Positions 1-64,000 of a DNA stretch of 64,000 bases are shown piece by piece. Numbering within the stretch: position 1 is the first letter of the stretch; the number at the start of each line of letters is the position of its first letter. The position numbers and the translations under genes are program-made. Location of the stretch: NCBI GenBank assembly GCA_964387675.1, contig CAYLWL010000002.1, positions 22,514 to 86,513 of the forward strand. Direction: 5' to 3'. Source of the DNA: an uncultured Candidatus Saccharibacteria bacterium. GTDB taxonomy: Bacteria; Patescibacteriota; Minisyncoccia; UBA6257; 2-01-FULL-56-20. The notes beneath the pieces are model-generated. The model was not told where the DNA came from. It searched no databases and saw nothing but the letters and a program-made list of their open reading frames with translations.

Positions 1-377
1 AGCATGCCCAAACGTTTCATTTCCGCTTGGCCGAATTCACGGTCTTCTTCCAGGCGGTCGGTGTATGAGCTTCCGCCCACGACGGCCTTCCCGGCTTTTC
101 TCAATCTGTCGGCTTCGGCTCCGAAGCCGACATCGTCGAACACGATCACATCCGCCCAGTCGATATGGGATTTCCAGTCGGGTACTTTTTCAAGAACTCC
201 GTCATAGACATCGGCGTCGGCTGTCTCCTTGATGTAGGCCCTTACCTCGTGTCCTTCTTTTTTTATCTGCCACGCCAAGTCGCCGCTCAAACTTTCCCAA
301 CTGACGAATAAAAATTTATAAATTTTCTTCTGAACTCCGTTTCCGTTTTTCCCTTTTTCATTCGGCTGCAGCGCCAT
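1..377 (-). CDS. ATP-grasp-family enzyme, N-terminal portion (PurD-like pre-ATP-grasp region); CDS continues past window start
   Basis: Hand translation of the minus strand from ATG at 377 reads MALQPNEKGK...KFLFVSWESLSGDLAWQIKKEGHEV...VVGGSSYTDRLEEDREFGQAEMKRLGM with no stops to position 1. The GSS...LEEDR.FGK..MK..G stretch resembles the N-domain/ATP-grasp junction of PurD-type ligases. Confidence 0.4.
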   Translation of the reverse strand, partial: MALQPNEKGKNGNGVQKKIYKFLFVSWESLSGDLAWQIKKEGHEVRAYIKETADADVYDGVLEKVPDWKSHIDWADVIVFDDVGFGAEADRLRKAGKAVVGGSSYTDRLEEDREFGQAEMKRLGM

Positions 378-562
378 GCTTTGTATTATGCACCCAACAC
401 AGATGGAATAGCAACCCTTTTTTCTTTTACAACCCCGTAATCTCTCTCATTCGGGCAAGCATGAGGCAAAGAAGGTTTTATCAAAAGAAAACTTTTCCCG
501 CCAAACATCTTCTGCCTCCGCAAACAAACAGTCCAATATTTTAACGGGCTCGGTAAAATCAC

Positions 563-817
563 TTACGGACTCTTCGCAGAATGCTTTTCCACCATCAGCG
601 GCTTTCCGAATATATCCTCCAATGGGACGAACTCCCTTATTTGCCTCAACGCTAAAAGCGCCTCGTATTCTTTGCGGGGCATAACAACGAGATTATCTCT
701 TTTAGCTAGGTTTTTGGGGATGGTTATCGTATTCATCGTATTTTGACGATAGCATGCAAGCTGGCACATCGCAAATTTAAAAACTCTCCGGTCTGTCTCG
801 ACGATAAGAGAATCCAA
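563..817 (-). CDS. small hypothetical protein, possibly a SpoVT/AbrB-like antitoxin-type DNA-binding protein
   Basis: 84-aa ORF; inner segment NTITIPKNLAKRDNLVVMPRKEYEALLALRQIREF resembles the swapped-hairpin (vvIPkeiR) motif of AbrB/MazE. No partner toxin seen nearby. Confidence 0.3.
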   Translation of the reverse strand: MDSLIVETDRRVFKFAMCQLACYRQNTMNTITIPKNLAKRDNLVVMPRKEYEALLALRQIREFVPLEDIFGKPLMVEKHSAKSP

Positions 818-843
818 CTCGCCGCGGTTCGAAGATTCTTTAA

Positions 844-917
844 TGGCTCGGGGACAGGGAATCGAACCCCAGTTTCCACGTTCAGAGCGTGGCGTCCTAC
901 CGCTAGACGATCCCCGA
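844..917 (-). tRNA. tRNA-Gln (anticodon CTG), CCA encoded
   Basis: Reverse complement TCGGGGATCGTCTAGCGGTAGGACGCCACGCTCTGAACGTGGAAACTGGGGTTCGATTCCCTGTCCCCGAGCCA folds as a cloverleaf: 7-bp acceptor, 3-bp D stem, anticodon loop CTCTGAA, T loop TTCGATT. Confidence 0.85.
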
Positions 918-965
918 ATAAAGTAGAGAAGCTTTATGCTTCAGGATATATGATATAATGACTTT

Positions 966-2210
966 ATGCGCGATATCAAATCTCTCAAGTCCCTTATGGA
1001 AAATCAGCTCGGACAGCCGTTCGAGAAGATTTCCGTGATCAATCTGGTGGATTTGCTTGTGGAGTACGCCTACAGCACGAAGGCCTCGGATATCCATATT
1101 CCACCCACGAGGGCTGGCTCGAGAATTCGCTTTCGCATCGACGGCCTGCTTCAGGATATTTTCGACAAGTCCAAAATTTCCAACGATCTGCATCAAGAAA
1201 TCATCGCGAGGATCAAAGTGCTGTCCGGTTTGAGGACGGACGAGCACTTTTTGCCGCAGGACGGAAGATTCAGGGTCAAAATCGAAGAGTTCGGCGATGT
1301 GGACATAAGAGTTTCCATCATGCCGACGTACTACGGCGAGAACGTGATCATGAGGGTCTTGGCGGAGAGCCAGAATTTCAAATTGGAGGACATGGGTTTT
1401 TCCCCAAACGACATTAAAAAAGTGGAAAGCGCGATCAGCAAATCCTTCGGGATGATTCTCGCGAACGGCCCCACGGGTTCGGGAAAAACCACCACGCTCT
1501 ACACGATTTTGCGGCGGCTCAACAGCCCGGAGGTCTCCATCATCACCATCGAGGACCCGATAGAGTATTCTCTTGACGGCACCACGCAGATTCAAATCAA
1601 CGAGCAGGTGGGGCTCACCTTCGCGAACGGTCTGCGATCCATTTTGCGCCAGGACCCGAACATCATCATGGTCGGCGAAATCCGCGACGAAGACACCGCG
1701 GCCATCGCCGTGAACGCTGCCCTTACGGGGCACTTGGTGCTCTCCACGCTCCACACGAACGACGCCGCCACCACATTCCCGCGGCTCCTTGATATGGGCG
1801 TGCCGCCGTTCCTCGTTGCTTCCACCGTGAACATCGCGACCGGCCAGCGGCTCGTGAGAACATTGTGCCAGGACTGCAAAACGAAGAGGGCATTGAAAGA
1901 CGAAGAAGTCAAAAGCTTATCGGAGCTTTTGCCGGAAATAGCGAAGATGGGCGAGAAAAACTTTTTCGCTCCGAATCCGAAAGGGTGCGACGCGTGCGGC
2001 CAGAGCGGATATCGGGGAAGGATCGGCATCCGTGAAGTGATCGAGGTGAACGAAGAAATCAGGCAGCTTGTGATGAATCGCGCCAACGCGACTCAGATCA
2101 AAGAAGCGGCGATTCGGAACGGGATGACGACGATGATAGAAGATGGTTTGCAAAAGGCGGCCAAAGGGCTGACTTCGATCGAAGAGATCATACGGATTAT
2201 ACATGAATAA
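966..2210 (+). CDS. pilB: type IV pilus assembly / type II secretion ATPase, PilB/GspE family (short form)
   Basis: Walker A GPTGSGKTTT, Asp box IIMVGEIRDEDTA, His box LVLSTLHTNDA, C-terminal Cys pairs CQDCK...CDACG. Overlaps pilC start by 8 nt. Confidence 0.85.
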   Translation: MRDIKSLKSLMENQLGQPFEKISVINLVDLLVEYAYSTKASDIHIPPTRAGSRIRFRIDGLLQDIFDKSKISNDLHQEIIARIKVLSGLRTDEHFLPQDGRFRVKIEEFGDVDIRVSIMPTYYGENVIMRVLAESQNFKLEDMGFSPNDIKKVESAISKSFGMILANGPTGSGKTTTLYTILRRLNSPEVSIITIEDPIEYSLDGTTQIQINEQVGLTFANGLRSILRQDPNIIMVGEIRDEDTAAIAVNAALTGHLVLSTLHTNDAATTFPRLLDMGVPPFLVASTVNIATGQRLVRTLCQDCKTKRALKDEEVKSLSELLPEIAKMGEKNFFAPNPKGCDACGQSGYRGRIGIREVIEVNEEIRQLVMNRANATQIKEAAIRNGMTTMIEDGLQKAAKGLTSIEEIIRIIHE

Positions 2211-3285
2211 GCTCAAGCGCTTTCTCATCAGCACGTTCGGGATCGGAGGAGTGCCGATCCAGGAAAAAATCAATTTTGCCCGCCACCTCTCGATCGTCAT
2301 CAAGGCCGGGCTTCCCATCCTCGAGGGCCTGCGTCTCATCAAACGACAGACCGCTTCGCGCGCCGTGGTTTCCGTTATTGATCAGGTGATTGTGGATGTG
2401 GGCAACGGGCAATTCTTGGCAACCAGCTTGTCGAGGTATCCCCATATTTTCGACGACTTTTTCATCAGCATCGTCCGGGTGGGCGAGACGAGCGGAACGC
2501 TGGCGCAGAATTTGGTGTATCTTGCCGATGAACTCAAAAAATCTCATGACTTAAGGAACAAGGTGCGCTCGGCGATGATTTACCCCGTTATCATTATGAT
2601 CGTCACGTCCGGCCTCGTTTCTTTTTTGGTGTTTTTCGCCTTTCCGAAAATTCTGCCCCTGTTCGCGAGTTTGCGGGTTGAATTGCCTGTCACGACCCGC
2701 GTCCTGATCGCTACTACGGCATTTTTCCTCGCGCACGGCGTCTCTGTCGTTGCGGGACTGGTCGCTTTCTTTGTGGCCCTTAGAATTCTACTGATACTTC
2801 GTCCCACGAAAATGATTTCCGACCGCCTACTCATCGCCACGCCCATCTTTTCCAAGATCATCATTGACGTGAACATGGCAAATTTCACGAGGGTGCTTTC
2901 GGTTCTACTGAAGGGCGGGATCAAGATCGTGGAAGCGGTGACCATCACCTCGCAAACGTTCAATAATCTTGTGTATCGCAGGGAGCTTGCCCGGGCCGCG
3001 GAAGGCATTCAAAAAGGGGATCAGTTGGCGAAGTATCTTGCCCATGATAAAAACATTTTCCCGATGTTGCTTTCGGGTCTCATCGAGATCGGAGAAAATA
3101 CGGGGAACTTGGAGGACAACCTGACATATTTGTCCGATTACTATCGCGAAGAGGCGGAACAGAGCATCAATACTTTAACCGCGCTTATCGAGCCCCTGCT
3201 TTTGCTCCTTATGGGAATGGTGGTGGGATTCGTCGCCATTTCAATCATTTCTCCCATCTATCAGATTACCCAAGGAGTGAGATGA
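2203..3285 (+). CDS. pilC: type IV pilus platform protein PilC/GspF family
   Basis: 360-aa polytopic membrane protein with two GspF-like halves (GLPILEGLRLI..., GGIKIVEAVTI...). Directly follows pilB. Confidence 0.8.
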   Translation: MNKLKRFLISTFGIGGVPIQEKINFARHLSIVIKAGLPILEGLRLIKRQTASRAVVSVIDQVIVDVGNGQFLATSLSRYPHIFDDFFISIVRVGETSGTLAQNLVYLADELKKSHDLRNKVRSAMIYPVIIMIVTSGLVSFLVFFAFPKILPLFASLRVELPVTTRVLIATTAFFLAHGVSVVAGLVAFFVALRILLILRPTKMISDRLLIATPIFSKIIIDVNMANFTRVLSVLLKGGIKIVEAVTITSQTFNNLVYRRELARAAEGIQKGDQLAKYLAHDKNIFPMLLSGLIEIGENTGNLEDNLTYLSDYYREEAEQSINTLTALIEPLLLLLMGMVVGFVAISIISPIYQITQGVR

Positions 3286-3743
3286 CGTTCGCTCGAAATA
3301 TCGAAATTTCGAAATATCGAGATGGTTTCACTTTGACGGAGGTTTTGATCGTTGTCGGGATCCTCGCGGTTGTTTTTGCCTTTGCGATCGGCGTCGGCAT
3401 CAATTTCTACGGCGGCCAAGCCGTTGTTTCGGAACGCGACACGCTCGTGAACGTGCTCCGGGCCGCGCGCGGCCGCGCCTTGAACAATTTCGACGAATCG
3501 AGCCACGGCGTTTTTATTGCCGCCGCGCAATACGTCCTTTTCGAGGGCAATTCGTACGCCAGCCGCAACCAGGATTTCGACTCCGTATTTCCGAGAGGGA
3601 AGGGGCTCACGATGAGCGGATTGTCGGAAGTCGTTTTCAACGCGCCGCAAGGCGACGCGAACGCTTCCGGCACCATAACCCTGTCGAACGACCTTGGCAA
3701 TGCTAAAATTAATATCAACAATGAAGGAAGAATTGATTGGTAA
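3282..3743 (+). CDS. prepilin-type N-terminal cleavage/methylation domain protein (pilin/pseudopilin)
   Basis: N-terminus MTFARNIEISKYRDG|FTLTEVLIVVGILAVVFAFAIG is a class III signal with G|FTLxE and a hydrophobic helix. Overlaps pilC stop by 4 nt. Confidence 0.8.
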   Translation: MTFARNIEISKYRDGFTLTEVLIVVGILAVVFAFAIGVGINFYGGQAVVSERDTLVNVLRAARGRALNNFDESSHGVFIAAAQYVLFEGNSYASRNQDFDSVFPRGKGLTMSGLSEVVFNAPQGDANASGTITLSNDLGNAKININNEGRIDW

Positions 3744-3744
3744 A

Positions 3745-3783
3745 TTATTAGAATCTAGAATCTAGAAAATAGAAAGTAGAATT
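3745..3783. repeat. TAGAA-family hairpin arm (left arm flanking four-helix-bundle gene copy 1)
   Basis: ttattagaatctagaatctagaaaatagaaagtagaatt. The inverted partner is at 4147-4188. Confidence 0.7.
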
Positions 3784-4128
3784 ATGAGTAATACAAAATC
3801 TTTTAAAGATTTAATTGTATGGCAGAAAGCGCGGAGTTTGGCGGTTGCGGTATATAAACTTTCTGAACAATTTCCTAACGTAGAGCTATATGGCCTAACA
3901 AGTCAAATGCGTCGCGCGGCCATTTCCATTTCTTCCAACATCGCCGAAAGTTACCACCGTTTTCATAGAAAAGAAAAACAGCAGTTTCTTTCTATCGCTT
4001 TTGGCTCCGGCTCGGAACTAGAAAGCCAAATAGAAATCGCCAAAGTTTTATTTCCAAAGCTGGATTATCGAGAAAGTGAAGAATTATTGTTGGAGGTTAT
4101 GAAAATACTAAATAATTTTCTACAATGA
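3784..4128 (+). CDS. four-helix-bundle protein (23S rRNA intervening-sequence protein / DGR Avd-like family), copy 1
   Basis: 114 aa. WQKARSLAVAVYKLSEQFPNVELYGLTSQMRRAAISISSNIAESYHRF matches the S23-ribosomal/IVS four-helix-bundle family. Flanked by inverted TAGAA repeats. Confidence 0.8.
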   Translation: MSNTKSFKDLIVWQKARSLAVAVYKLSEQFPNVELYGLTSQMRRAAISISSNIAESYHRFHRKEKQQFLSIAFGSGSELESQIEIAKVLFPKLDYRESEELLLEVMKILNNFLQ

Positions 4129-5558
4129 TCAAAATCGAAAAATTAAAAATAGTTCTTCTACTTTCTATTTTCTATTTTCTACCTTCTCGTAAGCGGGGGC
4201 AGTCCACGATTGAGATTTTGATCGCGGTGACGATTCTGACCGCGGTTTTGACGAGCGCCGCCGCGCTCATTTTCGGCAGCCAATCGCTCTCGGTTGATTC
4301 CGCGGAAAGTAATCAGGCATTGCGTCTCGCCGAACAGGGCTTGGAGGGCGTCAAAAATCAGGCCAGATACGACTTCCTCAACATCGTTTCGAGCACCGTG
4401 ACGCAGGGTGAGTTCACGAAAAACATCATTGTCTCGAATGTAGGCGCGAACACGAAGCAAGTGGTAAGCCGCGTTACGTGGAGCACCGATCCGCAGAGAA
4501 CCCAGCAAGTCGAACTCGTGACGCTTGTGACGGATTGGCGCGGCGTGCAGGACACCGGCGGAGACACGGGGAGCGGCGGCGGTGGCGGCGGCGCTTCTGG
4601 CGACTGGTGCAATCCCGCAACCCTCGGCACGATCGATTTGGGATCGGGTGAGTCGGCGACGGGCATCGATGTGATCGCAACAACGACCTATATGACGGCA
4701 GTCGCTTCCTCCCCGAGCAAGAAGGACTTTTTCATCGTTGATGTTTCCAATTCCAGCACTCCTTCCATTATCGGGTCCATAGACACCGGGCCGGGACTCA
4801 ATGCTCTGGACGTGACGGCAAACTACGCTTATGTCGCGAGCGACGACAGCTCCAAGCAATTCCAAGCCATCGACGTCAGCAACAAGACCAGCCCGGTTCT
4901 CGTTGCATCCACCACTCTTACGAGCAATTCCGCCGTTGGACGGAGTATTTTTTACCATAATCAAAAAGTATATATCGGCACGGACGACAATAGTGGAAAC
5001 GAATTCCAGATTATCGACGTGGCCACTCCCGCAACCCCCGTGATTTTGGGAAGAGCTTCTTTGGATGAAGATGTGAATTCCATTTACGTGAGCGGGAACA
5101 AGGCATATCTTGCAACATCCGATACGTCGAAAGACGTGCAGATTTTCGATGTGTCGACTTCATCCGCGCCCGCGCTTCTTGGCACGTATGACATTTCGGG
5201 TGCCGGAGAAACGAAATGGCTGTATGTGGTTGGCACGAAAATGTATGTGGGCAGAGAAACCGGAGGAGATGAACTTTATGTATTGGATATTACGAATGCC
5301 ACTTCGGTGTCGGTGTTGGGCCATAAGGCGATCGGCAAAACGGTGAACGCGATTACAGTGCGCGGCAATTACGCGTTCCTTGCCACCTCCGACCCGAACA
5401 ACGAGCTCAAGATATTCGACGTTTCCAATCTTTCAAATATCACTTCCTGCAGTAACTTCAACTTTCCCAACATCGCGACCGCCGTCGATTTCGACGCCAA
5501 TCTGGTGTACACCGCCGTGCGATCGAACGACGGCCTGCGCATCGTGACATCGCAATAA
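4125..5558 (+). CDS. prepilin-like N-terminus fused to an LVIVD-repeat beta-propeller domain protein
   Basis: N-terminal KRGQSTIEILIAVTILTAVLTSAAALIFG is a pilin-type G/x-T-x-E plus TM. A Gly-rich linker (GGDTGSGGGGGGASGD) is followed by at least six repeats of the pattern xxIxDVSNxSxPxxxG (FIVDVSNSSTPSIIGS, QAIDVSNKTSPVLVAS, QIIDVATPATPVILGR, QIFDVSTSSAPALLGT, YVLDITNATSVSVLGH, KIFDVSNLSNITSCS). These are typical of LVIVD repeats. True start codon uncertain. Confidence 0.65.
   Translation: MIKIEKLKIVLLLSIFYFLPSRKRGQSTIEILIAVTILTAVLTSAAALIFGSQSLSVDSAESNQALRLAEQGLEGVKNQARYDFLNIVSSTVTQGEFTKNIIVSNVGANTKQVVSRVTWSTDPQRTQQVELVTLVTDWRGVQDTGGDTGSGGGGGGASGDWCNPATLGTIDLGSGESATGIDVIATTTYMTAVASSPSKKDFFIVDVSNSSTPSIIGSIDTGPGLNALDVTANYAYVASDDSSKQFQAIDVSNKTSPVLVASTTLTSNSAVGRSIFYHNQKVYIGTDDNSGNEFQIIDVATPATPVILGRASLDEDVNSIYVSGNKAYLATSDTSKDVQIFDVSTSSAPALLGTYDISGAGETKWLYVVGTKMYVGRETGGDELYVLDITNATSVSVLGHKAIGKTVNAITVRGNYAFLATSDPNNELKIFDVSNLSNITSCSNFNFPNIATAVDFDANLVYTAVRSNDGLRIVTSQ
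4147..4188. repeat. TAGAA-family hairpin arm (right arm); also encodes N-terminus of the following pilin-like ORF
   Basis: tagttcttctactttctattttctattttctaccttctcg is the reverse-complement partner of 3745-3783. It translates in frame as VLLLSIFYFLPSR preceding KRG|QSTIE. Confidence 0.7.
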
Positions 5559-5560
5559 AA

Positions 5561-5600
5561 TTAGAATTTAGTAGCTAGTATCTAGAAACTAGAATGCGAG
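5561..5600. repeat. TAGAA-family hairpin arm
   Basis: ttagaatttagtagctagtatctagaaactagaatgcgag. Partner at 5635-5668. Confidence 0.65.
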
Positions 5601-5624
5601 AAATAACCAACGCAAACGCAATTT

Positions 5625-6155
5625 ATGAATAAAATACTAGATTCTAGATTCCAGATTCTAGATTCTCGCAGAGGGTTTACCTTGATGGAGACCTTGATTT
5701 ACATCGCTCTTTTTTCCGTCATTACGAGCTATGTCCTTGGCGTGTTCTATCAACTCCTCGGCAGCCGCAACCAAAATCGCGACAGGACGGAAGTTGACGC
5801 GGAAGCGAACTTTCTCATGCAGAAACTGCGGTGGGCAATGAGCGGCGTCCAAACCGTCAACCAGCCGGCGACAGGCGCCACTTCGACGACGCTATCGGTC
5901 ACAAAGTACAATTTCGCGCAGAACCCGATCGTATTCGACCTTGATTCCAGTACCCTCCGAATGGCAAAGGGTGGGGGAGCGGCGGTAATTTTAAACAATA
6001 GCCGCGTGGGAGTGGGCCAGCTGACATTCGAGCGCCTGGCTCCGGTGAGTAACGCTCCGGAAGGAGTTACCATAACATTGTCGGTATCGTCCCTTGATGT
6101 TGAGCGGCCGGTCGTCGCTTCCACCACTATCGTGGACACCATTTATTTAAGGTAA
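5625..6155 (+). CDS. prepilin-type N-terminal cleavage/methylation domain protein (pseudopilin)
   Basis: MNKILDSRFQILDSRRG|FTLMETLIYIALFSVITSYVLG is a canonical class III signal peptide. Confidence 0.8.
   Translation: MNKILDSRFQILDSRRGFTLMETLIYIALFSVITSYVLGVFYQLLGSRNQNRDRTEVDAEANFLMQKLRWAMSGVQTVNQPATGATSTTLSVTKYNFAQNPIVFDLDSSTLRMAKGGGAAVILNNSRVGVGQLTFERLAPVSNAPEGVTITLSVSSLDVERPVVASTTIVDTIYLR
5635..5668. repeat. TAGAA-family hairpin arm that encodes the pilin leader peptide
   Basis: tactagattctagattccagattctagattctcg translates as ILDSRFQILDSR immediately before RG|FTLMETLI. Confidence 0.65.
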
Positions 6156-6207
6156 TAAGCTAGCTTTTAGGTGTTAGCTGTTAGGTTTTAGAAAACAAAT
6201 AAATAAA

Positions 6208-6648
6208 ATGAGAGAAAAGTTCTATCATATCGGCAACCTACTAAAAGCTATAAGCTATAAGCTAAAAGCCCGGGTTGGCTACATCGGCATCGTGTCGGCG
6301 CTTATCATATCGGCCGTTGTGGTTCTGATTATGGTCGCGGTGGGGCAGATTTCGTTCTTGAACCGCATCAACATTTCCGACACCCACTTAAAAAAGAAAA
6401 GCCGGGCGCTCGCGGAGGGGTGCGTCGACACAGCGCTCTTGAAGCTCGCGTCGAACGCTTCCTACGCCGGCAACGAAACCATCACTGTTGCGAGCGATAC
6501 ATGCAAAATCGTTTCCGTGGTTTCGTCGAGTACGGGAAAGATCATTTCTGCCCAGGGCAAGTTCCTCGGCGCGGTGACGGATGTCAAGGCGACCGTTGAC
6601 ACCAACACCTTCTCGATCGTGGGCTGGGAAGAGGTGAGGAGTTTTTGA
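6208..6648 (+). CDS. hypothetical membrane protein in pilus operon (possible minor pilin/PilX-like)
   Basis: 146 aa with one N-terminal TM helix (IGIVSALIISAVVVLIMVAVG). No recognisable motif. Confidence 0.4.
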   Translation: MREKFYHIGNLLKAISYKLKARVGYIGIVSALIISAVVVLIMVAVGQISFLNRINISDTHLKKKSRALAEGCVDTALLKLASNASYAGNETITVASDTCKIVSVVSSSTGKIISAQGKFLGAVTDVKATVDTNTFSIVGWEEVRSF

Positions 6649-6691
6649 TTAGAAAGTAGAATTTAGAAAATAGAAAGTAGAATCTGGAAAA
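6649..6691. repeat. TAGAA-family hairpin arm
   Basis: ttagaaagtagaatttagaaaatagaaagtagaatctggaaaa. Partner at 6710-6747. Confidence 0.65.
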
Positions 6692-6693
6692 CT

Positions 6694-7191
6694 ATGAAAA
6701 ATTTAAAAACAACTTCTATTTTCTATTTTCTAGATTCTAGATTCTCGAATAAGGGTTTCACTTTGATAGAGGTCGTCATATCGGTGGCAATCATTACGCT
6801 CCTTACGGTTGCTGCCATTGTTATTCTCGATCCCGCTCGGCAGTTTGCCAAATCGAGAAACACACAGCGCTGGTCGGATGTGAATGTGATTTTGAATGCG
6901 GTTGGGCAAAACACCGTTGACAACCGCGGAACTTTTTCGTGCAGTTCCGGCGGGATTCCCACGACTACGACGAGGATGGCGTCCAGCAGTCCGAACTACA
7001 ATATCGCGCCGTGCCTTGTAGCGACCTATTTAAGCGCCTTGCCGTTCGATCCGGCAACGAGCGGCGCGAAGTGGACGAGCGTAACCGATTACGACACCGC
7101 TTATAACATCCTGCGAAACGCCACAACCGGCCGCGTGACGATTTCCGCTCCGGCGGCCGAACTTGGGGAGAGCGTTACGGTCACGAGGTAG
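6694..7191 (+). CDS. prepilin-type N-terminal cleavage/methylation domain protein (pilin)
   Basis: MKNLKTTSIFYFLDSRFSNKG|FTLIEVVISVAIITLLTVAAIVIL. Confidence 0.8.
   Translation: MKNLKTTSIFYFLDSRFSNKGFTLIEVVISVAIITLLTVAAIVILDPARQFAKSRNTQRWSDVNVILNAVGQNTVDNRGTFSCSSGGIPTTTTRMASSSPNYNIAPCLVATYLSALPFDPATSGAKWTSVTDYDTAYNILRNATTGRVTISAPAAELGESVTVTR
6710..6747. repeat. TAGAA-family hairpin arm encoding pilin leader
   Basis: aacttctattttctattttctagattctagattctcg translates as TSIFYFLDSRFS before NKG|FTLIEV. Confidence 0.65.
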
Positions 7192-7195
7192 GGTC

Positions 7196-7356
7196 GGTGC
7201 GCTCCGCGCCGTCCTTTCGGAAACAGCATAATTTTCTTCCAGCGAGAAAATTTGCTTCGCTCTTGGTCCGCCAGGTCCGATTGTCCGATTACAATCGGAC
7301 CACCAAGCTGGCGGACCTCCGAGATGTTCCTCAAGAACGGCGCGGAGCGCACCATG
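7196..7356. repeat. nested inverted-repeat structured element between convergent genes (likely bidirectional terminator or structured RNA)
   Basis: Outer pair ggtgcgctccgcgccg (7196-7211) / cggcgcggagcgcacc (7341-7356). Inner pairs ggtccgccag/ctggcggacc and gtccgattgt..acaatcggac. Confidence 0.6.
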
Positions 7357-7411
7357 CCTATCGCTTACATGTGGATTGATTATTGAGGTCTAACAAAAAA
7401 TGAAATGTTTC

Positions 7412-9328
7412 TTAGACCGAGGCGTATTTGTCGCTCGGTGAGACCTCTATCGCGTCCCACTTATCTTTGAGCGCTGCCACCTTGCCGGGGTTTGCCAAAG
7501 TCACCGAGAGAAGGATTTTCGTAAGGTTGCTGTCTGTTCGCGTAAACTTTGAACTAAAATCATTTATTTCCTCGCTCAGGAGATGAGCAAGTTCGTGGAG
7601 ATAGGTTTTCGCTGCTTCTAAAAACGGCCCGGCAAGCAAACTTTGATTGATGAAAATATCGCTTCCGCCGATCGCCGTAAATCCGTGGAGTCCTATTTCT
7701 CCTTCTAGGCCCTTCAGTTTCAGAACTTTTCTGGCGGATACTTTCGGGGCGACTTCCTGAAGGCGGAGGATAAACTCCTCGGCTTCAAATACGCCCATGG
7801 CCTGTTCTAAAAGTTTTGGATCGATCGTTCGGCCGTCGAGGAGATGCCATATTTCTTCGAGCACTTTTATCCGCTCTTGTTCCGGAGCGTTTAATTCCAC
7901 GTTTTCTGCCGTATCGACAAGCCCCACTATTTTTTCCCGCGCGAGCGGCATACCAAGCTGGTTCAGTTCCGGTATACATATGGTAAACCCCGCACTCTTC
8001 AGAACCTCTTCATAGCCATTCAAGCGGCTCGAGTAAGCACCTGCCGCATCACGAGCAACGCACATTCCCCAGAATTTTTCAGGAATCCTTGGGGACGAGG
8101 AAGTTGCTCGCATTCCAAATAACAGCTTCTTTACGATTTTTTTGACGAGCAGTAAGGCCGGTTTTTTCGCTTCCTCATAAGGCACATCTTCCCAGTAATC
8201 TTTGAGTTTTTCTAATACATTCCTGGCTTGTTCGTCGGTCATTTCTTTAACAAGCGGCGCCAGCACGTTTTCATCAAATTCCCCGGCTTCGCAGTAACTT
8301 CGATCCCTTCGCTTTTGCAAGGCCTTTCTGTTTGTCCAGATAGTCATTCCTTCAACTTGGTGCGACCAGCCATCGTGCTTTCCGTATTCATATCTTTGTC
8401 CCGAGATATAAAGATTGCCCTTTCCTCCTTTCGGCAAAAGCTCAAATCCGCCGAAGTCAGATTCAAACGTGGGGTTTTGGAAATCTTCGTTCGTGGAGCT
8501 GTAAAAGAAATCTTTCATTAAAGAGAAGTCCTCATCAAGTTTCAAAATTTCCAACGCTTCATCCGGGAGATCATCTTCATACCAATGCCAAAAGGAAGAC
8601 GGAATCGCGAATTTTAAGTAGTTGCCGGGGAATGGTTCTCGCGTAAATTTCGCGCGGACGTGAAGTCCCTGAACTTTATCTGGATAATCTTCTTCTGGCA
8701 GAGAATCCAGATAATAAATCATTTTCCAGTGGCCTGAGCCGAGCTCCACGTTATCGGTTAACCTGTTTTGCAAAAGCAGGAAGGCGGCTATTTTTACCCC
8801 CTCGCCGAATTCACCGGCGGCTTCGGGGTCATCAAACTTTGTTGTTCCTCCATGATGGATCAAATAGCGGTGATCGTATTCTGCCGGAGAGGTGATTACA
8901 AACTCGCGATACTCCCTGCCGTCAATTTGCGCGGTTCTTTCTTCGGACTTAACACCGTCGAGTGTCGGTCTCCCGGCATAAGCCGCCATGCCGTCATAAA
9001 AGTTTTGAAAAATATCCCGGAGCAGTTTTGTGTTTGACCACCCGATCATCTGGGTCTCAAGAGGACCGATGTATCTGCCACCCTCCAGTGCCTTGAGAAG
9101 TGCCGCGATAACTTCGGGATTGGATTTTTTCCGGGTTACAATTCCATACTCTTTTGCCAGTTGGTATGCGGCGTCTATGTCTTCTTTGGAGTAATTGCTC
9201 GGCCACTTCGGGTCGTCCAAAAACTTTCTTACCCGCTCAATTTCTTCGAGCGCCTCGCTTTCGGTTAATGGCTCCTGGTATGGCCCCTCGTCAGGTATGG
9301 TGAAAGATTCTTTCCGTGGTTTAGGCAT
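7412..9328 (-). CDS. large hypothetical protein (638 aa) with C-terminal HExxH zinc-peptidase-like motif
   Basis: No Walker or other family motifs recognised. C-terminal TYLHELAHLLSEE is an HExxH motif as in SprT/ImmA-IrrE-type metallopeptidases. Acidic, Trp-rich central region. Confidence 0.6.
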   Translation of the reverse strand: MPKPRKESFTIPDEGPYQEPLTESEALEEIERVRKFLDDPKWPSNYSKEDIDAAYQLAKEYGIVTRKKSNPEVIAALLKALEGGRYIGPLETQMIGWSNTKLLRDIFQNFYDGMAAYAGRPTLDGVKSEERTAQIDGREYREFVITSPAEYDHRYLIHHGGTTKFDDPEAAGEFGEGVKIAAFLLLQNRLTDNVELGSGHWKMIYYLDSLPEEDYPDKVQGLHVRAKFTREPFPGNYLKFAIPSSFWHWYEDDLPDEALEILKLDEDFSLMKDFFYSSTNEDFQNPTFESDFGGFELLPKGGKGNLYISGQRYEYGKHDGWSHQVEGMTIWTNRKALQKRRDRSYCEAGEFDENVLAPLVKEMTDEQARNVLEKLKDYWEDVPYEEAKKPALLLVKKIVKKLLFGMRATSSSPRIPEKFWGMCVARDAAGAYSSRLNGYEEVLKSAGFTICIPELNQLGMPLAREKIVGLVDTAENVELNAPEQERIKVLEEIWHLLDGRTIDPKLLEQAMGVFEAEEFILRLQEVAPKVSARKVLKLKGLEGEIGLHGFTAIGGSDIFINQSLLAGPFLEAAKTYLHELAHLLSEEINDFSSKFTRTDSNLTKILLSVTLANPGKVAALKDKWDAIEVSPSDKYASV

Positions 9329-9398
9329 GGTATTGAAATTATTTTATCTCTAATTCTTCCACTAAGGCAACTTCTGATGGAACTGCCCTTCGACGGGC

Positions 9399-10502
9399 TT
9401 AGGACAAGTGTTCTATTATTGCTATTTCCAGAGGTACGCTTGCGAACGGCGAGTAGCGCATTTCCGAATATGCGCGGATGAGGGATTTTATCAGGCGAAT
9501 TGCCGATTCGGTTTCGAGCGAGGCGGACAGTTTTTTTATCTTTTCGATTTCGTCCGAAGTCATTTCGCCGCCGAACGATTTTTCGAGGGCGGGGTTCAAC
9601 TTAAGCGTAAGCACCTTTCTTAGATAGTGGATCAGGTCTTTGGTGAGTTGCACTACATTGTGTCCCTCTTCGTTTAGTTCTTCGAGAAAGCCCAAGGCGC
9701 CTTGCAAATCTTTTTTCACGATGAATTCCGAAAGTCCGTGCACTTTTTTGAGGCCCACCCGGCCGGTTGTCCGCTCGACGGTTTTGAGGTCGATCGTTCC
9801 GCCCAAAGATCGCATTTGATCGAGCAGGGACTCGGCGTCGCGTAAGCTTCCTTCTCCAGCCGCCGCGATGAGTTCCAGGGCCGCCGCATCGACATCGATC
9901 TTTTCCGCCTGCGCGATCATGGCAAGTTTCTCGATGATTTTGACCTTCGGGAGTTTCTTGAAAACGAATCGTTGCGTTCGGGACGTGATCGTGGGAGGCA
10001 ACTTTTCGTATTCGGTGGTGGCAAGCACGAGAACCGCGTGCGACGGCGGTTCTTCGAGCGTTTTGAGAAGCGCGTTGAAAGCCGGGCCGGTCAACATATG
10101 CGCCTCGTCGATGATGTAGACCTTGTAGTCGGCCGACGAAGGAGACGTTTTGATGCTGTCTTTGAGGTCGCGGATTTCGTCGATGCCGCGGTTCGAGGCG
10201 GCGTCTATCTCGATCACGTCGAAAGAGTTTTGGTTGTCGATCTCGGTGCAGTGCCGGCAGGCGTTGCAGGGTTCGCCTTGGGCTCTGAACTTTTCATCGT
10301 CGCGGCGTTTTTCGCAGTTTAAGAGTTTAGCAATCAGCCGCGCGGTGGTGGTTTTTCCGGTTCCGCGAGGACCATAAAACAAATAAGCATGGCCAATGCG
10401 GTTGTTCTTGGCCGCGTTCTTCAAAATCAGCGCGTTCGTTTCTTGTCCCAAAAGCTCGTCAAGTTTTTTGGGACGGTATTTGCGGTAAAGTGCGAGGGCC
10501 AT
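9399..10502 (-). CDS. dnaX: DNA polymerase III subunit gamma/tau (short form)
   Basis: YLFYGPRGTGKTTTARLIAKLLNC Walker A, zinc module CEKRRDDEKFRAQGEPCNACRHC, DEAH-like IIDEAHML, SRT sensor TSRTQRF. Confidence 0.9.
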   Translation of the reverse strand: MALALYRKYRPKKLDELLGQETNALILKNAAKNNRIGHAYLFYGPRGTGKTTTARLIAKLLNCEKRRDDEKFRAQGEPCNACRHCTEIDNQNSFDVIEIDAASNRGIDEIRDLKDSIKTSPSSADYKVYIIDEAHMLTGPAFNALLKTLEEPPSHAVLVLATTEYEKLPPTITSRTQRFVFKKLPKVKIIEKLAMIAQAEKIDVDAAALELIAAAGEGSLRDAESLLDQMRSLGGTIDLKTVERTTGRVGLKKVHGLSEFIVKKDLQGALGFLEELNEEGHNVVQLTKDLIHYLRKVLTLKLNPALEKSFGGEMTSDEIEKIKKLSASLETESAIRLIKSLIRAYSEMRYSPFASVPLEIAIIEHLS

Positions 10503-10560
10503 ATGTCTGAATTATAGGAAAAATTCTTGATATCTGCAAAATATCCGATATAATACTGAG

Positions 10561-11871
10561 ATGAGGTTGCGGGTTATTTTGGGAATAGTTGCTCTCGGCG
10601 CCATATTTTTTTTGGTTTTTGTGCCGCGCGTGGTTATTATCGCGCCCGTTGAACTTGCGAAAGTCGCCGTGAAATCGGCCGCTTCCGTTCTCCCCGGCAT
10701 TCCGGAAGCGATCGTTCCAGAGTCGAAACAAGGCCAGTCGAAAATATCGGGAACATCGGATTTGCCCAATCAGCCGCCGCTCGCAAACCCGCCGGATGTC
10801 GCAAAGGGGATCTATGTGACCGGTTGGTCGGCGGGTTCGCAGTCGAGAATAAGCTCGCTCATCGCGCTTGTGAAGCGCACGGAAGTAAACGCGATGGTGG
10901 TGGATATCAAGGATTATTCGGGCAATGTTTCGTACAGAACGGGGCTTCCGGAAGTTGTCGCGGCGGGCGCGGAAGGAGAAATCCGCGTCGCTCAGCCGAA
11001 TGCCCTCATCAAACGGCTTCACGACGAGCATATCTACATCATCGGGCGCATCACCGTGTTCCAGGATCCCATTTTGGCGAAGGCGCATCCCGAGTGGGCG
11101 CTTCAAAACAAAGTGACCGGCAAAACATGGACAGATAGCAAAAAACTTTCCTGGATGGATGCGGCCGCCAAGCCCGTTTGGGATTATACTATTGCTATCG
11201 CCAAGGATGCTTTCGCGCGCGGCTTCGACGAAATTCAATTCGATTATGTGCGGTTCGCCTCCGACGGCGCGCTCGGAGAGATCGATTATCCGTTTTGGGA
11301 CGCGAAAACGCCGCGGCACAAAGTCATCGCCGAGTTTTTCAAGTATCTGCGGGACAGCTTGCCGGGCAAGAAGATTTCCGCCGATCTTTTCGGTCTTGCG
11401 GCAGTTGATACCTGGGATGACCTGGGAATAGGCCAGGTTATTGAAGACGCCTACAAAAACTTCGATTACGTTTCGCCGATGGTGTATCCTTCGCACTTCG
11501 CCGCGGGAACGCTTGGCTATAAAAGCCCCGCCCAGCATCCGTACGAAATCGTAAAGTATTCGATGGAGCAGGCGCTCGCGAGGTTAGCAAAGAGCAAAGA
11601 GCAAAGAGCAAATAGTTCTTCTACTATTATTATCACAACATCATCCGATCAATTCGCTATCGGCCCTTTGCCCTTCGCTGCGAAGTTACGCCCGTGGCTT
11701 CAGGACTTCAATCTCGGAGCAACCTATAACGCGGAGATGGTGCGCAAGCAGATCCAGGCGACCTATGACGTTTTCCTGAACGGCACTTCGAGCGATCCTT
11801 CCAGATTCGGCGGCTGGATACTCTGGGATCCCGCGAATACGTACACGGAAGGAGCGTTGGAGCGAGGATGA
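10561..11871 (+). CDS. secreted/membrane-anchored hypothetical protein, possibly GH-like TIM-barrel (DUF4015/GHL10-type) family
   Basis: N-terminal TM/signal (ILGIVALGAIFFLVF). Motif block GIYVTGWSAGS...VNAMVVDIKDYSGNVSY recalls the COG1306 putative glycoside hydrolase family. Contains the in-frame repeat insertion LAKSKEQRANSSSTIIITTSS (11581-11640). Confidence 0.4.
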   Translation: MRLRVILGIVALGAIFFLVFVPRVVIIAPVELAKVAVKSAASVLPGIPEAIVPESKQGQSKISGTSDLPNQPPLANPPDVAKGIYVTGWSAGSQSRISSLIALVKRTEVNAMVVDIKDYSGNVSYRTGLPEVVAAGAEGEIRVAQPNALIKRLHDEHIYIIGRITVFQDPILAKAHPEWALQNKVTGKTWTDSKKLSWMDAAAKPVWDYTIAIAKDAFARGFDEIQFDYVRFASDGALGEIDYPFWDAKTPRHKVIAEFFKYLRDSLPGKKISADLFGLAAVDTWDDLGIGQVIEDAYKNFDYVSPMVYPSHFAAGTLGYKSPAQHPYEIVKYSMEQALARLAKSKEQRANSSSTIIITTSSDQFAIGPLPFAAKLRPWLQDFNLGATYNAEMVRKQIQATYDVFLNGTSSDPSRFGGWILWDPANTYTEGALERG

Positions 11872-11875
11872 TACT

Positions 11876-12619
11876 TTGAAACACATGACACAAACATACG
11901 AACTAAAGCTCGAAAAATTCAGCGGACCGCTTGAAAAACTCCTCGAATTGATCGAAGAGAAAAAGCTTCAGATTGCCGAAATCAGCTTGGCTCAAGTTAC
12001 GGATGATTTTTTGAAGTATTTTAAGGCGCTTACCGATCTCGAGCGGGATTTGCATCTTGTGGCGGATTTTATTTCTATCGCAAGCAAGCTGATCCTTATA
12101 AAGTCAAAGTTCTTACTGCCGGATTTGACGCTTACGCCGGATGAAGAGCAGGGCATCAAAGACCTTGAGAAGCGCCTCAAAATGTATCAAGAACTCAAGC
12201 CGGTGTTGAAGATTCTCGAGAAGCTTTGGCAGGGAGCGGAACGGGAATTCGGCCGGGAATACTTTTTGAGCAAGGGCTACGTATCGGGCGGAGATGCCCA
12301 TTTTGTTTTTTACCCGGGCAAGGGGCTGTATACGCAAGCTCTCTTCGAAGCGGCAAAAAAGCTTTTCGACGCGCTCCGCGTGGAGGAGCTCGAAACGAAA
12401 ACAATCAAAGAAAAGATCATCAGTATTGAAGAAAAGATTGGGGAGGTGATCAAAAGGATTGAGAACGAATTAGAGATGAACTTTTCCAATCTGTCGAGCA
12501 AAAAATCCCGATCGGAAATCGTAGTCATCTTCCTCGCTATTTTGCACCTGGCTCGCGAGCAGCTCATATATCTTGAGCAATCGGAGCATTTCTCTGATAT
12601 AATCGTTAGAAAGAAATGA
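11876..12619 (+). CDS. scpA: segregation and condensation protein A
   Basis: LEKFSGPLEKLLELIEEKKLQIAEISLAQVTDDFLKYF matches the ScpA N-terminal signature. Followed by scpB. Confidence 0.8.
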   Translation: MKHMTQTYELKLEKFSGPLEKLLELIEEKKLQIAEISLAQVTDDFLKYFKALTDLERDLHLVADFISIASKLILIKSKFLLPDLTLTPDEEQGIKDLEKRLKMYQELKPVLKILEKLWQGAEREFGREYFLSKGYVSGGDAHFVFYPGKGLYTQALFEAAKKLFDALRVEELETKTIKEKIISIEEKIGEVIKRIENELEMNFSNLSSKKSRSEIVVIFLAILHLAREQLIYLEQSEHFSDIIVRKK

Positions 12620-12650
12620 GATATGAGATATGAGAGATGAGGTCATAAAC
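12606..12650. repeat. ATGAGA-family hairpin arm (left arm flanking four-helix-bundle gene copy 2)
   Basis: agaaagaaatgagatatgagatatgagagatgaggtc. Provides the ATG of the 4HB ORF. Confidence 0.7.
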
Positions 12651-13004
12651 GAAGAAAAGTTTATTTTCGAGGATTTAAGGGTGTATCATAGAGCGTTGCA
12701 GCTTGCCGTTGAGCTTACTAAAATTGCAACAAAACTCCCCCACAGTTACTCGAGGATACGAGACCAGTTAATCGGGGCAGTTATTTCTATCCCATTAAAT
12801 CTTGCCGAAGGATCAGGTAGGTTGGGTGAAAAGGATAAAAAGAACTTCTATAAATTTAGTCGCTCTTCGGCATTTGAACTGATTCCAATTATTGATATAA
12901 TTTACCAATTAGAGCTTATCAACAAAGAGAAAAGAAATAATATTCGCCGCGAAGTTGTAGAACTTTCGCGTATCATTTCTGCTTTAATAAAAAAATCGTC
13001 CTAA
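12630..13004 (+). CDS. four-helix-bundle protein (23S rRNA IVS protein / Avd-like), copy 2
   Basis: KFIFEDLRVYHRALQLAVELTKIATKLPHSYSRIRDQLIGAVISIPLNLAEGSGR. Paralog of the 28266-28637 copy (about 60-65% identity by eye). Confidence 0.8.
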   Translation: MRDEVINEEKFIFEDLRVYHRALQLAVELTKIATKLPHSYSRIRDQLIGAVISIPLNLAEGSGRLGEKDKKNFYKFSRSSAFELIPIIDIIYQLELINKEKRNNIRREVVELSRIISALIKKSS

Positions 13005-13040
13005 TTTCTCATTTCTCATGTCTAATTTCTCAATAGAAAA
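13000..13040. repeat. ATGAGA-family hairpin arm (right arm); overlaps scpB start
   Basis: cctaatttctcatttctcatgtctaatttctcaatag. ATG TCT AAT TTC TCA = MSNFS of ScpB. Confidence 0.7.
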
Positions 13041-13623
13041 ACTTGCGGAACTCGAAGCCCTCTTATTTATCCACGGTGAGCCGTTGGCTTTGAAGAAAAT
13101 CAGGTCTCTTTTGGATGTCAAACCCGAGGAATTGGATTCGCTCATCGCCGAATTGAAAAAGTGCCTCGAAACCGAGAATAGGGGACTCGCGCTCGTCGAG
13201 GATGGCGAGAAAATACAGCTGGTAACCAAGCCGAAGTTCGGCAAAATCCTCGAGAGTTTTATAAAAGAGGAATTATCGGAAGACCTGACGCCGGCGAGTT
13301 TGGAGGCCATGGCGCTCATCACGTATTTCGGGCCTATTTCAAGAAGCCGGCTTGATTACCTTCGCGGCGTCAACTCCACGTTTATTTTAAGAAGTTTGCT
13401 TCTGCGGGGGCTCGTGGAGCGTTTTCCCGACCCCGAGCGGCAAAACGCTTTTTTGTATCGCCCAACTTTTGATTTGTTGAGGCACTTGGGGCTTGAAAAA
13501 AAAGAGGATCTGCCGGACTTCGAAAAGTTCCAGTCGCTCATCAAGGCATTTGAGGCCCAGCAGGAGGCGCCGCCCGCAGCAGATTCTGCCATCGGCATAG
13601 TTTCCGACGAACAGAACAAATGA
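13018..13623 (+). CDS. scpB: segregation and condensation protein B
   Basis: ELEALLFIHGEPLALKKIRSLL and the tandem winged-helix pattern of ScpB. Confidence 0.8.
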   Translation: MSNFSIEKLAELEALLFIHGEPLALKKIRSLLDVKPEELDSLIAELKKCLETENRGLALVEDGEKIQLVTKPKFGKILESFIKEELSEDLTPASLEAMALITYFGPISRSRLDYLRGVNSTFILRSLLLRGLVERFPDPERQNAFLYRPTFDLLRHLGLEKKEDLPDFEKFQSLIKAFEAQQEAPPAADSAIGIVSDEQNK

Positions 13624-14144
13624 CCTTAAAATCTTATATCTCTCCCGGGGTGAAAATAAAGAGAAGCAAAATTCAAGGCCTTGGGTTGGCCGCTGTAAAA
13701 AGTTTTAGAAAAGGAGACATCGTTGGCATAAAGAATGGCCATATTTTCGACAAGAAACAGTTTAAAAAACTCGGTGGATTTCAGAGTGATCTTGGCCGCG
13801 CGTTTTTACAAATAGCCGACAACTTTTTTATTGGACCCTCGCAACCTAAAGAATTGAAAAGAAGTAATATGTTTGTAAATCATTCTTGTGATCCCAACAT
13901 TGGGTTTCTGGGAAATATTGTTTCGGTTGCTATGCGTGACATAAGAACGGGGGAAGAACTAACCAACGATTACGCTACTTGGGTGAACTATCCATCTTAC
14001 GAATTAAGATGTAATTGTGGGAGTGGGACTTGTCGCAAAGTTATTACAGGTAGAGATTGGCGTCAGCCAAAACTTCAGAAAAAATACAAAGGATTTTTTT
14101 CGGCTTATATCCAAAAAAAGATTCACACGACACATGACACTTGA
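13620..14144 (+). CDS. SET-domain protein-lysine methyltransferase
   Basis: SET signature NHSCDPN and ELTNDY, plus Cys-rich post-SET CNCGSGTCRK. The 4-nt overlap with the scpB stop suggests translational coupling. Confidence 0.8.
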   Translation: MTLKSYISPGVKIKRSKIQGLGLAAVKSFRKGDIVGIKNGHIFDKKQFKKLGGFQSDLGRAFLQIADNFFIGPSQPKELKRSNMFVNHSCDPNIGFLGNIVSVAMRDIRTGEELTNDYATWVNYPSYELRCNCGSGTCRKVITGRDWRQPKLQKKYKGFFSAYIQKKIHTTHDT

Positions 14145-14158
14145 TACTTGATACGAAC
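14125..14158. repeat. GTGTCA/TGACAC-family tandem repeat at SET gene 3' end
   Basis: cacgacacatgacacttgatacttgatacg. Encodes the C-terminal HTTHDT* of the SET protein. Confidence 0.55.
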
Positions 14159-15227
14159 CATGACCGACGACTTTCATAAATTCATTTTTCTGGGCGCGAT
14201 GATCGTTCTCGCCGTTTTCTCGAACCGCGATTCATTGTATCGGCAGAAAGCGGTGGTGGCCGACGCGAAGCAGTTTGCCCAAAATCAAACATCCCCGCTT
14301 GCGGTGAGCCGAGTCGAACCGCCCATGTTCGTTTTGAATCCTCCGAAAAAACAAGCGACCGCTCCCGCGTACCTCGGCGAACCGCGCGCGGCTGTTTCGG
14401 AAGATGCGTTTCCGCCTCTTGCGGAGGAAAAGAAATCAAGCTCCGTTCTTCAATCGTCTCCGGACGCGCCCGTCACGAGTTTCAAAAAAGTCGGGAATGA
14501 GGATCCGTCGAACGTGGGAGCCAACGTGGTTTTGGTTGCCGATCTCGCGAGCGGCGACGAATTCTTTTCGAAGGGTCCCGAAAAACGGTGGCCCATTGCC
14601 TCTATTACGAAGTTGATGTCCGCCGCAGTTGTTTCGAAAGAATTGGCTTTTCATCAATCGACGACGTTGCTGGAGGCCGATTTTCCTCTTGAGAGTCCCG
14701 GAAAAAACCTGAAAATCGAAGACAGGTATTCTGTCGCGGATTTGATGCTCGCGATGCTTCTCGAATCAAGCAACGAATCGGCGGAAGCGTTGGCCCGTAT
14801 GTATGGTCGTGAAAACTTTCTATCGGCGATGAATCAAACGGCGGCGCTCTGGGGCATTCCGGGCACGCACTTCAGCGATCCGACGGGGTTGTCTCCTTCG
14901 AATCAATCCACGAGCGCCGATTTGCGGAAGCTCGCCTTGACGATATACGGGGAATACCCGGAGATTTTCAAAATAACGAAAAAAGCATCTGCCAGAATCA
15001 CCGAACTCAATTTCGGCAAAAGGCTGTCGCTCACGAACATCAATCTTCTCGCGTCCCGCGCGGACTTTTTAGGCGGCAAAACCGGCTACATCGACGAGGC
15101 GGGGGGCAACCTGCTTTCGATCTTCTCTTATGCCCGCCGACCGATTATCATTATCGTACTGGGAAGCGACGATCGCTTCGGCGAAACGGAAAAGCTTCTC
15201 ACTTGGTTCGAGAAAAACTATCGTTAA
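14148..15227 (+). CDS. dacA: D-alanyl-D-alanine carboxypeptidase (peptidase S11, PBP5/6-like)
   Basis: N-terminal TM. SxxK (ASITKLM), SxN (LLESSNESAEALA), KTG (GGKTGYIDEAG). Confidence 0.75.
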   Translation: MIRTMTDDFHKFIFLGAMIVLAVFSNRDSLYRQKAVVADAKQFAQNQTSPLAVSRVEPPMFVLNPPKKQATAPAYLGEPRAAVSEDAFPPLAEEKKSSSVLQSSPDAPVTSFKKVGNEDPSNVGANVVLVADLASGDEFFSKGPEKRWPIASITKLMSAAVVSKELAFHQSTTLLEADFPLESPGKNLKIEDRYSVADLMLAMLLESSNESAEALARMYGRENFLSAMNQTAALWGIPGTHFSDPTGLSPSNQSTSADLRKLALTIYGEYPEIFKITKKASARITELNFGKRLSLTNINLLASRADFLGGKTGYIDEAGGNLLSIFSYARRPIIIIVLGSDDRFGETEKLLTWFEKNYR

Positions 15228-15235
15228 AGAAAAAA

Positions 15236-15332
15236 GAAATGAGATATGAGAAACGAGGAACGAAAAGGAGTTCCCGATTGCACGAAACGTTCGTAGTTCC
15301 CAATCTCTCATTTCTAATTTCTCATCTCTAGA
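15236..15332. repeat. ATGAGA-family ORF-less hairpin element
   Basis: gaaatgagatatgagaaacgaggaacg ... caatctctcatttctaatttctcatctctag inverted arms around a 38-nt loop. Confidence 0.75.
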
Positions 15333-15335
15333 CAC

Positions 15336-16382
15336 ATGCTCATCTTCCAAACTATCCGCGTGATGATTCTTACGGCCATTGCGTTCCTCGTGGCGCTCGC
15401 CGTGACGCCGCTGTGGTTCGGTTTTTTGAAGAAGCATCAGGTATCGAAGCAGATTAGAGATGGCGCTCAAGCACCCGTGTTCCACAAGTTTCACGAGAAA
15501 AAGGCGGGCACGCCCACGGCGGGAGGAGTGATTATTTGGGCAACCGTTCTCGGCCTCGCTCTTTTATTTTTCGCGGTGTCGAGGATGTCTGACGGCGTGT
15601 GGACATACCTGAACTTCGTGAACCGGGCCGAAACCTACCTGCCGCTCGCGGCGCTCGCCCTCGCGGCGCTTTTCGGGCTTCTCGACGATTGGTTTGGAAT
15701 GCGCAAAATTGGAGGCGCTCCCGGCGGCGGCCTCAAAATTCGCCACAAGTTGATTCTCTACGCCGTTCTTGCCGGAATCGGGGCGTGGTGGTTTTACTTC
15801 CGCTTGGGTTGGGACGTGTTGTACATCCCCTTTTTTGGAAACCTCGTGATCGGAGCGTGGTATATCCCGCTTTTTATTTTTATCATCGTCGCGAGCGCCT
15901 TCTCCGCGAACGAAACCGACGGTCTCGACGGGCTTTTGGGGGGAGTTTCCCTGTTCGCTTTCTTGGCCCTCACCACAGTCGCGTTCTTTTTGCATCGGTA
16001 CGATCTCGCGGCGTTCGGCGGAATGATGGTGGGGGCGCTCCTCGCGTTTTTATGGTTCAACATTTATCCGGCGAAGTTTTTTATGGGAGATACCGGTTCA
16101 ATGTCTTTGGGAATCACGATAGGCGTTATTTCGATGCTCACGAATACCACGCTTCTCCTCCCGTTCTTCGCGATTATCCTTGTTATCGAATCCCTCTCGG
16201 TGATTATTCAGCTCGCGGCAAAGAGAGTCCTGCATAAAAAGATTTTTCTTTCCACCCCCATCCACCACCACTTCGAGGCGCTTGGTTGGCCGGAATCGCA
16301 AGTGACCATGCGTTTTTGGATCATCTCGGCTGTTTTTTGCGGACTGGGACTCGTGCTCTTCTTCGCGTCGAGGTTTTTGTAA
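15336..16382 (+). CDS. mraY: phospho-N-acetylmuramoyl-pentapeptide transferase
   Basis: KAGTPTAGGVIIW (the MraY motif KxGTPTMGG), NETDGLDGL, PIHHHFEALGW. 348 aa polytopic protein. Confidence 0.8.
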   Translation: MLIFQTIRVMILTAIAFLVALAVTPLWFGFLKKHQVSKQIRDGAQAPVFHKFHEKKAGTPTAGGVIIWATVLGLALLFFAVSRMSDGVWTYLNFVNRAETYLPLAALALAALFGLLDDWFGMRKIGGAPGGGLKIRHKLILYAVLAGIGAWWFYFRLGWDVLYIPFFGNLVIGAWYIPLFIFIIVASAFSANETDGLDGLLGGVSLFAFLALTTVAFFLHRYDLAAFGGMMVGALLAFLWFNIYPAKFFMGDTGSMSLGITIGVISMLTNTTLLLPFFAIILVIESLSVIIQLAAKRVLHKKIFLSTPIHHHFEALGWPESQVTMRFWIISAVFCGLGLVLFFASRFL

Positions 16383-16402
16383 TACAGATCACCGTCCCAT
16401 AG

Positions 16403-16467
16403 GAATCATTAAATTAAAATCATTTCCGTTATAACATAATATTATGTTATAACGGAAATGATTTTGT
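16403..16467. terminator. perfect long palindrome after mraY (putative terminator/regulatory hairpin)
   Basis: aatcatttccgttataacataat|attatgttataacggaaatgatt followed by ttgtgg. Confidence 0.55.
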
Positions 16468-16565
16468 GGCCTGTTGGACGAGTACATTTGTTGTTGTTGT
16501 TTGACAGTAGATAAAGATTGCGCTACCCTGCCTATTAGTAACCTTGACGTTTTTGGAGGTGCGTA

Positions 16566-17810
16566 GTGACGCATTTGAAATGGGAACAGGAATTAGCAGA
16601 GCTTCTGAAGGATCCGGACATGTTGTTGCGGTTGGCGAAGGATGTGTCGATAACGACAACCCAGGACTTCCGTTTCGTTTCGATGAGCGGCAACGGGCCG
16701 TTCATTTGGGATGCCAACGGAAAGCGATACTTCGATTTCCACTCCGCGGTGGGGTCTATGAATTTGGGCCACGCCGTACACAAAGTGGAAGAGGCCATTT
16801 TTAGGCAGGGATTTCTGCTCGACCAGTTTTCCGATCAGGACGTCCCGAACGCGGTGAGCACGCTCCTCAAACTGCGGCTGACGCAGATCACGCCGGGGCG
16901 GTTTCCCAAGAAGGTTTTCTTGTGCAACTCCGGAACGGAAGCGATCGAAGGAGCCATCAAGATGCTTTTGGCCGCGAGGCCCGAGCGCAGGTATTTCATT
17001 TCCTTTGTCGGGGCTTTTCACGGCAGAACGTTGGGATCTTTGGCGCTTCATGGATCAAAAGACATCAACCGCGAGCGCTTCCCGCAGAGCTTGGAGGTTA
17101 TTCGCTTGCCATTCCCCGAAGTCGGTAAATACGCTGACGAGAATGACTGGTGGCGAAAGTTCTTTATCTCCATGGGGGCCGGAAACATTCTTCGTCCCTG
17201 GGTCAACGGCGTTTTCATCGAGCTTGTTCAAGGCGAGGGTGGCATCAACGTTGCAGACCCGCGCATCGTGCAGTCGTTGTGCAGGTTTTTGAAAGGGCAC
17301 GGAATCAAACTGGTCGTTGATGAGATACAGACGGGATTCTACCGGACCGGAAAGCTTTTTGCGTGCGAGCACTACGGCATCGAGCCGGACATTATCTGTT
17401 TCGGCAAGGCCGCCGGAGGCAGTTTGCCTTTCGGAGCCGTTGTGGCGAATGCCGACCTCGATTTCGACAAGCCCGGCCGTTTGTCGAACACGTTCGGCGG
17501 CAGTCAGAAGGTCGCGGCCGCCGCGCTTACGGTGATTGAACTCATGCAGTCGTTGGACATGGACTTGCTCAAGAGAAACATAGAAATTCTCACCGACTTT
17601 GCGCCGGAGGGCCTCGGTCTTATGCGGCGGTGGAGGTTCGAATCGAAAGAACTGCGCGACGCGTTCGTCATGGAAGCCGAAAACAGAGGAGTGCATCTCT
17701 TGGGCGCCGGCAGGGCGAACGTGCGGTTCATGCCGCAGGTGAATATACCAACCGAGCTCTTGGAAGAAGCGCTCGCGATTCTCCGCTCGATAGATATCCC
17801 GCATCTCTAG
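16566..17810 (+). CDS. class III pyridoxal-phosphate-dependent aminotransferase (acetylornithine/GABA aminotransferase family)
   Basis: GTG start. LVVDEIQTGFYRTGKLFACEHYGIEPDIICFGKAAGG (PLP-lysine region) and N-terminal GSMNLGH. Confidence 0.8.
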   Translation: MTHLKWEQELAELLKDPDMLLRLAKDVSITTTQDFRFVSMSGNGPFIWDANGKRYFDFHSAVGSMNLGHAVHKVEEAIFRQGFLLDQFSDQDVPNAVSTLLKLRLTQITPGRFPKKVFLCNSGTEAIEGAIKMLLAARPERRYFISFVGAFHGRTLGSLALHGSKDINRERFPQSLEVIRLPFPEVGKYADENDWWRKFFISMGAGNILRPWVNGVFIELVQGEGGINVADPRIVQSLCRFLKGHGIKLVVDEIQTGFYRTGKLFACEHYGIEPDIICFGKAAGGSLPFGAVVANADLDFDKPGRLSNTFGGSQKVAAAALTVIELMQSLDMDLLKRNIEILTDFAPEGLGLMRRWRFESKELRDAFVMEAENRGVHLLGAGRANVRFMPQVNIPTELLEEALAILRSIDIPHL

Positions 17811-17861
17811 CATCTACGAAAAAAGATTTCCCCCGACCATGTGGTCGGGGGATCATTATTT

Positions 17862-18512
17862 TCACCACCTGAGCAAATCCATCCGGACAAGGGCTTTGTA
17901 GGCGCAAGCGACAGCGCTTTCTTCCACGAAAAGCCCGGAGTCCAGGACCTCTTTCCACTCGACAAGCGGAACCTTCAGGGTTCTCATAATCTTATTGGGC
18001 CTAGATTGTTTTCCTTCTTGCACTTCTTCGAGTCCCGAGGCAAGGAAGAGATGGGCTTTGAAACCATGATCGTCCGGACTCGCGCCACGATATTTGCCGG
18101 TTTCGATCAGTATGTGACCGAGGTACACCCAAATGCCGTGTCCGTAGCCGGTTTCGGCAAGATAGACCCTTCGGGTTTGCTCGGCGATCGCTCCGATTGT
18201 CGCATCGGGCGCGATCTTGCCGACGTCACCCGGAGGAAGCTCCCAGCTTGCTTGATTTACGCCGGGTTTCCACTGGCAAAGCGTCACGACGTCCATATCG
18301 ACCGTCAGTCCAAAGCACACCGCCCGCCCCGAGTTTCTCAAAATGGCCGTGTACGGTTCGACTCCGCCGTCGGTTTCGAGATGGTAGTCGAGCGTCCTGC
18401 CGAAGGAGGGGATTTCTGCCCCGATCTGCGGCTCGCCGACCACGGGCCATCCTCTGAAACAATCCTGGGAAGCCAACGCCTTGAATGCATCCACCGCCTT
18501 CATTTTTTCCAC
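17862..18512 (-). CDS. NUDIX-like hydrolase (low confidence)
   Basis: WELPPGDVGKIAPDATIGAIAEQTRRVYLAETGY approximates the Nudix box Gx5Ex7REVxEExG. Confidence 0.4.
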   Translation of the reverse strand: MEKMKAVDAFKALASQDCFRGWPVVGEPQIGAEIPSFGRTLDYHLETDGGVEPYTAILRNSGRAVCFGLTVDMDVVTLCQWKPGVNQASWELPPGDVGKIAPDATIGAIAEQTRRVYLAETGYGHGIWVYLGHILIETGKYRGASPDDHGFKAHLFLASGLEEVQEGKQSRPNKIMRTLKVPLVEWKEVLDSGLFVEESAVACAYKALVRMDLLRW

Positions 18513-18621
18513 TTTACACCCCTCTATATTACTTTTTGCGCTGCGTGTATTCTATGTGTTTGAAAATAATTTGTCAAACGTCGCGCGGAGATGGTATTAT
18601 GTTTGAGAAAATGCCCGGGAG

Positions 18622-18685
18622 TCCTGCCTGCCGGCAGGCAAGGCCTGTCTGCCGGCAGGCAGGCCTGCCTACCGGCAGACAGGGA
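18622..18685. repeat. GC-rich palindromic repeat (GCCTGCCGGCAGGCAGG units)
   Basis: cctgcctgccggcaggcaaggcctgtctgccggcaggcaggcctgcctaccggcagacaggg. Same family at 54726-54768. Confidence 0.75.
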
Positions 18686-18811
18686 AAACTCGATTTCGCT
18701 AGGGGCATTTCAATTAAAATTTCACCATTAGGTTGTTGCTTAAAAAGCAACAAAGTCAGTAAATCAAAATTATCATCGAGTCTCTACTACTTTCTATTAC
18801 CTATTACCGGG

Positions 18812-20038
18812 ATGCTCCAGTCCAAACTTTTCACCAAAGTACAGCGCACTCCGCCCAAAGACGAAGTGGCCTTGAACGCCCAACTTCTCGAGCGGGCCGG
18901 TTTCGTTTTTAAGAATTCCGCGGGAATTTATTCGTATCTGCCGCTCGGCTGGCGGGTTCTGCGGAAGATCGTCTCTATCATCAGGGAAGAGATGGATGTC
19001 ATCGGCGGGCAGGAACTTTTGATGCCGGCTTTGGTCGAGAAGAAGTATTGGGATGCCACGGGCCGTTGGGATGTAGAAGTGGGCTTCGAAGTGCGCGGTA
19101 AAAAAGAAGAAAAAGCCAATTTTGTGCTCGGATGGTCGCACGAAGACCTCTTGACCGCGATCATCGCCCGATACGTGAGTTCTTATAAAGACCTGCCATT
19201 CGCGGCATATCAGATACAAACAAAGTTCAGAAACGAACCGCGCGCGAAATCTGGCCTTCTCCGCGGCCGGGAATTTATGATGAAGGACTTATACAGCTTC
19301 CACACCTCCGAGGAGGACTTAATGGATTACTACAAAACGGTTGCCGAGGCGTATCACAGGATTTTCCGGAAATGCGGCTTGAAAGCGATTTACACGCTTG
19401 CGGCCGGCGGGGATTTTACAATCAGCAACACGCACGAATTCCAGGTTGTGGCCGATGTGGGCGAAGATACGATTTTTGTTTGTGAGAAATGCGAGTACGC
19501 CGAAAACAACGAAATATCAAAACTAAAAAATGTCAATACATGCCCTCAATGTGGCGGTGAAGTGAAAGAAGAAAAATCCATAGAAATCGGAAACATTTTT
19601 CCCTTGGGCACAAAGTATTCCAACGCGCTCAAGCTCCAATTTACGAACGAAGACGGCGCGAAAAAGCCGGTGGTGATGGGTTCATACGGCATAGGTCTTG
19701 ACCGCTTAATGGCCACCGTCGTCGAGATTCATCATGACAAAGACGGCATTGTCTGGCCGGAATCGGTTGCGCCGTTTCGGGTGCATTTGGTGGCCTTGAA
19801 CGGAGCCGATGGCCGCGACGTTTACGAGTCATTGCAAAAAGCATCGGTCGAAGTTCTGTACGACGACAGGGATATGTCTGCCGGAGAAAAATTCGCCGAG
19901 GCGGATCTTTTGGGAATCCCGTGGCGGGTGATAGTGAGTCCCAAACTCGGCGATAAGGTGGAGGTCAAGAGAAGAGACGAAAAAGAAGCCAAGATTATGA
20001 GCAAGGACGAATTGCTTAAAATCTTAAATGGAAGATAA
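18812..20038 (+). CDS. proS: proline--tRNA ligase (short form)
   Basis: LLERAGFVFKNSAGIYSYLPLGWRVLRKIVSIIREEMDVIGGQELLMPAL (class II motif region), FRNEPRAKSGLLRGREFMMKDLYSF (motif 2), C-terminal zinc CEKCEY...CPQCGG. Start at ATG 18812 chosen over the tracked 18485 start, which reads through the GC repeat. Confidence 0.75.
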   Translation: MLQSKLFTKVQRTPPKDEVALNAQLLERAGFVFKNSAGIYSYLPLGWRVLRKIVSIIREEMDVIGGQELLMPALVEKKYWDATGRWDVEVGFEVRGKKEEKANFVLGWSHEDLLTAIIARYVSSYKDLPFAAYQIQTKFRNEPRAKSGLLRGREFMMKDLYSFHTSEEDLMDYYKTVAEAYHRIFRKCGLKAIYTLAAGGDFTISNTHEFQVVADVGEDTIFVCEKCEYAENNEISKLKNVNTCPQCGGEVKEEKSIEIGNIFPLGTKYSNALKLQFTNEDGAKKPVVMGSYGIGLDRLMATVVEIHHDKDGIVWPESVAPFRVHLVALNGADGRDVYESLQKASVEVLYDDRDMSAGEKFAEADLLGIPWRVIVSPKLGDKVEVKRRDEKEAKIMSKDELLKILNGR

Positions 20039-20471
20039 TACCAAAACCAAAACCGGGAAGATAAAGGCGCTGATAGATCAGAACAATCTGGCCGTGTTGT
20101 CCACCGTAACTTCAGAAAACACATCAGAATCAGCCGTGGTGGAGATTTCAGCACGTGAGAATCTCGAACTGATATTCGACACACTGCCGACCTTCCGGAA
20201 GTATAATAACCTCAAGAGTAACCAGAATGTCTCGGTGGTGATCGGATGGGAACCCGCAACGATACAATACGAAGGAGTTGCGATGGAATTAGGCGGCAAG
20301 GAGCTTGAGGAATATAAGCAAGTACACTTCGCGAAGTTTCCCGAGGCGGTGAAATTTGAGAAACTGGGGATTAAATTTTTCAAAATAATCCCAAAGTGGA
20401 TACGTTACACAGATGTTTTTCGGCAGCCATGGGAAGTTTTTGAAATAAGCACCCCGCAACTTAACGAATAA
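20028..20471 (+). CDS. pyridoxamine 5'-phosphate oxidase-like FMN-binding split-barrel protein
   Basis: 147 aa; LIDQNNLAVLSTV...ELIFDT...VSVVIGWEP pattern typical of the PNPOx-like family. Confidence 0.55.
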   Translation: MEDNTKTKTGKIKALIDQNNLAVLSTVTSENTSESAVVEISARENLELIFDTLPTFRKYNNLKSNQNVSVVIGWEPATIQYEGVAMELGGKELEEYKQVHFAKFPEAVKFEKLGIKFFKIIPKWIRYTDVFRQPWEVFEISTPQLNE

Positions 20472-20492
20472 GTAGCATAAGTTTTTTTGTTA

Positions 20493-20528
20493 CCACATTC
20501 TCACATCCTTAAGAATGTGAGAATGTGG
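20493..20528. terminator. hairpin after PNPOx-like gene
   Basis: ccacattctcacat ccttaaga atgtgagaatgtgg (14-bp perfect stem). Confidence 0.5.
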
Positions 20529-20620
20529 TGCGTGCAAAAAGGGTTGGGTTGGGGCCGATGACCTTGTTCGGCCCCCTTGCCCAAAACCTCCTTATCTGGT
20601 AAGGTATTGGCATCAATCCT

Positions 20621-21664
20621 ATGCGTTTTTTAGCATCTATTTTTAAAGACATCGCCGTCGATCTTGGGACGGCGAACTCTCTTGTGTACCTGAAGGGCCG
20701 CGGGCTTGTGGTGAACGAGCCGACGGTTGCGGCGGTGAACAGCAAGACCAACAAAATTCTGGCGGTGGGAGAAGAAGCCAAGAAGATGCTCGGGCGAACC
20801 CCCGCGCACATCAATGTTATCCGTCCGCTCGTGAACGGCGTGATTTCCGATTTCGAAATGACGAGGGAATTCTTGCGCGAGCTTCTCGGCCGTTTGAGAA
20901 CGAATCCAGTCGTGAGTTACAAGAAAGCGATCCTTGCCATCCCGAGTAATTTGACGGAAGTCGAGAGAAAATCCGTGGAAGACGCCGCGCTTTCGGCGGG
21001 ATGTTCTCGGGTATATCTTGCGGAATCCATTATTGCCGCCGCCCTGGGGGCGGATCTTCCCATTACGGCGCCCGTTGGGAGCTTAATCGTCGATATCGGC
21101 GGCGGAACGACGGATATCGCCGTCATATCTCTCGGCGGCACGGTTGTTTCGAAAACGCTGAAGATCGCCGGAGACAGGTTTAACGAAGATATCATAAGAT
21201 TCGTGCGGGATGAATTCCGCCTGGCAATCGGAGAACCGACAGCGGAGTACGCGAAAATCGCCGTTGGTTCCGCCGTGCCGATCGACGAGAGGATGGAGGT
21301 TTCGATACGGGGAAGGGACTTTGCAACGGGTCTTCCCCGGGAAGTAACGATCAAAAGCAATCAGGTGCGGACCGCTCTCGGCAAATCTTTGCATTCAATC
21401 ACCGAATCATTGCGGGAAGCGATCGAAGAAACGCCGGCTGAACTGGTGGGTGATATGCTGAACGAAGGGATTTACGTGTGCGGCGGCGGCGCCCTTTTGC
21501 GAGGGCTTGATCAGATGATCAGCAAGGAGGTCGGCGTTTCGGTGAAAATCGTGGATGACCCTTTGACCTGCGCCGCGAGGGGTTTGGGCCGGATGATTGA
21601 CGGTTTTGAGTCCCAGAGGCATTTTCTCGATAATCCCCCGAAGCCCTTTTCGATCAATCTCTAA
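20621..21664 (+). CDS. mreB: rod shape-determining protein MreB
   Basis: DIAVDLGTANSLVY, actin-fold phosphate motifs (DIGGGTTDIAVIS, GIYVCGGGALLRGL). Confidence 0.9.
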   Translation: MRFLASIFKDIAVDLGTANSLVYLKGRGLVVNEPTVAAVNSKTNKILAVGEEAKKMLGRTPAHINVIRPLVNGVISDFEMTREFLRELLGRLRTNPVVSYKKAILAIPSNLTEVERKSVEDAALSAGCSRVYLAESIIAAALGADLPITAPVGSLIVDIGGGTTDIAVISLGGTVVSKTLKIAGDRFNEDIIRFVRDEFRLAIGEPTAEYAKIAVGSAVPIDERMEVSIRGRDFATGLPREVTIKSNQVRTALGKSLHSITESLREAIEETPAELVGDMLNEGIYVCGGGALLRGLDQMISKEVGVSVKIVDDPLTCAARGLGRMIDGFESQRHFLDNPPKPFSINL

Positions 21665-21672
21665 ACGCGGAT

Positions 21673-22332
21673 ATGAGAAAAGATGCCGCAGTTCCGGTCG
21701 TACTCATCGCCTTTTTATTATTTCTTATTCTTTTCAAACCGTTTTACGGCTGGTGGTTGAGGAATTTTTTCGCGCCGAACCCGGGAGAGGGGGTCAATCT
21801 CGACGCGCGTTTGGAGAACGAAGCATTGAAAGCGGAAATTGCGAAGCTTAATGTGCTCTCTCAAAATCCAACAAGGCGCCCAGGGTATGTATCGGCGATC
21901 GTTTACTCGCGCTATCCCTTTAATTTTAAAAACGAAATTCTGATCAACAAAGGAAAGAACGACGGCGTTCTCGTGGGTAGCCCCGTTTTCTTTGGCGCCG
22001 TTTTACTCGGCCGAATCGAAAAAGTGTTCAATGACGACGCGTTGGTCCAAACCGTTTTCGACGACAGGTTCCAGCTTTCGGCGGGAATCGGAAATTCGGG
22101 AGTGAAGGCGCTTTTCAAAGGGGGCTCCTTGCCAAAATTATCTTTGATTCCTCTTGCTCCGCCGATTGCGGAAGGAGACATCGTGTATTCTGTTTCGCCG
22201 GATTTTCCGTATGGCGCGCCGATTGGCGAGGTGCGTAACCCCGCGTTTTCATCGGATCGCCTTTTTCGAGAGGCCTCTCTGCGTTTTTCTTATGACCTCG
22301 GCGAAGTAAAAACTGTTTTGGTGAAAAAATGA
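21673..22332 (+). CDS. mreC: rod shape-determining protein MreC
   Basis: N-terminal TM, coiled-coil (LENEALKAEIAKLNVL), then a beta-rich domain. Follows mreB. Confidence 0.7.
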   Translation: MRKDAAVPVVLIAFLLFLILFKPFYGWWLRNFFAPNPGEGVNLDARLENEALKAEIAKLNVLSQNPTRRPGYVSAIVYSRYPFNFKNEILINKGKNDGVLVGSPVFFGAVLLGRIEKVFNDDALVQTVFDDRFQLSAGIGNSGVKALFKGGSLPKLSLIPLAPPIAEGDIVYSVSPDFPYGAPIGEVRNPAFSSDRLFREASLRFSYDLGEVKTVLVKK

Positions 22333-22766
22333 TGACCTCCAGATTGTTGATTGCCATTGCTATTTTGCTCACCGCGTTGTTTTTGCAGATTGCTTTCGGG
22401 GACGTCTTGAATATATGGACTGGTCTTGTTTTGGCCGCGTTGATCGCGGGAGTATTCTTTTTGAGTATTCCCGAACTCATATGCGTCATCTTGGCGGCCG
22501 TTTTGATTTTGAACTGGCAGCCGGCATGGAGTTCGGAGATTTTTGTTTTTTCCGTTATTCCGATAACGGCATATTTCGTAAAAACCATTATCCCTTTTCA
22601 GCCGTTCTTGAGCAATCTCTTATTGATTGGTGCCGCCGTCGTATTCTTCTACGCGCTCTTTGATCCCGGCGTGATTTTGCACCGGTTTGGTTTGTTGGCG
22701 TTAGATGCCGGGGCAAGCATGATATACGGCGGAGCGGCATTCTGGATCCTAAAAATGCAAAGTTGA
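22329..22766 (+). CDS. mreD: rod shape-determining protein MreD-like membrane protein
   Basis: 145-aa polytopic membrane protein. 4-nt overlap with mreC and sits before mrdA. Confidence 0.5.
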   Translation: MMTSRLLIAIAILLTALFLQIAFGDVLNIWTGLVLAALIAGVFFLSIPELICVILAAVLILNWQPAWSSEIFVFSVIPITAYFVKTIIPFQPFLSNLLLIGAAVVFFYALFDPGVILHRFGLLALDAGASMIYGGAAFWILKMQS

Positions 22767-22862
22767 AATATCAAAATAGGAAATGACAATGTAAAATGTT
22801 CCAATTGACCTTTTTAACCCGTTCATTTTTTAACTTTGCGCTGTCATTTTGAACTTTGATTT

Positions 22863-24773
22863 TTGCATTTTGAACTTTTGATTATGTTTTCCAAAAAAGG
22901 AGAAAAAGATGTCGCTTTTGAGGACTCTTTGGGCGATGATTGGTCGAGCGACCTCGACGTGGTGGAGGTGCCGATTGATAACCGTTCGCTGTGGTATCTC
23001 GGGATCGTTCTTTTTTCGGTGGGAGCGGTGTTTCTTGGGAGGGTGTTCTATCTCAACTTTCTCCTTAGCGATGCGTATCGGACGAGGTCTGAATTCAACG
23101 CTCACGCGTATGAATTGACGGTGGCGCCGCGAGGCCTGATTTCGGACAGGAGCGGCAGAACGCTGGCCGATAACGTCGGAAGCTTCTCCTTGTTTTTGAA
23201 TGCCAAGGAATTCTTGAAGGGCGGTGCATTGCAAGAGAAAACGCTCCAGGCGCTTGAGAATGTGCTGTATCTTCCGAGAAGCGAGGTTTTGGGTTTGATA
23301 CAGGCCGCGAGTGACGAAGATTTCGTGAGGCCGGTGGTGCTCTCCGAAGACTTGACCCAAGACCAGCTTGTCGGGCTTGAAGGATTGAATCTGGCATCTC
23401 TTGCCATCGAGAGTTCCTTTAAGAGGCGATACGCGAGCGGCCCCGTTTTCGCGCCGATTCTCGGGTACGTGGGAAGAACCAACTCGAAAGATTTGAAGAG
23501 CGCCGCCAATCTGAGTAGCCGTGACGTTGTCGGCCGTTCGGGAATCGAGGAGTTTTACGACAAGGAACTGCGAGGGGAATCCGGCACGATCGTCAAGCTG
23601 AAAAATGCCAAGGGCTCGACCCTGCTCCAAAGCAAGATGAACGAGCCGCGTATCGGAAAATCTTTGCGCCTCACGATAGACGGAGAGTTCCAGGAATATT
23701 TCTATGCGCGATTGAGGGACGCTTTGCGGTCTTTGGGAAGAAACGTCGGCGTGGGTATGGCTATGAATCCGCAAAACGGAGAAATTCTCGCCATGGTCAG
23801 CTTGCCGAGTTTTGATAACAACGTTTTAAGCGTTGCCGGCCACCGGAGCGAGAAAGAGCAGGTTCTGAATTCGGAGCACAAGCCGCTCTTTAACCGGTTC
23901 GTGAGCGGCCTGTATACCCCGGGTTCGACGATAAAACCGCTCGTGGGGGTCGCGGCCCTCCATGAAAAAGTAATAGACCCGAAGAAAGAAATCTTTTCTC
24001 CCGGATACCTTGACGTGCCGAATCCGTACGACCCGGAACATCCGACGCGCTTCCTCGACTGGCGTTACCAGGGGAATGTCGATATGTCTTCCGCGATCGC
24101 GCAGTCATCGAACGTTTACTTTTACACGGTCGGCGGCGGCGCCCTCGACGTGAAGGGCTTGGGAATTTCGAAGCTCGAAGAATGGTGGCAAAGATTCGGT
24201 TTGGGCAAGATCACGGGGATCGACTTGCCAAGGGAAGAAAGCGGGTTTCTGCCCTCTCCGGACTGGAAGGAGCGGAGAACAAAAAAACCGTGGCTTTTGG
24301 GCGATACCTATAACGTTTCCATCGGACAAGGCGATCTTTTATTGACCCCTATCCAGCTTTTGAACTATATAACTGCCTTCGCGAATGGCGGGAAAATGTA
24401 TCAGCCGGTTGTCAATCTCGACGCGGCGCATCCGAACGTACTCGCGGATTTGTCCTCGCTCAAGAAAGAAATCGACGAAGTGAGGAAGGGAATGCGGGAA
24501 GCGGTCACCTCCCCTATGGGTACGGCTTACAAACTGAACGACCTCGGTTTTACGATCGGAGCAAAGACAGGAAGCGCCCAGGTGAAAAACAACGCGCAAG
24601 AGAACGCTCTCTTTGTCGGTTTCGCGCCGTTCGATCCGTCGCCTCACGGGCGGCAGATAGCGATTCTGGTTCTCATCGAAAACTCTCTGGAGGGCAGTTT
24701 GAATGCCGTTCCGGTGGCGAAAGATGTTTTAAATTGGTATTATTGGAACAGGATAAGTAGTAATCGCGAATAA
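22863..24773 (+). CDS. mrdA: penicillin-binding protein 2 (peptidoglycan D,D-transpeptidase)
   Basis: N-terminal TM. STIKPLVGVAAL (SxxK), SSN (AQSSNVYF), KTGSAQV (KTG). Confidence 0.85.
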   Translation: MHFELLIMFSKKGEKDVAFEDSLGDDWSSDLDVVEVPIDNRSLWYLGIVLFSVGAVFLGRVFYLNFLLSDAYRTRSEFNAHAYELTVAPRGLISDRSGRTLADNVGSFSLFLNAKEFLKGGALQEKTLQALENVLYLPRSEVLGLIQAASDEDFVRPVVLSEDLTQDQLVGLEGLNLASLAIESSFKRRYASGPVFAPILGYVGRTNSKDLKSAANLSSRDVVGRSGIEEFYDKELRGESGTIVKLKNAKGSTLLQSKMNEPRIGKSLRLTIDGEFQEYFYARLRDALRSLGRNVGVGMAMNPQNGEILAMVSLPSFDNNVLSVAGHRSEKEQVLNSEHKPLFNRFVSGLYTPGSTIKPLVGVAALHEKVIDPKKEIFSPGYLDVPNPYDPEHPTRFLDWRYQGNVDMSSAIAQSSNVYFYTVGGGALDVKGLGISKLEEWWQRFGLGKITGIDLPREESGFLPSPDWKERRTKKPWLLGDTYNVSIGQGDLLLTPIQLLNYITAFANGGKMYQPVVNLDAAHPNVLADLSSLKKEIDEVRKGMREAVTSPMGTAYKLNDLGFTIGAKTGSAQVKNNAQENALFVGFAPFDPSPHGRQIAILVLIENSLEGSLNAVPVAKDVLNWYYWNRISSNRE

Positions 24774-24775
24774 CG

Positions 24776-24862
24776 CGAATGAACTAACCGCTAATAACGC
24801 GAATATACAAAATTTAAATAACGCCAATCATTCGCGTTATTAATTTAAAGATTCGAGTTATT
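24776..24862. terminator. AT-rich inverted-repeat hairpin after mrdA
   Basis: taacgcgaatga...ataacgcgaatat...attcgcgttattaat...gttattcgcgaa (complementary arms). Confidence 0.5.
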
Positions 24863-24875
24863 CGCGAACACTCCC

Positions 24876-25862
24876 ATGTCTGAACTTCGTCAAGACCCGG
24901 TTTCCGGCGATTGGATTATCGTCGCGCCGGATAGAATAAAAAGGCCGCATGAACTTTTTAAGAAGAGGACTCCGCGTCGGCCGTCGTCGATACGAACGTG
25001 CCCTTTTGAAGACGCGCGCATCAGGAAGTCGAGCCAGTGGCCGCCGATGGTAAGCTCTCCGAGCGAGGAAAACTGGCGTGTTATCATTACGCAGAATAAA
25101 TATCCGGCGCTCACTCATATCGCGGGTTGCGCGTCTCTCGGAAGACTTGGCCCCCACAACTCGATGACCGGCACGGGAGAGCATGACTTGGTGATCACTC
25201 GTGATCATAAGAAAAATTTTGCCGATTTGTCTCCGGCCGGAGCGCTCGAGGTTCTTAAAATCATTCAAGAACGGTACAAAATGTTGGCGCGCGACAGGTG
25301 CAACCTCTATGCCTCGACTTTTTTCAACTGGGGAGTTGCGGCGGGGGCATCGGTGTATCATCCTCATTATCAGATTCTGACATTGCCGATCGTGCCGCCC
25401 GACGTTTCACACTCTTTGAATGGTTCAAGGCGTTATTTCCAAAAACACAAGAGATGCGTCCATTGCGTTCTGCTCGCGTTCGACCTCAAAGAGAAAAAGA
25501 GAATTGTCGATGAGGACGCATTGGCTGTTTCCGTTGCGCCTCGTGTTTCGAGAGTACCGTTCGAGATGAGGGTTTTTCCGAAAAAGCATTTGCCCTATTT
25601 CGAGCGGACGTCCGATCGCGATTTGAAAGACGTGGCCGCGGTTTTGCAAAAAACGTTGCGGCGCATCAAGAGGTACCTCAAAGACCCCGATTTGAACTTT
25701 TTCATCCACACCGCCCCCTTCGAAAGCCGCTATGATTATTATCATTGGCACATAGAGATTACTCCCAAGATTTCCATTTGGGGCGGATTTGAGCTCGGTA
25801 CGGGTATCGATATCAACGTAGTGGATCCCGCGACGGCCGCCGCGATGCTCAAAGGAAAGTAA
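24876..25862 (+). CDS. galT: galactose-1-phosphate uridylyltransferase-like (HIT superfamily, GalT family)
   Basis: CPFEDARI (zinc Cys), QNKYPAL, HPHYQI (active-site His-Pro-His), second half-barrel FPKKHLPYFE. Confidence 0.65.
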   Translation: MSELRQDPVSGDWIIVAPDRIKRPHELFKKRTPRRPSSIRTCPFEDARIRKSSQWPPMVSSPSEENWRVIITQNKYPALTHIAGCASLGRLGPHNSMTGTGEHDLVITRDHKKNFADLSPAGALEVLKIIQERYKMLARDRCNLYASTFFNWGVAAGASVYHPHYQILTLPIVPPDVSHSLNGSRRYFQKHKRCVHCVLLAFDLKEKKRIVDEDALAVSVAPRVSRVPFEMRVFPKKHLPYFERTSDRDLKDVAAVLQKTLRRIKRYLKDPDLNFFIHTAPFESRYDYYHWHIEITPKISIWGGFELGTGIDINVVDPATAAAMLKGK

Positions 25863-25874
25863 TCATCAAGAAGT

Positions 25875-26228
25875 ATGAACATGTTGAGCAAGGACGGCAT
25901 TTTGAAATTCAGGATCGTTTACTCAATGTTTCTTTTTGATTTCGCTTTGGTTCTCGGCGGTGTGCTGTGGGCTTATTTCTCTCTACGAAACGCGAGCGGG
26001 CCGGTGGTCATCCACTTTAACGACATTGCCGGCATCAACCGTATCGGAAGTTTCTGGGACGTGGTTGGAATCGGCGTAACGGGCCTTGCCATAGTCGTTC
26101 TTAACTTATTTATAGCTCTCGAGTTCGAAAAAAGAGACCGATTTTGGGGGAAGCTGGCGGCCGCTTTCACGGTCGTTGTGAGCATCTTGATTTTTATAGC
26201 GTTAGCGGCTATCATATCTGTAAACTAA
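25875..26228 (+). CDS. hypothetical small membrane protein
   Basis: 117 aa with 3 predicted TM helices. Confidence 0.4.
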   Translation: MNMLSKDGILKFRIVYSMFLFDFALVLGGVLWAYFSLRNASGPVVIHFNDIAGINRIGSFWDVVGIGVTGLAIVVLNLFIALEFEKRDRFWGKLAAAFTVVVSILIFIALAAIISVN

Positions 26229-26309
26229 GAAAGTAGAAATGAGATATGAGAAATGAGGAACGCGTGCCCCTAGCCCCTAATCTCTCATTTCTAATTTCTC
26301 GTCTCTAAA
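26226..26309. repeat. ATGAGA-family ORF-less hairpin element
   Basis: aagaaagtagaaatgagatatgagaaatgaggaacg cgtgcccctagcccc taatctctcatttctaatttctcgtctctaaac. Confidence 0.75.
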
Positions 26310-26312
26310 CCA

Positions 26313-26618
26313 ATGTTTGCCATCATCGAGACCGGAGGGAAACAATATAAAGTTTCTCCCGGCAGTAAAATTAAGGTTGAGAAATTAGCGGCCGACGCGG
26401 GTGCGAGTTTTTCGTTCGACAAGGTGCTTTTGGTGGCTGATGGGGATGCCGTGAAAATCGGCGCGCCGTACGTGAGCGGCGCGAAAGTAGAAGCCAAAGT
26501 TTTGCGCCAGGCCCGCGACAGAAAAAAAATCGTTTTCAAGTATCATTCCAAAACCCGTTATCGCAAGATGAAGGGGCATCGGCAGCCGTTCACGGAACTC
26601 GAGGTGCTTCGGTTTTAA
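26313..26618 (+). CDS. rplU: 50S ribosomal protein L21
   Basis: MFAIIETGGKQYKVSPGSKIKVEKL...RKMKGHRQPFTELEV. Start codon lies 4 nt after the hairpin. Confidence 0.9.
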   Translation: MFAIIETGGKQYKVSPGSKIKVEKLAADAGASFSFDKVLLVADGDAVKIGAPYVSGAKVEAKVLRQARDRKKIVFKYHSKTRYRKMKGHRQPFTELEVLRF

Positions 26619-26636
26619 CTAATGGAAACAATAAGA

Positions 26637-26665
26637 GGGCGCCACGGTGGCGCCCCATTTTTATT
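26637..26665 (+). terminator. rho-independent terminator after rplU
   Basis: gggcgccacggtggcgcccc followed by atttttatt. Confidence 0.75.
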
Positions 26666-27023
26666 CTCCTCGTGCCGGTTTATCGGATGTTGTTCGGCAC
26701 CTTAACGCTGAATTGATTAAGGAAACCGTAAGTCAACGTTGTGCCCCGGATCTTTGCAACGAATTTTCCTCTAGCCTCTTTGCGGGTTTTCCCGGCAGAC
26801 GAAAGCAATGTGCCGCCAACAGAGTTGTCTATCCCCGATAGTGCCCTACCACGCTTGTAAGAAATAGAGCCTTCAAAGAACGGAGAAAGTAAATCGCAAG
26901 CCCATTCCTGTTCTCTTGTGCGGTTTCTACCACGCCGCGAAATAATGCATTTCTCCCTAATCGTCTGTGTAAACACGAGGCGAAATCCATTTCTCCTGGC
27001 GAACGTCTCCAATTTTTGCGCCA

Positions 27024-27635
27024 TCATCGTCCTCCGTGCTCGTGGCGGTGGCTGAAAACGACATAGACCCTGAATGCGTTTTGTTCGGAGCGCCTGAACT
27101 GGTACGCCGCCGCGGTTGCCACCTTGAATTTCCCCAAGATTCCGAGTGGCAAACTTACGCGCGGTCCGGCGCCGAGAGAATCCAAGCCCCCTTTGTGCAC
27201 GTTTTCGGTTTCGGCACCGATATTGACCTTGCGCCAAACTCCCTCTTCGACGATGACCATATCGTACATGGCCCTTCTGTCAAGGAACGGAGCGGCCTCG
27301 ACATACAAAGACGTTCTCCCGGACTGATACTGGAAACGGTTATCGAGCAGGATCTTTTCGCCTTTGGCGCTCCATTGCCGTTGCACCATTGATTCCAGCC
27401 ACCATTTTTTGTTGTCGCTTCTGTAGCCAATTCCTCCAAAGAGGTTGATATTGTCGGTTCCGTATACTTGGGCGTTGCCAATAACCCATCCCGCGAGAAA
27501 CCAGTTTTGAGCGACATCCGCTTGTTCGTGGAGAATCGTTCGGTTTTGCCAATCCGTAATCTCTTGGGCCTCCAAGCGCGAAGTTGAAAATACAAGCACA
27601 ACTGCGAAAGGCAGTAACCGGAGAAACGATTTCAT
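27024..27635 (-). CDS. hypothetical secreted beta-rich protein with signal peptide
   Basis: MKSFLRLLPFAVVLVFSTSRLEAQE signal peptide. Alternating aromatic/polar pattern. No family motif recognised. Confidence 0.45.
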   Translation of the reverse strand: MKSFLRLLPFAVVLVFSTSRLEAQEITDWQNRTILHEQADVAQNWFLAGWVIGNAQVYGTDNINLFGGIGYRSDNKKWWLESMVQRQWSAKGEKILLDNRFQYQSGRTSLYVEAAPFLDRRAMYDMVIVEEGVWRKVNIGAETENVHKGGLDSLGAGPRVSLPLGILGKFKVATAAAYQFRRSEQNAFRVYVVFSHRHEHGGR

Positions 27636-27817
27636 GAATCACCTCTTGGTTATCAAGCGAAGCTGGGTGGATTATAGACGGTCTCAATGATTTTGTCAAC
27701 GACCAAATGAGTTGTTCTGTTTCAATTCGAGGGAATTGGTATAATAAACTAGCAAAGTGCTAAGAGCTAATAGCTGGGGGTTTATCGTCAGCGTTAAAAC
27801 GATTTGCCCTTTGCTCT

Positions 27818-28234
27818 TTGCCATTAGCCGCAACTATGGACCAACCCTCTCAATCATTTGAACATGAAGCCCTCGAGGCCGATATTAAAGCCCTTGCGCA
27901 GGAAGTCGAGAAACATCGCGAACTTCCGGAGAATAAAGGCGTGAGCGGGCAGGAGTTGTTAAAGAAAGCAATCCGTGCCTTGCCGCCGGTTTCAACCGCG
28001 ACAGAGCCCGTCTCAAAACCCTCACGGCCGAGTCCGCTCCCGCAGTACGCGCAAAGCGCCTCGCCGGAAGTCCGTCTTGAAATCGAGTACTTGATTGACT
28101 TGGCTTTCCACGCCGGTATCGGTAAGGCCTCGGCGGAAGCGAAGAAATCCCCCGATTTCGTGCAAGACGCTTTTCATGACGCCTTGGCCGGAAAACTGTA
28201 CCCGATGTTTCAGGAGAGGGGAATACTTAAATAG
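27818..28234 (+). CDS. hypothetical protein
   Basis: 138-aa ORF, acidic helical. Preceded by a ctttgctctttgcc repeat. Confidence 0.35.
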   Translation: MPLAATMDQPSQSFEHEALEADIKALAQEVEKHRELPENKGVSGQELLKKAIRALPPVSTATEPVSKPSRPSPLPQYAQSASPEVRLEIEYLIDLAFHAGIGKASAEAKKSPDFVQDAFHDALAGKLYPMFQERGILK

Positions 28235-28265
28235 AGATTAGAGATGAGAAATGAGATATTAGGAT
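28222..28265. repeat. ATGAGA-family hairpin arm (left arm flanking four-helix-bundle copy 3)
   Basis: tagagattagagatgagaaatgagatattaggatatgagc. Confidence 0.7.
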
Positions 28266-28637
28266 ATGAGCAATGAAAAATTTATTTTTGAAGATTTAAG
28301 GGTTTATCACGGGGCATTAAAACTTTCAGTGGAGCTTACTAAGCTGGCTACGAAATTTCCACACGACTATTCGAGAATACAAAATCAATTAATTGGAGCA
28401 GCTATTTCTGTTCCCTTGAATCTCGCCGAGGGTTCTGGAAGGGAAAGCGATAAGGATAAAAAGAATTTTTATAGAATTAGTAGATCATCTATTTTTGAAC
28501 TCGTGCCTCTTATTGATATAATTTACGAACTAGGACTCATAGGAAGCGACAAGCGAGATGAAATTCGTCACGAAGTTGCGGAACTTTCGCGAATTGTTTC
28601 CACCTTAATGAAAAACAAAGTTTCTCAAAAGTCCTAA
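28266..28637 (+). CDS. four-helix-bundle protein (23S rRNA IVS protein / Avd-like), copy 3
   Basis: MSNEKFIFEDLRVYHGALKLSVELTKLATKFPHDYSRIQNQLIGAAISVPLNLAEGSGR. Confidence 0.8.
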   Translation: MSNEKFIFEDLRVYHGALKLSVELTKLATKFPHDYSRIQNQLIGAAISVPLNLAEGSGRESDKDKKNFYRISRSSIFELVPLIDIIYELGLIGSDKRDEIRHEVAELSRIVSTLMKNKVSQKS

Positions 28638-28662
28638 TTTCTCATTTCTAATATCTCATCTC
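28625..28662. repeat. ATGAGA-family hairpin arm (right arm)
   Basis: cctaatttctcatttctaatatctcatctctaaat. The same right arm recurs at 59630-59665 and 36765-36780. Confidence 0.7.
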
Positions 28663-28667
28663 TAAAT

Positions 28668-31040
28668 ATGTTTATTTACTTCCTTATGGGTTTTATCGTA
28701 AGCGCCGTTTTGGGCGTGAGTATTTATTTTTTGGCACGGCACATCGTTCGAGGCAAGCTTTTCGCGTCTTTGGGAATGACGCTCTTGCTCATCAAGATTC
28801 CCCGCGAAACCTCCGCCCAAAACGCGCCGGAAAAAGATTTCAAAACGGAGATTAATCGATTCGAGCAGCTTTTGGGCGGGCTCGCTTCTTTGAAGAAGCC
28901 GGTTGTGTTTGAGGCGGCGGTGCCCCACGTCGGCGAGGAAATCCATTTTTATCTCGCGGTGCCCAAAAAAATGATGGAGGTAGCCATAAAACAAGTCCAG
29001 GGTTTGTGGAACGGAGCGAGCGTCGACATCGCCCCTGATGACTTCAATATCTTTAACGCCAATGGCGCGACCTCGGCCGCCTATATTATGCAGAAAGAAA
29101 ACTATGCCTTGCCGATTCGGAGTTACTTGGAACTTGGGCTCGATTCGTTCGCGTCCGTTATCGGCGGCTTTTCGAAGGTTGCCGAAATTGGCGAAGGCGC
29201 GGCGCTGCAAATTGTTCTGCGGCCCGGCCCGAAAGACGCCAAGAAAAAAATCCACGGTTTCATCCAATCCCTCAAAAAGGGCGAGCCGCTCAAAAAAGTG
29301 TTCGGCCACGAATTTCCGGTGAGTTTCTCGGAGATCGGCCAGGCCCTGAATCCCAAGAAAGAGGAAGAGAAGAAAGAGAAGATCGTCGACGAAGAGGCGG
29401 TGAAGGCGCTCGAAATGAAAATAACAAAGCCCTTATTTGAGGTGAACGTGAGGGTGGTATGCTCGGCGGGTTCCAAATTCCAGTCGGATGATATTTTGGA
29501 CGGTATCACCGCGGGTTTCAATCAATTCGGCAGTCCGAGGAGGAATGAGTTCAGGGTGGTAAAACCGAGAAACCCAAACACGGTGGCTCGCCAGTTCATA
29601 TTCCGGAATTTTGAGTCCTCGCAAAGAATGCTACTCTCTGCCGAGGAAATCGCGAGCTTCTATCATTTTCCGACGGCGCTCACCGAAACGCCTCGAATCA
29701 AATGGCTCAAGTCCAAAGAAGCCCCGCCGCCCGCAAACTTGCCCGCGAGCGGCATCCAGATAGGAGAGAGTTTATTCCGCGGCCAGACGAAGCCCGTATA
29801 TATAACACACGAGGATAGGCGGCGGCATGTGTATACCATCGGTCAGACGGGTACGGGAAAATCCACGCTTTTGGGCAATATGATTATCGAAGACATCAAG
29901 CAGGGGAGGGGCGTGGCAATCATCGATCCTCACGGCGATCTGGTGGGCAACGCCTTGGGTTTTATTCCGAAAGACCGGATTGACGACTTGATTTATTTCG
30001 ACCCCGCGGATCTTGAAAGGCCGCTTGGACTCAACATGCTGGATTATAATTTTGATCGTCCCGAAGAGAAGACATTCATCGTGAACGAGATGCAGAGTAT
30101 CTTTAACAAACTGTTCCCACCGGAGACGATGGGCCCGATGTTCGAGCAGTATATGAGGAACGCGCTTTTGCTTTTAATGGAAGACATGCCCAACGAACCG
30201 GCGACGCTCATTGAGGTCCCCAGGGTTTTTACGGACGCAGAGTACCGCGCGCGCAAACTCGAGCGGATTCAGAATCCCGTGGTCATCGATTTTTGGGAAA
30301 AAGAAGCGGTGAAGGCGGGAGGCGAAGCGTCTCTTGCCAATATGACGCCGTATATCACCTCTAAATTCAACAACTTCATTTCGAACGACTATATGCGGCC
30401 GATTATCGGCCAGGCGAAGTCGGCGTTCAATTTCAGAAAGGTGATGGATGAAGGAAAGATTTTACTCATCAATCTTTCCAAGGGAAGGATTGGAGACATC
30501 AACGCCGGACTTCTCGGCATGGTGTTCACCGGAAAGATTTTGATGGCCGCTTTGTCGAGAGTGGACATAGCCGAGGTTGAGAGGCGGCGTGACTTTAATC
30601 TCTACATAGACGAATTCCAAAACTTCACGACGGATTCCATCGCCACGATTCTCTCTGAGGCAAGAAAATACAAATTGAATCTGACGATGGCGCACCAGTT
30701 CATTGCCCAGCTCACGGAAAAAATCCGCGACGCGGTTTTCGGCAACGTCGGTTCGCAGATTGTGTTTCGCGTCGGCGTGCAGGATGCGGAGTTTTTGGTG
30801 AAGCAGTTCGAGCCGGTGTTTAGTCAGAACGATTTATTGAATATCGACAACTTGAACGCCTACGCGAAGATTTTAATCAACGGCGAAACGTCAAAACCCT
30901 TTAACATTAAAATTCTTACCACTTCCTGGGGAGCGGGCGACAAAGACATGGCCCAAAAGCTAAGGGAATACTCAAGGATGAAATACGGCATGGATCGGCA
31001 GGGGATCGAGGCGGAGATTTATAGGAGGTTGCGAGAGTAA
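28668..31040 (+). CDS. membrane-anchored P-loop ATPase of the VirD4/TraD/TraG type IV coupling-protein-like family
   Basis: N-terminal TM (FIYFLMGFIVSAVLGVSIYFL). HVYTIGQTGTGKSTLLGNMI (Walker A), then AIIDPHGDLVGNALGFIPKDRIDDLIYFDPAD, which parallels the TrwB/VirD4 block (vIvDPnGD...ilnP.d), and LYIDEFQNF (Walker B). Confidence 0.55.
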   Translation: MFIYFLMGFIVSAVLGVSIYFLARHIVRGKLFASLGMTLLLIKIPRETSAQNAPEKDFKTEINRFEQLLGGLASLKKPVVFEAAVPHVGEEIHFYLAVPKKMMEVAIKQVQGLWNGASVDIAPDDFNIFNANGATSAAYIMQKENYALPIRSYLELGLDSFASVIGGFSKVAEIGEGAALQIVLRPGPKDAKKKIHGFIQSLKKGEPLKKVFGHEFPVSFSEIGQALNPKKEEEKKEKIVDEEAVKALEMKITKPLFEVNVRVVCSAGSKFQSDDILDGITAGFNQFGSPRRNEFRVVKPRNPNTVARQFIFRNFESSQRMLLSAEEIASFYHFPTALTETPRIKWLKSKEAPPPANLPASGIQIGESLFRGQTKPVYITHEDRRRHVYTIGQTGTGKSTLLGNMIIEDIKQGRGVAIIDPHGDLVGNALGFIPKDRIDDLIYFDPADLERPLGLNMLDYNFDRPEEKTFIVNEMQSIFNKLFPPETMGPMFEQYMRNALLLLMEDMPNEPATLIEVPRVFTDAEYRARKLERIQNPVVIDFWEKEAVKAGGEASLANMTPYITSKFNNFISNDYMRPIIGQAKSAFNFRKVMDEGKILLINLSKGRIGDINAGLLGMVFTGKILMAALSRVDIAEVERRRDFNLYIDEFQNFTTDSIATILSEARKYKLNLTMAHQFIAQLTEKIRDAVFGNVGSQIVFRVGVQDAEFLVKQFEPVFSQNDLLNIDNLNAYAKILINGETSKPFNIKILTTSWGAGDKDMAQKLREYSRMKYGMDRQGIEAEIYRRLRE

Positions 31041-31077
31041 AATGGATAAGGGACGCTTGAGTGAGCGTCCCTTGTTG

Positions 31078-32013
31078 TTATCTGATGAGAGCAAGTAGCC
31101 GGTTTTTGGTAGCTTCCACTGCTTCCATATCTTCCTTGTGGTGGTAGAAATAGGGGAGGAGTTTCGCGGCAAAGAGCGCATGGAGCGCTTTTTCGATTTC
31201 GTCTGTTTCCGCGAGCGTGAAGTTTCCAAGACCGTGGGTTTCGAGAAACGGAGTTCGCACTTTTTCTCGGCCGCCTTTTTTCCAATACGTGAGGACGGCG
31301 TAGTCCTGAATCCAGATATGCGATTGCGCGTTGTCCCAATCCACGAGCACCAATTCGCCGTCCGGCCTCAAGACGCAATTTTCCGGCCCGGCGTCCCAAT
31401 GCACAAGCACCGGCTCGAACTTCTGAACATGCGGTTGGAGCGTGCCTTGGACGAGCTCATAAACGCTCATCCGCGCGCCGGAATCCAACAGTTTCAATTG
31501 CTCCATTGCATCAAGACAGTTTTCTATGTCTCGTAGCATATACGTTACGAAATCGGAGGAAACTTTTTTGTGTTCGCCCATGTCTCCGTATACGGGGAAC
31601 TTGATCCGGTGAACTTTCTTAAGCAGTCTTCCTAACCTCCCATAAAATTCAGCGGAGCTGATTTTTGTTCCGATGGCCTCGGAGCATGTCGTGCCCTCGA
31701 CGAATTCCGTAATCATAAAGCCGTACGGAAAATGCCGGTTGTCTCTCGTGTGGTGGAGAATTCGTGCATGGGCTATTTCGTGCTCATCAAGCATCCTCTC
31801 GACCAACGCCAGTTTTCCGTTCGGCGGCCAAAACTCTTCTCCGAAGACCCGCACCGCAACTACGGAGCCATCTTGAAGGCAAACTCGGTAAACGTGATTT
31901 ACGGAGCCGTTCATGATTTTTGCGGCATTCAAAACCGATATTTTCAGCGCTTCTTCCGCGGCTTGAATGACGGCGCCGTCGAGCTGTTTTGAGTACTTAA
32001 GCGGTTTTGACAC
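31078..32013 (-). CDS. phosphotransferase-family kinase (APH/choline-kinase-like fold)
   Basis: LVHWDAGPENCVLRPDGELVLVDWDNA is the HxDxxxxN...D catalytic/Mg motif pair of the APH family. Confidence 0.65.
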   Translation of the reverse strand: MSKPLKYSKQLDGAVIQAAEEALKISVLNAAKIMNGSVNHVYRVCLQDGSVVAVRVFGEEFWPPNGKLALVERMLDEHEIAHARILHHTRDNRHFPYGFMITEFVEGTTCSEAIGTKISSAEFYGRLGRLLKKVHRIKFPVYGDMGEHKKVSSDFVTYMLRDIENCLDAMEQLKLLDSGARMSVYELVQGTLQPHVQKFEPVLVHWDAGPENCVLRPDGELVLVDWDNAQSHIWIQDYAVLTYWKKGGREKVRTPFLETHGLGNFTLAETDEIEKALHALFAAKLLPYFYHHKEDMEAVEATKNRLLALIR

Positions 32014-32218
32014 GCTACCTCCTCTGTCTGTTGTCTGTGATTCTTCAATGCACTAAGGGATATTTTGCAATAGAGCTAACTATCTGTCAAGTTTTCCCCA
32101 ACCGGTCGTTCTGCGCAAAAATCCAGAGCTCTAACCCAAGAATGTTGACATCATAAATGACTATTCACTTATAGTGTCAACATTTGCTTTTGGGTGAAGA
32201 TCTAAAAACCCGAGGAAG

Positions 32219-33508
32219 CTAGCCCAATCTATCGTTTTGAATAAATATCCATAATCCTCGGAGCCAAATTCTTATGGCCCTCCAAAACGGCATAATCGAA
32301 AGGAGATAATTTAATTCAACAAGTCCCTTGATGACCCAGCCGTCGAAGCCGGGGATGATCCACGACCCGATTTTCGCGATCGCGTATTTTCCGCCGACTG
32401 GCACAATGTAGGGATATTCGCGCGGCGCGTAGTTCGTGATTCTTGCTTCATACTTCCTGCTTCCTGCTTCTTGTTTCTTAATCTCCTCGATTACATTGTG
32501 TGCCACCACGTCTGCCTGCACAATCGCGGCTCGGGCAACTGCTGGAGTTGGCTTGCCAGTCGCGGAATCGTAAAAGCAGACACCGTCTCCCAATCCGTAA
32601 ACCATCGAGCGCAATTTAAGATCCGGCGTTTGCGGGAGGCATTCCATTCCTCCGCCAACGACCGGTTTGCCGTGCGCTTCGGTGTGCAGGGGCAGTTTCG
32701 TAAGTACCCGAGGCGATTGTATGCCTCCTGCCCAGACAAGCACGTCAAAAGCGATTTTCTTGCCGCTTTCTAATGCCACTTCGTTTTTGCCTGCCGATAC
32801 GATCTTTTCACCGGGCATAATTTCCACACCGAGCTTCCGTAATCTTTTTTCCGCGAGTGAAATTACTTTGGGGTGCAATCCTCCGAGAATCGAGGGTTGG
32901 GCCTCTACAATTAAAATATTAAGTTGGCATTCGGTTTTGAGCTGACCCTCTAATTCTCTGCGCCAGGATTTTAACTCGCCGGCCAGCTCCACACCAGTCG
33001 GGCCGCCGCCGCCAATCACAATTTTTACCGGCCCCCCTTTGCTTTCCGCCAGATTGCGGATGGCGTCTCTCATCATGATCGCATCCCGAAATGTTTTGAG
33101 CGGCAAAGAATTCTCTTCAAGTCCCGGTATGCCGAAATAATTGGTTTCCGAGCCAAGCGCTATCACGAGAAAGTCGGCGCATAACTCCTGACCATTATTC
33201 AGGTGGATGTCTCCCTCAAGCGGATCCATCGAAAGAACTTCGGCTTGGACAAAACGAACCCCTGTATTTTTTATGAGAGATTCGATGCGGTATGTCGCAA
33301 CTTCGTGGAGGCGGCACAAATTGGCCGTTTCCTGGGACGTGGTCGCGACTTCGTAGAGGAGGGGGGTGTAGGTTTGGTGCTCATTTTTATCCACCAAGAT
33401 CACCTCGTACTTGTTGAGGAGTTTCAGGGATTTCAACTTTTTCGATATCAGAGACGCCGCTCTTAATCCGCCAAAGCCGGCGCCCAAGACGACAACTTTT
33501 TTTGTCAT
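32219..33508 (-). CDS. ndh: type II NADH dehydrogenase (NDH-2) / pyridine nucleotide-disulfide oxidoreductase
   Basis: KKVVVLGAGFGGLRAA (FAD Rossmann), a second Rossmann KIVIGGGGPTGVELAGEL, C-terminal membrane-anchor-like tail. Confidence 0.75.
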   Translation of the reverse strand: MTKKVVVLGAGFGGLRAASLISKKLKSLKLLNKYEVILVDKNEHQTYTPLLYEVATTSQETANLCRLHEVATYRIESLIKNTGVRFVQAEVLSMDPLEGDIHLNNGQELCADFLVIALGSETNYFGIPGLEENSLPLKTFRDAIMMRDAIRNLAESKGGPVKIVIGGGGPTGVELAGELKSWRRELEGQLKTECQLNILIVEAQPSILGGLHPKVISLAEKRLRKLGVEIMPGEKIVSAGKNEVALESGKKIAFDVLVWAGGIQSPRVLTKLPLHTEAHGKPVVGGGMECLPQTPDLKLRSMVYGLGDGVCFYDSATGKPTPAVARAAIVQADVVAHNVIEEIKKQEAGSRKYEARITNYAPREYPYIVPVGGKYAIAKIGSWIIPGFDGWVIKGLVELNYLLSIMPFWRAIRIWLRGLWIFIQNDRLG

Positions 33509-33552
33509 ATTTCTTCATTATACAGGAGTATTCGGTTATAATTAAAACTGCT

Positions 33553-34689
33553 ATGATCCGCTATTTGAGCAAAACCAGCCCGAGGGCGCTCAAGGGGGTT
33601 GCCCTTCTGCGCCTTGATTTCAACACCGAAGACAATTGGCGGATGAGGGCGGCAACGCCGACGATAAAGTTTCTGCTTCGTTACGCCTCAAAAATTCTCA
33701 TTGTAAGCCACAAAGGCCGCCCGCTTCACACCCTAATTCGCGCGAATGGTAGAATAGTTGGCGCAGAGAAAAAGCTTGGTTTGTTAGAAGATGCGAAAAC
33801 GCTTGAGCGGCTGCTGCGCAAGAAAGTCAATTTTATTCCGCGTTTTAATTTCAAGAGAATTGACGACGTTATTTCTCGGGCCAGAGAGAAATCTATTTTT
33901 GTTTTGGAAAATATCAGATTTTTGAAAAGTGAGTCCACGAAGAAACCGGAGCTTGCAAAACAACTCGCCCAACTTGTCGACTATTACGTGAACGACGCCT
34001 TCGCCGTATCTCACAGAAGCAGCGATTCCGTAGCCAAAATAGAAAAGTTTTTGCCAAGCTATGCTGGATTGGAACTGGAGGCAGAGCTGAAGTCCCTGAC
34101 GCATATTCTCGCAAAACCAAAACAGCCGCTGGTCTTGATTCTTGGGGGAAGCAAGGCGTCGGACAAGCTCGGCATCATTAAAAATCTGAAGGGAAAAGTT
34201 GATTTGTTCATTTTGGGGGGAGCGCCGGCAAACACCATTTTTTTTCTGAAAGGTATGGATGTGAAAAAATCGCTGAGAGACAGGGATAGAAAAGACCTGA
34301 AAAACTTGAAGGCAATTTTGAATTACCCCAATCTGTGCCTGCCCGCGGATTTTAAGTGGAAAGACGGCGCGATTCTCGACATAGGCGAAAAGACCATCAA
34401 GGTTTTTGAGGAAAAAATAAAAAATGCGAGAACCATATTTTGGAACGGGCCGATGGGCCTTATGGAAAAAAAGCCATATGACAAAGGGACGCTGGCGTTG
34501 GCACGGGCGATCGTAAAAAATCGCAAAGCATTTACCATTGCGGGCGGAGGCGAAACCGTAATGTTCCTCAAAAAACACAAACTTGATACAAAGTTCAGCT
34601 TCATTTCAACCGGCGGCGGAGCGATGCTCGATTTTCTCGCCGGAAAAAAATTGCCCGGGATCGAAGCTCTTAAATATGGCAAAAGATAA
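33553..34689 (+). CDS. pgk: phosphoglycerate kinase
   Basis: LLRLDFNTEDNWRMRAATPTIKFLL, ILGGSKASDKLGII, AGGGETV, ISTGGGAMLDFLAGKKLPGIEAL. Start moved to ATG 33553. Confidence 0.8.
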   Translation: MIRYLSKTSPRALKGVALLRLDFNTEDNWRMRAATPTIKFLLRYASKILIVSHKGRPLHTLIRANGRIVGAEKKLGLLEDAKTLERLLRKKVNFIPRFNFKRIDDVISRAREKSIFVLENIRFLKSESTKKPELAKQLAQLVDYYVNDAFAVSHRSSDSVAKIEKFLPSYAGLELEAELKSLTHILAKPKQPLVLILGGSKASDKLGIIKNLKGKVDLFILGGAPANTIFFLKGMDVKKSLRDRDRKDLKNLKAILNYPNLCLPADFKWKDGAILDIGEKTIKVFEEKIKNARTIFWNGPMGLMEKKPYDKGTLALARAIVKNRKAFTIAGGGETVMFLKKHKLDTKFSFISTGGGAMLDFLAGKKLPGIEALKYGKR

Positions 34690-35527
34690 GAAGATCGTCA
34701 TTATCTATCACGGGGGCTGTAGAGATGGATTTGGTGGCGCTTGGGCTGCATGGAAAAAGTTTGGAAATAAAGCGGTGTATCTTCCCGCGCACGATCGATT
34801 TGTGTTGCCCCGAGAGATCAAGAATAAAGAGGTCTATCTCATTGATTACACCTACGAGCCGGATTTGGTGAAAAAGTTGTTACGGGATAATAAGCGTGTT
34901 ACGGCTATAGATCATCACATTACGGCGCAAAAGGCGGCGAGGTTAACGAAAGAGTATTCTTTCTCTTTGCGCAATTCTGGCGCCGTGCTTGCGTGGAATT
35001 ATTTCCATCCTGGCAGAAAAACCCCGATGCTTTTACGATATATCGAAGACGGGGATTTGTGGAAGTGGAAAATCCCACGCTCAAGAGAGATTTTAACTTC
35101 CACCATTGACTTAACCGACTTCGATTTTATGGAGTGGAGTCGTCTTGCGAGAGAATTGGAAACACCCGCGAAAAGTAAAAAATACGCCGAATATGGAAAG
35201 TTGATTTTGAGATACGAACGCTCGATTATCGAAGAGTTGCTACCGGGCGCCGAACTTGTGAAATTTGCGAATCACAAGGTGTTCGCGGTGAATGCTCCTC
35301 ATCGGTTTGCTTCTGATCTGGGACATATTCTAGCCAGAAAATCACACTCGTTGGCGATCGTTTGGAGAAAAGAAAGCGGAAAAATCAAAGTATCTTTGCG
35401 TTCGAATGGCAGTATTAATGTCGGCGCTATTGCCAAAAAATATGGCGGAGGCGGCGGACATAAGGCCGCGGCGGGGTTCGAGTGGTCATCAAACGTTTCG
35501 CTTCCTTGGAAGCCGATAAAAAAATGA
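34676..35527 (+). CDS. nrnA: DHH-family phosphoesterase (NrnA-like oligoribonuclease/pAp phosphatase)
   Basis: VTAIDHHITAQ (DHH motif), GGGGHKAAAGF (DHHA1 GGGH). Start at ATG 34676 (MAKDKKIVIIYHGGCRDGFGGAW). Confidence 0.7.
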   Translation: MAKDKKIVIIYHGGCRDGFGGAWAAWKKFGNKAVYLPAHDRFVLPREIKNKEVYLIDYTYEPDLVKKLLRDNKRVTAIDHHITAQKAARLTKEYSFSLRNSGAVLAWNYFHPGRKTPMLLRYIEDGDLWKWKIPRSREILTSTIDLTDFDFMEWSRLARELETPAKSKKYAEYGKLILRYERSIIEELLPGAELVKFANHKVFAVNAPHRFASDLGHILARKSHSLAIVWRKESGKIKVSLRSNGSINVGAIAKKYGGGGGHKAAAGFEWSSNVSLPWKPIKK

Positions 35528-35952
35528 CAAAGAAAAACTTGTTTGCGGCCGGGAAAGTAGTCGTTTATACCGACGGCGGCGCAAGGGGAAACCCCGGGCC
35601 GGCGGCGATCGGCGTGGTGATAAATGGACGCGAGTATGGTGAGTATCTTGGAGAGCGCACCAACAATCAGGCGGAGTACGAGGCGCTGATTTTCGCGTTG
35701 AAAAAAGTAAAACAGCTTGTCGGAAAAGCGAAATCAAAGGAAGCGGAGATAGAGGCGCGGATGGACTCCGAACTCGTGGCGAAACAGCTCAACGGGAAAT
35801 ATAAAATTCTGGAGCCGGAACTTCAGCCGCTTTTCGTAAAAGTTTGGAATCTAAAACTCGATTTCAAGAAAGTTTCGTTTGTTCACGTGCCGCGCGAAGA
35901 AAACAAGAAAGCGGACAGGATGGTGAATAAGGTTTTGGACGAGCACGCTTGA
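35524..35952 (+). CDS. rnhA: ribonuclease HI
   Basis: VYTDGGARGNPGPAAIG, NNQAEYEALI, C-terminal VPREENKKAD. Confidence 0.85.
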   Translation: MTKKNLFAAGKVVVYTDGGARGNPGPAAIGVVINGREYGEYLGERTNNQAEYEALIFALKKVKQLVGKAKSKEAEIEARMDSELVAKQLNGKYKILEPELQPLFVKVWNLKLDFKKVSFVHVPREENKKADRMVNKVLDEHA

Positions 35953-35999
35953 AAATTAAGCCGCCACGTTATGAGACGTGGCGGGCGACGTGGCCGACT

Positions 36000-36602
36000 C
36001 TACGCGGCTTGGCGGAACCGCGCTTTCCTCGATTGTGTCGAGAGGACTGCGATACTGCCGTGCGCGATGATGAGCACGATGGGTGTGACGAGCGCGATGA
36101 GCTTGTCGTCTCGCAGAACGACGTTCGTCGTCGTAACGAGGAGTGCTAGTGTCCAGAGCGCCCACGACCGAGGCGTCTCCTTGAATGGGTCTCGCCATAC
36201 TCCCTCGAAAGTTGGAATGAACGAGATGAGAAAGGCGACGAGAACGATCATGTTGGCTCCGGTTGCGCTCCGGAATTTCCACCACACCAGCGTTGCGAGT
36301 AGGCCAAGGGCGAACAGTCCCCACTCCTTCGGCTTCAACTTCGAGAACTTCCCGATGGTGAGCACGTAGAGGAATGTGAGAATGCACGCAACCGAGCCGG
36401 TGAAGAACTGGAGCGCCACCACCATGTCGCCGCTCATCTCACGATATGAGAGAGCATTGAGAGTGGCGAGAAACGCCCAGACACTCCAACTCGCAGCGTT
36501 GGGGCTGGATTTCCCCATTTTGGTCTGCACGTTGTACAGAACGTAAGCGACGCCGTGCAAGAGCGCCGCCGTTAGACCGAGAGCAATGGTTAGCTCTTGC
36601 AT
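36000..36602 (-). CDS. hypothetical polytopic membrane protein
   Basis: About 200 aa, 6 predicted TM helices. GGAGG RBS 7 nt before ATG 36602. Confidence 0.45.
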   Translation of the reverse strand: MQELTIALGLTAALLHGVAYVLYNVQTKMGKSSPNAASWSVWAFLATLNALSYREMSGDMVVALQFFTGSVACILTFLYVLTIGKFSKLKPKEWGLFALGLLATLVWWKFRSATGANMIVLVAFLISFIPTFEGVWRDPFKETPRSWALWTLALLVTTTNVVLRDDKLIALVTPIVLIIAHGSIAVLSTQSRKARFRQAA

Positions 36603-36680
36603 GACGCACCTCCGTATTGTTGATACTATTGAAAGTATAACAAAATTCCAAACACTTGTCAAGCTCAAAACAATAGTTTA

Positions 36681-37305
36681 TAATACAAACAGTTGGTAAT
36701 TCAGGCGATCGCTCTTGCGTGCGTAGCACGCAGAAAATGAGGTATGAGATATGAGAAATTAGGAACGACCTAATATCTCAAGGGAGAAGCCCGTTCTCAT
36801 TTCTTGTTTCTTGCGCGCTGCGCGCGCAGGGGAGGAAAGTCCGGACACCGGCGTGCGTGGCACGCAGCACGGGGCAAAGGGCAAATCGCAAAGGGCAGTC
36901 GGTTTAACCGAACTCTTTGCTCTTGGCTCTAAGCTATTTGCTGCGCGCTGCGCGCGCAAGCGTAGCGGCTAACAGCCGTCGTCCGCAAGGATAGAGGTGC
37001 GAGCAGAGACGCCGCGTGGCGAAAGCTTTACGCGGGGACCCAATCCTAAGCTCGTTGGTCTAGTCCTGCCATAGGGATAAAAAAGCAGGAGTGAAACGGC
37101 TAAATCCTTACAGGGTGTAAGGCCGTACTCCGATGTTACGCATCGGTTTGTGCCGCATTGAGCCAAAGAGTAATCGATGGCCCAGATAAATGATCGTCAG
37201 AGTGTTCCCGAATCCCGAATTACTTACGAATATACGAATTCGTATATTCGTGTAGATTCGTAATTAGCGAATACTCCACAGAATCCGGCTTACGAATTGC
37301 CAACG
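36681..37305 (+). ncRNA. rnpB: RNase P RNA (bacterial type), unusually long because of inserted repeat hairpins
   Basis: P4 5' strand GGAGGAAAGTCCGGAC at 36831-36846. P4 3' strand ACAGAATCCGGCTTA at 37278-37292. P1 pairing gttggtaattc (36681-36691) with gaattgccaac (37295-37305). Terminator immediately 3'. Confidence 0.75.
36733..36811. repeat. ATGAGA-family hairpin located inside rnpB at the P3 position
   Basis: gaaaatgaggtatgagatatgagaaattaggaacgacctaat...gttctcatttcttgtttc lies between the P1/P2 5' strands and the P4 5' strand. Confidence 0.65.
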
Positions 37306-37308
37306 AAT

Positions 37309-37345
37309 GAAAAATCCCTCCGACTGCGGTCGGAGGGATTTTCTT
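37309..37345. terminator. bidirectional rho-independent terminator (rnpB on +, mgtC on -)
   Basis: aaaaatccctccgac tgcg gtcggagggattttctt, with T/A runs on both sides. Confidence 0.75.
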
Positions 37346-37826
37346 AGTCAACATGATTGTCATCTCCAGATTCCACTTTCTTGCCGGGCCGGATTATTTC
37401 ATATAACCCGACTTTCCTTAAGAAATAGAGCAATCCTGTTATGATTAACGCCGTAGTGAAGGCAAATTTGATAAGACCAAGACCAACGAGCGTACCTATG
37501 GCCGCTGTGGCCCACACAACCGCAGCCGTTGTAAGGCCGCGTACGTGTTCGCCGGACTTAAGGATAATGCCGCCGCCGAGAAATCCAACACCGACCACGA
37601 TGTTGGAAACAACCCTGTCCGAGATAGTATTCAGGTTTTCGGGGTCTAAATTGAACACCTCCGGCATAACCAGAGAGATCATTGCGAACAAGCCGGCGCC
37701 GCCGGAAACAAGCATGGACGTTCTTATGCCGGCATCTTTGCCCAAAAGCTCTCTTTCAAGGCCTATTAACGCGCCCAAAGCAAGAGAGACCACCAGCCGC
37801 AAAACCATTTGTTCGAATGAAAGCAT
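37344..37826 (-). CDS. mgtC: MgtC/SapB family membrane protein
   Basis: LVVSLALGALIGLERELLGKDAGIRTSMLVSGGAGLFAMIS matches the MgtC signature. Confidence 0.75.
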   Translation of the reverse strand: MLSFEQMVLRLVVSLALGALIGLERELLGKDAGIRTSMLVSGGAGLFAMISLVMPEVFNLDPENLNTISDRVVSNIVVGVGFLGGGIILKSGEHVRGLTTAAVVWATAAIGTLVGLGLIKFAFTTALIITGLLYFLRKVGLYEIIRPGKKVESGDDNHVD

Positions 37827-37915
37827 TGGTTTATAATGTTGATTATAGCATAATCAACAATTTCCAATTTTACAACTCGAAATTTTCAATGATTTATTGA
37901 GAGTTTCAACAAAAT

Positions 37916-39229
37916 ATGGACAGAACTTATATCGGCAAAATCAAAGAAAAAATTGGAGAGAAAATAACGATCGAGGGTTTTGTGCAGACCGTCCGTGACC
38001 AGGGGAGTATTAAGTTTTTCATCGTGCGCGACGTGTCCGGCACCGTTCAGGTGGTGATCACGAAAAACAGCGCGGAGGCAATGAATGTCGCGAAGTTCGT
38101 AAGTTTGGAATCTGTTGTCAAAATTGAGGGGTTAGCTAAAGAAGAGGCTCAAGCTCCAGGCGGGTTCGAAGTTGCTGCAGAAAGCGTAGAAATTTTATCT
38201 CGCGCGAACCCCGAATTGCCGATCCCTGTTGTCGAAAAAGGAGCCGAAGAAACCGATCAACAGATCCGTTTGGATTGGAGGTGGATTGATTTGCGAAAAC
38301 CGGAGAAAGCCTTGATTTTCAAAGTGTGGACGACAATGGAGCAGGCGTTTAGAAACTTTTTTATTGAAAACGGATTTATCGAAATTCATTCGCCAAAATT
38401 GACGGCAACCGCCACGGAGTCCGGTGCTGAATTATTCGAGGTTAAATATTTTGATCGCAAGGCGCATCTTGCCCAATCGCCGCAGTTATACAAGCAAATG
38501 GCCATGGCGGCGGGGTTCGAAAAAGTTTTCGAGGTTGGGCCGGTTTTCCGGGCGAATCCTTCATTTACATCCCGGCATGATACGGAGTTCACTATGTACG
38601 ATATCGAAATGTCTTTTGTTTCTTCGCATCATGACCTGATGGACGTTGAAGAAAAAATGGTTGTCGCGATGCTTGCGGCGGTAAAAGAAAAGTACGGCGA
38701 CGAAATACAAAAAGCATATAACCGCGAAGTTATCGTGCCCAAAACCCCATTCCCTCGATTAACCATAAAAGAGGCAAAAGAAATTCTAGGGCGTTTGGGC
38801 ACTCCGAGCGAGCGTGGCGGCGACATGAGCCCGGAAGAAGAACGAGCTATCTCGGAACATGTGCGAAAAGAAACCGGAAACGAGTTTTTATTCCTTCACG
38901 AATTTCCGACTAAGGTCCGCGCCTTTTACAGTATGAGAAAAGATGATGACCCGACCGTAACCAAGAGTTTTGACCTGCTCTGGAACGGCATGGAAATTAC
39001 GAGTGGCGCCCAGAGAGAGCACAGGGTTGAACAATTGGAGAAGCAAATTAAGGAGCAGGGACTCAATCCGGCATCGTTCGAAACATATCTTAACTTTTTC
39101 CGATACGGGTGTCCTCCTCACGGCGGTTTTGCGCCCGGCCCTACGCGGATGCTGATGAAACTCTTTGATATAGCAAATGTCCGCGAGGTCACGTATCTCT
39201 ATCGTGGAGTAAAGAGATTAGAGCCATAA
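37916..39229 (+). CDS. aspS: aspartate--tRNA ligase, class IIb archaeal/eukaryotic-type (AspRS/AsnRS family)
   Basis: N-terminal OB fold, QSPQLYKQMAMAAGFEKVFEVGPVFRANPSFTSRHDTEFTMYD (motif 2), C-terminal GGFAPGPTRMLM (motif 3). Asp versus Asn specificity not resolvable by eye. Confidence 0.65.
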   Translation: MDRTYIGKIKEKIGEKITIEGFVQTVRDQGSIKFFIVRDVSGTVQVVITKNSAEAMNVAKFVSLESVVKIEGLAKEEAQAPGGFEVAAESVEILSRANPELPIPVVEKGAEETDQQIRLDWRWIDLRKPEKALIFKVWTTMEQAFRNFFIENGFIEIHSPKLTATATESGAELFEVKYFDRKAHLAQSPQLYKQMAMAAGFEKVFEVGPVFRANPSFTSRHDTEFTMYDIEMSFVSSHHDLMDVEEKMVVAMLAAVKEKYGDEIQKAYNREVIVPKTPFPRLTIKEAKEILGRLGTPSERGGDMSPEEERAISEHVRKETGNEFLFLHEFPTKVRAFYSMRKDDDPTVTKSFDLLWNGMEITSGAQREHRVEQLEKQIKEQGLNPASFETYLNFFRYGCPPHGGFAPGPTRMLMKLFDIANVREVTYLYRGVKRLEP

Positions 39230-39233
39230 TACC

Positions 39234-40307
39234 ATGCAAGGAATTGATTTCCCTCTGTCAAAAACTAAACAAGAATCAGGCCGCAAGTTCAACTTAAACG
39301 ATCCTCGCGATCGGCAGAGGTATTTTTCGTCGAAAGTTGGAGCGGAGATCGAAAAGCTCAAAAAGTATCTTGCGAGCGGAAAAACGTTTGTCGGCTATCT
39401 TTTGGGTAAAAAGAATTCGGGGAAAGGGACGTATTCGAAACTTTTTATGGAAGCGTTAGGAACGGATCGCGTGGGCCACGTCGCGGTGGGGGATATTGTG
39501 CGCGACGTGCACTCCGGCCTTGCCGACCCCGCGACGAAAAAAGAACTCTCTGATTTTTTGAGCAAGAACTATCGGGGGTTCCACAGTTTGGAAGAAATTG
39601 AGCAGGTTATCGAAGGGCGGAGCCAGTCGACCCTAGTCCCCACGGAGCTTATCCTTGCTCTCTTAAAGTTTGAAATCAGCAAACGCCCCCGACAAGCGCT
39701 TTTTATCGACGGCTTTCCTCGCGGCCTCGATCAGATCGGTTATTCGCTCTATTTGAAAGAGCTTTTGGGATACCGCGATGACCCGGACTTTTTCGTTTTT
39801 ATCAGTTTGCCGAATACCGTCCTCGACGAGAGGATCAAGTACCGCGTGATCTGCCCGATCTGCAAAACTCCGAGGAGCACCAAGCTGTTGGCGACGAGCG
39901 GAGCCGGCTACGACGAGGCGGCAAGAAAGTTCTATCTGATATGCGATAATCCGCCCTGCAACAAAGCGCGTATGGTTCCCAAAGAAGGAGACGAGCTGGG
40001 GATCGAGCCCATCCGCGCCCGGCTTGAAACCGACGACCAGATTTTCCGAAAGTTGCTCGAGCTCCAAGGCGTGCCGAAGGTGTATCTCCGCAACGCGGTG
40101 CCCTCCGCCGAAGCAAAAGAATACGTGGATGATTACGAACTTACTCCGGCGTACGGCTACGAGCTTGACCAAGCAACGAAGAACGTAAAGATTCTCGAGT
40201 CCCCGTGGGTCGTTGAGGATGACGACGGCATCCCGTCATACAGTTTATTACCGCCGGCGGTTGTGGTGTCGTTAATCCGGCAAGTAGTCCACGTGCTCAA
40301 ACTTTAG
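39234..40307 (+). CDS. divergent adenylate-kinase-family protein with N- and C-terminal extensions
   Basis: GYLLGKKNSGKGTYSKLF (P-loop like Adk GxPGxGKGT), FIDGFPRGLDQ (Adk NMP-binding motif), zinc LID ICPICKT...CDNPPC. 357 aa versus about 215 for canonical Adk. Confidence 0.55.
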   Translation: MQGIDFPLSKTKQESGRKFNLNDPRDRQRYFSSKVGAEIEKLKKYLASGKTFVGYLLGKKNSGKGTYSKLFMEALGTDRVGHVAVGDIVRDVHSGLADPATKKELSDFLSKNYRGFHSLEEIEQVIEGRSQSTLVPTELILALLKFEISKRPRQALFIDGFPRGLDQIGYSLYLKELLGYRDDPDFFVFISLPNTVLDERIKYRVICPICKTPRSTKLLATSGAGYDEAARKFYLICDNPPCNKARMVPKEGDELGIEPIRARLETDDQIFRKLLELQGVPKVYLRNAVPSAEAKEYVDDYELTPAYGYELDQATKNVKILESPWVVEDDDGIPSYSLLPPAVVVSLIRQVVHVLKL

Positions 40308-40315
40308 TTTTTATT

Positions 40316-40897
40316 ATGGCCGATCTTGACCCGCGTTTACATTTCGTAGTGCCGACCGCGATCGTCGTGAAAAACGGGAAATTTTTGATCGCCAAACGTG
40401 CCGCCCACGAAAAGGCGTTTCCGGATAAATGGACGGTGCCCGGAGGCAAGCTGGTGCTCCATGAATATGAGCACCTGCCACGGGGTTTTCGTGGTCGTCA
40501 TGATGACGACCACGGCGAAGGAGGGGTCGGGAGGAAAGTACAAGGTTCCTCCCGTGTAGGAGATTATTCAGAACTGAGGGTTCTGAAGGAGGAGCGAAGC
40601 GACGACCCGCAATGGTACAACGTCGTGGAGTGGGTGCTTCGAAAAGAAGTTCGCGAAGAAGTCGATTTGGAGATCGAGAAGCCGCGGTATCTTTGCGATC
40701 TGGTTTTCGTGCGGCCGGACGGCTATCCGGTGGTAACACTCTCGTACTGGGCTTTCTACAAAAGCGGAGAAGTGAAACTTTGCAAGGACTTGACCGATTA
40801 CGCCTGGGTGACGGTTGAAGAGGCGAAGCAATACGATCTCATCGACGGCATCTGGGACGAAATCAAAGAAGTGGCAGATATCGTAAAAAAAGTATAA
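40316..40897 (+). CDS. NUDIX hydrolase with about 50-aa insertion inside the Nudix box
   Basis: WTVPGGKLV...[insert]...LRKEVREEVDL. The Nudix box GGx5E...REVxEE is split by a palindrome-rich insert at 40470-40625. Confidence 0.65.
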   Translation: MADLDPRLHFVVPTAIVVKNGKFLIAKRAAHEKAFPDKWTVPGGKLVLHEYEHLPRGFRGRHDDDHGEGGVGRKVQGSSRVGDYSELRVLKEERSDDPQWYNVVEWVLRKEVREEVDLEIEKPRYLCDLVFVRPDGYPVVTLSYWAFYKSGEVKLCKDLTDYAWVTVEEAKQYDLIDGIWDEIKEVADIVKKV

Positions 40898-40911
40898 GGA
40901 ACAGCTAAGAG

Positions 40912-41628
40912 TTATTCTTTGAATGCTTTGATTATCGGATCGAGGTCGCCATCCAAGATTCGTACTATATTATGAAACTTTTTCCCAAGGCGGTGATCGG
41001 TGATCCGGTCGTCGGGGAAGTTGTAGGTTCTGATTTTTTCCGAGCGGTCGCCGGTGCCCACCTGTTCCCTGCGCGTTGCGCCGAGTTTTCGAGCATCCGT
41101 TTCTTTTTGGAGGTCGTAGAGTTTCGCTCGTAACACCGCCATCGCCCGCTCGCGGTTCGCGTGCTGGGCTCGTTCCACGCGCGAGGAAACGACGATGCCG
41201 GTCGGTTTGTGGAGAATTCGCACCGCGCTCTCTATCTTGTTGACGTTTTGCCCGCCGGGGCCTCCGGCGCGCGAAAAAGTTACCTCAAGGTCATTCGGGT
41301 TTATAGTTACTTCTTTCGGTTCGACTTCCGGGATAATGGCAACGGTTGCGGTTGAGGTGTGAACCCGGCCGGACTTCTCGGTGTCCGGTATCCTCTGGAT
41401 TCGGTGAACGCCGGACTCATGCCGAAGCGCCTCCAATATTCCGGCGCCGCCAACCTCGGCCACAAAAGTTTTGTACCCGTTGAGCGACGTTTGATTCGAG
41501 TCGAGAACCGCGAACGACCAGCCCCGCTTCGCGGCGTAGCGCTGGTACATTCTCGCGAGATCGCCGGCGAAGATCGCGGCTTCATCGCCGCCGACCCCTG
41601 CTCTAATTTCTAAGATAATTTTTTCCAT
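40912..41628 (-). CDS. prfA: class I peptide chain release factor, RF1-like (PDT motif), lacking N-terminal domain 1
   Basis: [26 protein letters not shown] (PxT codon-recognition motif), [22 protein letters not shown] (GGQ). Only 239 aa from MEKIIL. The 250 nt upstream is non-coding. Confidence 0.7.
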
Positions 41629-41924
41629 AATGTAGAGTATGTACGGAAATTCGCTGTTTGTCCAAATGAATAACCGCACCGCAGAGCGGTGCGGTGTCAC
41701 CGCTTAAGGATTGCGGTTATTCACCCATCCCCATTTGCTGTAAAATCTATGCATATGTACTATTTGAAGACGAAGTCGCCTTGCGGCTCTGATTGTGTAA
41801 TAGCTCAATCTCTGCCACAAATGGGGAGGGGTTTATTATTCACGCGTCGCAATTCATCCCGCCCGGGCTTCGACTGAACTCAGCCGAATGTCCAAGCGGG
41901 CGGGTATTCTTGCGAGTGAATAAT

Positions 41925-41958
41925 AAAAAATCCCCGTTTCCGGGCGGAAAGGGGGATT
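41925..41958 (-). terminator. rho-independent terminator for the membrane-protein gene at 41957-42469
   Basis: Minus strand reads aatcccccttt ccgcccgg aaacggggatttttt. Confidence 0.65.
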
Positions 41959-42469
41959 ACTTTGCGAGTTGAATCAGCTCCTGGAGTCCCAGTGCGACCA
42001 GGTACATCTTGAGGGCGCTGCCGGCGACCATCAGCACGATACACAAAATTCTATTGAGTTTGAGCGCCTTGCTTGATGCCGGTCCGAGCCACAGGAGATA
42101 CGGCACAAATCCGAAGAGCGGCATGGCGTAGTAGGGGATTTTCTTGATATAAGGGAAGTACCACTTTTCTTCCAGTTCCGATACTTCTTCTTCGTCGCGT
42201 TTTGAGGGCCAAAATCGCGTGAGGACGGGGAGGGATTTATCGGTAATCCAAAACCATAAGTAGATGTGCATGCAGTCGCAAGCGATCGCTATGCAGATCG
42301 CGGTGAACACGGGAACTTCAAGAATCAGCCACAATCCTATGCCGGTTTCTCCCTGAATCATGGTCCACACGAGCGCGCCGGCATATGCCTTGTTAAAGTA
42401 TCCGACTGCGAGCGGAAGAAGAAGCAAGAACGAAAAAAAGGCGACCCAAGCCCTTAGTTGTTTTAACAA
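41957..42469 (-). CDS. hypothetical membrane protein
   Basis: 170 aa, 4-5 TM helices. Confidence 0.4.
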   Translation of the reverse strand: MLKQLRAWVAFFSFLLLLPLAVGYFNKAYAGALVWTMIQGETGIGLWLILEVPVFTAICIAIACDCMHIYLWFWITDKSLPVLTRFWPSKRDEEEVSELEEKWYFPYIKKIPYYAMPLFGFVPYLLWLGPASSKALKLNRILCIVLMVAGSALKMYLVALGLQELIQLAK

Positions 42470-42528
42470 GCACTCCTCCTATTCGGACACGGAGAACTCC
42501 CTCTAGTATGCCTCAAGTACCGCAAAAA

Positions 42529-43101
42529 TCAAGCGTGTTTATCGATTCTTTCAACATAATCCCCGGTTTCGGTGTTGATTCGTATGACATCCCCTTGATT
42601 TATGAAAAGGGGAGCCGAGACCTTCGCGCCGCCCTCGAGCGTAACCACTTTCGTTCCGCCCTGGGCGGTGTTGCCGCGTATCGCCGGCGGCGCTTCGGCA
42701 ACTTCAAAATCCATTTTGATCGGAAGTTTGACGTTGATTATTTTTTCACCGAACATCAGCAACTCCACTTTTGTGTTCGGTTTCAGAAATTGTCTCGGTT
42801 CGCCCAATGTCTCTGCGGGTATGGAAAATCTGTTTTTGGGATTATGTTCTTCGGTAAACCAATATTGGTCGCGATGGGCGTAGATGAATATGGCCGGCTT
42901 TTTTTCTGTCTCCGTTTCTTCAAAATAATCGCTCTGCTGGAAGTTGCGGTCCAACACTTTTCCGGTGACGAGATTTCGGATCTTCGTTTGCACCACCGCT
43001 TTGCGCTGTTGCATCCGCAAAAAATGGGACTCCAAGACCTCGTACGGGTCGCCGTCCATGACGAACATTATTCCTTTGGTGAGGTCGGTGTAGGAAAGCA
43101 T
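42529..43101 (-). CDS. efp: elongation factor P
   Basis: MLSYTDLTKGIMFVMDGDPYEVLESHFLRMQQRKAVVQTKIRNLVTGKV... matches EF-P domain I-III architecture. Confidence 0.85.
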   Translation of the reverse strand: MLSYTDLTKGIMFVMDGDPYEVLESHFLRMQQRKAVVQTKIRNLVTGKVLDRNFQQSDYFEETETEKKPAIFIYAHRDQYWFTEEHNPKNRFSIPAETLGEPRQFLKPNTKVELLMFGEKIINVKLPIKMDFEVAEAPPAIRGNTAQGGTKVVTLEGGAKVSAPLFINQGDVIRINTETGDYVERIDKHA

Positions 43102-43110
43102 TGTTTAATA

Positions 43111-43140
43111 AGTGTCAGGTGTCAGGTGTCAGGTGTCAAG
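43111..43140. repeat. GTGTCAG tandem heptamer repeat
   Basis: gtgtcaggtgtcaggtgtcaggtgtcaag directly upstream of the efp start. Confidence 0.8.
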
Positions 43141-43252
43141 CACGACCCCTCCCAAAAAGCTGTTGCAATCAAAAACCGCGCCGATTTCTCGGAGCGGTTT
43201 TTGCGGCGAATGTCGGCTGCTAAAAGCTAATAGCTAAAACCTATCACCTCGT

Positions 43253-43555
43253 TTAGTACTCTTCCCTGCGGGGCGGTCGTTCGCCTCGGGTGCTTCCTTC
43301 CGGCTCTTCAATCTTGAGATTGACGCGGGCATTGTTCTTAATGCCTACGATCCTCAAAAGAGAACGGATGGACTTGGCGGTGGCTCCTTGTCTTCCGACA
43401 ACTTGCCCCATATCCATCGGATGTACTTTTAAGGAAAGCAGCACTCCCATCTCATCGACTTTCCGGTCGACTTTCACGTCATCCGGATGATCAACGAGGG
43501 ATTTAATCAGGTATTCAAGAAATTCCTGATCCGTCGCTGTTGCTTTGCTGGACAT
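43253..43555 (-). CDS. KH-domain RNA-binding protein (YlqC/UPF0109-like)
   Basis: GVLLSLKVHPMDMGQVVGRQGATAKSIRSLLRIVG matches the KH GxxG loop. Gene order rpsP-KH is conserved. Confidence 0.65.
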   Translation of the reverse strand: MSSKATATDQEFLEYLIKSLVDHPDDVKVDRKVDEMGVLLSLKVHPMDMGQVVGRQGATAKSIRSLLRIVGIKNNARVNLKIEEPEGSTRGERPPRREEY

Positions 43556-43572
43556 AATCTTTTTCTGATTCA

Positions 43573-43934
43573 GACCCCATCTCAAAAATAATCATCATAG
43601 TGCTTCAAGTGCTTATTTTTGAGATAGGGTCTCCCTTCGACCTTTCTTTTCTTTCGGTCCATTGACTTCGTTGAGGAGGCGATGCCGAGAATGAATCTAG
43701 GCATCGCCTGAAGTGAGTGGGGGATGGGAGGACTAACCTCCATTGCCGGGTGTTGCCGATCGAAGTTCTGCCAGAGTTTCCGGATTAAGAGTCCGGGCTT
43801 GTGACAGCACCGCCGTTCACCCAAGCACCGCAACCGTGGCCTTTGGTCACGGGGGACGCGCGATTTTTATCAAGGACAGCGCTTATTGTCCCTCACACCC
43901 CACACATTATGAGGATTTCTCCTCAACGAAGTCA
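43573..43934. other. non-coding structured element between rpsP and KH gene: local hairpin plus a 273-bp unit bounded by 17-bp inverted repeats
   Basis: Hairpin accccatctcaaaaata...tatttttgagatagggt (43573-43632). Terminal inverted repeat ttgacttcgttgaggag (43662-43678) / ctcctcaacgaagtcaa (43918-43934). Several internal hairpins. Confidence 0.5.
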
Positions 43935-43997
43935 ACGAGCTTCCTTCTGGATTATTACCGAGTAATTATAATCCCATTTCAAAACCTTGTCAAGCGA

Positions 43998-44387
43998 TTA
44001 CTCGGTTGCTGGTTTTTCGGTTGGCGCGGCTGTTTCCGTGGTCGGGGTCCCCGAAACTTCGGCTGTCGGAGCAACCGTTTCGGGAGTCGCTGCGGTTGCG
44101 GCAGGCGCTTCAACCTTTTCCGGTTTATTTATTTTGATCGCGATTTTCGGGCCGCTCACGGCGCCCGCTTTTACCAAGAGATTCCACACCGTTGGCGTGG
44201 GCTTGGCTCCCGATTTTATCCAGTACGCGACTCTCTCTTTCTCCGCGCTCACGGCTTTCGTGAAGGGGTTGTAGGAGCCCACGTCCTCAACCGGCGGCGC
44301 GATAAGCCGGGACCGTTTTTCGGCCACCACGATTCGGAAATGCGGCTGGTGTTTTTTGCCTATCCTTTGCAGTTTGATAGCAAGCAT
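43998..44387 (-). CDS. rpsP: 30S ribosomal protein S16 with Pro/Ala/Thr-rich C-terminal extension
   Basis: MLAIKLQRIGKKHQPHFRIVVAEKRSRLIAPPVEDVGSYNP. Confidence 0.85.
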   Translation of the reverse strand: MLAIKLQRIGKKHQPHFRIVVAEKRSRLIAPPVEDVGSYNPFTKAVSAEKERVAYWIKSGAKPTPTVWNLLVKAGAVSGPKIAIKINKPEKVEAPAATAATPETVAPTAEVSGTPTTETAAPTEKPATE

Positions 44388-44434
44388 TTTTGTAATAGTT
44401 TAGGGGATAAGGGGCTTTTCGTCAAATGGGGATT

Positions 44435-44980
44435 TTAGAACGAAACGAAAGCGAAAAAGACGAGCGCGAATATCACCATAAACATCTCCGCGTAAGACGT
44501 CTTGGTTTTCGCGTACGCCTTTGTCATATTCCAATAGAACCCGACAAGCGACCCGTCTTGGGGAAAGTCCAACACCAGCCCCGGTTCGAGCGCGTAGAGT
44601 TTTTTGCCGAAGGGCCAGCGCCACATGATTCCGTACTCGATGGAATCCAATAGCATATGGCTCATCGAACCAAGAAGCATAACAAACGTGAAGGTGTGGC
44701 CGTATGGTGAGTTCGCGAAAAGATACGCGATGCCGCAGAGCGCAAGCCACACGAGCGGCGCGTGAGACGGGCTCCGGCGATGGTTGAATTTGTTCACGCG
44801 GAGCCGGAGCGATTTGCCCACAACGAGTGTGATGACCTGATCCCAATCTACGATGACGGCCCAAAATATTCCCCAAAAAATCAGCGAGGTAATCTGCTGA
44901 TCCGGAAGCGGCTTGTTTGCGATTTCGAGCGCGGCATAGGTTACTGCGTATCCTGCCGCGGCATGTCCGATGGGGGTCAT
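44435..44980 (-). CDS. membrane-bound metal-dependent hydrolase-like protein (YdjM/DUF457-type)
   Basis: MTPIGHAAAGYAV N-terminus, His-rich polytopic membrane protein. Confidence 0.4.
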   Translation of the reverse strand: MTPIGHAAAGYAVTYAALEIANKPLPDQQITSLIFWGIFWAVIVDWDQVITLVVGKSLRLRVNKFNHRRSPSHAPLVWLALCGIAYLFANSPYGHTFTFVMLLGSMSHMLLDSIEYGIMWRWPFGKKLYALEPGLVLDFPQDGSLVGFYWNMTKAYAKTKTSYAEMFMVIFALVFFAFVSF

Positions 44981-44983
44981 ACA

Positions 44984-45022
44984 TTAGAATCCAGAATCTA
45001 GTGGCTAGAATCTAGAATTTTA
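44984..45022. repeat. TAGAA-family repeat
   Basis: cattagaatccagaatctagtggctagaatctagaattt. Confidence 0.65.
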
Positions 45023-45147
45023 GTGTAAAGAATATGGGGCGCCTTTGTGGGATTTTAGTGAACTTCGGGTCCTACGGCAAATTCCTTTTCACCGCGCCAC
45101 AAGCCATTTAGGCCCGCTTCGCCGGAGCTTCAGCGAGGCGAATGTTT

Positions 45148-45459
45148 TTATCTTCGCTTTTCGAGAAGCAAAACTCTCCGTTCCAAAGCCGCGAACTCAT
45201 CCACGTCAACTTTTCTCTTGAAACCGGCTTTGATAAATTCAATATCCTCTTTGACTATTTCCACGTCAATGGTCAACTTGCCCATCATTTCAGTATGAGT
45301 GTTCAAGGTTTCAGTATGGGCGCTCAAAGTCTTTTTTATGTCGCCGTACTGCTCGGCGACTAAGGAAACTTTATCGTCGACGTGTTCAATCATCACGCCG
45401 AGGTGGCGTAATTCCTGATGCAAGTTGGGCTGCCTTTTCGATTTTTTATGTTTAGCCAT
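45148..45459 (-). CDS. hypothetical coiled-coil protein
   Basis: 103 aa, heptad-like repeats (LNTHTEMMGKLTIDVEIVKEDIEFIK). Confidence 0.35.
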   Translation of the reverse strand: MAKHKKSKRQPNLHQELRHLGVMIEHVDDKVSLVAEQYGDIKKTLSAHTETLNTHTEMMGKLTIDVEIVKEDIEFIKAGFKRKVDVDEFAALERRVLLLEKRR

Positions 45460-45504
45460 TTATATGTTTATATGTAGGATATCTTTTCACGTAGAAACGT
45501 CAAG

Positions 45505-45585
45505 TGCCCGGGGAGAGAGTCGAACTCTCATGAGTTTCCTCACACGATTTTGAGTCGTGCGCGTCTGCCATTCCGCCACCCGGGC
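45505..45585 (-). tRNA. tRNA-Leu (anticodon CAA), no encoded CCA
   Basis: Reverse complement GCCCGGGTGGCGGAATGGCAGACGCGCACGACTCAAAATCGTGTGAGGAAACTCATGAGAGTTCGACTCTCTCCCCGGGCA. Long variable arm, T loop TTCGACT. Confidence 0.85.
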
Positions 45586-45637
45586 CATCTTTCTTATATT
45601 GGTTGATTATATATGGGTTTTTGCTAAAATCAATTCG

Positions 45638-46465
45638 ATGGCAAGAGTAATCGCAATTTGTAATGCCAAAGGCGGAGTCGGGAAAACCACGACCGCAGTG
45701 AACCTCGGCGCTTATCTCGCCTATATGGGCAGGCGCGCGCTGCTTTTGGATTTCGATCCGCAGGCGAACGCGAGTTCCGCTTTGGGCCACGATCATAAGG
45801 CCGGGCACCCGACGGTTTACCACGGAATTATGGGCCAGGTCGATCCGGAGCACGCAGTGCGGCCCACCGCGATTTATAACTTCAGTTACGTTCCGGCGGC
45901 GCCGCATTTGGCCGGGGCCCTCATCGAACTCGTGAACGTCATCGGCCGGGAATATTTCCTCCGCAAGTTTTTGAACAACATCCGCCACACGTACGATTAT
46001 ATTCTCATCGACTTGCCGCCGAGTTTGAGCTTGCTCACGGTGAATGGTCTTATCGCGAGCGACGAAGTGCTGATTCCGGTGCAGGCGGAATATTACAGCT
46101 TAGAGGGCCTGGGGCAGCTGCTCGAGACCATCAATCTTGTGAGGAATAACCTGAAGCATCCGCTCAAGGTTGCAGGCGCGGTGGTCACCATGCACGATAA
46201 GAGAGAGCACTTGAGCCGGGAAATCGCTAAAAACGTACGCAGGCATTTCCCTTATCATGTTTTTGAAACGGAAATTCCCAGAAGTATCGCGTTGGCCGAG
46301 GCGCCCAGTTTTTCCAAACCCGTCATACTTTACCGGCCGGATTCTCCGGGAGCGCTCGCGTATCAGCGTCTTGCGGACGAAGTTATCAGACAAGAAAAAG
46401 AACCGCAGACGCCGCAGGCGACAGTTGCGAGCGCCGACTTCGGGGATTTTAATATAAACCTTTAG
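45638..46465 (+). CDS. parA: chromosome partitioning ATPase ParA/Soj
   Basis: MARVIAICNAKGGVGKTTTAVNLGAYLA deviant Walker A. Confidence 0.9.
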   Translation: MARVIAICNAKGGVGKTTTAVNLGAYLAYMGRRALLLDFDPQANASSALGHDHKAGHPTVYHGIMGQVDPEHAVRPTAIYNFSYVPAAPHLAGALIELVNVIGREYFLRKFLNNIRHTYDYILIDLPPSLSLLTVNGLIASDEVLIPVQAEYYSLEGLGQLLETINLVRNNLKHPLKVAGAVVTMHDKREHLSREIAKNVRRHFPYHVFETEIPRSIALAEAPSFSKPVILYRPDSPGALAYQRLADEVIRQEKEPQTPQATVASADFGDFNINL

Positions 46466-46572
46466 TAAGCGAAATACTAATATACTAATTCGTGCGAATG
46501 ATACTAATGGATACTAATTCGTATTATTTGTATCATTAGCATGCATTCGTATATTGGTATCACACTTTATTC

Positions 46573-47577
46573 ATGTTAGGCAAAGGCCTCGAGTCATTAA
46601 TACCTCCGTCGCAAGGAGATGACGGCGTCGGGCAACCCGCGGCGCCAAGGACAATACCGGAGGACGCTGTAAAAAGTAATGCGGATGATCTCAAACCGCA
46701 CGATTTTGTTTTTCATATCGAGGTCGCTAAAATTTCACCGAATCCGAATCAGCCTCGCCGAAACTTCGATGAAGCCGGAATACGGGAACTCGCGAATTCT
46801 ATCCGCGAATTCGGCTTTTTACAGCCGCTTGTGATTACGCGCCGCGAAAAAGAGACGCCGAACGGCGTTGAGGTGAGCTACGAACTGATTGCCGGAGAGC
46901 GCCGGCTGATGGCCGCGAAGATGCTGGGACTCGAAGTGGTGCCGGCGATCATCAAGGGAGTCGATCGGGAGCGCGAAAAACTCGAACTCGCGATCGTAGA
47001 AAACATCCAGCGCGAGAACTTGAATCCGATCGAATCAGCCCGCGCCTTCCAGCAACTCCAAGAAGAATTCAGGTTAACGCAAAGAGAAATCGCCTCAAAG
47101 CTTGGGAAAAGCAGAGAATCGGTGGCGAATACGATGCGACTTCTCGATCTCCCGCCTTACGTTCAAGAAGCGCTTGAGAAAGGATACATTACGGAAAGCC
47201 ATGGCAGGTTTTTGCTGTCGGTTGCGAACCCCGGGAATCAGAGAAGGTTGTTCGATGAAATTATGATGAAGGGGCTGACCACGAGAGAGGTGAAAGAGAG
47301 AATACGCAGCGAAAACGCCGCCTCCGGGACGCCGGCCGCGGCCGAGTCGCCCAAAGAGACACATATTGGTTCGGCGCCGCTCACCACAAGAGAACTTCCT
47401 CCCGAGTTCAAAATGGCGGAAGAAAAATTGAGTTCCGAACTCGGCACGCCGGTGAAAATCGAGAAAAAAGGAGATCCGCCGGCTGGCGGAGGAAAGATTA
47501 CCATTACGTTCTACTCGGAAGAAGAACTGGAGAGTATTTTACGCAAAATCGGCGGCGGCGATCAAACAAGCTTATAG
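46573..47577 (+). CDS. parB: chromosome partitioning protein ParB/Spo0J
   Basis: GFLQPLVITRRE...YELIAGERRLMAAKMLGL, HTH block, C-terminal dimerisation region. Confidence 0.85.
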   Translation: MLGKGLESLIPPSQGDDGVGQPAAPRTIPEDAVKSNADDLKPHDFVFHIEVAKISPNPNQPRRNFDEAGIRELANSIREFGFLQPLVITRREKETPNGVEVSYELIAGERRLMAAKMLGLEVVPAIIKGVDREREKLELAIVENIQRENLNPIESARAFQQLQEEFRLTQREIASKLGKSRESVANTMRLLDLPPYVQEALEKGYITESHGRFLLSVANPGNQRRLFDEIMMKGLTTREVKERIRSENAASGTPAAAESPKETHIGSAPLTTRELPPEFKMAEEKLSSELGTPVKIEKKGDPPAGGGKITITFYSEEELESILRKIGGGDQTSL

Positions 47578-49262
47578 CTCACCTCCCGCACGCCTTTTAC
47601 TTTTTTTAGTTTGACAATGAGTTTTTGCAGGGTCTTCTTATCGGTAGTATCAACCTCCACTTTGTTTATCAAAAATTTCCCGGGCTGATGGGGGGCATGG
47701 AAGCTTAGAATTTTTATGTGCGATTGGGCAATAGCGGCTGATATGTCTTTGATCAAACCGACGCGGTCCTCGACGGTGATCTTCAGTTCGGTTTTGGTTG
47801 GCAGGTTGGCGCGCCTCGCGAAATCTCCCCGATTGCGCAACGCGTTTTTGATGTGATCCCGCGCGAGCGCGGTTTTCACGAATTTCAGCCAGTCCTCGGC
47901 CGGCTTTTTATTTTTTTGCGTGATGATTTCGACGAGTTCGCCGGAATGAAGCTCGTGATCCAGGGGGACGAGGGTGTTGTTCACTTTGGCGCCGACACAC
48001 GAGTCGCCGACTTCGCTGTGGATTTGGTACGCAAAATCGACCGGCGTCGATCCGACCGGCAAGTCAATGACGTCTCCCTTCGGGGTGATCGCGAAAATCC
48101 TGTCCTTGAAAAAATCAATTTTCATCGCTTGCATGAATTCATCGGGTTCGTAATCCTTGCTCCGGAACTTTTCCTGCCAGTTTTTGAGCTGTTGCACCCA
48201 GCGCAGTTCTTCGGCCATCTTTTTTGCCGCGCCGCCGGCCGCGACGCCCTTTTTCGATTGTTCATATATCCAATGAGCCGCGACGCCATGCTCGTTTTCC
48301 TCGTGCATCGATTTGGTCCGTATCTGGAACTCGACCATCTTGCCTTCGGGGCCGATGACCGTGGTGTGCAAACTTCGGTAATTATTCGGCTTGGGCATGG
48401 CAATGTAGTCCTTGATGCGTCCCGGGAGCGGCGGCCACTTTTCGTGAATGATGCCGAGCACGGCGTAGCACTCGGGAATCGTTTCCACAATAATCCTCAT
48501 GGCCACGATGTCGTATATCTTTTCCATATCCATATTGTGCCGCAGAAGTTTGTGGTATAAGCTCGACCGGCGTTTGGCCCGGAAGTCTATCTGAATCGGT
48601 TTCAATTTGTGCTGATGCAGGGTTTCTTCGAGCGCGGGTTTTATGTGCTCCAGATATCGGTACCTGTTTTCGTAGAGTTCCACGGCGATTTTTTCGAGCC
48701 ATTTGTCTTCTTTGTGATAGAGATAAGGGAAGGCGAGGTCGTGCAGTTCTCCGCTCAAATTTTGCATACCCAGGCGATAGGCGAGCGGGGCGTAAATTTC
48801 GTCGGTTTCGAGCGCGATCCTTTTCTGCTTGACGGGCGGGAGCGCCGCGAGCGTTTTCATGTTATGGAGCCGGTCGGCGAGTTTGATGAAAACCACCCGC
48901 AGATCGTGGCTTAGGGCGAGTATCATTTTTCTCATGTTCTCGACTTTGCTTTCCACGCCGCGATATTTTATCCTGCCGAGCTTGGTGACCCCATCCACCA
49001 AAAACGCCACTTCCTCGCCGAATTGTTCTTTAATCTGCGCGATCGGCACGCCCGTATCCTCCACGATGTCGTGGAGCAGGCCGGCCGCGATAGTATCTTC
49101 ATCCAGGTGCCACTCATTCAAAATTTCCGCGGTGGCGAGGACATGCTTGAAGTACGGCTCGCCGTTTTCTCTCTTCTGGCCGGCGTGCGCTTTCTCCGCG
49201 AAAGCGAATGCTCTTCCGGTGACGCTATTCGGTTTTATTTTGACGAATTCCGCTATGGTCAT
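47562..49262 (-). CDS. rsh: bifunctional (p)ppGpp synthetase/hydrolase RelA/SpoT homolog (short)
   Basis: HD domain (HLDEDTIAAGLLHDIVEDT), synthetase (RSLHTTVIGPEGKMVEFQIRT), TGS and ACT-like C-terminus. Confidence 0.85.
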   Translation of the reverse strand: MTIAEFVKIKPNSVTGRAFAFAEKAHAGQKRENGEPYFKHVLATAEILNEWHLDEDTIAAGLLHDIVEDTGVPIAQIKEQFGEEVAFLVDGVTKLGRIKYRGVESKVENMRKMILALSHDLRVVFIKLADRLHNMKTLAALPPVKQKRIALETDEIYAPLAYRLGMQNLSGELHDLAFPYLYHKEDKWLEKIAVELYENRYRYLEHIKPALEETLHQHKLKPIQIDFRAKRRSSLYHKLLRHNMDMEKIYDIVAMRIIVETIPECYAVLGIIHEKWPPLPGRIKDYIAMPKPNNYRSLHTTVIGPEGKMVEFQIRTKSMHEENEHGVAAHWIYEQSKKGVAAGGAAKKMAEELRWVQQLKNWQEKFRSKDYEPDEFMQAMKIDFFKDRIFAITPKGDVIDLPVGSTPVDFAYQIHSEVGDSCVGAKVNNTLVPLDHELHSGELVEIITQKNKKPAEDWLKFVKTALARDHIKNALRNRGDFARRANLPTKTELKITVEDRVGLIKDISAAIAQSHIKILSFHAPHQPGKFLINKVEVDTTDKKTLQKLIVKLKKVKGVREVSYKLV

Positions 49263-49269
49263 CCATTTA

Positions 49270-49299
49270 AGTGTCAGGTGTCAAGTGTCAGGTGTCAAG
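49270..49299. repeat. GTGTCAG tandem heptamer repeat
   Basis: gtgtcaggtgtcaagtgtcaggtgtcaag directly upstream of the rsh start. Confidence 0.8.
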
Positions 49300-49420
49300 A
49301 AAAACGAAGAGAAAACGAAATAACCGTCCGGAAAACCCGAATGGCTATCATCGCTAAATCTCCCGCTTCGCCAACGAAGCGAGGCGAGTCGGCGAAGCGA
49401 GTGATAATTTAAAGTTTTTC

Positions 49421-50002
49421 TTAACTTTTTCTTGCAACGACAACGGCAACCATAGTAAGGATGCTGACGAAAAGAGGAAACCAAACTTGTGAAAACCATG
49501 GAACCGGAATCAAGAAAAGGACGTCGGGGGTAAGGAGCGATGAAGGCCAACGAACCGTTGCCCACAAGCCGACGTAGTAAAAAATGTCCCACGCGGCGAA
49601 CGTCCAGAGAAATATCGCCCACCGCTCCCGTAAAGACGCAGTCGCGAGAAGAGCAACGACAAGTAGCATAATCATCGTGGCGGCTTCCCGAAAGAATTCC
49701 AGCACCAGCAAGCTCCTGGGCAGTTCGCCGAGAATTTGGGATTGCTGGTAGATGCCGGCAGAAAGCCGGGCCACATCGGAAAGCGTGCCGCCGTATCCGG
49801 GAAGGAGTCCTACCGCCGCGCGGAGATATACCACAACCGATGCTTCCACGAATCCGAAAGCGATTCCGAACAAACCGGCAAAGGTGAGCGTCCATATTGA
49901 TATGCCGAGTCCTTCCTTTCGCCATAAAGCGTACGCGACAAAGGGAACGGCAAAAAGGAGATTTACCCACCACGGTTTGGCGAAAAGTACGAGTTCGTTC
50001 AT
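49421..50002 (-). CDS. hypothetical polytopic membrane protein
   Basis: About 190 aa from MNELVLF, 6 TM helices. Abuts the topA stop. Confidence 0.4.
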   Translation of the reverse strand: MNELVLFAKPWWVNLLFAVPFVAYALWRKEGLGISIWTLTFAGLFGIAFGFVEASVVVYLRAAVGLLPGYGGTLSDVARLSAGIYQQSQILGELPRSLLVLEFFREAATMIMLLVVALLATASLRERWAIFLWTFAAWDIFYYVGLWATVRWPSSLLTPDVLFLIPVPWFSQVWFPLFVSILTMVAVVVARKS

Positions 50003-52383
50003 CTTTTTGGTTTCGGGGGATTCTCCCCGGCACCAGAAGACTTTTTGTCTTCGGTGCGGCCCGCTTCGCTGGAGCTTAAGCGAGGCGAGGGCTTCGCTCT
50101 CCATTCTTTATATGCGGCGTTGAGTTCATCCTCATTCTCGGGCCGCTTGTTCATCACGAAGGCGCAGTCCGGGAATCTGGTGCAGGCCCAGAACGGCTTG
50201 CCCCGCCCGCGGGATTTTTTCTCGACGATGTCGCCGATTAACTGCTTATCGCTTATCGCTAACTGCTTATCGTCTTTTGCATCGGGCTCTTTGCTCTTTG
50301 CTCTTTGCTCTTTGCAGTTAGGACACTTGAAGCCGGTTTTGTTCCAGATTCTCGAAACGCCTTTGCATTTCGGGTAATCGCTGCATCCCAAAAAGAATCC
50401 AAATCGTCCTCGTTTCACATCCATCGGTTTTCCACACAGCGGGCATCGTTCATCTTTTGTTTTTTCCTGAAGTTCTTTGATTTTTGCCGCTTCTTCGGGC
50501 ATCGGCAGTGTTACTTTGCTTTCGGGATCGGGACAGACCAAAAACTTCCCCATCCGGCCAAACTTCATGATCATCGGCTTGCCGCAATGGGGGCAGGGAG
50601 TGTCGGAAACTTCAGTGTGTTTCAACACACTTTCTTCTTTTTCGGCAAGATGTTTTTTGAACGGAGTGTAAAATTCGCGCATCACCTCCGTCCACTTTAT
50701 TTTTCCTTCGGCTATCGAATCGAACTCTTCTTCGACGTGAGAAGTGAACTTGATGTCCACGATTTCGGGGAAGTGCTCTACCAGGAGATCGTTTACCACC
50801 ATGCCGATTTCTGTGGGGTGATACTTTTTTTCAATCTTCTCAACGTATTCCCGCGCTTGGATAGTGGAGAGTGTCGGGGCATAGGTCGAAGGGCGGCCGA
50901 TGCCTTCCGCCTCGAGTACTTTAATGAGCGTCGCGTCCGTGTATCTCGGCAGGGGCTCCGTGAAGTGTCGGAGAGGATCGATTTTTTTTATCGTGAGCGC
51001 GTCTCCCTCGGCAAGCTTAGGGAGAGATGCTTGGTAGTCCTCGTCGGCTCCGCCAGCCGGCTGATCGTCGCGGCCTTCGGTGTACACTCTTATAAAGCCA
51101 TCGAAGACAACTCTTTGGCCGTTCGCCCGAAACGTTCCGCTCTTGTCGTCGGCGATGACGTCGACCGCCGTCTGTTCCATCTCCGCGGATCGCATCTGCG
51201 AGGCGAGCGTCCGTTTCCAGATGAGGCCATAAAGTCGATTTTGTCCACGGTCTTGAAAAAGGTCACCGCGGCGCGAAAGGTCCGTCGGTCGGATGGCTTC
51301 GTGCGCTTCCTGCGCGCCTTTGGATTTGGCGGTATAGACGCGAGGAACGTCGAGCGCGTATTGCGCGCCGAATTCGTCCGCGATGACGCTTTTTGCTTGG
51401 GCGAGCGCGGACGAGGCGAGGGAAACGCTGTCTGTTCTCATATACGTTATGTGGCCGTTTTCATAAAGTTGTTGCGCGATCACCATGGTCTGCTTCGCCG
51501 AGAATCCTAATTTTCTCGCCGCTTCCTGCTGGAGAGTAGAGGTGGTGAACGGCGGCGCCGGGTTGCGAAGTACGTCTTTGACAGTGACCGATTGGACGGC
51601 ATATTTTTTGTTTTTGAGACGGGATACGATCTTGTCGGCCGAGTCGCCGTCTTTGATATCCATTTTGCCGAGAGATTTTCCGTCGAGCGCCACGAGCCGC
51701 GTCCGGAACGGATTACCTTTCACTCCTTTCGCAAAGTCCGCTTCGACGGACCAATATTCTTCACTCTTGAACTTTTGGATTTCCCGCTCGCGTTCTACGA
51801 TGAGCCGCACGGCAACGGACTGAACGCGGCCGGCAGATAATCCATAGCGAATTTTTCTCCACAAGAAAGGAGAGAGCTCGTAACCCACCATTCTGTCGAG
51901 CACTCTTCGCGCTTGTTGGGCATCAACAAGGTTCATGTCGATCTCCCGCGGGTTTTTAAGGGCCTCCTCGATAGCGGGTTTTGTGATTTCATGGAAGGCG
52001 ATGCGCTCAATCGGCAAAGGGCCGATAGCCGATGGCAAAGGGGCGGACCTTTTGCTCTTTGCTCTTTGCTCTTTGCCGTTCAAGCCAAGGGCTTGAACAA
52101 GGTGCCAGGCGATTGCTTCTCCTTCCCGGTCCTCATCGGTTGCGAGGATAACCCCCTCGGCCTTCTCCATTCTGTTTTGCAAGTTCTTGATGACGTCCTT
52201 CGCCTTCACGGGAATCGTATACGTCGGCGCAAAATCGTGTTCGACATCTATGCCGAACTTGCTTTTTGGCAGGTCGCGAACGTGGCCGTAAGACGATTCG
52301 ACTTCAAAGTTTTTTCCAAGGAACTTGCCGATTGTCTTGGCCTTGGTGGGGGATTCTACGATTACTAATTTCATTTCTTTGCT
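49999..52383 (-). CDS. topA: DNA topoisomerase I with C-terminal zinc ribbons and in-frame repeat-derived insertions
   Basis: MKLVIVESPTKAKTIGKFLG (TOPRIM), YMRTDS active-site Tyr, Cys4 ribbons (CPHCGK...CPLCGK...CPNCKE). Inserts KEQRAKSKRSAP (52048-52075) and KEQRAKSKEPDAKDDKQLAISDKQL (50236-50315). Confidence 0.85.
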   Translation of the reverse strand, partial: SKEMKLVIVESPTKAKTIGKFLGKNFEVESSYGHVRDLPKSKFGIDVEHDFAPTYTIPVKAKDVIKNLQNRMEKAEGVILATDEDREGEAIAWHLVQALGLNGKEQRAKSKRSAPLPSAIGPLPIERIAFHEITKPAIEEALKNPREIDMNLVDAQQARRVLDRMVGYELSPFLWRKIRYGLSAGRVQSVAVRLIVEREREIQKFKSEEYWSVEADFAKGVKGNPFRTRLVALDGKSLGKMDIKDGDSADKIVSRLKNKKYAVQSVTVKDVLRNPAPPFTTSTLQQEAARKLGFSAKQTMVIAQQLYENGHITYMRTDSVSLASSALAQAKSVIADEFGAQYALDVPRVYTAKSKGAQEAHEAIRPTDLSRRGDLFQDRGQNRLYGLIWKRTLASQMRSAEMEQTAVDVIADDKSGTFRANGQRVVFDGFIRVYTEGRDDQPAGGADEDYQASLPKLAEGDALTIKKIDPLRHFTEPLPRYTDATLIKVLEAEGIGRPSTYAPTLSTIQAREYVEKIEKKYHPTEIGMVVNDLLVEHFPEIVDIKFTSHVEEEFDSIAEGKIKWTEVMREFYTPFKKHLAEKEESVLKHTEVSDTPCPHCGKPMIMKFGRMGKFLVCPDPESKVTLPMPEEAAKIKELQEKTKDERCPLCGKPMDVKRGRFGFFLGCSDYPKCKGVSRIWNKTGFKCPNCKEQRAKSKEPDAKDDKQLAISDKQLIGDIVEKKSRGRGKPFWACTRFPDCAFVMNKRPENEDELNAAYKEWRAKPSPRLSSSEAGRTEDKKSSGAGENPPKPKR

Positions 52384-52814
52384 ATTTTTAAGTATTTTTG
52401 GACCCCTTCGAGCCAACCGCCCGAAAAGTACTTTTCCGGTTTGAAGTTTTTCACGGAAATCCACAAATACCGAGAGTGTCTTTTGGAAAGCCGGATAGTG
52501 CCGCCAATATATTTTGCCCGATAGCCGACGGCAAAAATTCTCGCCTTTTTGCGTCCGCCTGGCATTCTTTCCTTTCTTTCGTGCCTCATAAAAACCACGG
52601 GTTTTCCAAGGTCGTATTTAATACGAGAACCGAGTTCCTCCTTTACTTTTCTTTGCAAGATTTTCTCTAATGGAGTATTAAATTCGTTGGGTAAGATTCT
52701 CCCGCCCGGTATGTCCCAATGTTTAAAACTATCTTCAAAAATAAAGAGTTTGCCCCCTTTTCTTAAGAAAACTTTGACCGCGACATAATAAACATCTTTC
52801 GCGTTATTTTTCAT
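52371..52814 (-). CDS. NUDIX hydrolase
   Basis: WDIPGGRILPNEFNTPLEKILQRKVKEELG is a canonical Nudix box. Confidence 0.75.
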   Translation of the reverse strand: MKNNAKDVYYVAVKVFLRKGGKLFIFEDSFKHWDIPGGRILPNEFNTPLEKILQRKVKEELGSRIKYDLGKPVVFMRHERKERMPGGRKKARIFAVGYRAKYIGGTIRLSKRHSRYLWISVKNFKPEKYFSGGWLEGVQKYLKIAKK

Positions 52815-53887
52815 ACTGATTGCGCATTGGTTGCGTAGCCCTGGGCCGTTTCTCTCACGACATCTTTCATTATAAGGAATGTGAGGGCCTTGTTTATGTC
52901 CGAAGTATTGAGATTAGTCAATTCCGTGAGTTTGTCAACATCGGCCGGCGCGCCGATCTTCGCGAGCGCCGCAAAAACCCGCTTTTCTTCTTCGGTTTCG
53001 AGGTGCGCCAAACTGCCTTTCGTCGAAGCGGTTTCGATGCCGAATGCCTGCAGGATTTCTTCTGATTTGGTGACAAGCTCGGCGCCGGCGCGGATAAGCT
53101 GGTTCGAGCCGTAGAAATTCGGATGGTTGACCGGCCCGGGGACGACGAACACTTCCCGATTTTGTTCCAGCGCCAGACGGGCGGTGACGAGCGATCCGGA
53201 ATGTTTAGGCGCTTCAATGACGAGCGTGCCGCGCGAGAGGCCGCTCACAATTCTGTTGCGTTCCAGGAATCGATATTGGAATACTTCCGAGCCGAGCGGA
53301 TATTCAGAAATCACCGCGCCGCCCGACTCGATGATTTTTTTAGCCAATCGCTCATTTGTTCTGGGGCAAATTTGGTCGAGTCCGTTTGCGAGAACGGCGA
53401 CCGCTTTTCCTCCACCATTGAGGCATCCTTCGTGCGCCGCGGCATCAAGGCCCAAAGCCAAACCGCTTACGATCGCAAAACCGTTTCTTGCGAGTTCCGA
53501 GGCGAACTGTTTTGCCAGGGCCTTGCCGTCATACGTCGCTTTTCTCGTGCCGACGATCGCTACCGGCGGCAAGGAATCATCCGGTATGGTTCCGAGGACA
53601 TATATTCCGAACGGTGATTGAGGTATTTCTCGAAGCAGTTTTGGATACGCCGCATCTTCTTGGATCAGTAATCGTACTCCTCCTTTTTCGAGTTTTTTCC
53701 ATTCCCGCTCAACTTCAATGCCCGTGCCGCCACCGAGGGCGTTCCATGCTTTTTCCCAATCCCCGAACCGATCTTTGATTTTCGCGTTTTTTCGGTAATC
53801 TCCCTGATTGAGCAGGTTGATGGCGTTGTAAAATACTACTCCAGGATTCATTTTGTAAGAATAGCCCATACCGGGATTATGATACAA
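52811..53887 (-). CDS. dprA: DNA processing protein DprA (Smf)
   Basis: VAIVGTRKATYDGKALAKQFASELARNGFAIVSGLALGLDAAAHEGCL, C-terminal winged helix. Confidence 0.8.
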   Translation of the reverse strand: MYHNPGMGYSYKMNPGVVFYNAINLLNQGDYRKNAKIKDRFGDWEKAWNALGGGTGIEVEREWKKLEKGGVRLLIQEDAAYPKLLREIPQSPFGIYVLGTIPDDSLPPVAIVGTRKATYDGKALAKQFASELARNGFAIVSGLALGLDAAAHEGCLNGGGKAVAVLANGLDQICPRTNERLAKKIIESGGAVISEYPLGSEVFQYRFLERNRIVSGLSRGTLVIEAPKHSGSLVTARLALEQNREVFVVPGPVNHPNFYGSNQLIRAGAELVTKSEEILQAFGIETASTKGSLAHLETEEEKRVFAALAKIGAPADVDKLTELTNLNTSDINKALTFLIMKDVVRETAQGYATNAQSV

Positions 53888-53891
53888 ATGG

Positions 53892-54449
53892 GTGTTATTT
53901 GCTACAATAGTAAAGATGGGACCAGATTATTTTAGGCGAGAACTGACCGTCAATTTTTCGATTATCATCGGGAGCATGGTTGTGTTCGCGGGGATATTGT
54001 ATTTCTTTTCACAGGAGCTGTCTTCCGAAGCGGAAAAAATCGTTGCTCGTCGGCTGCTGATCAACCAGCGCGTCAGCGCCATCGGGACGCTCGCCGCGTT
54101 GAAAAAAGACGCGCCGCAAGCTGATGCGTATCTCCATGCGATGAATTGGCTTCTTGTTGCTCAAGATCAGCTCCTCGAGTTCCCGCGCTGGCTTGACGGG
54201 CTTGCGCGAGTAAGACAAACAGGGATCAAGTTTTCTTTTCACGGCAACCAGGTTGCTCCGCGGGAAAATTCGCCGGGATATATTCCATTCTCGCTTGATC
54301 TGCAAGGGGGGTTGCAAAACCTCACGGATTTTTTGAAAGATGTGGAGTTTCAGTCGCCGCGATTTCTCGCGGAGATAGATAATTTCGATATTACGAAGAA
54401 CGAGTCCGGATACCGGCTTTCGGCAAACGGCAGAGTATTCTTCCAATAA
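53892..54449 (+). CDS. hypothetical single-pass membrane protein (PilO/PilN-like topology)
   Basis: 185 aa, N-terminal TM then coiled coil. No diagnostic motif. Confidence 0.3.
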   Translation: MLFATIVKMGPDYFRRELTVNFSIIIGSMVVFAGILYFFSQELSSEAEKIVARRLLINQRVSAIGTLAALKKDAPQADAYLHAMNWLLVAQDQLLEFPRWLDGLARVRQTGIKFSFHGNQVAPRENSPGYIPFSLDLQGGLQNLTDFLKDVEFQSPRFLAEIDNFDITKNESGYRLSANGRVFFQ

Positions 54450-54452
54450 AAA

Positions 54453-54668
54453 ATGAAAGACCTTTTTAAAAAACGCCCCGAATTTGTTTTTGCCGGCATT
54501 ACGATCTTGTTTCTGACAATCTTGATCGGGTATTTCGCGTGGGGGATGCGAATGATTATGACAAATCTCGGTACCGCGATCGGATCCGGGACCAGAAATG
54601 GCCAAGCAGGCGCGGGATTTGATTTGGAAGGAGCGAAGAGGTTAGACTTGAAAGGATTGATTCAATAG
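54453..54668 (+). CDS. hypothetical small membrane protein
   Basis: 71 aa, one TM (FVFAGITILFLTILIGYFAWG). Confidence 0.3.
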   Translation: MKDLFKKRPEFVFAGITILFLTILIGYFAWGMRMIMTNLGTAIGSGTRNGQAGAGFDLEGAKRLDLKGLIQ

Positions 54669-54703
54669 GTTCGCAACCGATAATGCTTTATCTGCCGGGG
54701 GAA

Positions 54704-54725
54704 GTGAGTGAATGCGCGATTAGCT
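54704..54725 (+). pseudogene. tRNA 5'-half-like fragment (acceptor plus D arm)
   Basis: GCGCGATTAGCTCAGTGGCAGA, immediately followed by a GC palindromic repeat. Matching 3' half at 54961-54985. Confidence 0.4.
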
Positions 54726-54768
54726 CAGTGGCAGACCTGCCTGCCGGCAGGCAGGTCTGCCTGCCGGC
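54726..54768. repeat. GC-rich palindromic repeat (same family as 18622-18685)
   Basis: cctgcctgccggcaggcaggtctgcctgccggcaggcagggcg. Confidence 0.75.
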
Positions 54769-54828
54769 AGGCAGGGCGCTTGTTGACCCCGCACCTTCGG
54801 AGGCGTATTATTTTAGGAATCGATGCAA

Positions 54829-54901
54829 GCGCGTGTAGCTCAGTGGTTAGAGCGCGTCGTTGACATCGACGAGGCCCGTGGTCCGATTCCACGCACGCGC
54901 A
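54829..54901 (+). tRNA. tRNA-Val (anticodon GAC)
   Basis: GCGCGTG TA GCTC AGTGGTTA GAGC G CGTCG TTGACAT CGACG AGGCC CGTGG TCCGATT CCACG CACGCGC A. All stems Watson-Crick. Confidence 0.85.
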
Positions 54902-54960
54902 CGGTTTTTAATTGGAACATACACGCCTCCAAAGTTGACGGGGCAAGCACGCAAGAGGCC

Positions 54961-54985
54961 GCAGGTCCGATCCCTGCATCGCGCA
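54961..54985 (+). pseudogene. tRNA 3'-half-like fragment (T arm plus acceptor 3' strand)
   Basis: GCAGG TCCGATC CCTGC ATCGCGC A. The acceptor strand is complementary to GCGCGAT at 54704-54710. Confidence 0.4.
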
Positions 54986-55106
54986 CAAAACTTATGAGGA
55001 GAGAATTGATAAATTAGGGAGTTGCTTTTTCTCGGTTTTTTGGTATTATCTTTTTAGCCAAAGACGCCTTGCAAGCGCGCTTTTTTCTCAACAAAAGAGG
55101 TGGCGA

Positions 55107-55751
55107 ATGATCCAGGGTCTTCCTGCGCCACGGGTGATTATCTGCGATATGGGGAATGTTCTCGTGAACGTAACTCCTCCGGATCAAACCGCTTTTTTTG
55201 CCAAGTGCGCCGTTTCGGCCGAAGAGATCAAAAGGTTTTTTACCGCCGATGAAGAGTTTTTCGAGTACGAGCGAGGGCATACTCCAAGGGAGAGATTTTT
55301 CGAGATCGTTCAAGAGAAACTCGGATACCGCGGGGATTTTCGGCAATGGGTCGATGATTTCTGCGACATCTTCAGCTTGAACCGAGAAGTGTACGACTTG
55401 CTTTTGGGAGACGTGAAAATCAATAACCAAGTGGAGATTTGGCTATTGTCGAACCTGAACGAGCTTCACTACGAGTTCCTGTTAAAGCGCTGGCCAGGAG
55501 TTTTCTCGAGTTGTCGAAGGGTTTTTCTTTCTTTCGAGCTTGGGATGAGAAAGCCGGAACCGGCGATTTGGGAATTGATTTTGCGAACCGAGGGCGCCAA
55601 GAGAGAGCGGTGTCTGCTGATAGATGACCTGGAAGCGAACTGCCGCGGCGCGTTCGATGCCGGCATGTCAAGCGTCATGTTCCTCGGCATCCTCAAATTG
55701 CGCGAACAGCTTGAGAAATTCGGACTCAATCTTGAAAACCGCGAGGAATAG
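55107..55751 (+). CDS. HAD-superfamily hydrolase-like protein (variant motif I)
   Basis: VIICDMGNVLV (DxG variant of DxD motif I), LIDDLEANCRGAFDAGMSSVMF (motifs III/IV). Confidence 0.5.
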   Translation: MIQGLPAPRVIICDMGNVLVNVTPPDQTAFFAKCAVSAEEIKRFFTADEEFFEYERGHTPRERFFEIVQEKLGYRGDFRQWVDDFCDIFSLNREVYDLLLGDVKINNQVEIWLLSNLNELHYEFLLKRWPGVFSSCRRVFLSFELGMRKPEPAIWELILRTEGAKRERCLLIDDLEANCRGAFDAGMSSVMFLGILKLREQLEKFGLNLENREE

Positions 55752-55765
55752 AAAGGGCAACTGCT

Positions 55766-55797
55766 CCGGGCTTTCGACCCGGAGCTTTCTTTTTTCA
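55766..55797 (+). terminator. rho-independent terminator after HAD-like gene
   Basis: ccgggctttcgacccgg followed by agctttcttttttc. Confidence 0.65.
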
Positions 55798-55806
55798 ATC
55801 AATTTA

Positions 55807-56082
55807 TTCTAGAACCCATCTCAAAATACCGCGAGCCGCGATAGAGGCCAATGTCCGCGAGGCCGCGGAGCGAGGACGAAGGTGTACCTTGTGGTACTCC
55901 GAGTCCGAAGCGACAATGGCCTAGTGGAAATTGGTCCTATCCCGAAGGGTTTTCGCTATTTTCTCCGCCCGCTGCGTTACGGCTCGGTCGCGGTGCATAA
56001 AGCACGGCTCTCTCGCCAAGCCTTGCGGATCGGAGAAAATAGCTGAAAACGCGACTTCGTGGTATTTTGAGATGGGTTCTAG
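55807..56082. mobile_element. 276-bp non-coding MITE-like element with 22-bp perfect terminal inverted repeats, next to tRNA-Ile
   Basis: tctagaacccatctcaaaatacc (55808-55830) / ggtattttgagatgggttctag (56061-56082). Nested IR cgctattttctcc/ggagaaaatagc inside. No ORF. Confidence 0.55.
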
Positions 56083-56105
56083 TAAGGAACGGAAGCAAAG
56101 TTTTT

Positions 56106-56177
56106 GGGTGTGTAGTTCAGTGGTAGAACGCTGTCCTGATAAGACAGAGGTCGATGGTTCGATTCCATCCACACCCA
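56106..56177 (+). tRNA. tRNA-Ile (anticodon GAT)
   Basis: GGGTGTG TA GTTC AGTGGTA GAAC G CTGTC CTGATAA GACAG AGGTC GATGG TTCGATT CCATC CACACCC A. Confidence 0.85.
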
Positions 56178-56224
56178 CAAAATCAAACCCAAATTTTACT
56201 GCGGGGCGCAATAATAACGAGGAG

Positions 56225-56698
56225 ATGAAAAAATACATAAATTGGTTTTGGAGATGGTACGAAGGCAACTTGCGTCTCAATATCGGGATTGCCGCCGGTA
56301 TTTTTGTGTGGCAGTTGATACATTTGTTCTGGCTCACTCTCGACGTCGTCACCGCGCGATTATTTTCAGTCGCGCTTTTCCACATAACGGGAGTATTGCA
56401 ATACGCGATTATTGCCGTTGATTATGCGGAGATGCCGGCAATCATTACCGTGTCGCTGGTGTATATAAACGAACTGCGGAAAGGTAAAGACGTAAAAAGA
56501 AATATATTATTTCTCGTTCTTCTCAATTCCCAGTGGCTTCACTTGTTTTGGATAACAGACGAGTTTGTGCTGGAGATTTTGAGGGGCGGCGGAGCTGTTT
56601 TGCCGTTGTGGCTGGCGTGGATCGCGATACTGATAGATTACCTTGAACTGCCGGTGATTTACGACACGATAAGGAAGCTTCTTAAGTCCCGCGGTTAA
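56225..56698 (+). CDS. hypothetical polytopic membrane protein
   Basis: 157 aa from MKKYINWFWRWY, Trp-rich, 4 TM helices. The upstream part of the tracked ORF overlaps tRNA-Ile and is rejected. Confidence 0.4.
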   Translation: MKKYINWFWRWYEGNLRLNIGIAAGIFVWQLIHLFWLTLDVVTARLFSVALFHITGVLQYAIIAVDYAEMPAIITVSLVYINELRKGKDVKRNILFLVLLNSQWLHLFWITDEFVLEILRGGGAVLPLWLAWIAILIDYLELPVIYDTIRKLLKSRG

Positions 56699-56772
56699 GT
56701 TTTACGTTTGCGTAATTTGAGAGAGGGTTTATACTATAAAGTAGCTATCTTAAGTATTCAACGGGGGGTTGT

Positions 56773-57732
56773 ATGAGGGGATTGATCCTGCTTGTCGCCT
56801 TGTTTCTATCCGCGTTCTTTCCAGGCCCGATCCTGGCGCAGCAGCCCTTCAAATCTAGTGTCGATTTGGTGGTTTTAAACGTAACCGTGATAGACGGCAG
56901 CGCGAGAGGAGACAAGCCGCGTTTTGTGCGGGGACTCGCCGAGAAAGATTTTGTTGTCTACGAAAACGGCATCGGACAAGACATTGCGTTTTTCACGCAA
57001 AGCGACGTGCCGATCGAAATCGCGCTTATCATAGATACGAGCGCGAGCATGACAGATAAAATGCAGATGGCGAAAGAGGCCGCCATCGGCTTCATTCGCA
57101 ATTTACGACCGCAGGACTCCGCCGAAATTTTGGGATGTGACGCGAGAATCAGAATATTCCAAACATTTACGAACGACAAAGACAAACTCGAAAAGTCCAT
57201 CGAGCTGATTTCTGCCGGAGGATCGACTTCTTTATATAACGCCATCTACGTCGCGGTGAATGAGTTCAAGAAAAATCGGGGGTCTTCGAACGATATTCGC
57301 CGCCAGGCCATTGTTGTTTTGTCCGACGGAGAAGACACCTCGAGTCTCATTACGTTTGATGAGTCCCTCCAAACGGCGCAAAAAGCGAATATCGCGATAT
57401 ACGCGATTTCGTTGAAATCTGGGCCCATTACTACCACCAGCCGCCGTTATTTCAATCAATCGGATTTTGTGATGACCCGATTCGCGAGCGAAACCGGCGG
57501 ACGCTCGATTTCCGCGATCCGCCCGGAAGACCTGCGTGATATTTACAGCAACATCCTCGACGAGATCATGAGCCAGTACACGATCGGTTACGAATCCAGC
57601 AACAAAATTGCCGACGGTAAATGGCGCGCGGTCATTGTCCAGGCCCTGAAGCCGAACGTAACCGTTCGCACGAGAAAAGGGTACGAAGGGCCGACACCGT
57701 CCGGTGTTCGCGACAAAGAGAAAAGTAAATAA
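56773..57732 (+). CDS. secreted von Willebrand factor type A domain protein (VWFA-related, TIGR03436-like N-terminus)
   Basis: Signal peptide. VDLVVLNVTVIDGSARGDKPRFVRGLAEKDFVVYENGIGQDIAFF. MIDAS DTSASM...S...T, VVLSDGEDTSS. Confidence 0.7.
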   Translation: MRGLILLVALFLSAFFPGPILAQQPFKSSVDLVVLNVTVIDGSARGDKPRFVRGLAEKDFVVYENGIGQDIAFFTQSDVPIEIALIIDTSASMTDKMQMAKEAAIGFIRNLRPQDSAEILGCDARIRIFQTFTNDKDKLEKSIELISAGGSTSLYNAIYVAVNEFKKNRGSSNDIRRQAIVVLSDGEDTSSLITFDESLQTAQKANIAIYAISLKSGPITTTSRRYFNQSDFVMTRFASETGGRSISAIRPEDLRDIYSNILDEIMSQYTIGYESSNKIADGKWRAVIVQALKPNVTVRTRKGYEGPTPSGVRDKEKSK

Positions 57733-58158
57733 CAATTGGGCAGAGTATAGCGCCTCTATACACCGCCCAGTTTTTTTGAGCCAATTTAATAACCGAATAA
57801 CCGACACGCAACACGTGAACAACCTGTGCATATCTCGCAGGCCTTTTTTATTTTTATGCTGAAAAATCAATGCTTTCCGGGCCGCAAAAAGCCAAAACTC
57901 CGGCTTTTTGACGGCATAATGCGGTGGTGTAGTATTAAATGTAAGTGGTGGGTTGTGGATAACTATGGGGATAAACCACTGTTTCTGGGGATAACTCGCT
58001 CGCACCTTTACTTTTAGGAACCGGCGTCCAATTTGCTCCAGCGGCAAATTGTCGCCTGCATCTCGCTCTTGCGGCTCCGACCGCGGTCGGAGACCAAGCC
58101 CGCAAGAGCTCCGATAGCTTCCTAAAAGCAAAGCTGCTCGCTTTAGAGAAAACAAACA

Positions 58159-58590
58159 ATGCTATTGGGCGAATATCAACACAATTTAGACAACAAAGGT
58201 CGAGTGGCGATCCCGGCGAAGTTCAAAGATCGGCTCGCACCGGGGGCTATTATCACGCGCGGTTTAGACAACTGCCTTTTCGTTTTTGCGAGCAAGGAGT
58301 GGGAGGCGTTGGCCCAAAAATTGGTGGCATTGCCCCTCGCTCAGGCCAATTCGCGCGCCTTCGTGCGTTTGATGCTTGCCGGAGCGTGCGACGTCAATCT
58401 CGACAATCAATCGAGGATTCTGATTCCCGATTATTTGAGACAATACGCCGGACTCGAGAAGTCGCTCACCATCGCCGGCTTGTATAATCGGGTGGAAATT
58501 TGGGATTCGTTCCGCTGGGCCGAGTACAAGAAAAAAACGGAAGGAGCATCGGAGGAAATAGCGGAGAAGCTCGGCGAACTCGGAATTTAG
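58159..58590 (+). CDS. mraZ: transcriptional regulator MraZ
   Basis: MLLGEYQHNLDNKGRVAIPAKFKDRL; duplicated DXXXR MraZ halves. Confidence 0.85.
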   Translation: MLLGEYQHNLDNKGRVAIPAKFKDRLAPGAIITRGLDNCLFVFASKEWEALAQKLVALPLAQANSRAFVRLMLAGACDVNLDNQSRILIPDYLRQYAGLEKSLTIAGLYNRVEIWDSFRWAEYKKKTEGASEEIAEKLGELGI

Positions 58591-58668
58591 TATCAAGTGT
58601 CAAGTATCACGTATCAAGCGGTAAAAAATCTTGACACATGACACCTGATACATGACACATCAACCCGT
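58591..58668. repeat. GTGTCA/TGACAC-family inverted-repeat hairpin between mraZ and rsmH
   Basis: tatcaagtgtcaagtatcacgtatcaag...cttgacacatgacacctgatacatgacacatca. The right arm encodes MTHQ of RsmH. Confidence 0.7.
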
Positions 58669-59566
58669 TCTCTTAAAAGAAGTCATAGAAGTTTTACATC
58701 CTCGTCCGGGTTCGTTTGTGATCGATGGCACGATAGACGGCGGAGGGCACGCGGCCGCAATCCTTGAAAGAATTGTGCCGGGCGGCAGATTCTTGGGAGT
58801 AGATTGGGATGGTGAAGCCGTGAAAGAAACCAAAAGAAGAATTGCGGCAATTCCTAATCACCAATTTCTAATTTCTAAACCTCTTTTGGTTCATGGAAAT
58901 TACGCCGACCTCCCCGCGATTTTGAAAAAGAAGGGGATGGGAAAGGCCGACGGTTTGCTTCTTGATCTCGGTTTCTCTTCGGAACAGCTGGAGTCCGCCG
59001 GTGGCCGGATGGGGAAGGGATTCAGCTTCGCGAAAAAAGACGAGCCGTTGCTCATGACATACGACGCGGAACGCAAGCCGGTGAAAAAGCTCCTTCGGGA
59101 ACTGAGCGTTCGGGAGCTCGCGCGCATCATTCACGACTTGAGCGGAGAAAGATTTGCCATGCGCGTTGCCGAAGCGATCAAGGAGAAGATGAAGGCAAAA
59201 CCGATCGAAACCACCCGAGATCTCCGAGACATCGTGCACGCCGCTGTTCCAAGAAATTACGAGCACGGACGAATCGACCCGGCCACCCGTACGTTCCAGG
59301 CCTTGAGAATCTACGCGAACGATGAGCTTGGAAATCTCAGAAAACTTATTGACCGTCTTCCCGAGATACTGAAGCCCGGCGGACGCGCGGCAATCATAAG
59401 TTTCCACTCTCTGGAAGATAAGATCGTGAAGGACTTATTTCGGGATTTTGCCAAGAGGGGAATCGTGGAGATTTTGACCAAAAAGCCAATCGTCCCGTCG
59501 CGAGAAGAGATTTACTCCAATCGCCGGAGCCGGTCGGCCAAATTGAGAGCGGCGCAGTTAGTTTAG
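58652..59566 (+). CDS. rsmH: 16S rRNA (cytosine1402-N4)-methyltransferase
   Basis: HQPVLLKEVIEVL, VIDGTIDGGGHAAAIL, SAM-MTase motifs. Confidence 0.85.
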   Translation: MTHQPVLLKEVIEVLHPRPGSFVIDGTIDGGGHAAAILERIVPGGRFLGVDWDGEAVKETKRRIAAIPNHQFLISKPLLVHGNYADLPAILKKKGMGKADGLLLDLGFSSEQLESAGGRMGKGFSFAKKDEPLLMTYDAERKPVKKLLRELSVRELARIIHDLSGERFAMRVAEAIKEKMKAKPIETTRDLRDIVHAAVPRNYEHGRIDPATRTFQALRIYANDELGNLRKLIDRLPEILKPGGRAAIISFHSLEDKIVKDLFRDFAKRGIVEILTKKPIVPSREEIYSNRRSRSAKLRAAQLV

Positions 59567-59665
59567 TTAGAAATGAGAAATGAGACATGAGACATGAGGA
59601 GCAAGAAACGAGACGTTGGCGATGCTGAACGACCTAATTTCTCATTTCTAATATCTCATCTCTAT
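59567..59665. repeat. ATGAGA-family ORF-less hairpin element between rsmH and ftsL
   Basis: ttagaaatgagaaatgagacatgagacatgagg...gaacgacctaatttctcatttctaatatctcatctcta. Confidence 0.75.
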
Positions 59666-59670
59666 TTATT

Positions 59671-59982
59671 ATGACTTTTATCCAACCCAACAAAAATAGC
59701 AATATCATCAATATCACGGTCTTGTTTTTTCTTTCGGCATTGCTCATTGCGGGCGCCATTCTTTTGGTTATTCTTTATAATAGATTCGTGAATTTCGAAC
59801 ACGGAGTTTCAGGCATCAAACTTCAACTGAAAGAAATTCAAGCTCAAAATGTGGAAATTGAAGATAAGATTTTCACGCTGATTGACTCGTCGAAATCGGA
59901 AAGTGTGTCGCTCGGAAAACTGATCCCCGATAAAAACCCTAAATACTTCGAAGCAAAATGGTCATACGCCTCTCAATACTGA
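59671..59982 (+). CDS. ftsL: cell division protein FtsL-like
   Basis: 103 aa, single TM (ITVLFFLSALLIAGAILLVIL) then coiled coil. Sits between rsmH and ftsI. Confidence 0.5.
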   Translation: MTFIQPNKNSNIINITVLFFLSALLIAGAILLVILYNRFVNFEHGVSGIKLQLKEIQAQNVEIEDKIFTLIDSSKSESVSLGKLIPDKNPKYFEAKWSYASQY

Positions 59983-61607
59983 CGATTTGTCTCGCGCTGG
60001 CATATTCGTTTTTGCTTTTTCATTTATACGATCTGCAAATCGTAAAAGGCGGTTACTATTTGGCTCGATCCGGCGCGGAATACCTTGCCCAGGAGTATCT
60101 CGACGCGAACCGCGGAGCGATATATTTTACCGGCAGGAACGGAAGTTTTTTGCCCGCCGTTTTGAACAAGGACTTCCCGATCGTCTACGCCGTTCCGAAA
60201 GAGATCGAGGATGTTTCGGAGGCGGCTCACGCGCTTGCTCCCATTCTTGAAAGGCCCGCGGAGGAATTAAAAACCCTTTTTTCGAAAAAGAACGATCTGT
60301 ACGAAATGCTGGTGAAAAAAGCCGACCCGGCTCTTGCGAGCCAAATTGCCGACTTAAAAATAAAAGGCATCTCCGTTGACAAGCAAGCAGGCCGTTTTTA
60401 TCCGCTTGGCTCCTTGGCCTCCCATGCTCTCGGTTTTGTCGGACCCACGGCTCAAAGCGCGGCAGATGCCGGGCACTATGGACTCGAGGAGTTTTATAAT
60501 AAAGACCTGAGTGGCGAAAGAGGCTCGGTGTCGGGATCGAAAATCAAGAAAACTGTTCCGGGAAAAGACGTGGTGACCACGCTCGATCCCAATATTCAAA
60601 TCGAGGCAGAGAGGATTTTGGAAAATCTTGTAAAAACCTATAAGGCGCGGGGCGGGAGCGTGATCGTGGAAGATCCGCGCACGGGAAGAATTTTGGCGAT
60701 GGGGTCATATCCCGATTTCGATCCGAATCAGTACGGCGAGTTCCCGATTGCTTCTTTTTTAAACCCGAACGTCCAGCAAGTCTACGAACCCGGTTCCGTT
60801 TTTAAGGCGATCACCATGGCCACGGGCATCGATTCGGGAAAGATCACGCCCGACACCACGTATTACGATACGGGCACGCTCACCATAAACGGCCGAACGA
60901 TTTCGAACTACGATCTCAAAAAACACGGACCCTACGGAAAGGCGACGATGACCAACGTGATTGAGCATTCGATCAACACCGGCGCCGTTTTTGCCGAGCG
61001 GCAAATCGGCAGAGAAATTTTCACCGCGTACCTCAAGGATTTCGGATTTTCGGAAAAAACGGGGATTGATTTGCCCGGCGAACTCAAAGGAGACCTGCGG
61101 CGGCTGAATCCCAAAGAACGGGACGTGGCTTTTGCTACGGCTTCGTATGGGCAGGGAGTTGCCGTTACCCCCATAGAGCTCATCACCGCCATGGCGGCGC
61201 TTGCGAATGGCGGGAACTTGATGAGGCCGTATCTTAACGCCGAGCTTGAGCCGCGGATTATACGGAGGGTGGTGAGCGAAGAAACGGCGAGGCAAGTGAC
61301 CAATATGATGATTTCAGCGGTGGATAACGCGGAAATAGCGAAGATCAACGGCTTCACGATCGCCGGCAAAACCGGCACTGCCTATGTTCCGGATTTCAAA
61401 AAAGGAGGGTACACTGATAACGTGATCAATACCTACGTCGGTTTCGGCCCCGCGAGCGACCCGAAGTTTATTGCTTTGATCAAACTGAATGAGCCGCAAG
61501 GAGCCCCCGTCGCGGGACTTTCCGTCGTGCCCGCCTTCCGCGACCTCGCTCAATTTATTTTGAATTATTACCGTGTATCACCCGACAGATTGGAAACTAG
61601 AAACTAA
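59958..61607 (+). CDS. ftsI: peptidoglycan D,D-transpeptidase FtsI (PBP3-like)
   Basis: SVFKAITMATGI (SxxK), HSINTGAVF (SxN), GKTGTAYV (KTG). Confidence 0.8.
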   Translation: MVIRLSILTICLALAYSFLLFHLYDLQIVKGGYYLARSGAEYLAQEYLDANRGAIYFTGRNGSFLPAVLNKDFPIVYAVPKEIEDVSEAAHALAPILERPAEELKTLFSKKNDLYEMLVKKADPALASQIADLKIKGISVDKQAGRFYPLGSLASHALGFVGPTAQSAADAGHYGLEEFYNKDLSGERGSVSGSKIKKTVPGKDVVTTLDPNIQIEAERILENLVKTYKARGGSVIVEDPRTGRILAMGSYPDFDPNQYGEFPIASFLNPNVQQVYEPGSVFKAITMATGIDSGKITPDTTYYDTGTLTINGRTISNYDLKKHGPYGKATMTNVIEHSINTGAVFAERQIGREIFTAYLKDFGFSEKTGIDLPGELKGDLRRLNPKERDVAFATASYGQGVAVTPIELITAMAALANGGNLMRPYLNAELEPRIIRRVVSEETARQVTNMMISAVDNAEIAKINGFTIAGKTGTAYVPDFKKGGYTDNVINTYVGFGPASDPKFIALIKLNEPQGAPVAGLSVVPAFRDLAQFILNYYRVSPDRLETRN

Positions 61608-61609
61608 GG

Positions 61610-61646
61610 ATCAGTAATCAGTCATTAGTCATCAGTAATCAGTATA
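61610..61646. repeat. CAGTAATCAGT-type tandem repeat
   Basis: tcagtaatcagtcattagtcatcagtaatcagtat, immediately upstream of murF. Confidence 0.6.
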
Positions 61647-62945
61647 ATGAACTTTTTTACAAAAACTTTGCGGTGGATGGTCAAGCGCTTGGCCCAGCTT
61701 GCGGTCTGGCGCTATCGGCCGGGAATCATCGGCATCACCGGAAGCGTGGGGAAGACCTCCACAAAGCTCGCCGTGCAGGCGGTGCTCGGCGGAGAGCGGA
61801 GAGTCAGGGCTTCGGCCGGGAACCTGAACAGCGACCTGGGCCTCCCGCTCACTATTTTGGGTGACTGGAGCGAAAAAGAGCTTGCGCTCGTGAGTCGCGA
61901 TCAACCGCCGCACACGGCGAGGATCAGGAAGCTGTTCTTTTGGGCAAAAGTGATACTCTCTTCTTTCTGGAGAGTTCTCTTTGCCGCGAGATCGAGCTAC
62001 CCTGATATTCTGGTGTTGGAATACGGCGCGGATAGACCGGGGGATTTGAAGTACTTGCTCGGCATCGCGCGGCCCAATATAAGCGTCATTACCGCGATAG
62101 GCGACATACCGGTTCATGTGGAGTTTTTCGCCGGACCGGACGACGTGGCTCGCGAGAAGGCGCGACTTATCGAATATCTGCCGTCGGCGGGCTTCGCGGT
62201 CTTAAACCGCGACGATGATTCGGTGATGAACCTGAAAGACAGGACGCGGGCGCACGTGATCACGTTCGGTTTCGCCTCCGATGCCGACGTGCGCATTTCA
62301 CGGTTTGAGAATCGCACAGAAGGAGACGTGCCGGCGGGAATTTCTTTTAAGCTGGAATACGGAGGGAGTTTGGTGCCGGTGCGGCTTGACGGTGTCTTCG
62401 GCAAGGCCCAAAGTTACGCGTCCGCCGCGGCCGCGGCGATCGGTTTGGTGTTTGGGTTAAATCTGGTGAAAATTTCGGAGGCATTGAAGAAATACGTGCC
62501 GGCGGATTCGAGAATGAAACTTGTGCCCGGCATCAAGCACACCCATCTCATTGATGATTCGTACAACGCGAGCCCCTTATCGATGCACGCGGCGCTCGAT
62601 ACGCTCAAAAGTTTGCCTGCCAAGCGCAAAATGGCCGTGTTGGGAGATATGCTTGAGATAGGAAAGTACGCGATTGAAGCCCATGAACGCGCGGGCCGCC
62701 TGGCCGGAAAATTCTTGGATGTTCTGATTACGGTCGGGCCCCGGGCGAAGTTTATCGCGGAGGAAGCGCGCAAATCCGGCATGAGGAGAAACAAAATCTA
62801 TTCGTTCGACACCGCGGATGCCGCCAAACGAGAAGTGCAAAACTTGATGAAAAAAGGCGATCTTGTTTTAATCAAGGGGTCGCACGCGATGGAACTCAAT
62901 AAGGTGGTGGAGGAAGTAAAACAGTATCTAGTATCTAGTATCTAG
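61647..62945 (+). CDS. murF: UDP-N-acetylmuramoyl-tripeptide--D-alanyl-D-alanine ligase
   Basis: IIGITGSVGKTSTK, NLNSDLGLPLTIL (MurF signature). murE is not present between ftsI and murF. Confidence 0.8.
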   Translation: MNFFTKTLRWMVKRLAQLAVWRYRPGIIGITGSVGKTSTKLAVQAVLGGERRVRASAGNLNSDLGLPLTILGDWSEKELALVSRDQPPHTARIRKLFFWAKVILSSFWRVLFAARSSYPDILVLEYGADRPGDLKYLLGIARPNISVITAIGDIPVHVEFFAGPDDVAREKARLIEYLPSAGFAVLNRDDDSVMNLKDRTRAHVITFGFASDADVRISRFENRTEGDVPAGISFKLEYGGSLVPVRLDGVFGKAQSYASAAAAAIGLVFGLNLVKISEALKKYVPADSRMKLVPGIKHTHLIDDSYNASPLSMHAALDTLKSLPAKRKMAVLGDMLEIGKYAIEAHERAGRLAGKFLDVLITVGPRAKFIAEEARKSGMRRNKIYSFDTADAAKREVQNLMKKGDLVLIKGSHAMELNKVVEEVKQYLVSSI

Positions 62946-63003
62946 TATCTAGAAACTAGAATCTAGAATTTCGGTCATTTTAACTACTAAATTCTAGATT
63001 CTG
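62924..63003. repeat. TAGAA/CTAGTAT-family repeat cluster; first units encode MurF C-terminus
   Basis: cagtatctagtatctagtatctagtatctagaaactagaatctagaatttcgg...aaattctagattctg. Translates to ...KQYLVSSI*. Confidence 0.7.
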
Positions 63004-63044
63004 CGATGATGGCCTATCGTTCCCGATTTATACAAAAATTTGTT

Positions 63045-63122
63045 GCCCCTATCGTCTAGCCTGGTCTAGGACACATGGTTCTCAGCCATGGAACTGGGGT
63101 TCGAATCCCCATGGGGGCACCA
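63045..63122 (+). tRNA. tRNA-Glu (anticodon CTC), CCA encoded
   Basis: GCCCCTATCGTCTAGCCTGGTCTAGGACACATGGTTCTCAGCCATGGAACTGGGGTTCGAATCCCCATGGGGGCACCA. Confidence 0.8.
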
Positions 63123-63182
63123 AATTTTTGTAAATAAATCGAGGATCCTCGATTTTGTACAGTGTTTCACGCTAACAAAATC

Positions 63183-63236
63183 GGGAGACGTATGGTTCTT
63201 ATCCATGTAACTCGGGTTCAAATCCCAACGAGAGCA
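63183..63236 (+). pseudogene. degenerate partial copy of the 3' two-thirds of tRNA-Glu (tRNA pseudogene fragment)
   Basis: GGGAGACGTATGGTTCTTATCCATGTAACTCGGGTTCAAATCCCAACGAGAGCA aligns to the tRNA-Glu anticodon and T arms. No complementary 5' acceptor strand. Confidence 0.45.
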
Positions 63237-63324
63237 ACAATTTTTATACGGGGTCAACGCCGGAACAGGGATTCTCGACAAATCAACTTTAAAAGTCGAT
63301 AACTATGATACAATAAAGAATACA

Positions 63325-63555
63325 ATGCACGAGAATTTGAGGAAATACGAACACGGGCAGGTTTCGTTTTTGCCGGAAGATGAAAAAAGGGTTCGCGACA
63401 AGGCCCTTGCGGAGGGCAAAAATCCCGATGAAGCGGTAAAGGTGGAAAGAGAGAAAATGGCTCGCGCCACCGAGCGAATTCAAGAAGCCCACAAAGAGGC
63501 CCAGCCGCGAAAGGCGAGAGTTTTACTGGGGAATTTCGAGCAGAAAGAGAAATAA
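63325..63555 (+). CDS. hypothetical small charged protein
   Basis: 76-aa Lys/Glu-rich ORF. Confidence 0.3.
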   Translation: MHENLRKYEHGQVSFLPEDEKRVRDKALAEGKNPDEAVKVEREKMARATERIQEAHKEAQPRKARVLLGNFEQKEK

Positions 63556-63765
63556 GGGGAAGCCACGGGTGTGCATAACCTCGACGCCCCGGAGTATTCT
63601 CCGCGATACCATGCCTCGTTGGCGGTGTTTTTTGTCAATGAAATCATTGTTTCACGGCTGGAATCGGATTCGTCGAAGGACAATCAGGACGCGTAGTTGA
63701 CGGCTAATCCTCGAGTTTTATCATTAAGAGTAGACACGTTTTTACATACGAATAAGGAGATGCAA

Positions 63766-64000
63766 TGAAAGCGAAAGCGAAGAAGAGTATGCTTCTTGCC
63801 CTTGTTGCTTTGTTCGCGCTCAGCACCCCTGTTTTTGCCCAGCCCGTAAAAGAATTGCCGTGGTACTTCCCGCACGGGATTACTCCCCAGCCGGGAGACC
63901 CGTTCCAGATGAAGAATTACCTGAGGTATCTTGCCTCGGAGTGGAACTGTTTCCAGGGCAATGCGCATGGATTAACTTGGTTGATTCCGGGGAACGACAG
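63766..64000 (+). CDS. hypothetical secreted protein (partial; continues past window end)
   Basis: AAGGAG RBS at 63753-63758. MKAKAKKSMLLALVALFALSTPVFAQP signal peptide. Confidence 0.5.

What the first reader, a model, noticed from the sequence alone, without database searches (positions are those of the whole stretch)
3745..4190. Third four-helix-bundle gene inside the pilus operon, flanked by a different (TAGAA) inverted-repeat family
The 4HB copy between two pilin genes is bounded by ttagaatctagaatctagaaaatagaaagtagaatt and, in reverse complement, tagttcttctactttctattttctattttctaccttct. Two distinct repeat families (TAGAA and ATGAGA) therefore each carry a 4HB ORF and also exist as ORF-less hairpins (5561-5668, 6649-6747, 44984-45022, 62924-63003). 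The TAGAA right arm supplies the N-terminal residues of the downstream LVIVD-pilin ORF.
Basis: seen in the sequence. Interest (0 to 1): 0.7.

Follow-up and report, generated by a model that had tools for sequence, protein, structure and literature searches.

The report
rRNA-type intervening cassette inside pilus operon
A 448-base, AT-rich stem-loop cassette carrying a small four-helix-bundle gene has been inserted between two pilin genes; it has the same build as the "intervening sequences" known from 23S rRNA, and its heptamer-repeat arms flank most surveyed genes of this family in many bacterial phyla.

Summary
Arms 3745-3781 and 4156-4192 are 37 nt and 84% complementary (z=12 against shuffles). 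They enclose ORF 3784-4128, a PF05635/TIGR02436 four-helix-bundle (4HB) protein.

Four syntenic pilus operons of relatives (49-73% identity) lack the gene, so it is a lineage-specific insertion. Those relatives still carry ORF-less heptamer arrays or hairpins at the same junction.

4HB proteins 79-88% identical occur in other Patescibacteria at unrelated loci. The eleven loci with 72-88% identical proteins that I inspected carry TAG-core arms (ten TAGAA, one TAGTATC).

In 86 4HB loci from many phyla and four viral contigs:
- 72% have at least 4 upstream heptamers (5% in controls).
- 50 of the 79 genome-scan loci with enough flank have significant flanking inverted repeats.
- About 90% are co-directional with their neighbours.
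- 98% of 83 loci are more AT-rich than their flanks.

Size and layout match the Coxiella 23S rRNA intervening sequence, which RNase III cleaves.

Best reading: an intervening-sequence-type palindromic cassette, mobile now or in the past, tolerated because its right arm encodes a cleavable prepilin leader. RNase III cleavage and 4HB binding to the heptamers are inferred, not shown.

The parts
3745..3783 (+). Left arm: TTAT followed by five tandem heptamers (TAGAATC TAGAATC TAGAAAA TAGAAAG TAGAATT). It begins 2 nt after the TAA stop of the upstream pilin. The 4HB ATG follows in heptamer register.
3784..4128 (+). 114-aa four-helix-bundle protein gene (PF05635 23S_rRNA_IVP / TIGR02436). GC is 37% and GC3 is 0.33, against about 53% GC and GC3 0.66 in the neighbouring pilin genes.
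4125..4199 (+). Leader-peptide coding segment of the LVIVD prepilin (MIKIEKLKIVLLLSIFYFLPSRKRG|QSTIE). The ATG overlaps the 4HB TGA (ATGA). Residues about 11-23 are read from the right arm.
4156..4192 (+). Right arm: TTCTACT TTCTATT TTCTATT TTCTACC TTCTCG, the complement of the left arm. It is open in all three frames.
3282..3743 (+). Upstream prepilin (N_methyl motif). It lies directly next to the LVIVD pilin in relatives.
4200..5558 (+). Mature part of the LVIVD-repeat pilin-like protein. Orthologues in relatives were used as synteny anchors.
5562..5668 (+). ORF-less TAGAA-family hairpin. The ATG of the next prepilin (5625) is in the loop and the right arm encodes its leader. The one heptamer whose TAG would fall in frame reads CAG instead.
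6649..6747 (+). ORF-less TAGAA-family hairpin (32-nt arms, 88% complementary; z=-6.5). The ATG at 6694 is in the loop. Its 3' part aligns with the 3' end of the 4HB cassette.
6157..6270 (+). ORF-less hairpin of a third heptamer family (TAGCTnT / TTAGGTG). The same family occupies all three downstream pilin junctions in the 80%-identical relative L013.
62936..63003 (+). TAGAA/AGTATCT heptamer array and hairpin at the 3' end of the gene 61647-62945.
44985..45018 (.). Direct TAGAATC array adjacent to the start codon of a minus-strand gene. It is not a convincing hairpin.
12608..13035 (+). Second cassette (GAGAnAT / ATGAGA arms plus a 4HB paralog) between scpA and scpB. The scpA TAG lies in the left arm and the scpB ATG in the right arm.
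28225..28671 (+). Third cassette (TAGAGAT/GAGAAAT arms, 40 nt, 83% complementary, plus a 4HB paralog 72% identical to the second).
15228..15330 (+). ORF-less hairpin of the GAGAnAT family. Further copies lie at 26228-26308 and 59568-59667.

Best explanation
This is an intervening-sequence (IVS)-type palindromic cassette sitting in an mRNA instead of an rRNA.

The unit has four parts in order: a left arm of about five heptamers, each carrying a stop codon; the ATG and a 114-aa four-helix-bundle gene; a TGA that overlaps the next gene's ATG; and a right arm that is the complement of the left.

Shown:
- The unit is a compositional island.
- It is absent from the same junction in relatives.
- Protein and arms are found together at unrelated operon junctions in other Patescibacteria.
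- The same design (heptamer arms, a gene co-directional with its neighbours, gaps of about 40 nt) surrounds most surveyed genes of this family across phyla and on viral contigs.
- ORF-less copies of the same arms occur elsewhere in this genome.

Inferred:
- The cassette is, or was, mobile, and is co-transcribed with the operon.
- It is tolerated because the left arm ends upstream translation in any frame, the cassette hands an ATG to the downstream gene, and the right arm is read as a prepilin leader that prepilin peptidase removes.
- When the two arms pair in the transcript, the stem of about 30 bp is an RNase III substrate, as in the Coxiella 23S IVS. Cleavage would cut the operon mRNA and separate the LVIVD pilin body from its start codon, so the cassette could lower or condition expression of the distal pilins.
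- The 4HB protein, whose solved homologue is a pentameric toroid, probably binds the roughly five tandem heptamers.
For: Anatomy and statistics.

Protein family. The solved homologue 2GSC (5 chains) matches at E=3.5e-18.

Insertion: four syntenic relatives lack the gene and have gaps of 28, 28, 2 and 22 nt. There is no 4HB anywhere in those loci.

Foreign composition: the cassette is 34% GC against 50% for the window. The ORF has lower GC than its flanks in 98% of 83 loci.

The unit travels together: homologues 79-88% identical come from several Patescibacteria classes. All four contexts inspected are unrelated operons with TAGAA arms and (A/T)ATG directly after the last heptamer. Six of the seven genome-scan loci at 72% identity or more also carry TAGAA arms; the seventh, L024, has TAGTATC.

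Selection: dN/dS is about 0.07 with dS saturated, yet the arms are still TAGAA.

Generality: at least 4 upstream heptamers in 72% of 86 loci against 5.4% of 498 controls, with mode 5. 50 of 79 loci have inverted repeats at z>=5. Neighbours are co-directional in 76 of 84 (upstream) and 73 of 84 (downstream) loci. The upstream ORF ends inside the array in 48 of 62 loci, using TAG in 33. At least three of four viral contigs show the same arms.

IVS parallel: in Coxiella the IVS is 444/428 nt with a 28-bp terminal stem, an S23p ORF in the loop and tandem heptamers GACAGAT before the ATG. RNase III cuts mid-stem. X. campestris S23p is a homopentameric toroid (PMC4990558). 23S_rRNA_IVP ORFs occur in CPR rRNA insertions (PMC11270868).

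Evidence that the right arm is translated: in-frame TAGs are replaced by CAG or TCG at 5637-5668 and 6714-6747.
Against: - No transposase, recombinase or target-site duplication was identified, and no filled/empty pair close enough to define exact ends.
- dS is saturated between cassettes, so there is no evidence of recent transfer.
- Arm mismatches show no sense-strand wobble bias: 41 G.U against 42 A.C, plus 126 transversion-type mismatches. Several ORF-less hairpins fold better as antisense. Selection for a sense-RNA helix is therefore not demonstrated, and the arms could act as DNA-level terminal repeats.
- RNase III cleavage would remove the start codon of the downstream gene, which sits awkwardly with a harmless insertion.
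- Heptamer type follows protein relatedness only among close relatives. The Mantel r is 0.27, and the link is clear only for the TAGAA and TAGCG classes.
- Copy number ranges from 3 to 9; it is not fixed at 5.
Confidence: 0.6

Rival explanations
1. Domesticated post-transcriptional regulon. The heptamer arrays are operator sites on the mRNA (or DNA), and each 4HB paralog is the trans-acting binder of its own heptamer type. The TAGAA-type protein made from this cassette would then control the TAGAA hairpins at the starts of the next pilin genes (5562-5668, 6649-6747). The insertion would wire the pilus operon into that circuit rather than being selfish.
For: The same heptamer type is present in the cassette and in two ORF-less hairpins of the same operon. 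The protein is under strong purifying selection, and the arm sequence is conserved while synonymous sites are saturated. The modal copy number is 5, and the solved homologue is a pentamer (PMC4990558). The genome is almost free of Shine-Dalgarno motifs, so internal genes need another way to initiate translation. MacGregor 2015 proposed an unknown binding protein for heptamer repeats that lie next to start codons (PMC4679880).
Against: At least five other heptamer types in the window have no cognate 4HB nearby. Hairpins also sit inside ORFs and in the RNase P RNA, where regulation is unlikely. Relatives keep hairpins at the pilin starts without any 4HB in the locus. The covariation between protein and heptamer is explained equally well by common descent of the cassette.
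Confidence: 0.3
2. Contingency (phase-variation) repeats. Heptamer tracts between the ATG and the mature pilin sequence shift the reading frame when a unit is gained or lost, as the CTCTT repeats do in the Neisseria opa leader (own knowledge). The 4HB gene would be incidental.
For: The unit length is not a multiple of three, and the tracts lie in the leader-coding regions of all five pilin-like genes here and in every relative. The heptamer number varies between Coxiella strains (PMC4990558).
Against: Five independently assembled contigs are 100% identical across the region. The same arrays precede scpB, mraW and other housekeeping genes, and lie inside topA. Phase variation does not explain the complementary second arm or the conserved linked gene.
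Confidence: 0.08
3. Accessory protein (Avd) of a diversity-generating retroelement that targets the pilins.
For: PF05635 is related to bAvd; there is a weak PF22296 match at E=0.004.
Against: The bAvd score is 18 bits against a cut-off of 40. No reverse transcriptase appears among the genes called within 10 kb on either side. No template/variable repeat pair turned up in the repeat searches.
Confidence: 0.02
4. Chance low-complexity sequence or plain replication slippage with no meaning.
For: AT-rich simple sequence is prone to slippage.
Against: z=12 for arm complementarity. 28 TAGAA pattern matches against 0.06 expected. The architecture recurs in 86 loci from many phyla.
Confidence: 0.01

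Closest known systems
23S rRNA intervening sequence with S23p ORF (Coxiella burnetii, Leptospira; PMC4990558)
   Same: The size is about 430-450 nt (448 nt here). Terminal inverted repeats form a stem of about 28-37 bp. A PF05635 four-helix-bundle ORF fills the loop. Tandem heptamers lie directly before its ATG. The sequence is AT-rich and has long been suspected to be a mobile element.
   Different: The location: here it sits between two protein-coding genes of a type IV pilus operon, not in helix 25 or 45 of 23S rRNA. Here the ORF is under strong purifying selection (dN/dS about 0.07), whereas Coxiella S23p is described as decaying. Here the right arm is translated as part of the next gene. 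RNase III cleavage has not been tested.
Miniature palindromic elements that are co-transcribed or inserted in frame: Neisseria Correia elements (RNase III-cleaved hairpins in mRNAs) and Rickettsia palindromic elements (own knowledge)
   Same: The ORF-less copies are multi-copy, have terminal inverted repeats, sit at operon junctions and inside ORFs (topA) or structural RNA genes (RNase P RNA), and form long hairpins in transcripts.
   Different: The arms are built from tandem heptamers whose sequence differs from family to family. A linked full-length version carries a non-transposase 4HB gene. No TA duplication or cognate transposase is seen.
Intergenic heptamer direct repeats next to start codons (TAACTGA in Beggiatoaceae, Cyanobacteria and Bacteroidetes, PMC4679880; cyanobacterial STRR, own knowledge)
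   Same: Period 7 with 2-6 copies. They end within a few nucleotides of a start codon. In the forward orientation they contain stop codons. They occur in contexts poor in Shine-Dalgarno motifs. A binding protein, possibly itself mobile, has been postulated.
   Different: Here the arrays come as inverted pairs, have other sequences (a TAG/GAG core), and are physically linked to a candidate protein. That paper made no link to PF05635.
bAvd of diversity-generating retroelements
   Same: A homologous four-helix-bundle fold. The family member with a solved structure is a homopentamer.
   Different: No reverse transcriptase and no template/variable repeats. The bAvd model scores below its cut-off.

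Membership tests
PF05635 / TIGR02436 four-helix-bundle (23S rRNA IVS protein, S23p) | Profile score above the curated cut-off | tested here: met
   PF05635: 112.5 bits against a cut-off of 33.8. TIGR02436: 104.5 bits against 24.
PF05635 / TIGR02436 four-helix-bundle (23S rRNA IVS protein, S23p) | Conserved RxxxSxxxNxxE motif (part of GxxRxxxSxxxNxxE; PMC3936711) | tested here: met
   The stretch R-AAI-S-ISS-N-IA-E is read at residues 44-55. S48, N52 and E55 are invariant in alignment A1.
PF05635 / TIGR02436 four-helix-bundle (23S rRNA IVS protein, S23p) | Homopentameric toroid of four-helix bundles | not testable with these tools
   Only sequence homology to 2GSC (5 chains, E=3.5e-18) is available. 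The oligomeric state is taken from PMC4990558, citing Lin 2006.
23S rRNA intervening sequence (IVS) | Terminal complementary sequences forming a long stem that encloses the element | tested here: met
   37-nt arms, 84% complementary, paired in both the MFE and the centroid structure.
23S rRNA intervening sequence (IVS) | S23p-family ORF in the loop, preceded by tandem heptamers | tested here: met
   For comparison, Coxiella has GACAGAT x3 before the ATG.
23S rRNA intervening sequence (IVS) | Inserted in a 23S rRNA helix (9, 25 or 45) | tested here: not met
   Both flanks are pilin genes, and Rfam finds no rRNA in the window.
23S rRNA intervening sequence (IVS) | Excised from the transcript by RNase III without religation | not testable with these tools
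   This needs transcript end mapping. No RNase III signature motif was found within the window itself; the rest of the genome was not seen.
MITE-like / palindromic mobile element | Several copies per genome sharing terminal inverted repeats, with and without an internal gene | tested here: met
   There are five TAGAA sites and six GAGAnAT sites. The 3' part of the ORF-less copy at 6691-6760 aligns with the cassette's 3' end.
MITE-like / palindromic mobile element | Presence/absence polymorphism at orthologous sites | tested here: met
   Absent from four syntenic relatives. The arm family is replaced at the same junctions in L013.
MITE-like / palindromic mobile element | Target-site duplication and a cognate transposase | tested here: inconclusive
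   No duplication is definable, because relatives carry other hairpins at the site. No transposase was seen in the loci.
DGR accessory protein Avd | bAvd profile above its cut-off, plus an adjacent reverse transcriptase and TR/VR pair | tested here: not met
   18 bits against a cut-off of 40. No reverse transcriptase within 10 kb on either side.
Anti-phage defence protein (PADLOC) | Match to any PADLOC model | tested here: not met
   No hit for any of the three paralogs.
Phase-variable contingency locus | Repeat-number heterogeneity within the population | tested here: not met
   Five contigs from different runs are identical. Read-level data were not available.

The most novel reading that the evidence does not exclude
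PF05635 pentamers are sequence-specific binders of arrays of about five tandem heptamers. The protein plus its inverted heptamer arms (and ORF-less derivatives) would then form one widespread, so far unrecognised class of cassette that lodges in any transcribed sequence: rRNA, RNase P RNA, operon junctions, ORF linkers and phage genomes. A single mechanism would unite the classical 23S rRNA intervening sequences, the unexplained heptamer repeats next to start codons in Cyanobacteria, Beggiatoaceae and Bacteroidetes, and the '23S_rRNA_IVP' genes reported inside cas operons.
Probability: 0.3. Interest if true: 0.85.

Novelty: new variant of a known kind. Interest (0 to 1): 0.68.

Why it matters
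The function of the S23p/four-helix-bundle family and the origin of rRNA intervening sequences have been open since 1990-93. The papers I could search treat the ORF as a curiosity of rRNA.

This locus and the survey it prompted show three things. The rRNA copies are a special case of a general cassette. Its arms are stop-codon-bearing heptamer arrays. It normally lives inside protein-coding operons, where it supplies the stop codon of the gene before it and often the start codon of the gene after it.

That gives a concrete, testable candidate for the long-sought heptamer-repeat binding protein. It offers a way in which operon expression could be rewired in bacteria without Shine-Dalgarno motifs, such as CPR bacteria. 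It also warns annotators that the N-termini of many genes in these genomes are read from repeat arms.

Tried and rejected
- Rfam at gathering thresholds finds nothing at the cassette; its only hits in the window are tRNAs.
- The promoter/terminator scan shows no enrichment, and no T-run follows the right arm, so this is not an intrinsic terminator.
- PADLOC gave no hit.
- The DGR/Avd reading was rejected.
- A sliding MFE scan was dominated by GC-rich sequence, and blastn self-comparison missed most AT-rich hairpins. TRF and pattern searches worked better.
- The metagenome scan returned only one relative, truncated before the junction. It was still useful for the downstream hairpins.
- The other contigs that carry the identical LVIVD protein are 100% identical, so they are uninformative.
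- The test for a sense-strand G.U excess in the arms was negative at 41 against 42, so I do not claim covariation support for an RNA helix.
- The idea that every heptamer class has its own protein clade is only partly borne out.
- The three-frame-stop property holds for 32 of 50 left arms but also for 15 of 50 right arms, so it is a tendency and not a rule.
- Literature searches for TIGR02436, PF05635, 23S_rRNA_IVP and heptamer terms found no paper linking the family to flanking heptamer inverted repeats beyond the Coxiella description.
Full report
**Source and setting.** The window is part of contig JACQKV010000013.1 of assembly GCA_016204365.1, a Candidatus Liptonbacteria (Patescibacteria/CPR) metagenome-assembled genome. 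Positions 966-7191 encode a type IV pilus operon:
- PilB-like ATPase and PilC-like platform protein;
- a prepilin at 3282-3743;
- the ORF in question;
- a 477-aa LVIVD-repeat pilin-like protein;
- three more pilin-like genes.

**The observation.**
- Arms 3745-3781 and 4156-4192 are 37 nt long and 84% complementary.
- The flank-against-flank alignment score is 22. The mean of 200 shuffles is 7.9 and the maximum 13, giving z=12.2.
- The 471-nt transcript folds with the two arms paired in both the MFE and the centroid structure (z=-4.3).
- The enclosed ORF 3784-4128 belongs to PF05635 (23S_rRNA_IVP, E=1.4e-32) and TIGR02436 'four helix bundle protein'.
- Its closest solved relative is XCC0516 (2GSC, five chains).
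- Two paralogs, 72% identical to each other and 28-33% identical to this one, lie at 12630-13004 (between scpA and scpB) and 28266-28637. Each is bounded by its own inverted repeat.

The arms are tandem heptamers (TRF). The left arm reads TAGAATC TAGAATC TAGAAAA TAGAAAG TAGAATT, and the ATG follows in the same register. The right arm is the complement. About 35 period-7 arrays lie in the 64 kb, in several families: TAGAAnn, GAGAnAT, GCAAAGn, GTGTCAG/TGACACn, AGTATCn and TAGCTnT. The TAGAA pattern occurs 28 times against 0.06 expected, and GAGAnnT 25 times against 0.41. Arrays occur in two forms:
- as inverted pairs, that is hairpins with or without an ORF;
- as single arrays ending at a start codon.

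**Is it an insertion?** Four relatives have the same gene order, PilB-PilC-pilin-LVIVD pilin-three pilins with dnaX on the opposite strand. Their LVIVD proteins are 73, 57, 54 and 49% identical to the window's. They have only 28, 28, 2 and 22 nt between the first pilin and the LVIVD pilin, and no 4HB gene anywhere in the locus. The cassette is 34% GC in a 50% GC genome. Its ORF has GC3 of 0.33, against 0.66 for the neighbouring gene. So it is a lineage-specific, compositionally foreign insertion.

The site was not naive, however. All four relatives carry a heptamer array in the leader-coding start of the LVIVD gene, and the two closer ones also have a matching array just upstream of the ATG. 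The heptamer differs in each lineage. In an 80%-identical relative (L013) all three downstream pilin junctions carry near-identical TTAGGTG/AACCTAA hairpins. The window has TAGAA, TAGCT/TTAGGTG and TAGAA at those three junctions. Both arms are therefore replaced together over short evolutionary distances.

**The cassette is a unit.** The protein has thousands of homologues. The top 120 are 79-88% identical and come from different Patescibacteria classes. Four contexts were inspected, each an unrelated operon. In every one the gene is co-directional with its neighbours. The upstream sequence is ...TAGAAAATAGAAAGTAGAATT-ATG or a close variant, and the downstream sequence is TTCTACTTTCTATTTTCTA-type. 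In two of the four the stop overlaps the next gene's ATG as ATGA, as it does here. Among these cassettes dS is saturated (above 2) and dN is about 0.1-0.2, so dN/dS is about 0.07. The protein is under strong purifying selection. The arm sequence, and not only its complementarity, has been kept while neutral sites were randomised.

**Generality.** A scan of one genome per species returned 80 further loci. They come from Patescibacteria, Saccharibacteria, Gammaproteobacteria, Bacteroidota, Planctomycetota, Acidobacteriota, Omnitrophota, Atribacterota, Desulfobacterota and others.
- 50 of 79 loci have flanking inverted repeats at z>=5.
- 72% of 86 loci have at least 4 tandem heptamers within 100 nt upstream, against 5.4% of 498 control segments. 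The modal copy number is 5.
- TAG is by far the commonest trinucleotide in the left arms.
- Neighbours are co-directional in 76 of 84 loci upstream and 73 of 84 downstream, with gaps of about 40 nt.
- In 48 of 62 loci the upstream ORF runs into the array and stops there, at TAG in 33 of them.
- The ORF has lower GC than its flanks in 98% of 83 loci.
- The scan of viral contigs found four relatives. At least three show the same architecture, for example TAGTCTG x4 against its perfect complement.

**Comparison with the literature.** The Coxiella 23S rRNA IVS is 444 nt as predicted and 428 nt as mapped. It has a 28-bp stem formed by terminal inverted repeats and an S23p ORF in the loop. Three tandem GACAGAT heptamers lie before the ATG, and their number varies between strains. 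[quoted passage not shown] X. campestris S23p is a homopentameric toroid (PMC4990558). The window element is 448 nt with the same layout. 23S_rRNA_IVP ORFs have been seen in rRNA insertions of CPR bacteria (PMC11270868) and between cas genes (PMC3936711, PMC10910872). Heptamer repeats that abut start codons, contain stop codons in the forward orientation and occur in regions poor in Shine-Dalgarno motifs were described for Beggiatoaceae, Cyanobacteria and Bacteroidetes. An unidentified and possibly mobile binding protein was postulated for them (PMC4679880). I found no paper that connects these observations.

**How it most likely works.**

Shown:
- the anatomy;
- the insertion;
- co-directional nesting in operons;
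- conservation of protein plus arms as a unit;
- the existence of ORF-less copies, whose 3' part aligns with the cassette's 3' end.

Inferred from the sequence:
- Because 7 mod 3 = 1, three or more TAG-bearing heptamers put a stop in every frame. 32 of 50 left arms do so, and upstream genes do end there.
- The cassette ATG follows at once, and the window has almost no Shine-Dalgarno motifs: about 10 of 63 genes. Termination-reinitiation is therefore the likely way in which the 4HB gene is translated and, through the ATGA overlap, the LVIVD pilin.
- The right arm is read as residues 11-23 of a 25-residue leader that ends at G|QSTIE. Relatives have quite different leaders before the same mature N-terminus.
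- In two ORF-less copies the single heptamer whose TAG would be in frame is changed to CAG or TCG. This is direct evidence that right arms are translated.
- A leader that prepilin peptidase removes is a tolerant place for such sequence.

By analogy with Coxiella, a paired stem would be an RNase III substrate. Cleavage would detach the LVIVD coding body from its ATG, so pairing versus ribosome occupancy could set the expression of the distal genes. This step is untested.

Binding of the pentameric protein to about five heptamers is suggested by three things: the modal copy number, the conservation of arm sequence, and the shared heptamer type among proteins at 70% identity or more (2.6 of 4 variable positions shared, against 1.0 at baseline; Mantel p=0.0005). 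Common descent explains the last point equally well, and the link fades below about 55% identity.

**Cautions.**
- The arms show no excess of G.U over A.C mismatches on the sense strand (41 against 42).
- Some hairpins are more stable as antisense.
- The data therefore do not discriminate an RNA helix from DNA-level terminal repeats.
- No recombinase, target duplication or recent transfer is visible.
- The mobility claim rests on distribution, composition and presence/absence.

**Verdict.** The thing itself is a known gene family in a known type of element (the IVS), but in an undescribed setting. The survey suggests that this setting, and not rRNA, is the normal one.

Noticed in passing
window 36690-37310 (+): An RNase P RNA gene scores only 34 bits on RF00010 (gathering score 100; E=7e-9). 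It appears to be interrupted by two GC-clamped heptamer hairpins at 36706-36835 (GAGAnAT family) and 36841-36970 (GGGCAAA family). This would be an IVS-like expansion of a second structural RNA.
   Followed up: partly
window 49999-52464 (-), arrays at 51990-52090 and 50240-50320; also 11586-11612 (+): Topoisomerase I carries two in-frame GCAAAGA heptamer hairpins, at aa 125-159 between the Toprim and Topoisom_bac domains and at aa 715-742. They encode KEQRAKSK. The same peptide is encoded by an array inside the DUF4015 gene. This heptamer family has no stop codon.
   Followed up: partly
window 58588-58662: At the mraZ/mraW junction hairpin, the mraZ TAG stop is the first heptamer of the left arm and the mraW ATG is in the last heptamer of the right arm. 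The mismatches are A.C on the sense strand, so the antisense RNA folds far better (-42 against -22 kcal/mol).
   Followed up: partly
whole window, gene starts: Only about 10 of 63 predicted genes have a Shine-Dalgarno-like motif. Many first genes have a TATAAT-like box 5-10 nt before the ATG, which suggests leaderless or very short-leader mRNAs.
   Followed up: partly
window 18617-18683 and 54737-54775: A GC-rich 20-nt palindromic tandem repeat (CCTGCCTGCCGGCAGGCAGG) occurs at two distant sites. It is a separate repeat family, unrelated to the heptamers.
   Followed up: no
window 43572-43632 and 55809-56082: Another inverted-repeat family shares CCCATCTCAAAA. The second copy (26-nt arms, 96% complementary, 222 nt apart) lies just upstream of tRNA-Ile at 56106.
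   Followed up: no
window 63031-63132: tRNA-Glu (63045-63122) is embedded in a 22-nt inverted repeat (TACAAAAATTTGTTGCCCCTAT / ATGGGGGCACCAAATTTTTGTA) that extends the acceptor stem by about 13 bp.
   Followed up: no
L098-L101 (IMG/VR contigs): Four viral contigs encode PF05635 relatives. At least three are flanked by inverted heptamer arrays, for example TAGTCTG x4 against its exact complement in L099. Phages may carry these cassettes between hosts.
   Followed up: partly
L001 3881-6253 (partly window 1-377, minus strand): The purD (GARS) gene upstream of the operon is 790 aa and has a faint LAGLIDADG_3 hit, which suggests an intein or a homing-endonuclease insertion.
   Followed up: no
window 3293-3320: The leader-coding region of the first prepilin has a period-8 repeat (TCGAAATA x3.5) instead of a heptamer array.
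   Followed up: no

What the first reader, a model, noticed from the sequence alone, without database searches (positions are those of the whole stretch)
4125..5558. Pilin-like N-terminus fused to an LVIVD-repeat beta-propeller
The 477-aa ORF has a prepilin-type G|QSTIE plus hydrophobic helix, a Gly-rich linker, and at least six repeats matching the LVIVD pattern (x-I/V-x-DVSN-x-S-x-P-x-x-x-G), which forms beta-propellers. A propeller displayed on a pilus-like stalk would be an adhesin or host-attachment tip, which is relevant if this organism is an episymbiont.
Basis: partly seen in the sequence, partly recalled or inferred. Interest (0 to 1): 0.6.

Follow-up and report, generated by a model that had tools for sequence, protein, structure and literature searches.

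The report
Pilus-tip pilin carrying a beta-propeller
This gene encodes a minor subunit of a type IV pilus with a seven-bladed propeller domain attached, probably shown at the pilus tip of an ultrasmall (Patescibacteria) bacterium as a binding device; the design is real and widespread but belongs to a known class.

Summary
ORF 4125-5558 (477 aa) has four parts: a class III (prepilin) signal, a GspI-like pilin module, a Gly-rich linker and a seven-bladed LVIVD beta-propeller.

- **Signal peptide:** PF07963 does not hit this protein because +1 is Gln, not Phe. Gly(-1) is kept in 54 of 58 homologues and Glu(+5) in 56 of 58.
- **Context:** the gene holds the I slot of a conserved cassette (ATPase, platform, H, I-LVIVD, J, K without Glu5, G). 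The cassette recurs in Patescibacteria MAGs; ATPase and platform lie upstream in 60 of 60 loci that could be judged.
- **Most likely role:** a tip-displayed binding module. This is inferred, not shown.
- **Precedents:** pilin plus LVIVD is already listed among modular pilins (30 of 1,219 proteins). In Saccharibacteria TM7x, the propeller-bearing pilin PilX2 is needed for efficient host binding.
- **Verdict:** a new member of a known kind, of moderate interest.
- **Side finding:** a 23S-IVS-like element with heptamer-repeat stems and a four-helix-bundle ORF sits in the pilin's leader region. Empty stems of the same repeats enclose other pilin start codons.

The parts
966..2210 (+). Assembly ATPase (PilB/GspE/ComGA type), 414 aa
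   Evidence: PF00437 T2SSE at E = 2.1e-122. TIGR02533 GspE 2.2e-148, below its equivalog cutoff. Found upstream of the LVIVD pilin in 60 of 60 loci with enough flank.
2203..3285 (+). Platform protein (PilC/GspF/ComGB type), 360 aa
   Evidence: PF00482 T2SSF at E = 1.1e-55, two stretches. Found upstream in 60 of 60 loci.
3282..3743 (+). Minor pilin in the H slot, 153 aa, RDG|FTLTE
   Evidence: PF07963 at 2.1e-06. Weak GspH (TIGR01708, 7e-4) and ComGD hits. A homologue lies upstream of the LVIVD pilin in 70 of 80 loci.
3745..4192 (+). IVS-like inserted element. The 37-nt inverted-repeat arms (3745-3781 and 4156-4192) are built of tandem heptamers TAGAAnn. They enclose a four-helix-bundle gene (3784-4128) and the pilin's ATG.
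   Evidence: Inverted repeat with 84% complementarity. The heptamer motif occurs 13 times against 0.47 expected. The ORF hits PF05635 23S_rRNA_IVP at 1.4e-32. The gene is absent from 80 of 80 related loci. Its anatomy matches the Coxiella 23S IVS.
4125..4199 (+). Leader peptide of the LVIVD pilin (residues 1-25), ending KRG. Codons 11-23 are the right arm of the inverted repeat.
   Evidence: Leader length varies from 3 to more than 30 residues among homologues.
4200..4553 (+). Pilin module (residues 26-143): alpha-1 helix (residues 28-86) packed on a 4-stranded sheet (residues 90-136). I-class (GspI/PilV/ComGE-like).
4554..4616 (+). Gly-rich flexible linker (residues 144-164), with a conserved GDW motif at its end
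   Evidence: Block-mean pLDDT is 69-72. G159 and W161 are at least 90% conserved.
4617..5558 (+). Seven-bladed LVIVD beta-propeller (residues 165-477) plus stop codon
5563..5666 (+). Heptamer-repeat hairpin enclosing the start codon (5625) of the J-slot pilin
   Evidence: 33-nt arms, 79% complementary, 38-nt loop. RNA fold z = -2.8 to -3.8.
5625..6155 (+). Minor pilin in the J slot, 176 aa, RRG|FTLME
   Evidence: PF07963 at 3.3e-05. Weak ComGE, ComGF and GspJ hits. The family profile matches only the generic pilin helix in the PDB.
6208..6648 (+). K-slot subunit, 146 aa, ARVG|YIGIV. It lacks Glu5, so it is the presumed cap of the tip complex.
   Evidence: The N-terminus G|YIA(I/L)(T/V)SA, without Glu5, is conserved across loci. 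Two Cys are invariant. GspK hit is weak, E = 0.037.
6651..6745 (+). Heptamer-repeat hairpin enclosing the start codon (6694) of the G-slot pilin
   Evidence: 32-nt arms, 88% complementary, 31-nt loop. RNA MFE is -35.1 kcal/mol, z = -7.4, and 0 of 200 shuffles fold as well.
6694..7191 (+). G-slot pilin, 165 aa, NKG|FTLIE. Candidate major pilin.
   Evidence: PF07963 at 2.1e-07. TIGR01710 GspG at 1e-05, below cutoff. A G-like gene lies downstream in 65 of 72 loci.

Best explanation
The ORF encodes a modular minor type IV pilin. Shown: a class III signal (cleavage expected at G25|Q26), then a small GspI/PilV/ComGE-class pilin module. A flexible Gly-rich linker of about 20 residues follows, then an acidic seven-bladed LVIVD beta-propeller. 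The gene sits in the I slot of a compact, conserved filament cassette: ATPase, platform, H, I-LVIVD, J, K without Glu5, G. Inferred: a prepilin peptidase encoded elsewhere removes the leader, and the hydrophobic helix holds the protein in the membrane. With J and the Glu5-less K subunit it forms the complex that primes filament assembly, so it ends up at the pilus tip. The propeller therefore rides at the tip on its linker and acts as the ligand-binding head. Its most likely target is a surface glycan or protein of a host cell or substrate. It would be a covalently fused counterpart of the PilY1-on-HIJK arrangement of diderm T4aP, and of PilX2 in Saccharibacteria. The ligand is unknown.
For: Architecture: LVIVD at 85.9 bits. 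The full model has pLDDT 90.4 and pTM 0.80, with helix 28-86, sheet 90-136, linker and 7 blades of 4 strands. Gly(-1) is in 54 of 58 and Glu(+5) in 56 of 58 homologues.

Conserved cassette: 7 of 7 loci inspected by gene table. ATPase and platform are upstream in 60 of 60 loci.

Fixed pairing of module and propeller: all 103 of the best 150 pilin-module relatives that are at least 440 aa long carry the propeller.

Framework from the literature: HIJK form a tip complex capped by a Glu5-less subunit, I nucleates assembly, and effectors sit at the tip (PMC10191384; PMC9934059). Modular pilins present grafted adhesive modules (PMC8179133).

Direct precedent in the same phylum: TM7x PilX2, a minor pilin with a heptabladed propeller and a non-canonical signal peptide. 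Its deletion lowers host binding from 10.6% to 4.6% while filaments persist (PMC11623550).

Propeller surface: indels concentrate in the A-B and C-D loops (23 + 49 extra alignment columns) against 5 in the D-A loops. This fits one adaptable face.
Against: No experiment addresses this protein. Cleavage, incorporation into a filament, tip location and binding are all inferred. PF07963/TIGR02532 do not recognise the N-terminus. No prepilin peptidase was found in the 64-kb window. The J and K labels rest on gene order, sub-threshold HMM hits and the missing Glu5; family profiles found no GspJ or GspK in the PDB. The propeller's structural neighbours are generic WD40-type propellers at 10-16% identity, so they give no clue to the ligand, and PilY1 is not in the top 50-60. 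The window holds no retraction ATPase, so the filament could be a short Com/T2SS-like pseudopilus and not a long adhesive pilus.
Confidence: 0.65

Rival explanations
1. Assembly or priming role only. The propeller acts as a bulky plug or cap that stabilises the priming complex or blocks retraction, as proposed for the PilY1 C-terminal propeller. It would have no specific external ligand.
For: The gene is an obligatory-looking part of the cassette in every locus, and the pilin module is essentially always found with the propeller. In T4aP, PilY1 with the minor pilins primes assembly. The D-A loops and blade cores are well conserved.
Against: TM7x still makes filaments without PilX2 but binds hosts less well. 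A long flexible linker and an indel-rich face fit a reaching, binding head better than a rigid plug. This role does not exclude binding.
Confidence: 0.15
2. DNA receptor of a competence-type pilus. The cassette resembles ComGA, ComGB and five pilins, and Patescibacteria are thought to scavenge nucleic acids. The propeller would capture extracellular DNA.
Against: The propeller is strongly acidic throughout the family: median pI 4.37, median net charge -15, range -30 to -1. That is unfavourable for DNA binding. YncE scores no better than dozens of unrelated WD40 propellers.
Confidence: 0.08
3. A tip-mounted enzyme such as a hydrolase or lyase that attacks a host envelope. Some modular pilins carry peptidase modules.
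Against: These hits have 10-12% identity and rank no better than non-enzymatic WD40s. Across 58 homologues the near-invariant propeller residues are mostly Gly, Tyr, Phe, Pro, Ala and Val. E293 is the only conserved acidic residue and there is no conserved His or Cys cluster. That does not look like a catalytic or metal site.
Confidence: 0.05
4. Not a pilin at all: a cell-surface LVIVD protein held by an uncleaved N-terminal transmembrane helix that happens to lie in a pilus operon.
For: PF07963 fails. The 25-residue leader has an unusual hydrophobic stretch. +1 is Gln. LVIVD and choice-of-anchor domains occur with many other anchors.
Against: Gly(-1) and Glu(+5) are conserved at 93-97%, and distant members carry canonical G|FSTLE. 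The fold is GspI-like. The gene has a fixed position between the H and J pilins in every locus. The hydrophobic part of the leader is explained by a DNA repeat and is absent in most orthologues.
Confidence: 0.03

Closest known systems
Modular type IV pilins (Streptococcus sanguinis PilB-vWA and PilC-lectin; survey of Raynaud et al. 2021, PMC8179133)
   Same: An N-terminal pilin module joined by a short linker to a domain not specific to pilus biology, predicted at the tip. The survey already lists IPR012902 + IPR013211 (LVIVD) architectures, 30 of 1,219 proteins, including an 860-aa Falkowbacteria protein (IPR013211 = LVIVD confirmed).
   Different: The paper describes the LVIVD motif as 'of unknown function' and does not analyse it. 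The Gln(+1) clade found here escapes the IPR012902/PF07963 signature, so that survey would have missed it. In S. sanguinis the modules sit on PilB and PilC while the I-like PilA is plain. Here the module is grafted on the I-like subunit itself.
PilX2 of Nanosynbacter lyticus TM7x (Saccharibacteria), PMC11623550
   Same: A Patescibacteria minor pilin with a C-terminal seven-bladed beta-propeller and a non-canonical signal peptide. It was shown genetically to contribute to host binding but not to filament formation.
   Different: The PilX2 propeller is described as RCC1-repeat type. Here it is LVIVD, and no RCC1 family appears in the Pfam output. The lineage differs (Parcubacteria/Paceibacteria-type MAGs), and PilX2 was named for the X slot, not the I slot.
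PilY1/PilC tip adhesin of diderm type IVa pili
   Same: A seven-bladed propeller presented at the pilus tip together with the HIJK minor pilins. It is involved in adhesion and priming.
   Different: PilY1 is a large non-pilin protein that docks non-covalently on the minor pilins. Here the propeller is covalently fused to a pilin. There is no PilY1-family Pfam hit, and PilY1 is not among the top structural neighbours.
GspI / EpsI / XcpV (T2SS), PilV/PilI (T4aP), ComGE (Com pilus): the I-class core minor pilin
   Different: The sequence does not reach any family cutoff (PilV 16.7 bits against 52.2; ComGE 14.8 against 49). +1 is Gln. A 330-residue linker plus propeller is appended, whereas classical I subunits are the smallest pilins.
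LVIVD-repeat surface proteins (PF08309; Adindla et al. 2004, PMC2447325) and the 'choice-of-anchor B' domain (TIGR04312)
   Same: Tandem repeats of about 42-44 residues, found in archaeal and bacterial cell-surface proteins. The domain is attached to a variety of anchors.
   Different: Here the anchor is an N-terminal pilin. The TIGR04312 score of 47.6 is below its cutoff of 100. No LVIVD protein has a tested function in the searched literature; only 7 papers mention the repeat.

Membership tests
Type IV pilin (type 4 filament subunit) | Class III signal peptide: basic leader ending in Gly(-1), Glu at +5 of the mature protein, then about 20 hydrophobic residues | tested here: met
   KRG|QSTIE + ILIAVTILTAVLTSAAALIF. 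Gly(-1) in 54 of 58 and Glu(+5) in 56 of 58 homologues. +1 is Gln (40 of 58), not Phe.
Type IV pilin (type 4 filament subunit) | Match to the N-terminal methylation motif HMM (PF07963 / TIGR02532 / IPR012902) | tested here: not met
   No hit at E <= 1 for this protein. 6 of 27 family members hit PF07963, as do a few precomputed homologues.
Type IV pilin (type 4 filament subunit) | Lollipop fold: a long N-terminal alpha-helix packed on an antiparallel beta-sheet | tested here: met
Type IV pilin (type 4 filament subunit) | Encoded with an assembly ATPase and a platform protein | tested here: met
   T2SSE and T2SSF lie immediately upstream. The same holds in 60 of 60 related loci.
Type IV pilin (type 4 filament subunit) | Cleavage (and N-methylation) by a prepilin peptidase, and incorporation into a filament | not testable with these tools
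   No A24-type peptidase motif in the window. Biochemistry is required.
I-class core minor pilin (GspI / PilV / ComGE) | GspI-type fold of the globular part | tested here: met
I-class core minor pilin (GspI / PilV / ComGE) | Family HMM above the curated cutoff | tested here: not met
   TIGR02523 PilV 16.7 bits (cutoff 52.2). NF041013 ComGE 14.8 bits (cutoff 49). No TIGR01707 GspI hit.
I-class core minor pilin (GspI / PilV / ComGE) | Second gene of an H-I-J-K set whose K member lacks Glu5 | tested here: met
   The order of weak hits is GspH/ComGD, then target, then ComGF/GspJ, then GspK, then GspG. The K slot lacks Glu5 across loci. The J and K identities themselves are only weakly supported.
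I-class core minor pilin (GspI / PilV / ComGE) | Physical complex with the J and K subunits at the filament tip | not testable with these tools
   No multimer prediction or experiment was available.
LVIVD repeat family (PF08309 / IPR013211) | HMM score above the gathering threshold | tested here: met
   85.9 bits against 20.2, E = 1.1e-24, four stretches.
LVIVD repeat family (PF08309 / IPR013211) | Tandem units of about 42 residues forming four-stranded blades of a propeller | tested here: met
Modular pilins (sensu Raynaud et al. 2021) | Pilin module, then linker, then a domain not specific to pilus biology | tested here: met
   The IPR012902-IPR013211 architecture is listed in their Dataset S1.
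PilY1/PilC family | PilY1-type C-terminal propeller (IPR008707) on a non-pilin protein | tested here: not met
   No PilY1-family Pfam hit. PilY1 is not in the top 50-60 structural matches. This protein is itself a pilin.
Choice-of-anchor B (TIGR04312) | HMM above the curated cutoff | tested here: not met
   47.6 bits against a cutoff of 100. Related, but not a member.
Diversity-generating retroelement target/Avd (considered because of the adjacent four-helix-bundle gene) | Reverse transcriptase and template/variable repeat nearby; Avd HMM | tested here: not met
   No credible RT motif in the window. bAvd scores 18.1 bits (cutoff 40) and DivGenRetAVD 16.2 bits (cutoff 80), while PF05635 scores 112.5 bits.

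The most novel reading that the evidence does not exclude
A 23S-rRNA-IVS-type selfish element has colonised the 5' end of the tip-adhesin gene. It has heptamer-repeat stems and an S23p four-helix-bundle ORF. 'Empty' stems of the same repeats enclose the ribosome-binding sites and start codons of other pilin genes in this and related genomes. These stems could act as an RNase III-dependent or inversion-dependent switch that turns individual pilus subunits, including the propeller-bearing tip pilin, on and off. The disposable leader peptide would serve as the coding space that tolerates the element. Separately, the conserved Gln(+1) could mark a different N-terminal maturation (for example pyroglutamate, as I recall for archaeal EppA-type pilins) for the tip subunit only.
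Probability: 0.15. Interest if true: 0.65.

Novelty: new member of a known kind. Interest (0 to 1): 0.4.

Why it matters
Most Patescibacteria outside the Saccharibacteria have no known host, and how they recognise one is unknown. A conserved, tip-displayed propeller encoded in one fixed pilus cassette across more than 100 species-level genomes is a concrete candidate for the recognition device. The soluble domain (residues 160-477) could be expressed and used as bait on glycan arrays or environmental cell preparations. The finding also shows that signature-based surveys of modular pilins under-count them, because the Gln(+1) clade is invisible to PF07963. In addition, a module can be grafted on the I subunit that nucleates the tip complex. 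The concept itself, a modular pilin or propeller at a pilus tip, is established, so this extends known biology and does not overturn it.

Tried and rejected
- **afdb50 fold search:** the library was not available.
- **Genome scan with the 58-sequence alignment:** It was repeated with 16 closer sequences.
- **Sequence profiles of the pilin module and of the J and K families against the PDB:** only generic pilin-helix or chance matches. The I-class call therefore rests on fold and gene order.
- **Prepilin peptidase in the window:** no G-x-G-D-x-K motif in six frames, and none among 39 ORFs scanned with Pfam.
- **DGR hypothesis for the adjacent Avd-like four-helix-bundle gene:** rejected. There is no reverse transcriptase motif, and the protein is a PF05635 member, not Avd.
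- **P0001, the 100% identical protein called 34 residues shorter:** it does not indicate a different start or an inverted upstream segment. Its contig begins with a Nextera adapter and breaks at the heptamer repeat.
- **Heptamer hairpins as a general feature of the family:** rejected. At the LVIVD-pilin start they occur only in the window, L006 and L014 among about 74 loci.
- **Rfam:** no family covers the hairpins.
- **DNA-binding reading:** disfavoured by the acidic propeller.
- **Enzyme reading:** disfavoured by the lack of conserved polar clusters.
Full report
**1. The observation.** The window holds an ATG-initiated ORF at 4125-5558 (+) of 477 residues. Its start overlaps the stop of the preceding gene (ATGA). 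The N-terminus reads MIKIEKLKIVLLLSIFYFLPSRKRG|QSTIEILIAVTILTAVLTSAAALIF. That gives a basic end to the leader, Gly at -1, Glu at +5 and a hydrophobic stretch of about 21 residues. A Gly-rich segment (GGDTGSGGGGGGASGDW) follows at about residues 144-161. Pfam scores the rest as LVIVD repeats (PF08309, E = 1.1e-24, 85.9 bits against a gathering score of 20.2). The sequence divides into seven repeats of about 44 residues, in which the motif 'phi-x-I-phi-D-V-S-N-P-x-x-P' forms the outer strand of one blade and the loop into the next. The one proposed check that failed is PF07963: no hit for this protein even at E <= 1. The same model hits the neighbouring genes at 3282, 5625 and 6694.

**2. The pilin N-terminus is not a chance resemblance.** A search of 5.8 billion proteins returned 160 relatives. 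About 100 are full-length proteins of 450-490 aa with the same layout. In an alignment of 58 of them, Gly(-1) is present in 54 and Glu(+5) in 56. Position +1 is Gln in 40 and the canonical Phe in 14, and the Phe forms are the more distant members. Among 73 loci from species-representative genomes, Gln(+1) is found in 64. The three flanking pilin genes of the same operon have the standard G|FTL-x-E. Gln at +1 probably explains why the HMM fails; only 6 of 27 family members reach it. Leader length varies from 3 to more than 30 residues.

**3. Structure.** AlphaFold2 with the 58-sequence alignment gave mean pLDDT 90.4 and pTM 0.80. The model has a helix at 28-86, four strands at 90-136, a linker with block-mean pLDDT 69-72, and 28 strands from 165 to 475, i.e. 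seven four-stranded blades.

**4. Context.** Upstream lie a T2SSE ATPase (966-2210) and a T2SSF platform protein (2203-3285). Five genes with pilin-type N-termini follow.
- 3282-3743 has weak GspH and ComGD hits.
- The target has weak PilV and ComGE hits.
- 5625-6155 has weak ComGE, ComGF and GspJ hits.
- 6208-6648 has a weak GspK hit, and its mature N-terminus YIGIV lacks Glu5.
- 6694-7191 has a GspG hit at 1e-05.

None reaches a family cutoff. The order H-I-J-K-G is what the established correspondence PilH/I/J/K = PulH/I/J/K = ComGD/E/F/G predicts (Table 1 of PMC10191384). The K-slot protein lacks Glu5 throughout the family (G|YIA(I/L)(T/V)SA), which is the hallmark of the capping subunit. 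Family profiles of the J and K proteins did not retrieve GspJ or GspK from the PDB by sequence, so those two labels remain inferences.

**5. Conservation of the cassette.**
- Seven loci inspected through their gene tables show the same order. They span 29-73% identity of the target.
- A scan of 185,579 species-representative genomes with two short peptide patterns found 101 relatives. The best 80 are all from MAGs that are named as Patescibacteria lineages or labelled only generically. The named lineages are Lipton-, Brenner-, Jorgensen-, Wolfe-, Colwell-, Falkow- and Uhrbacteria, and Paceibacterota. Some third-party assemblies carry 'Saccharibacteria' or 'Gammaproteobacteria' labels that look unreliable.
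- ATPase and platform genes are upstream in 60 of 60 loci with enough flank. A G-like pilin is downstream in 65 of 72.
- A profile of the pilin module alone finds 1,725 cluster representatives at E <= 1e-10 among 1.84 billion. Of the best 150, all 103 that are at least 440 aa long also carry the propeller. Most shorter ones end in the linker or first blades, i.e. are truncated calls. Pilin module and propeller therefore form a fixed pair.

**6. Mechanism.** Shown: the domain architecture, the GspI-like fold, the operon and its conservation. Inferred from established type 4 filament biology: the leader is removed by a prepilin peptidase, which is not in this window. The I subunit pairs with J and K in the membrane to nucleate the filament. 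Because filaments grow from tip to base, this complex stays at the tip. The propeller, on a flexible linker of about 20 residues, would then be exposed at the tip.
- Its most probable job is binding. The precedents are the S. sanguinis modular pilins PilB and PilC, PilY1 on HIJK, and above all PilX2 of the cultivated patescibacterium TM7x. PilX2 is a minor pilin with a heptabladed propeller and a non-canonical signal peptide. Its deletion lowers host binding from 10.6% to 4.6% without abolishing filaments.
- The propeller is acidic in every homologue (median pI 4.37, median net charge -15). This argues against DNA capture.
- Conserved residues are mostly structural, with no conserved His or Cys cluster. 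This argues against an enzyme.
- Indels concentrate in the A-B and C-D loops (23 + 49 extra alignment columns) against 5 in the motif-bearing D-A loops. That is compatible with one adaptable binding face, but it is weak evidence.

**7. Comparison with what is known.** The class 'modular pilin' was defined by Raynaud et al. (PMC8179133). Their InterPro survey already contains IPR012902 + IPR013211 architectures, 30 of 1,219 proteins by my count of Dataset S1. It mentions an 860-aa Falkowbacteria protein with 12 copies of this 'motif of unknown function'. IPR013211 is the LVIVD repeat. Only seven papers in the library mention the repeat, and none gives it a tested function. The architecture is therefore catalogued but uncharacterised. 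What this analysis adds:
- The pilin part is the I-class core minor pilin.
- The gene has a fixed place in a conserved seven-gene cassette.
- The dominant clade has Gln at +1 and so escapes the signature used for such surveys.
- The family is large and, as far as seen, restricted to Patescibacteria.

It is not a PilY1 family member, not a choice-of-anchor B member (47.6 bits against 100) and not a DGR target.

**8. Side finding: the odd leader.** The hydrophobic part of the leader (LLLSIFYFL) is encoded by a DNA repeat.
- The 12-mer TTCTAYTTTCTA occurs 13 times in the window against 0.47 expected.
- Arms of tandem heptamers (TAGAAnn / nnTTCTA) form inverted repeats. One is at 3745-3781 / 4156-4192 (37 nt, 84%) and encloses the whole PF05635 four-helix-bundle gene (3784-4128) plus the pilin's ATG. 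Others are at 5563-5595 / 5634-5666 and 6651-6682 / 6714-6745, with the start codons of the J and G pilin genes in loops of 38 and 31 nt.
- The last one folds at -35.1 kcal/mol, z = -7.4.
- The K gene start lies in a hairpin of different heptamers.
- Orthologous loci L006 and L014 have the same TAGAAnn hairpin around the LVIVD-pilin start without any inserted gene.
- The four-helix-bundle gene is absent from 80 of 80 related loci.
- The 448-nt unit matches the anatomy of the Coxiella 23S rRNA intervening sequence. That element is 428-444 nt, has a 28-bp terminal stem cut by RNase III, carries an S23p four-helix-bundle ORF in the loop and has heptameric repeats upstream of the ORF (PMC4990558). 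Here the unit sits in a messenger RNA.
- Rfam has no family for these hairpins.

Whether they are cleaved, inverted or merely tolerated in the disposable leader is untested.

**9. Verdict.** The feature is a new, well-populated member of a known kind (modular minor pilins, pilus-tip propellers). Interest is moderate at 0.4: a specialist would not be very surprised. It does offer a concrete handle on host recognition in Parcubacteria-type Patescibacteria. The IVS-like element in the pilin leader is the least expected item.

Noticed in passing
window 3745-4192: A 448-nt unit with the anatomy of a 23S rRNA intervening sequence. It has 37-nt inverted-repeat arms made of tandem heptamers (TAGAAnn) and a PF05635 four-helix-bundle (S23p-type) ORF at 3784-4128 in the loop. 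It is inserted between two pilin genes, so its right arm encodes part of the LVIVD-pilin leader and the pilin ATG lies inside the loop. The gene is absent from 80 of 80 related loci.
   Followed up: partly
window 5563-5666, 6651-6745 and around 6208; L006 around 3392; L014 around 4000: 'Empty' hairpins built of the same (or, at 6208, different) heptamer repeats enclose the ribosome-binding site and start codon of pilin genes. The one at 6694 folds at -35.1 kcal/mol (z = -7.4). The right arms lie in the cleaved leader-peptide coding region, which explains leaders such as SIFYFLDSRF. No Rfam family matches. The function (RNase III site, inverton, translation control) is unknown.
   Followed up: partly
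window 4200-4202 (codon 26); homologous loci L008-L087: The LVIVD pilin has Gln at +1 of the mature protein in 64 of 73 loci, whereas the H, J and G pilins of the same operon have Phe. This makes the protein invisible to PF07963. It may point to a different N-terminal modification.
   Followed up: partly
window 7412-9328 (-): A 638-aa ORF with no Pfam or NCBIfam family lies between the pilus cassette and dnaX. It is also present on the same-organism contig L088. It is absent at this position in L001, L002, L005 and L007, where dnaX follows the cassette directly.
   Followed up: no
window 6208-6648 and homologues (alignment A6): The K-slot subunit has two invariant cysteines (C72 and C99 of the window protein) and an invariant C-terminal W-E-E motif region. 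This suggests a conserved disulfide in the cap subunit.
   Followed up: no
window 62950-62968: A further array of three TAGAAnn heptamers lies just downstream of ORF 61647-62945 and upstream of tRNA-Glu (63045). It is far from the pilus operon.
   Followed up: no
window 28668-31040 (+): A 790-aa protein has VirD4/TraG-type coupling-protein domains (T4SS-DNA_transf, TraG-D_C, DUF87) in an otherwise housekeeping region of a small-genome bacterium.
   Followed up: no
window 13620-14144 (+) and 56773-57732 (+): A SET-domain protein (174 aa) lies directly after scpB, and a von Willebrand factor A protein (319 aa) lies further on. Both are unusual small-genome cargo, and the vWA protein could be another surface or adhesion factor.
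   Followed up: no
L088 1-19 (Logan contig SRR12113385_1389408): The contig starts with the Nextera mosaic-end adapter AGATGTGTATAAGAGACAG and breaks exactly at the heptamer repeat. This produced a truncated 443-aa gene call (P0001) for a protein that is otherwise 100% identical to the target.
   Followed up: yes
L008, L014-L016, L021, L062, L063 and others (record titles): Many third-party MAG records that carry this Parcubacteria-type cassette are titled 'uncultured Candidatus Saccharibacteria' or 'uncultured Gammaproteobacteria'. These labels look like placeholder or wrong taxonomy and should not be used to infer distribution.
   Followed up: no
L001 7312-8004; L005 8379-9050: Other genomes carry different extra genes without Pfam hits inside the cassette. 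L001 has a 230-aa gene between H and the LVIVD pilin. L005 has a 223-aa gene before the last pilin. The junctions between pilin genes therefore seem to be insertion-prone.
   Followed up: no

What the first reader, a model, noticed from the sequence alone, without database searches (positions are those of the whole stretch)
5559..6780. Type IV pilin leader peptides are encoded by the arms of TAGAA-family hairpin repeats
Each prepilin-type gene in the operon begins inside a repeat arm. At 5635-5668 the arm translates to ILDSRFQILDSR before RG|FTLMETLI. At 6710-6747 it gives SIFYFLDSRFS before NKG|FTLIEV. At 4147-4188 it gives LLSIFYFLPSR before KRG|QSTIE. The upstream arm of each hairpin lies in the preceding intergenic space, so every pilin start is embedded in a stem-loop. 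This could couple pilin translation to hairpin melting, or it could reflect element insertion that recruited new leader sequences.
Basis: seen in the sequence. Interest (0 to 1): 0.65.

Follow-up and report, generated by a model that had tools for sequence, protein, structure and literature searches.

The report
Pilin leaders encoded by repeat-element hairpin arms
In this groundwater CPR bacterium the cleaved-off leader peptides of the pilus proteins really are encoded by one arm of 7-base-repeat hairpins, but those hairpins belong to a genome-wide family of selfish-looking repeat elements, so the pilin link is most likely tolerated insertion, not a dedicated pilin switch.

Summary
In the type IV pilus operon of this Candidatus Liptonbacteria MAG, all five pilin-like genes carry a short tandem array in the leader-coding segment. 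In four of them it is the 3' arm of a hairpin whose 5' arm follows the upstream stop codon, and the only canonical in-frame start codon lies between the arms.

The hairpins are not pilin-specific. They are inverted arrays of 7-nt repeats, found at 15 of 36 other same-strand gene junctions in the window. Three copies enclose a PF05635 (23S rRNA IVS protein, four-helix-bundle) gene. All 11 such genes inspected, in nine genomes, are flanked by these arrays. The TAGAA arms are the arms of a protein type that is 79-88% identical across CPR.

Before cytoplasmic proteins the 3' arm stops 0-5 nt before the ATG. Before prepilins and signal-peptide-like proteins it is read through. The same layout occurs in related species and in an Omnitrophota pilus operon. 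The closest array-free relative has junction gaps of 0-5 nt and short leaders.

Best reading: IVS-like palindromic elements are tolerated inside cleavable leaders and supply the start codon and leader. A regulatory role for the hairpins is not excluded.

The parts
3282..3743 (+). Prepilin gene 1, leader MTFARNIEISKYRDG|FTLTE. An 8-nt palindromic tandem array at 3293-3320 lies inside the leader-coding segment. AAGGAG sits 7 nt before the ATG.
3745..3783 (+). 5' arm (TAGAATC/TAGAAAG 7-nt units) of the IVP1 element. It starts 2 nt after the stop codon of gene 3282.
3784..4128 (+). IVP1: a PF05635 (23S rRNA IVS protein) / TIGR02436 four-helix-bundle gene sitting between the two TAGAA arms. Its stop codon overlaps the ATG of gene 4125 (ATGA).
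4125..5558 (+). PilV-like pilin with an LVIVD beta-propeller. The leader is 4125-4199. The 3' arm (TTCTAxx units, ending TTCTCG) at 4150-4190 is translated as LLLSIFYFLPSR.
5563..5595 (+). 5' arm of the hairpin at gene 5625. It starts 4 nt after the upstream stop codon.
5625..6155 (+). Minor-pilin gene. The ATG lies in the loop. The 3' arm at 5634-5669, (CTAGATT)n, is translated as ILDSRFQILDSR. The one unit whose TAG would be in frame reads CAG instead.
6161..6191 (+). 5' arm of a different unit family (TAGCTTT/TAGGTGT) for gene 6208.
6208..6648 (+). PilX-like pseudopilin (..KLKARVG|YIGIVSALII, no Glu5). The 3' arm at 6241-6269, (CTAAAAG/CTATAAG)n, is translated as LLKAISYKLKA.
6650..6691 (+). 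5' arm (TAGAAAG units, with stop codons in all three frames) for gene 6694. It starts 1 nt after the upstream stop codon.
6694..7191 (+). GspG/PilA-like pilin. The ATG lies in a 31-nt A-rich loop. The 3' arm at 6714-6747 is translated as SIFYFLDSRFS.
12600..13032 (+). IVP2 element between scpA and scpB: 5' arm (ATGAGAx units) at 12600-12641, IVP2 gene at 12630-13004, 3' arm at 13004-13032.
28229..28665 (+). IVP3 element: 5' arm at 28229-28262, IVP3 gene at 28266-28637, 3' arm at 28634-28665, ending 4 nt before the next ATG.
15228..15330 (+). Hairpin without an IVP gene, made of ATGAGAx units, lying entirely between the upstream stop codon and the ATG of the MraY-like gene.
26228..26308 (+). 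Hairpin without an IVP gene, made of ATGAGAx units, ending 4 nt before the rplU ATG.
59567..59667 (+). Hairpin without an IVP gene, made of ATGAGAx units, ending 3 nt before the ATG of the FtsL-like gene. A neighbouring hairpin of AGTATCA units lies at 58589-58660.

Best explanation
The 'TAGAA hairpins' are the inverted 7-nt-array arms of an IVS-like palindromic repeat element. Full copies carry a PF05635 four-helix-bundle gene (IVP, also called S23p) in the loop. Copies without that gene look like deletion derivatives.

These elements occupy essentially all the unconstrained sequence at same-strand gene junctions. The purine-rich 5' arm, rich in stop codons, begins 0-7 nt after the upstream stop codon. 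The pyrimidine-rich 3' arm runs up to the first constrained base of the next gene.

For cytoplasmic proteins that base is the start codon. Prepilins, and Sec-type secreted proteins in other genomes, lose their N-terminal leader after export. That leader is almost free to vary. In those genes translation starts at an ATG inside the element's A-rich loop (in IVP-bearing copies often the ATGA overlapping the IVP stop codon). It reads through the 3' arm and joins the ancestral gene 2-4 codons before Gly-1.

Shown: the arms are real, they belong to this family, they are in frame and free of stop codons, and the layout recurs across species and phyla. Inferred: that they are translated, that they arose by insertion, and that they have no dedicated pilus function.
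For: Family membership:
- The window holds about 45 period-7 tandem arrays and few of other periods.
- Arrays lie at 6 of 6 pilus-operon junctions and at 15 of 36 other same-strand junctions.
- In non-pilin genes the 3' arm ends 3-5 nt before the ATG.

Link to IVP genes:
- Three PF05635 genes each lie between complementary arms, with duplex energies of -31 to -34 kcal/mol.
- Eight more IVP genes in eight other genomes are also flanked by 7-nt arrays.
- Four IVP1-type copies in other CPR genomes carry the same TAGAA arms, and three of the four begin with the window's GTAGAATTATG.
- The 3' arms share the terminus TTCTCG.
- IVP1-type proteins are 79-88% identical across CPR, against 55-69% for PilC.

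Evidence that the arms are translated:
- Only one canonical in-frame start codon exists, and it is upstream of the arm, in genes 4125, 5625 and 6694 and in most relatives.
- Gene 3282 has a Shine-Dalgarno sequence.
- The two other frames of the arms are closed by TAG or TAA. The gene frame is open because exactly the in-frame unit is a variant.

The rule that only cleavable leaders are invaded:
- Arms are read through in prepilins (window, L014, L018, L038-L040) and in signal-peptide-like proteins (L042, L043, L045; the L042 protein has Big_6 and dockerin-like domains).
- Arms stop before the ATG of dnaX (L044), CTP synthase (L047), prgI (L046), scpB, rplU and others.

Evidence for insertion:
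- The closest relative by PilC identity (L017, 69%) has no such arrays, junction gaps of 0-5 nt and leaders of 10-16 aa.
- Distant orthologues of gene 4125 have leaders of 3-13 aa. Close orthologues have leaders of 15-37 aa with 7-aa periodicity.
- 7-nt arrays are also tolerated in frame inside TopA.
Against: - Arrays are enriched in pilus operons: 6 of 6 against 15 of 36 junctions in the window (Fisher p = 0.02). In L014 the arrays cluster in the pilus operon and are absent from the 7.7 kb upstream. This hints at something beyond neutral tolerance.
- In pilin genes with hairpins the start codon is in the loop, or in a few relatives within the 5' arm, never downstream of a wholly upstream hairpin. 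A purely neutral model would predict a mixture.
- Arm sequences are 90-100% identical between species whose flanking proteins are about 50% identical. This implies constraint or ongoing copying.
- No transposase, target-site duplication or mobility mechanism is known for IVP elements.
- No expression, 5'-end or proteomic data were available.
Confidence: 0.6

Rival explanations
1. The hairpins are functional mRNA elements. Each stem places the start of the next gene in a loop next to the upstream stop codon. A terminating ribosome melts the 5' arm, which gives translational coupling. Alternatively the long stems are RNase III sites, as in rRNA IVS and Correia elements. Either way the minor pilins would be expressed in fixed ratios or switched off together.
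For: - The stems are stable: -24 to -35 kcal/mol, with 26 contiguous base pairs at gene 6694.
- The 5' arm starts 0-7 nt after the upstream stop codon, within a ribosome footprint.
- The orientation relative to transcription is constant.
- Canonical Shine-Dalgarno sequences are absent in the loops, and many genes look leaderless.
- The layout recurs in relatives and in Omnitrophota minor pilins. The Omnitrophota major pilin keeps a Shine-Dalgarno sequence and a short leader.
- Arrays are enriched in pilus operons.
- RNase III cleaves IVS stems and Correia TIRs (PMC4990558, PMC10969869).
Against: - The AUG lies in an open loop and is not sequestered.
- RNase III cutting in the stem would sever the loop AUG from the pilin body.
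- The same hairpins flank housekeeping genes.
- The closest relative manages with none.
- Complementarity between the arms is inherent to a palindromic element, so it is not evidence of selection on RNA structure. The shared mismatches in the TAGCTTT-family cassette are not compensatory.
- No rnc gene was found in the window, so this could not be tested.
Confidence: 0.2
2. The arrays are contingency loci. Slipped-strand gain or loss of one 7-nt unit inside the leader-coding arm shifts the frame and switches individual pilins on or off. This would resemble the CTCTT repeats in Neisseria opa signal-peptide regions.
For: - The unit length is not a multiple of 3.
- The arrays sit in the one coding segment that tolerates length changes.
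- Leader lengths and unit counts differ between species.
- L014 has a perfect 4.7-unit tract in a leader.
Against: - The window's arrays are short and imperfect, with 2-3 identical units.
- Six assemblies from different sequencing runs are 100% identical.
- The same arrays lie in frame in TopA and next to essential genes, where frequent slippage would be lethal.
- Slippage does not explain the complementary 5' arm.
Confidence: 0.07
3. The arm translation is incidental. The true starts lie downstream of the arms, as NCBI annotated gene 5625 (starting at METLI...), or at a non-canonical codon.
For: - NCBI MBI4087504.1 begins at Met21.
- A few relatives have alternative in-frame starts 4-8 codons before the Gly (L014 gene 11007, L018 gene 5222, L038 genes 2422 and 4836).
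- Gene 6208 has in-frame GTG codons after its Gly.
Against: - The in-frame conserved xRG|FTLxE would then be untranslated.
- No ATG, GTG or TTG lies between the arm and Gly-1 in genes 4125, 5625 and 6694.
- In-frame stop codons are specifically avoided in the arms.
- Gene 3282 has a Shine-Dalgarno sequence plus ATG upstream of its array.
- G|Y[IV]A..SALII is conserved in orthologues of gene 6208.
Confidence: 0.04

Closest known systems
23S rRNA intervening sequences (IVS) with an S23p/PF05635 ORF (Coxiella, Leptospira)
   Same: - A long stem is formed by inverted termini.
- A roughly 115-125-aa PF05635 four-helix-bundle ORF sits in the loop.
- They are regarded as selfish, horizontally acquired elements (PMC4990558).
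   Different: - Here the elements lie in mRNA operon junctions, not in rRNA helix 45.
- The arms are tandem 7-nt arrays.
- Many copies lack the ORF.
- The 3' arm can be part of the next gene's reading frame.
- Excision by RNase III is untested.
Intergenic heptanucleotide direct repeats (TAACTGA repeats of Beggiatoaceae, Cyanobacteria and Bacteroidetes; cyanobacterial STRR)
   Same: - Tandem arrays of 2-6 units of 7 nt.
- They end a few nt before start codons and overlap upstream stop codons.
- Forward units carry stop codons in all frames, and reverse units are occasionally translated.
- The genes concerned are poor in Shine-Dalgarno sequences (PMC4679880).
- One orthologue's leader (P0022, VISYQSSVIS) even matches the SVISYQL peptide encoded by the reverse TAACTGA unit.
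   Different: - Here the arrays come as inverted pairs that form hairpins, with several unit families.
- They are linked to IVP genes.
- They invade leader-coding regions systematically.
Palindromic repeat elements in transcripts and ORFs (Rickettsia RPE; Correia/ERIC MITEs)
   Same: - Multi-copy palindromes are tolerated in frame inside proteins (RPE).
- They fold in mRNAs, where RNase III can cut them (Correia) (PMC10969869).
   Different: - There is no sequence relation.
- The arms are 7-nt arrays.
- Insertion is restricted to junctions, cleavable leaders and a few protein loops.
- The element donates the start codon.
Repeat tracts in signal-peptide coding regions of phase-variable surface genes (Neisseria opa CTCTT, pilC poly-G; my own knowledge)
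   Same: - Repeats whose unit is not a multiple of 3 lie in the cleaved leader of surface-structure genes.
   Different: - The tracts here are short and imperfect.
- They are paired with a complementary upstream arm.
- No length polymorphism was seen.

Membership tests
Type IV prepilin (class III signal peptide) | Gly-1 / Phe+1 / Glu+5 motif followed by a hydrophobic helix (Pfam N_methyl, TIGR02532) | tested here: met
   Genes 3282, 5625 and 6694 reach the thresholds. Gene 4125 has G|QSTIE with only a weak PilV hit. Gene 6208 lacks Glu5, so it is a pseudopilin-like protein.
Type IV prepilin (class III signal peptide) | Leader removed by a prepilin peptidase (PilD) | not testable with these tools
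   There are no proteomic data. PilD was not looked for outside the operon.
rRNA IVS element | Inserted in a 23S or 16S rRNA helix | tested here: not met
   All copies lie between protein-coding genes. Rfam finds only tRNAs in the window.
rRNA IVS element | Inverted termini forming a long stem around a PF05635 ORF | tested here: met
   This holds for 3 of 3 window IVP genes and 7 of 8 in other genomes; in L045 the IVP gene lies between two same-orientation arrays. The hairpins at genes 5625, 6208 and 6694 have no ORF.
rRNA IVS element | Excised by RNase III without religation | not testable with these tools
   No RNA data are available. No rnc signature was found in the window.
Heptanucleotide intergenic repeats (TAACTGA/STRR type) | Tandem 7-nt units, 2-6 copies, abutting start and stop codons | tested here: met
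Heptanucleotide intergenic repeats (TAACTGA/STRR type) | Unit sequence TAACTGA, occurring as direct repeats only | tested here: not met
   The units are TAGAAxx, ATGAGAx, CTAAAAG, AGTATCA and others, mostly as inverted pairs.
Phase-variable simple-sequence contingency locus | Tract-length polymorphism within a population | tested here: not met
   Six contigs from different runs are 100% identical. Reads were not examined, so this is a weak test.
MITE | Terminal inverted repeats plus a target-site duplication and a cognate transposase | tested here: inconclusive
   Inverted arms are present. By eye no target-site duplication is evident at 5559/5669 or 6649/6747. No transposase has been identified.

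The most novel reading that the evidence does not exclude
PF05635 four-helix-bundle (IVP/S23p) genes, together with matching inverted 7-nt arrays, form a previously undescribed class of mobile IVS-like elements. They colonise operon junctions across CPR and at least one other phylum. Each IVP subtype keeps its own arm sequence: IVP1 with TAGAA, IVP2/3 with ATGAGA, the Omnitrophota copy with CGTATAT. This suggests that the protein recognises the arms. The elements donate start codons and leader or signal peptides to secreted proteins. In pilus operons the resulting hairpins may be co-opted to control minor-pilin expression.
Probability: 0.3. Interest if true: 0.75.

Novelty: new variant of a known kind. 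Interest (0 to 1): 0.55.

Why it matters
- It explains an odd feature of CPR pilins: long, low-complexity leaders with 7-aa periodicity. It also shows that gene callers can mis-start these genes, as NCBI dropped RG|FTL from gene 5625.
- It ties together two long-unexplained items, the very large PF05635 '23S rRNA IVS protein' family and 7-nt tandem repeats next to start codons, into one element architecture that can be tested.
- It gives a clean natural example of selfish DNA being translated only where the peptide is later cleaved off.
- If the hairpins prove functional, they would be a Shine-Dalgarno-independent way of organising operon translation in organisms with reduced genomes.

Tried and rejected
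- Rfam scan of the window: only tRNAs, and no family for the hairpins.
- Consensus promoter and terminator scan: nothing convincing. The hairpins have no U-tract, so they are not intrinsic terminators.
- Strain-level polymorphism: six contigs are identical. Contig ends inside arrays are adapter or low-coverage breaks, not variants.
- 90%-identity cluster members: only start-site variants of the same genes.
- RNase III signature in the window: none found.
- Covariation analysis across hairpins was not attempted formally. Tandem arrays have no unique alignment register, and a palindromic origin gives complementarity without selection.
- The idea that the TAGAAT units act as -10 boxes giving leaderless transcripts was considered. 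The spacing fits only loosely at gene 6694, so it was left as speculation.
- Literature searches found no description of IVP genes with 7-nt-array arms, or of repeat-encoded prepilin leaders. Absence from this library does not prove novelty.
Full report
**Source and operon.** The window is part of contig JACQKV010000013.1 of a Candidatus Liptonbacteria MAG (CPR/Parcubacteria). The + strand at 966-7191 is a type IV pilus operon:
- PilB, 966-2210.
- PilC, 2203-3285.
- Five pilin-like genes starting at 3282, 4125, 5625, 6208 and 6694.
- A PF05635 '23S rRNA intervening sequence protein' (four-helix-bundle) gene, here called IVP1, inserted at 3784-4128.

**Check of the observation.**
- The inverted repeats exist: 5563-5595/5634-5666, 6651-6682/6714-6745, and a third pair with a different unit, 6163-6191/6241-6269, at gene 6208.
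- They fold at -24 to -35 kcal/mol, with z-scores of -2.9 to -6.5 against dinucleotide shuffles.
- Leader DNA is far more complementary to the upstream 90 nt than to shuffled versions of it, with z-scores of -2.5 to -7.6.
- For gene 4125 the partner arm is at 3745-3783, on the far side of IVP1. The duplex energy is -33.9 kcal/mol.
- Gene 3282 carries an 8-nt palindromic array inside its leader.
- Six independent assemblies are 100% identical over the region.

**Are the arms translated?**
- Genes 4125, 5625 and 6694 each have a single canonical in-frame start codon. It lies upstream of the 3' arm.
- The conserved xRG|FTLxE follows in frame.
- Gene 3282 has AAGGAG 7 nt before its ATG, so its array is certainly inside the reading frame.
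- In the arrays at 5637, 6714 and 6241, the two non-gene frames are closed by TAG or TAA. The gene frame is open because exactly the unit whose stop codon would fall in frame is a variant: CCAGATT, TTCTATT and CTATAAG respectively.
- NCBI started gene 5625 at Met21, which discards RG|FTL. I regard that as a mis-call.

**What the hairpins are.** TRF finds about 45 period-7 arrays in 64 kb, and few of other periods. They lie at 6 of 6 pilus-operon junctions and at 15 of 36 other same-strand junctions.

The typical layout is:
- A purine-rich 5' arm begins 0-7 nt after the upstream stop codon, sometimes supplying that stop codon.
- A pyrimidine-rich 3' arm ends 3-5 nt before the next ATG. Examples are the genes for rplU, an MraY-like protein, an FtsL-like protein, RsmH and FtsI.

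All three PF05635 genes in the window sit between complementary arms: IVP1 with TAGAA units, IVP2 and IVP3 with ATGAGA units.

I inspected eight further IVP genes in eight other genomes, and all are flanked by 7-nt arrays:
- Four IVP1-type copies in other CPR lineages carry the same TAGAA arms. Three of the four begin with the window's GTAGAATTATG, and the 3' terminus is TTCTCG.
- Three IVP2-type copies: two have ATGAGA arms, one of them at the same scpA-scpB junction as in the window, and the third has ATAGARA arms.
- One copy lies in an Omnitrophota pilus operon and has CGTATAT/ACGATAT arms.

IVP1-type proteins are 79-88% identical across CPR and have more than 6000 homologues. PilC of the nearest relatives is only 55-69% identical. 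The architecture, a stem of inverted termini with an S23p ORF in the loop, is that of the rRNA IVS (PMC4990558), but here it lies in operon junctions.

**Comparative evidence on pilin genes.** The same layout is found in several other loci: a 5' arm after the stop codon, the start codon usually in an A-rich loop (in two L038 genes within the 5' arm), and a 3' arm read as leader up to 2-4 codons before Gly-1.
- L018, L038, L039 and L040 show it with various units.
- Three minor pilins of the Omnitrophota locus L014 show it, with leaders such as ..RYTIYDIRYTKCG|FTLLE. The L014 major pilin keeps a Shine-Dalgarno sequence and a 4-aa leader.
- A TAGCTTT/CTAAAAG cassette is 90-97% identical between window gene 6208 and the non-orthologous first pilin of L040.
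- Close orthologues of gene 4125 have leaders of 15-37 aa with 7-aa periodicity (SIFYFL, MRHETRN x2, QKSEVKN...). Distant orthologues have leaders of 3-13 aa.
- The closest relative by PilC identity, L017, has no such arrays, junction gaps of 0-5 nt and leaders of 10-16 aa.

**Which downstream genes are invaded.**
- Downstream of IVP elements in other genomes, proteins with signal-peptide-like N-termini start inside the element and read through the TTCTA arm, giving FYFLLST-type hydrophobic stretches. This is seen in L042, L043 and L045. In L042 and L043 the start is the ATGA overlapping the IVP stop codon. The L042 protein has Ig-like and dockerin-like domains.
- Cytoplasmic proteins (DnaX, CTP synthase and ScpB) and a PrgI-like protein start just after the arm.
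- 7-nt arrays are also tolerated in frame in TopA (KEQRAKSK, DKQLAISDKQLIGD) and in a DUF4015 protein.

**Interpretation.** I favour the view that these are IVS-like palindromic 7-nt-array elements that persist wherever sequence is unconstrained. The cleaved prepilin leader is such a place. The element supplies the start codon and most of the leader, and only the last basic residues plus the Gly remain ancestral.

Two known phenomena resemble it:
- Rickettsia RPEs, which are translated in frame (PMC10969869).
- TAACTGA 7-nt repeats abutting start codons (PMC4679880).

Four points argue against pure neutrality:
- The modest enrichment in pilus operons (p = 0.02; clustering in L014).
- The start codon is in the loop, or within the 5' arm, in every pilin gene with a hairpin, never downstream of the whole hairpin.
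- Arm sequences are conserved across species.
- Orientation relative to transcription is constant.

A role in translational coupling or RNase III processing therefore remains a live rival. It is weakened because the AUG is exposed and not sequestered, because a cut in the stem would behead the pilin mRNA, and because the same hairpins flank housekeeping genes. Phase variation by unit slippage is unlikely, given the imperfect short tracts, the identical assemblies and the arrays inside essential genes.

**Novelty.** I found no description of IVP genes with matching 7-nt-array arms, or of prepilin leaders encoded by repeat arms, in the searchable literature. I class this as a new variant of known kinds (IVS, MITE/RPE, heptanucleotide repeats). 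It is not a new regulatory principle.

Noticed in passing
window 49999-52464 (-) and 10561-11871 (+): 7-nt arrays are translated in frame inside topoisomerase I (KEQRAKSK twice, and DKQLAISDKQLIGD) and inside a DUF4015 protein (AKSKEQRA). These arrays are 100% perfect, with 3.7-4.3 units.
   Followed up: partly
window 18617-18683 and 54730-54775: A GC-rich 20-nt palindromic repeat, CCTGCCTGCCGGCAGGCAGG, in tandem or palindromic copies. This is a separate repeat family, and one copy lies just upstream of a tRNA.
   Followed up: no
window 7189-7360: A GC-rich inverted repeat (34-nt arms, 82% complementary, 104 nt apart) between the convergent last pilin gene and the 638-aa gene. There is no Rfam hit.
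   Followed up: no
window 16416-16465: A perfect 25+25-nt palindrome, AAAATCATTTCCGTTATAACATAAT/ATTATGTTATAACGGAAATGATTTT, in a 183-nt gap.
   Followed up: no
window 966, 9399-10502 (-), 10561, 52811-53887 (-): TATAAT-like boxes lie 7-8 nt before the ATG, which suggests frequent leaderless mRNAs in this organism. Many internal operon genes lack a Shine-Dalgarno sequence.
   Followed up: no
window 28668-31040: A 790-aa PurD-like (GARS) ORF carries a faint LAGLIDADG hit in the public annotation. This may be an intein.
   Followed up: no
window 5625-5687: The NCBI protein MBI4087504.1 starts at Met21 (METLIY...), omitting the leader and RG|FTL. Gene callers mis-start these hairpin-embedded pilins.
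   Followed up: yes
L014 9556-10005; window 3745-4190: In both the Liptonbacteria window and an Omnitrophota MAG, an IVP gene sits immediately upstream of the pilV-like minor pilin. The two IVPs are 55% identical, whereas the PilC proteins are 28% identical.
   Followed up: partly
window 61610-61644, 44985-45018, 62923-62966: Lone 7-nt arrays with no inverted partner abut start or stop codons: (ATCAGTA)5 between two genes, (ATTCTAG)n 4 nt before a minus-strand ATG, and (AGTATCT)4 supplying the C-terminus and stop codon of a MurF-like gene.
   Followed up: partly
protein P0022 (orthologue of gene 4125): The leader MTKKVISYQSSVISS.. matches the SVISYQL peptide that the reverse TAACTGA repeat encodes in Beggiatoaceae and cyanobacteria (PMC4679880).
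   Followed up: no
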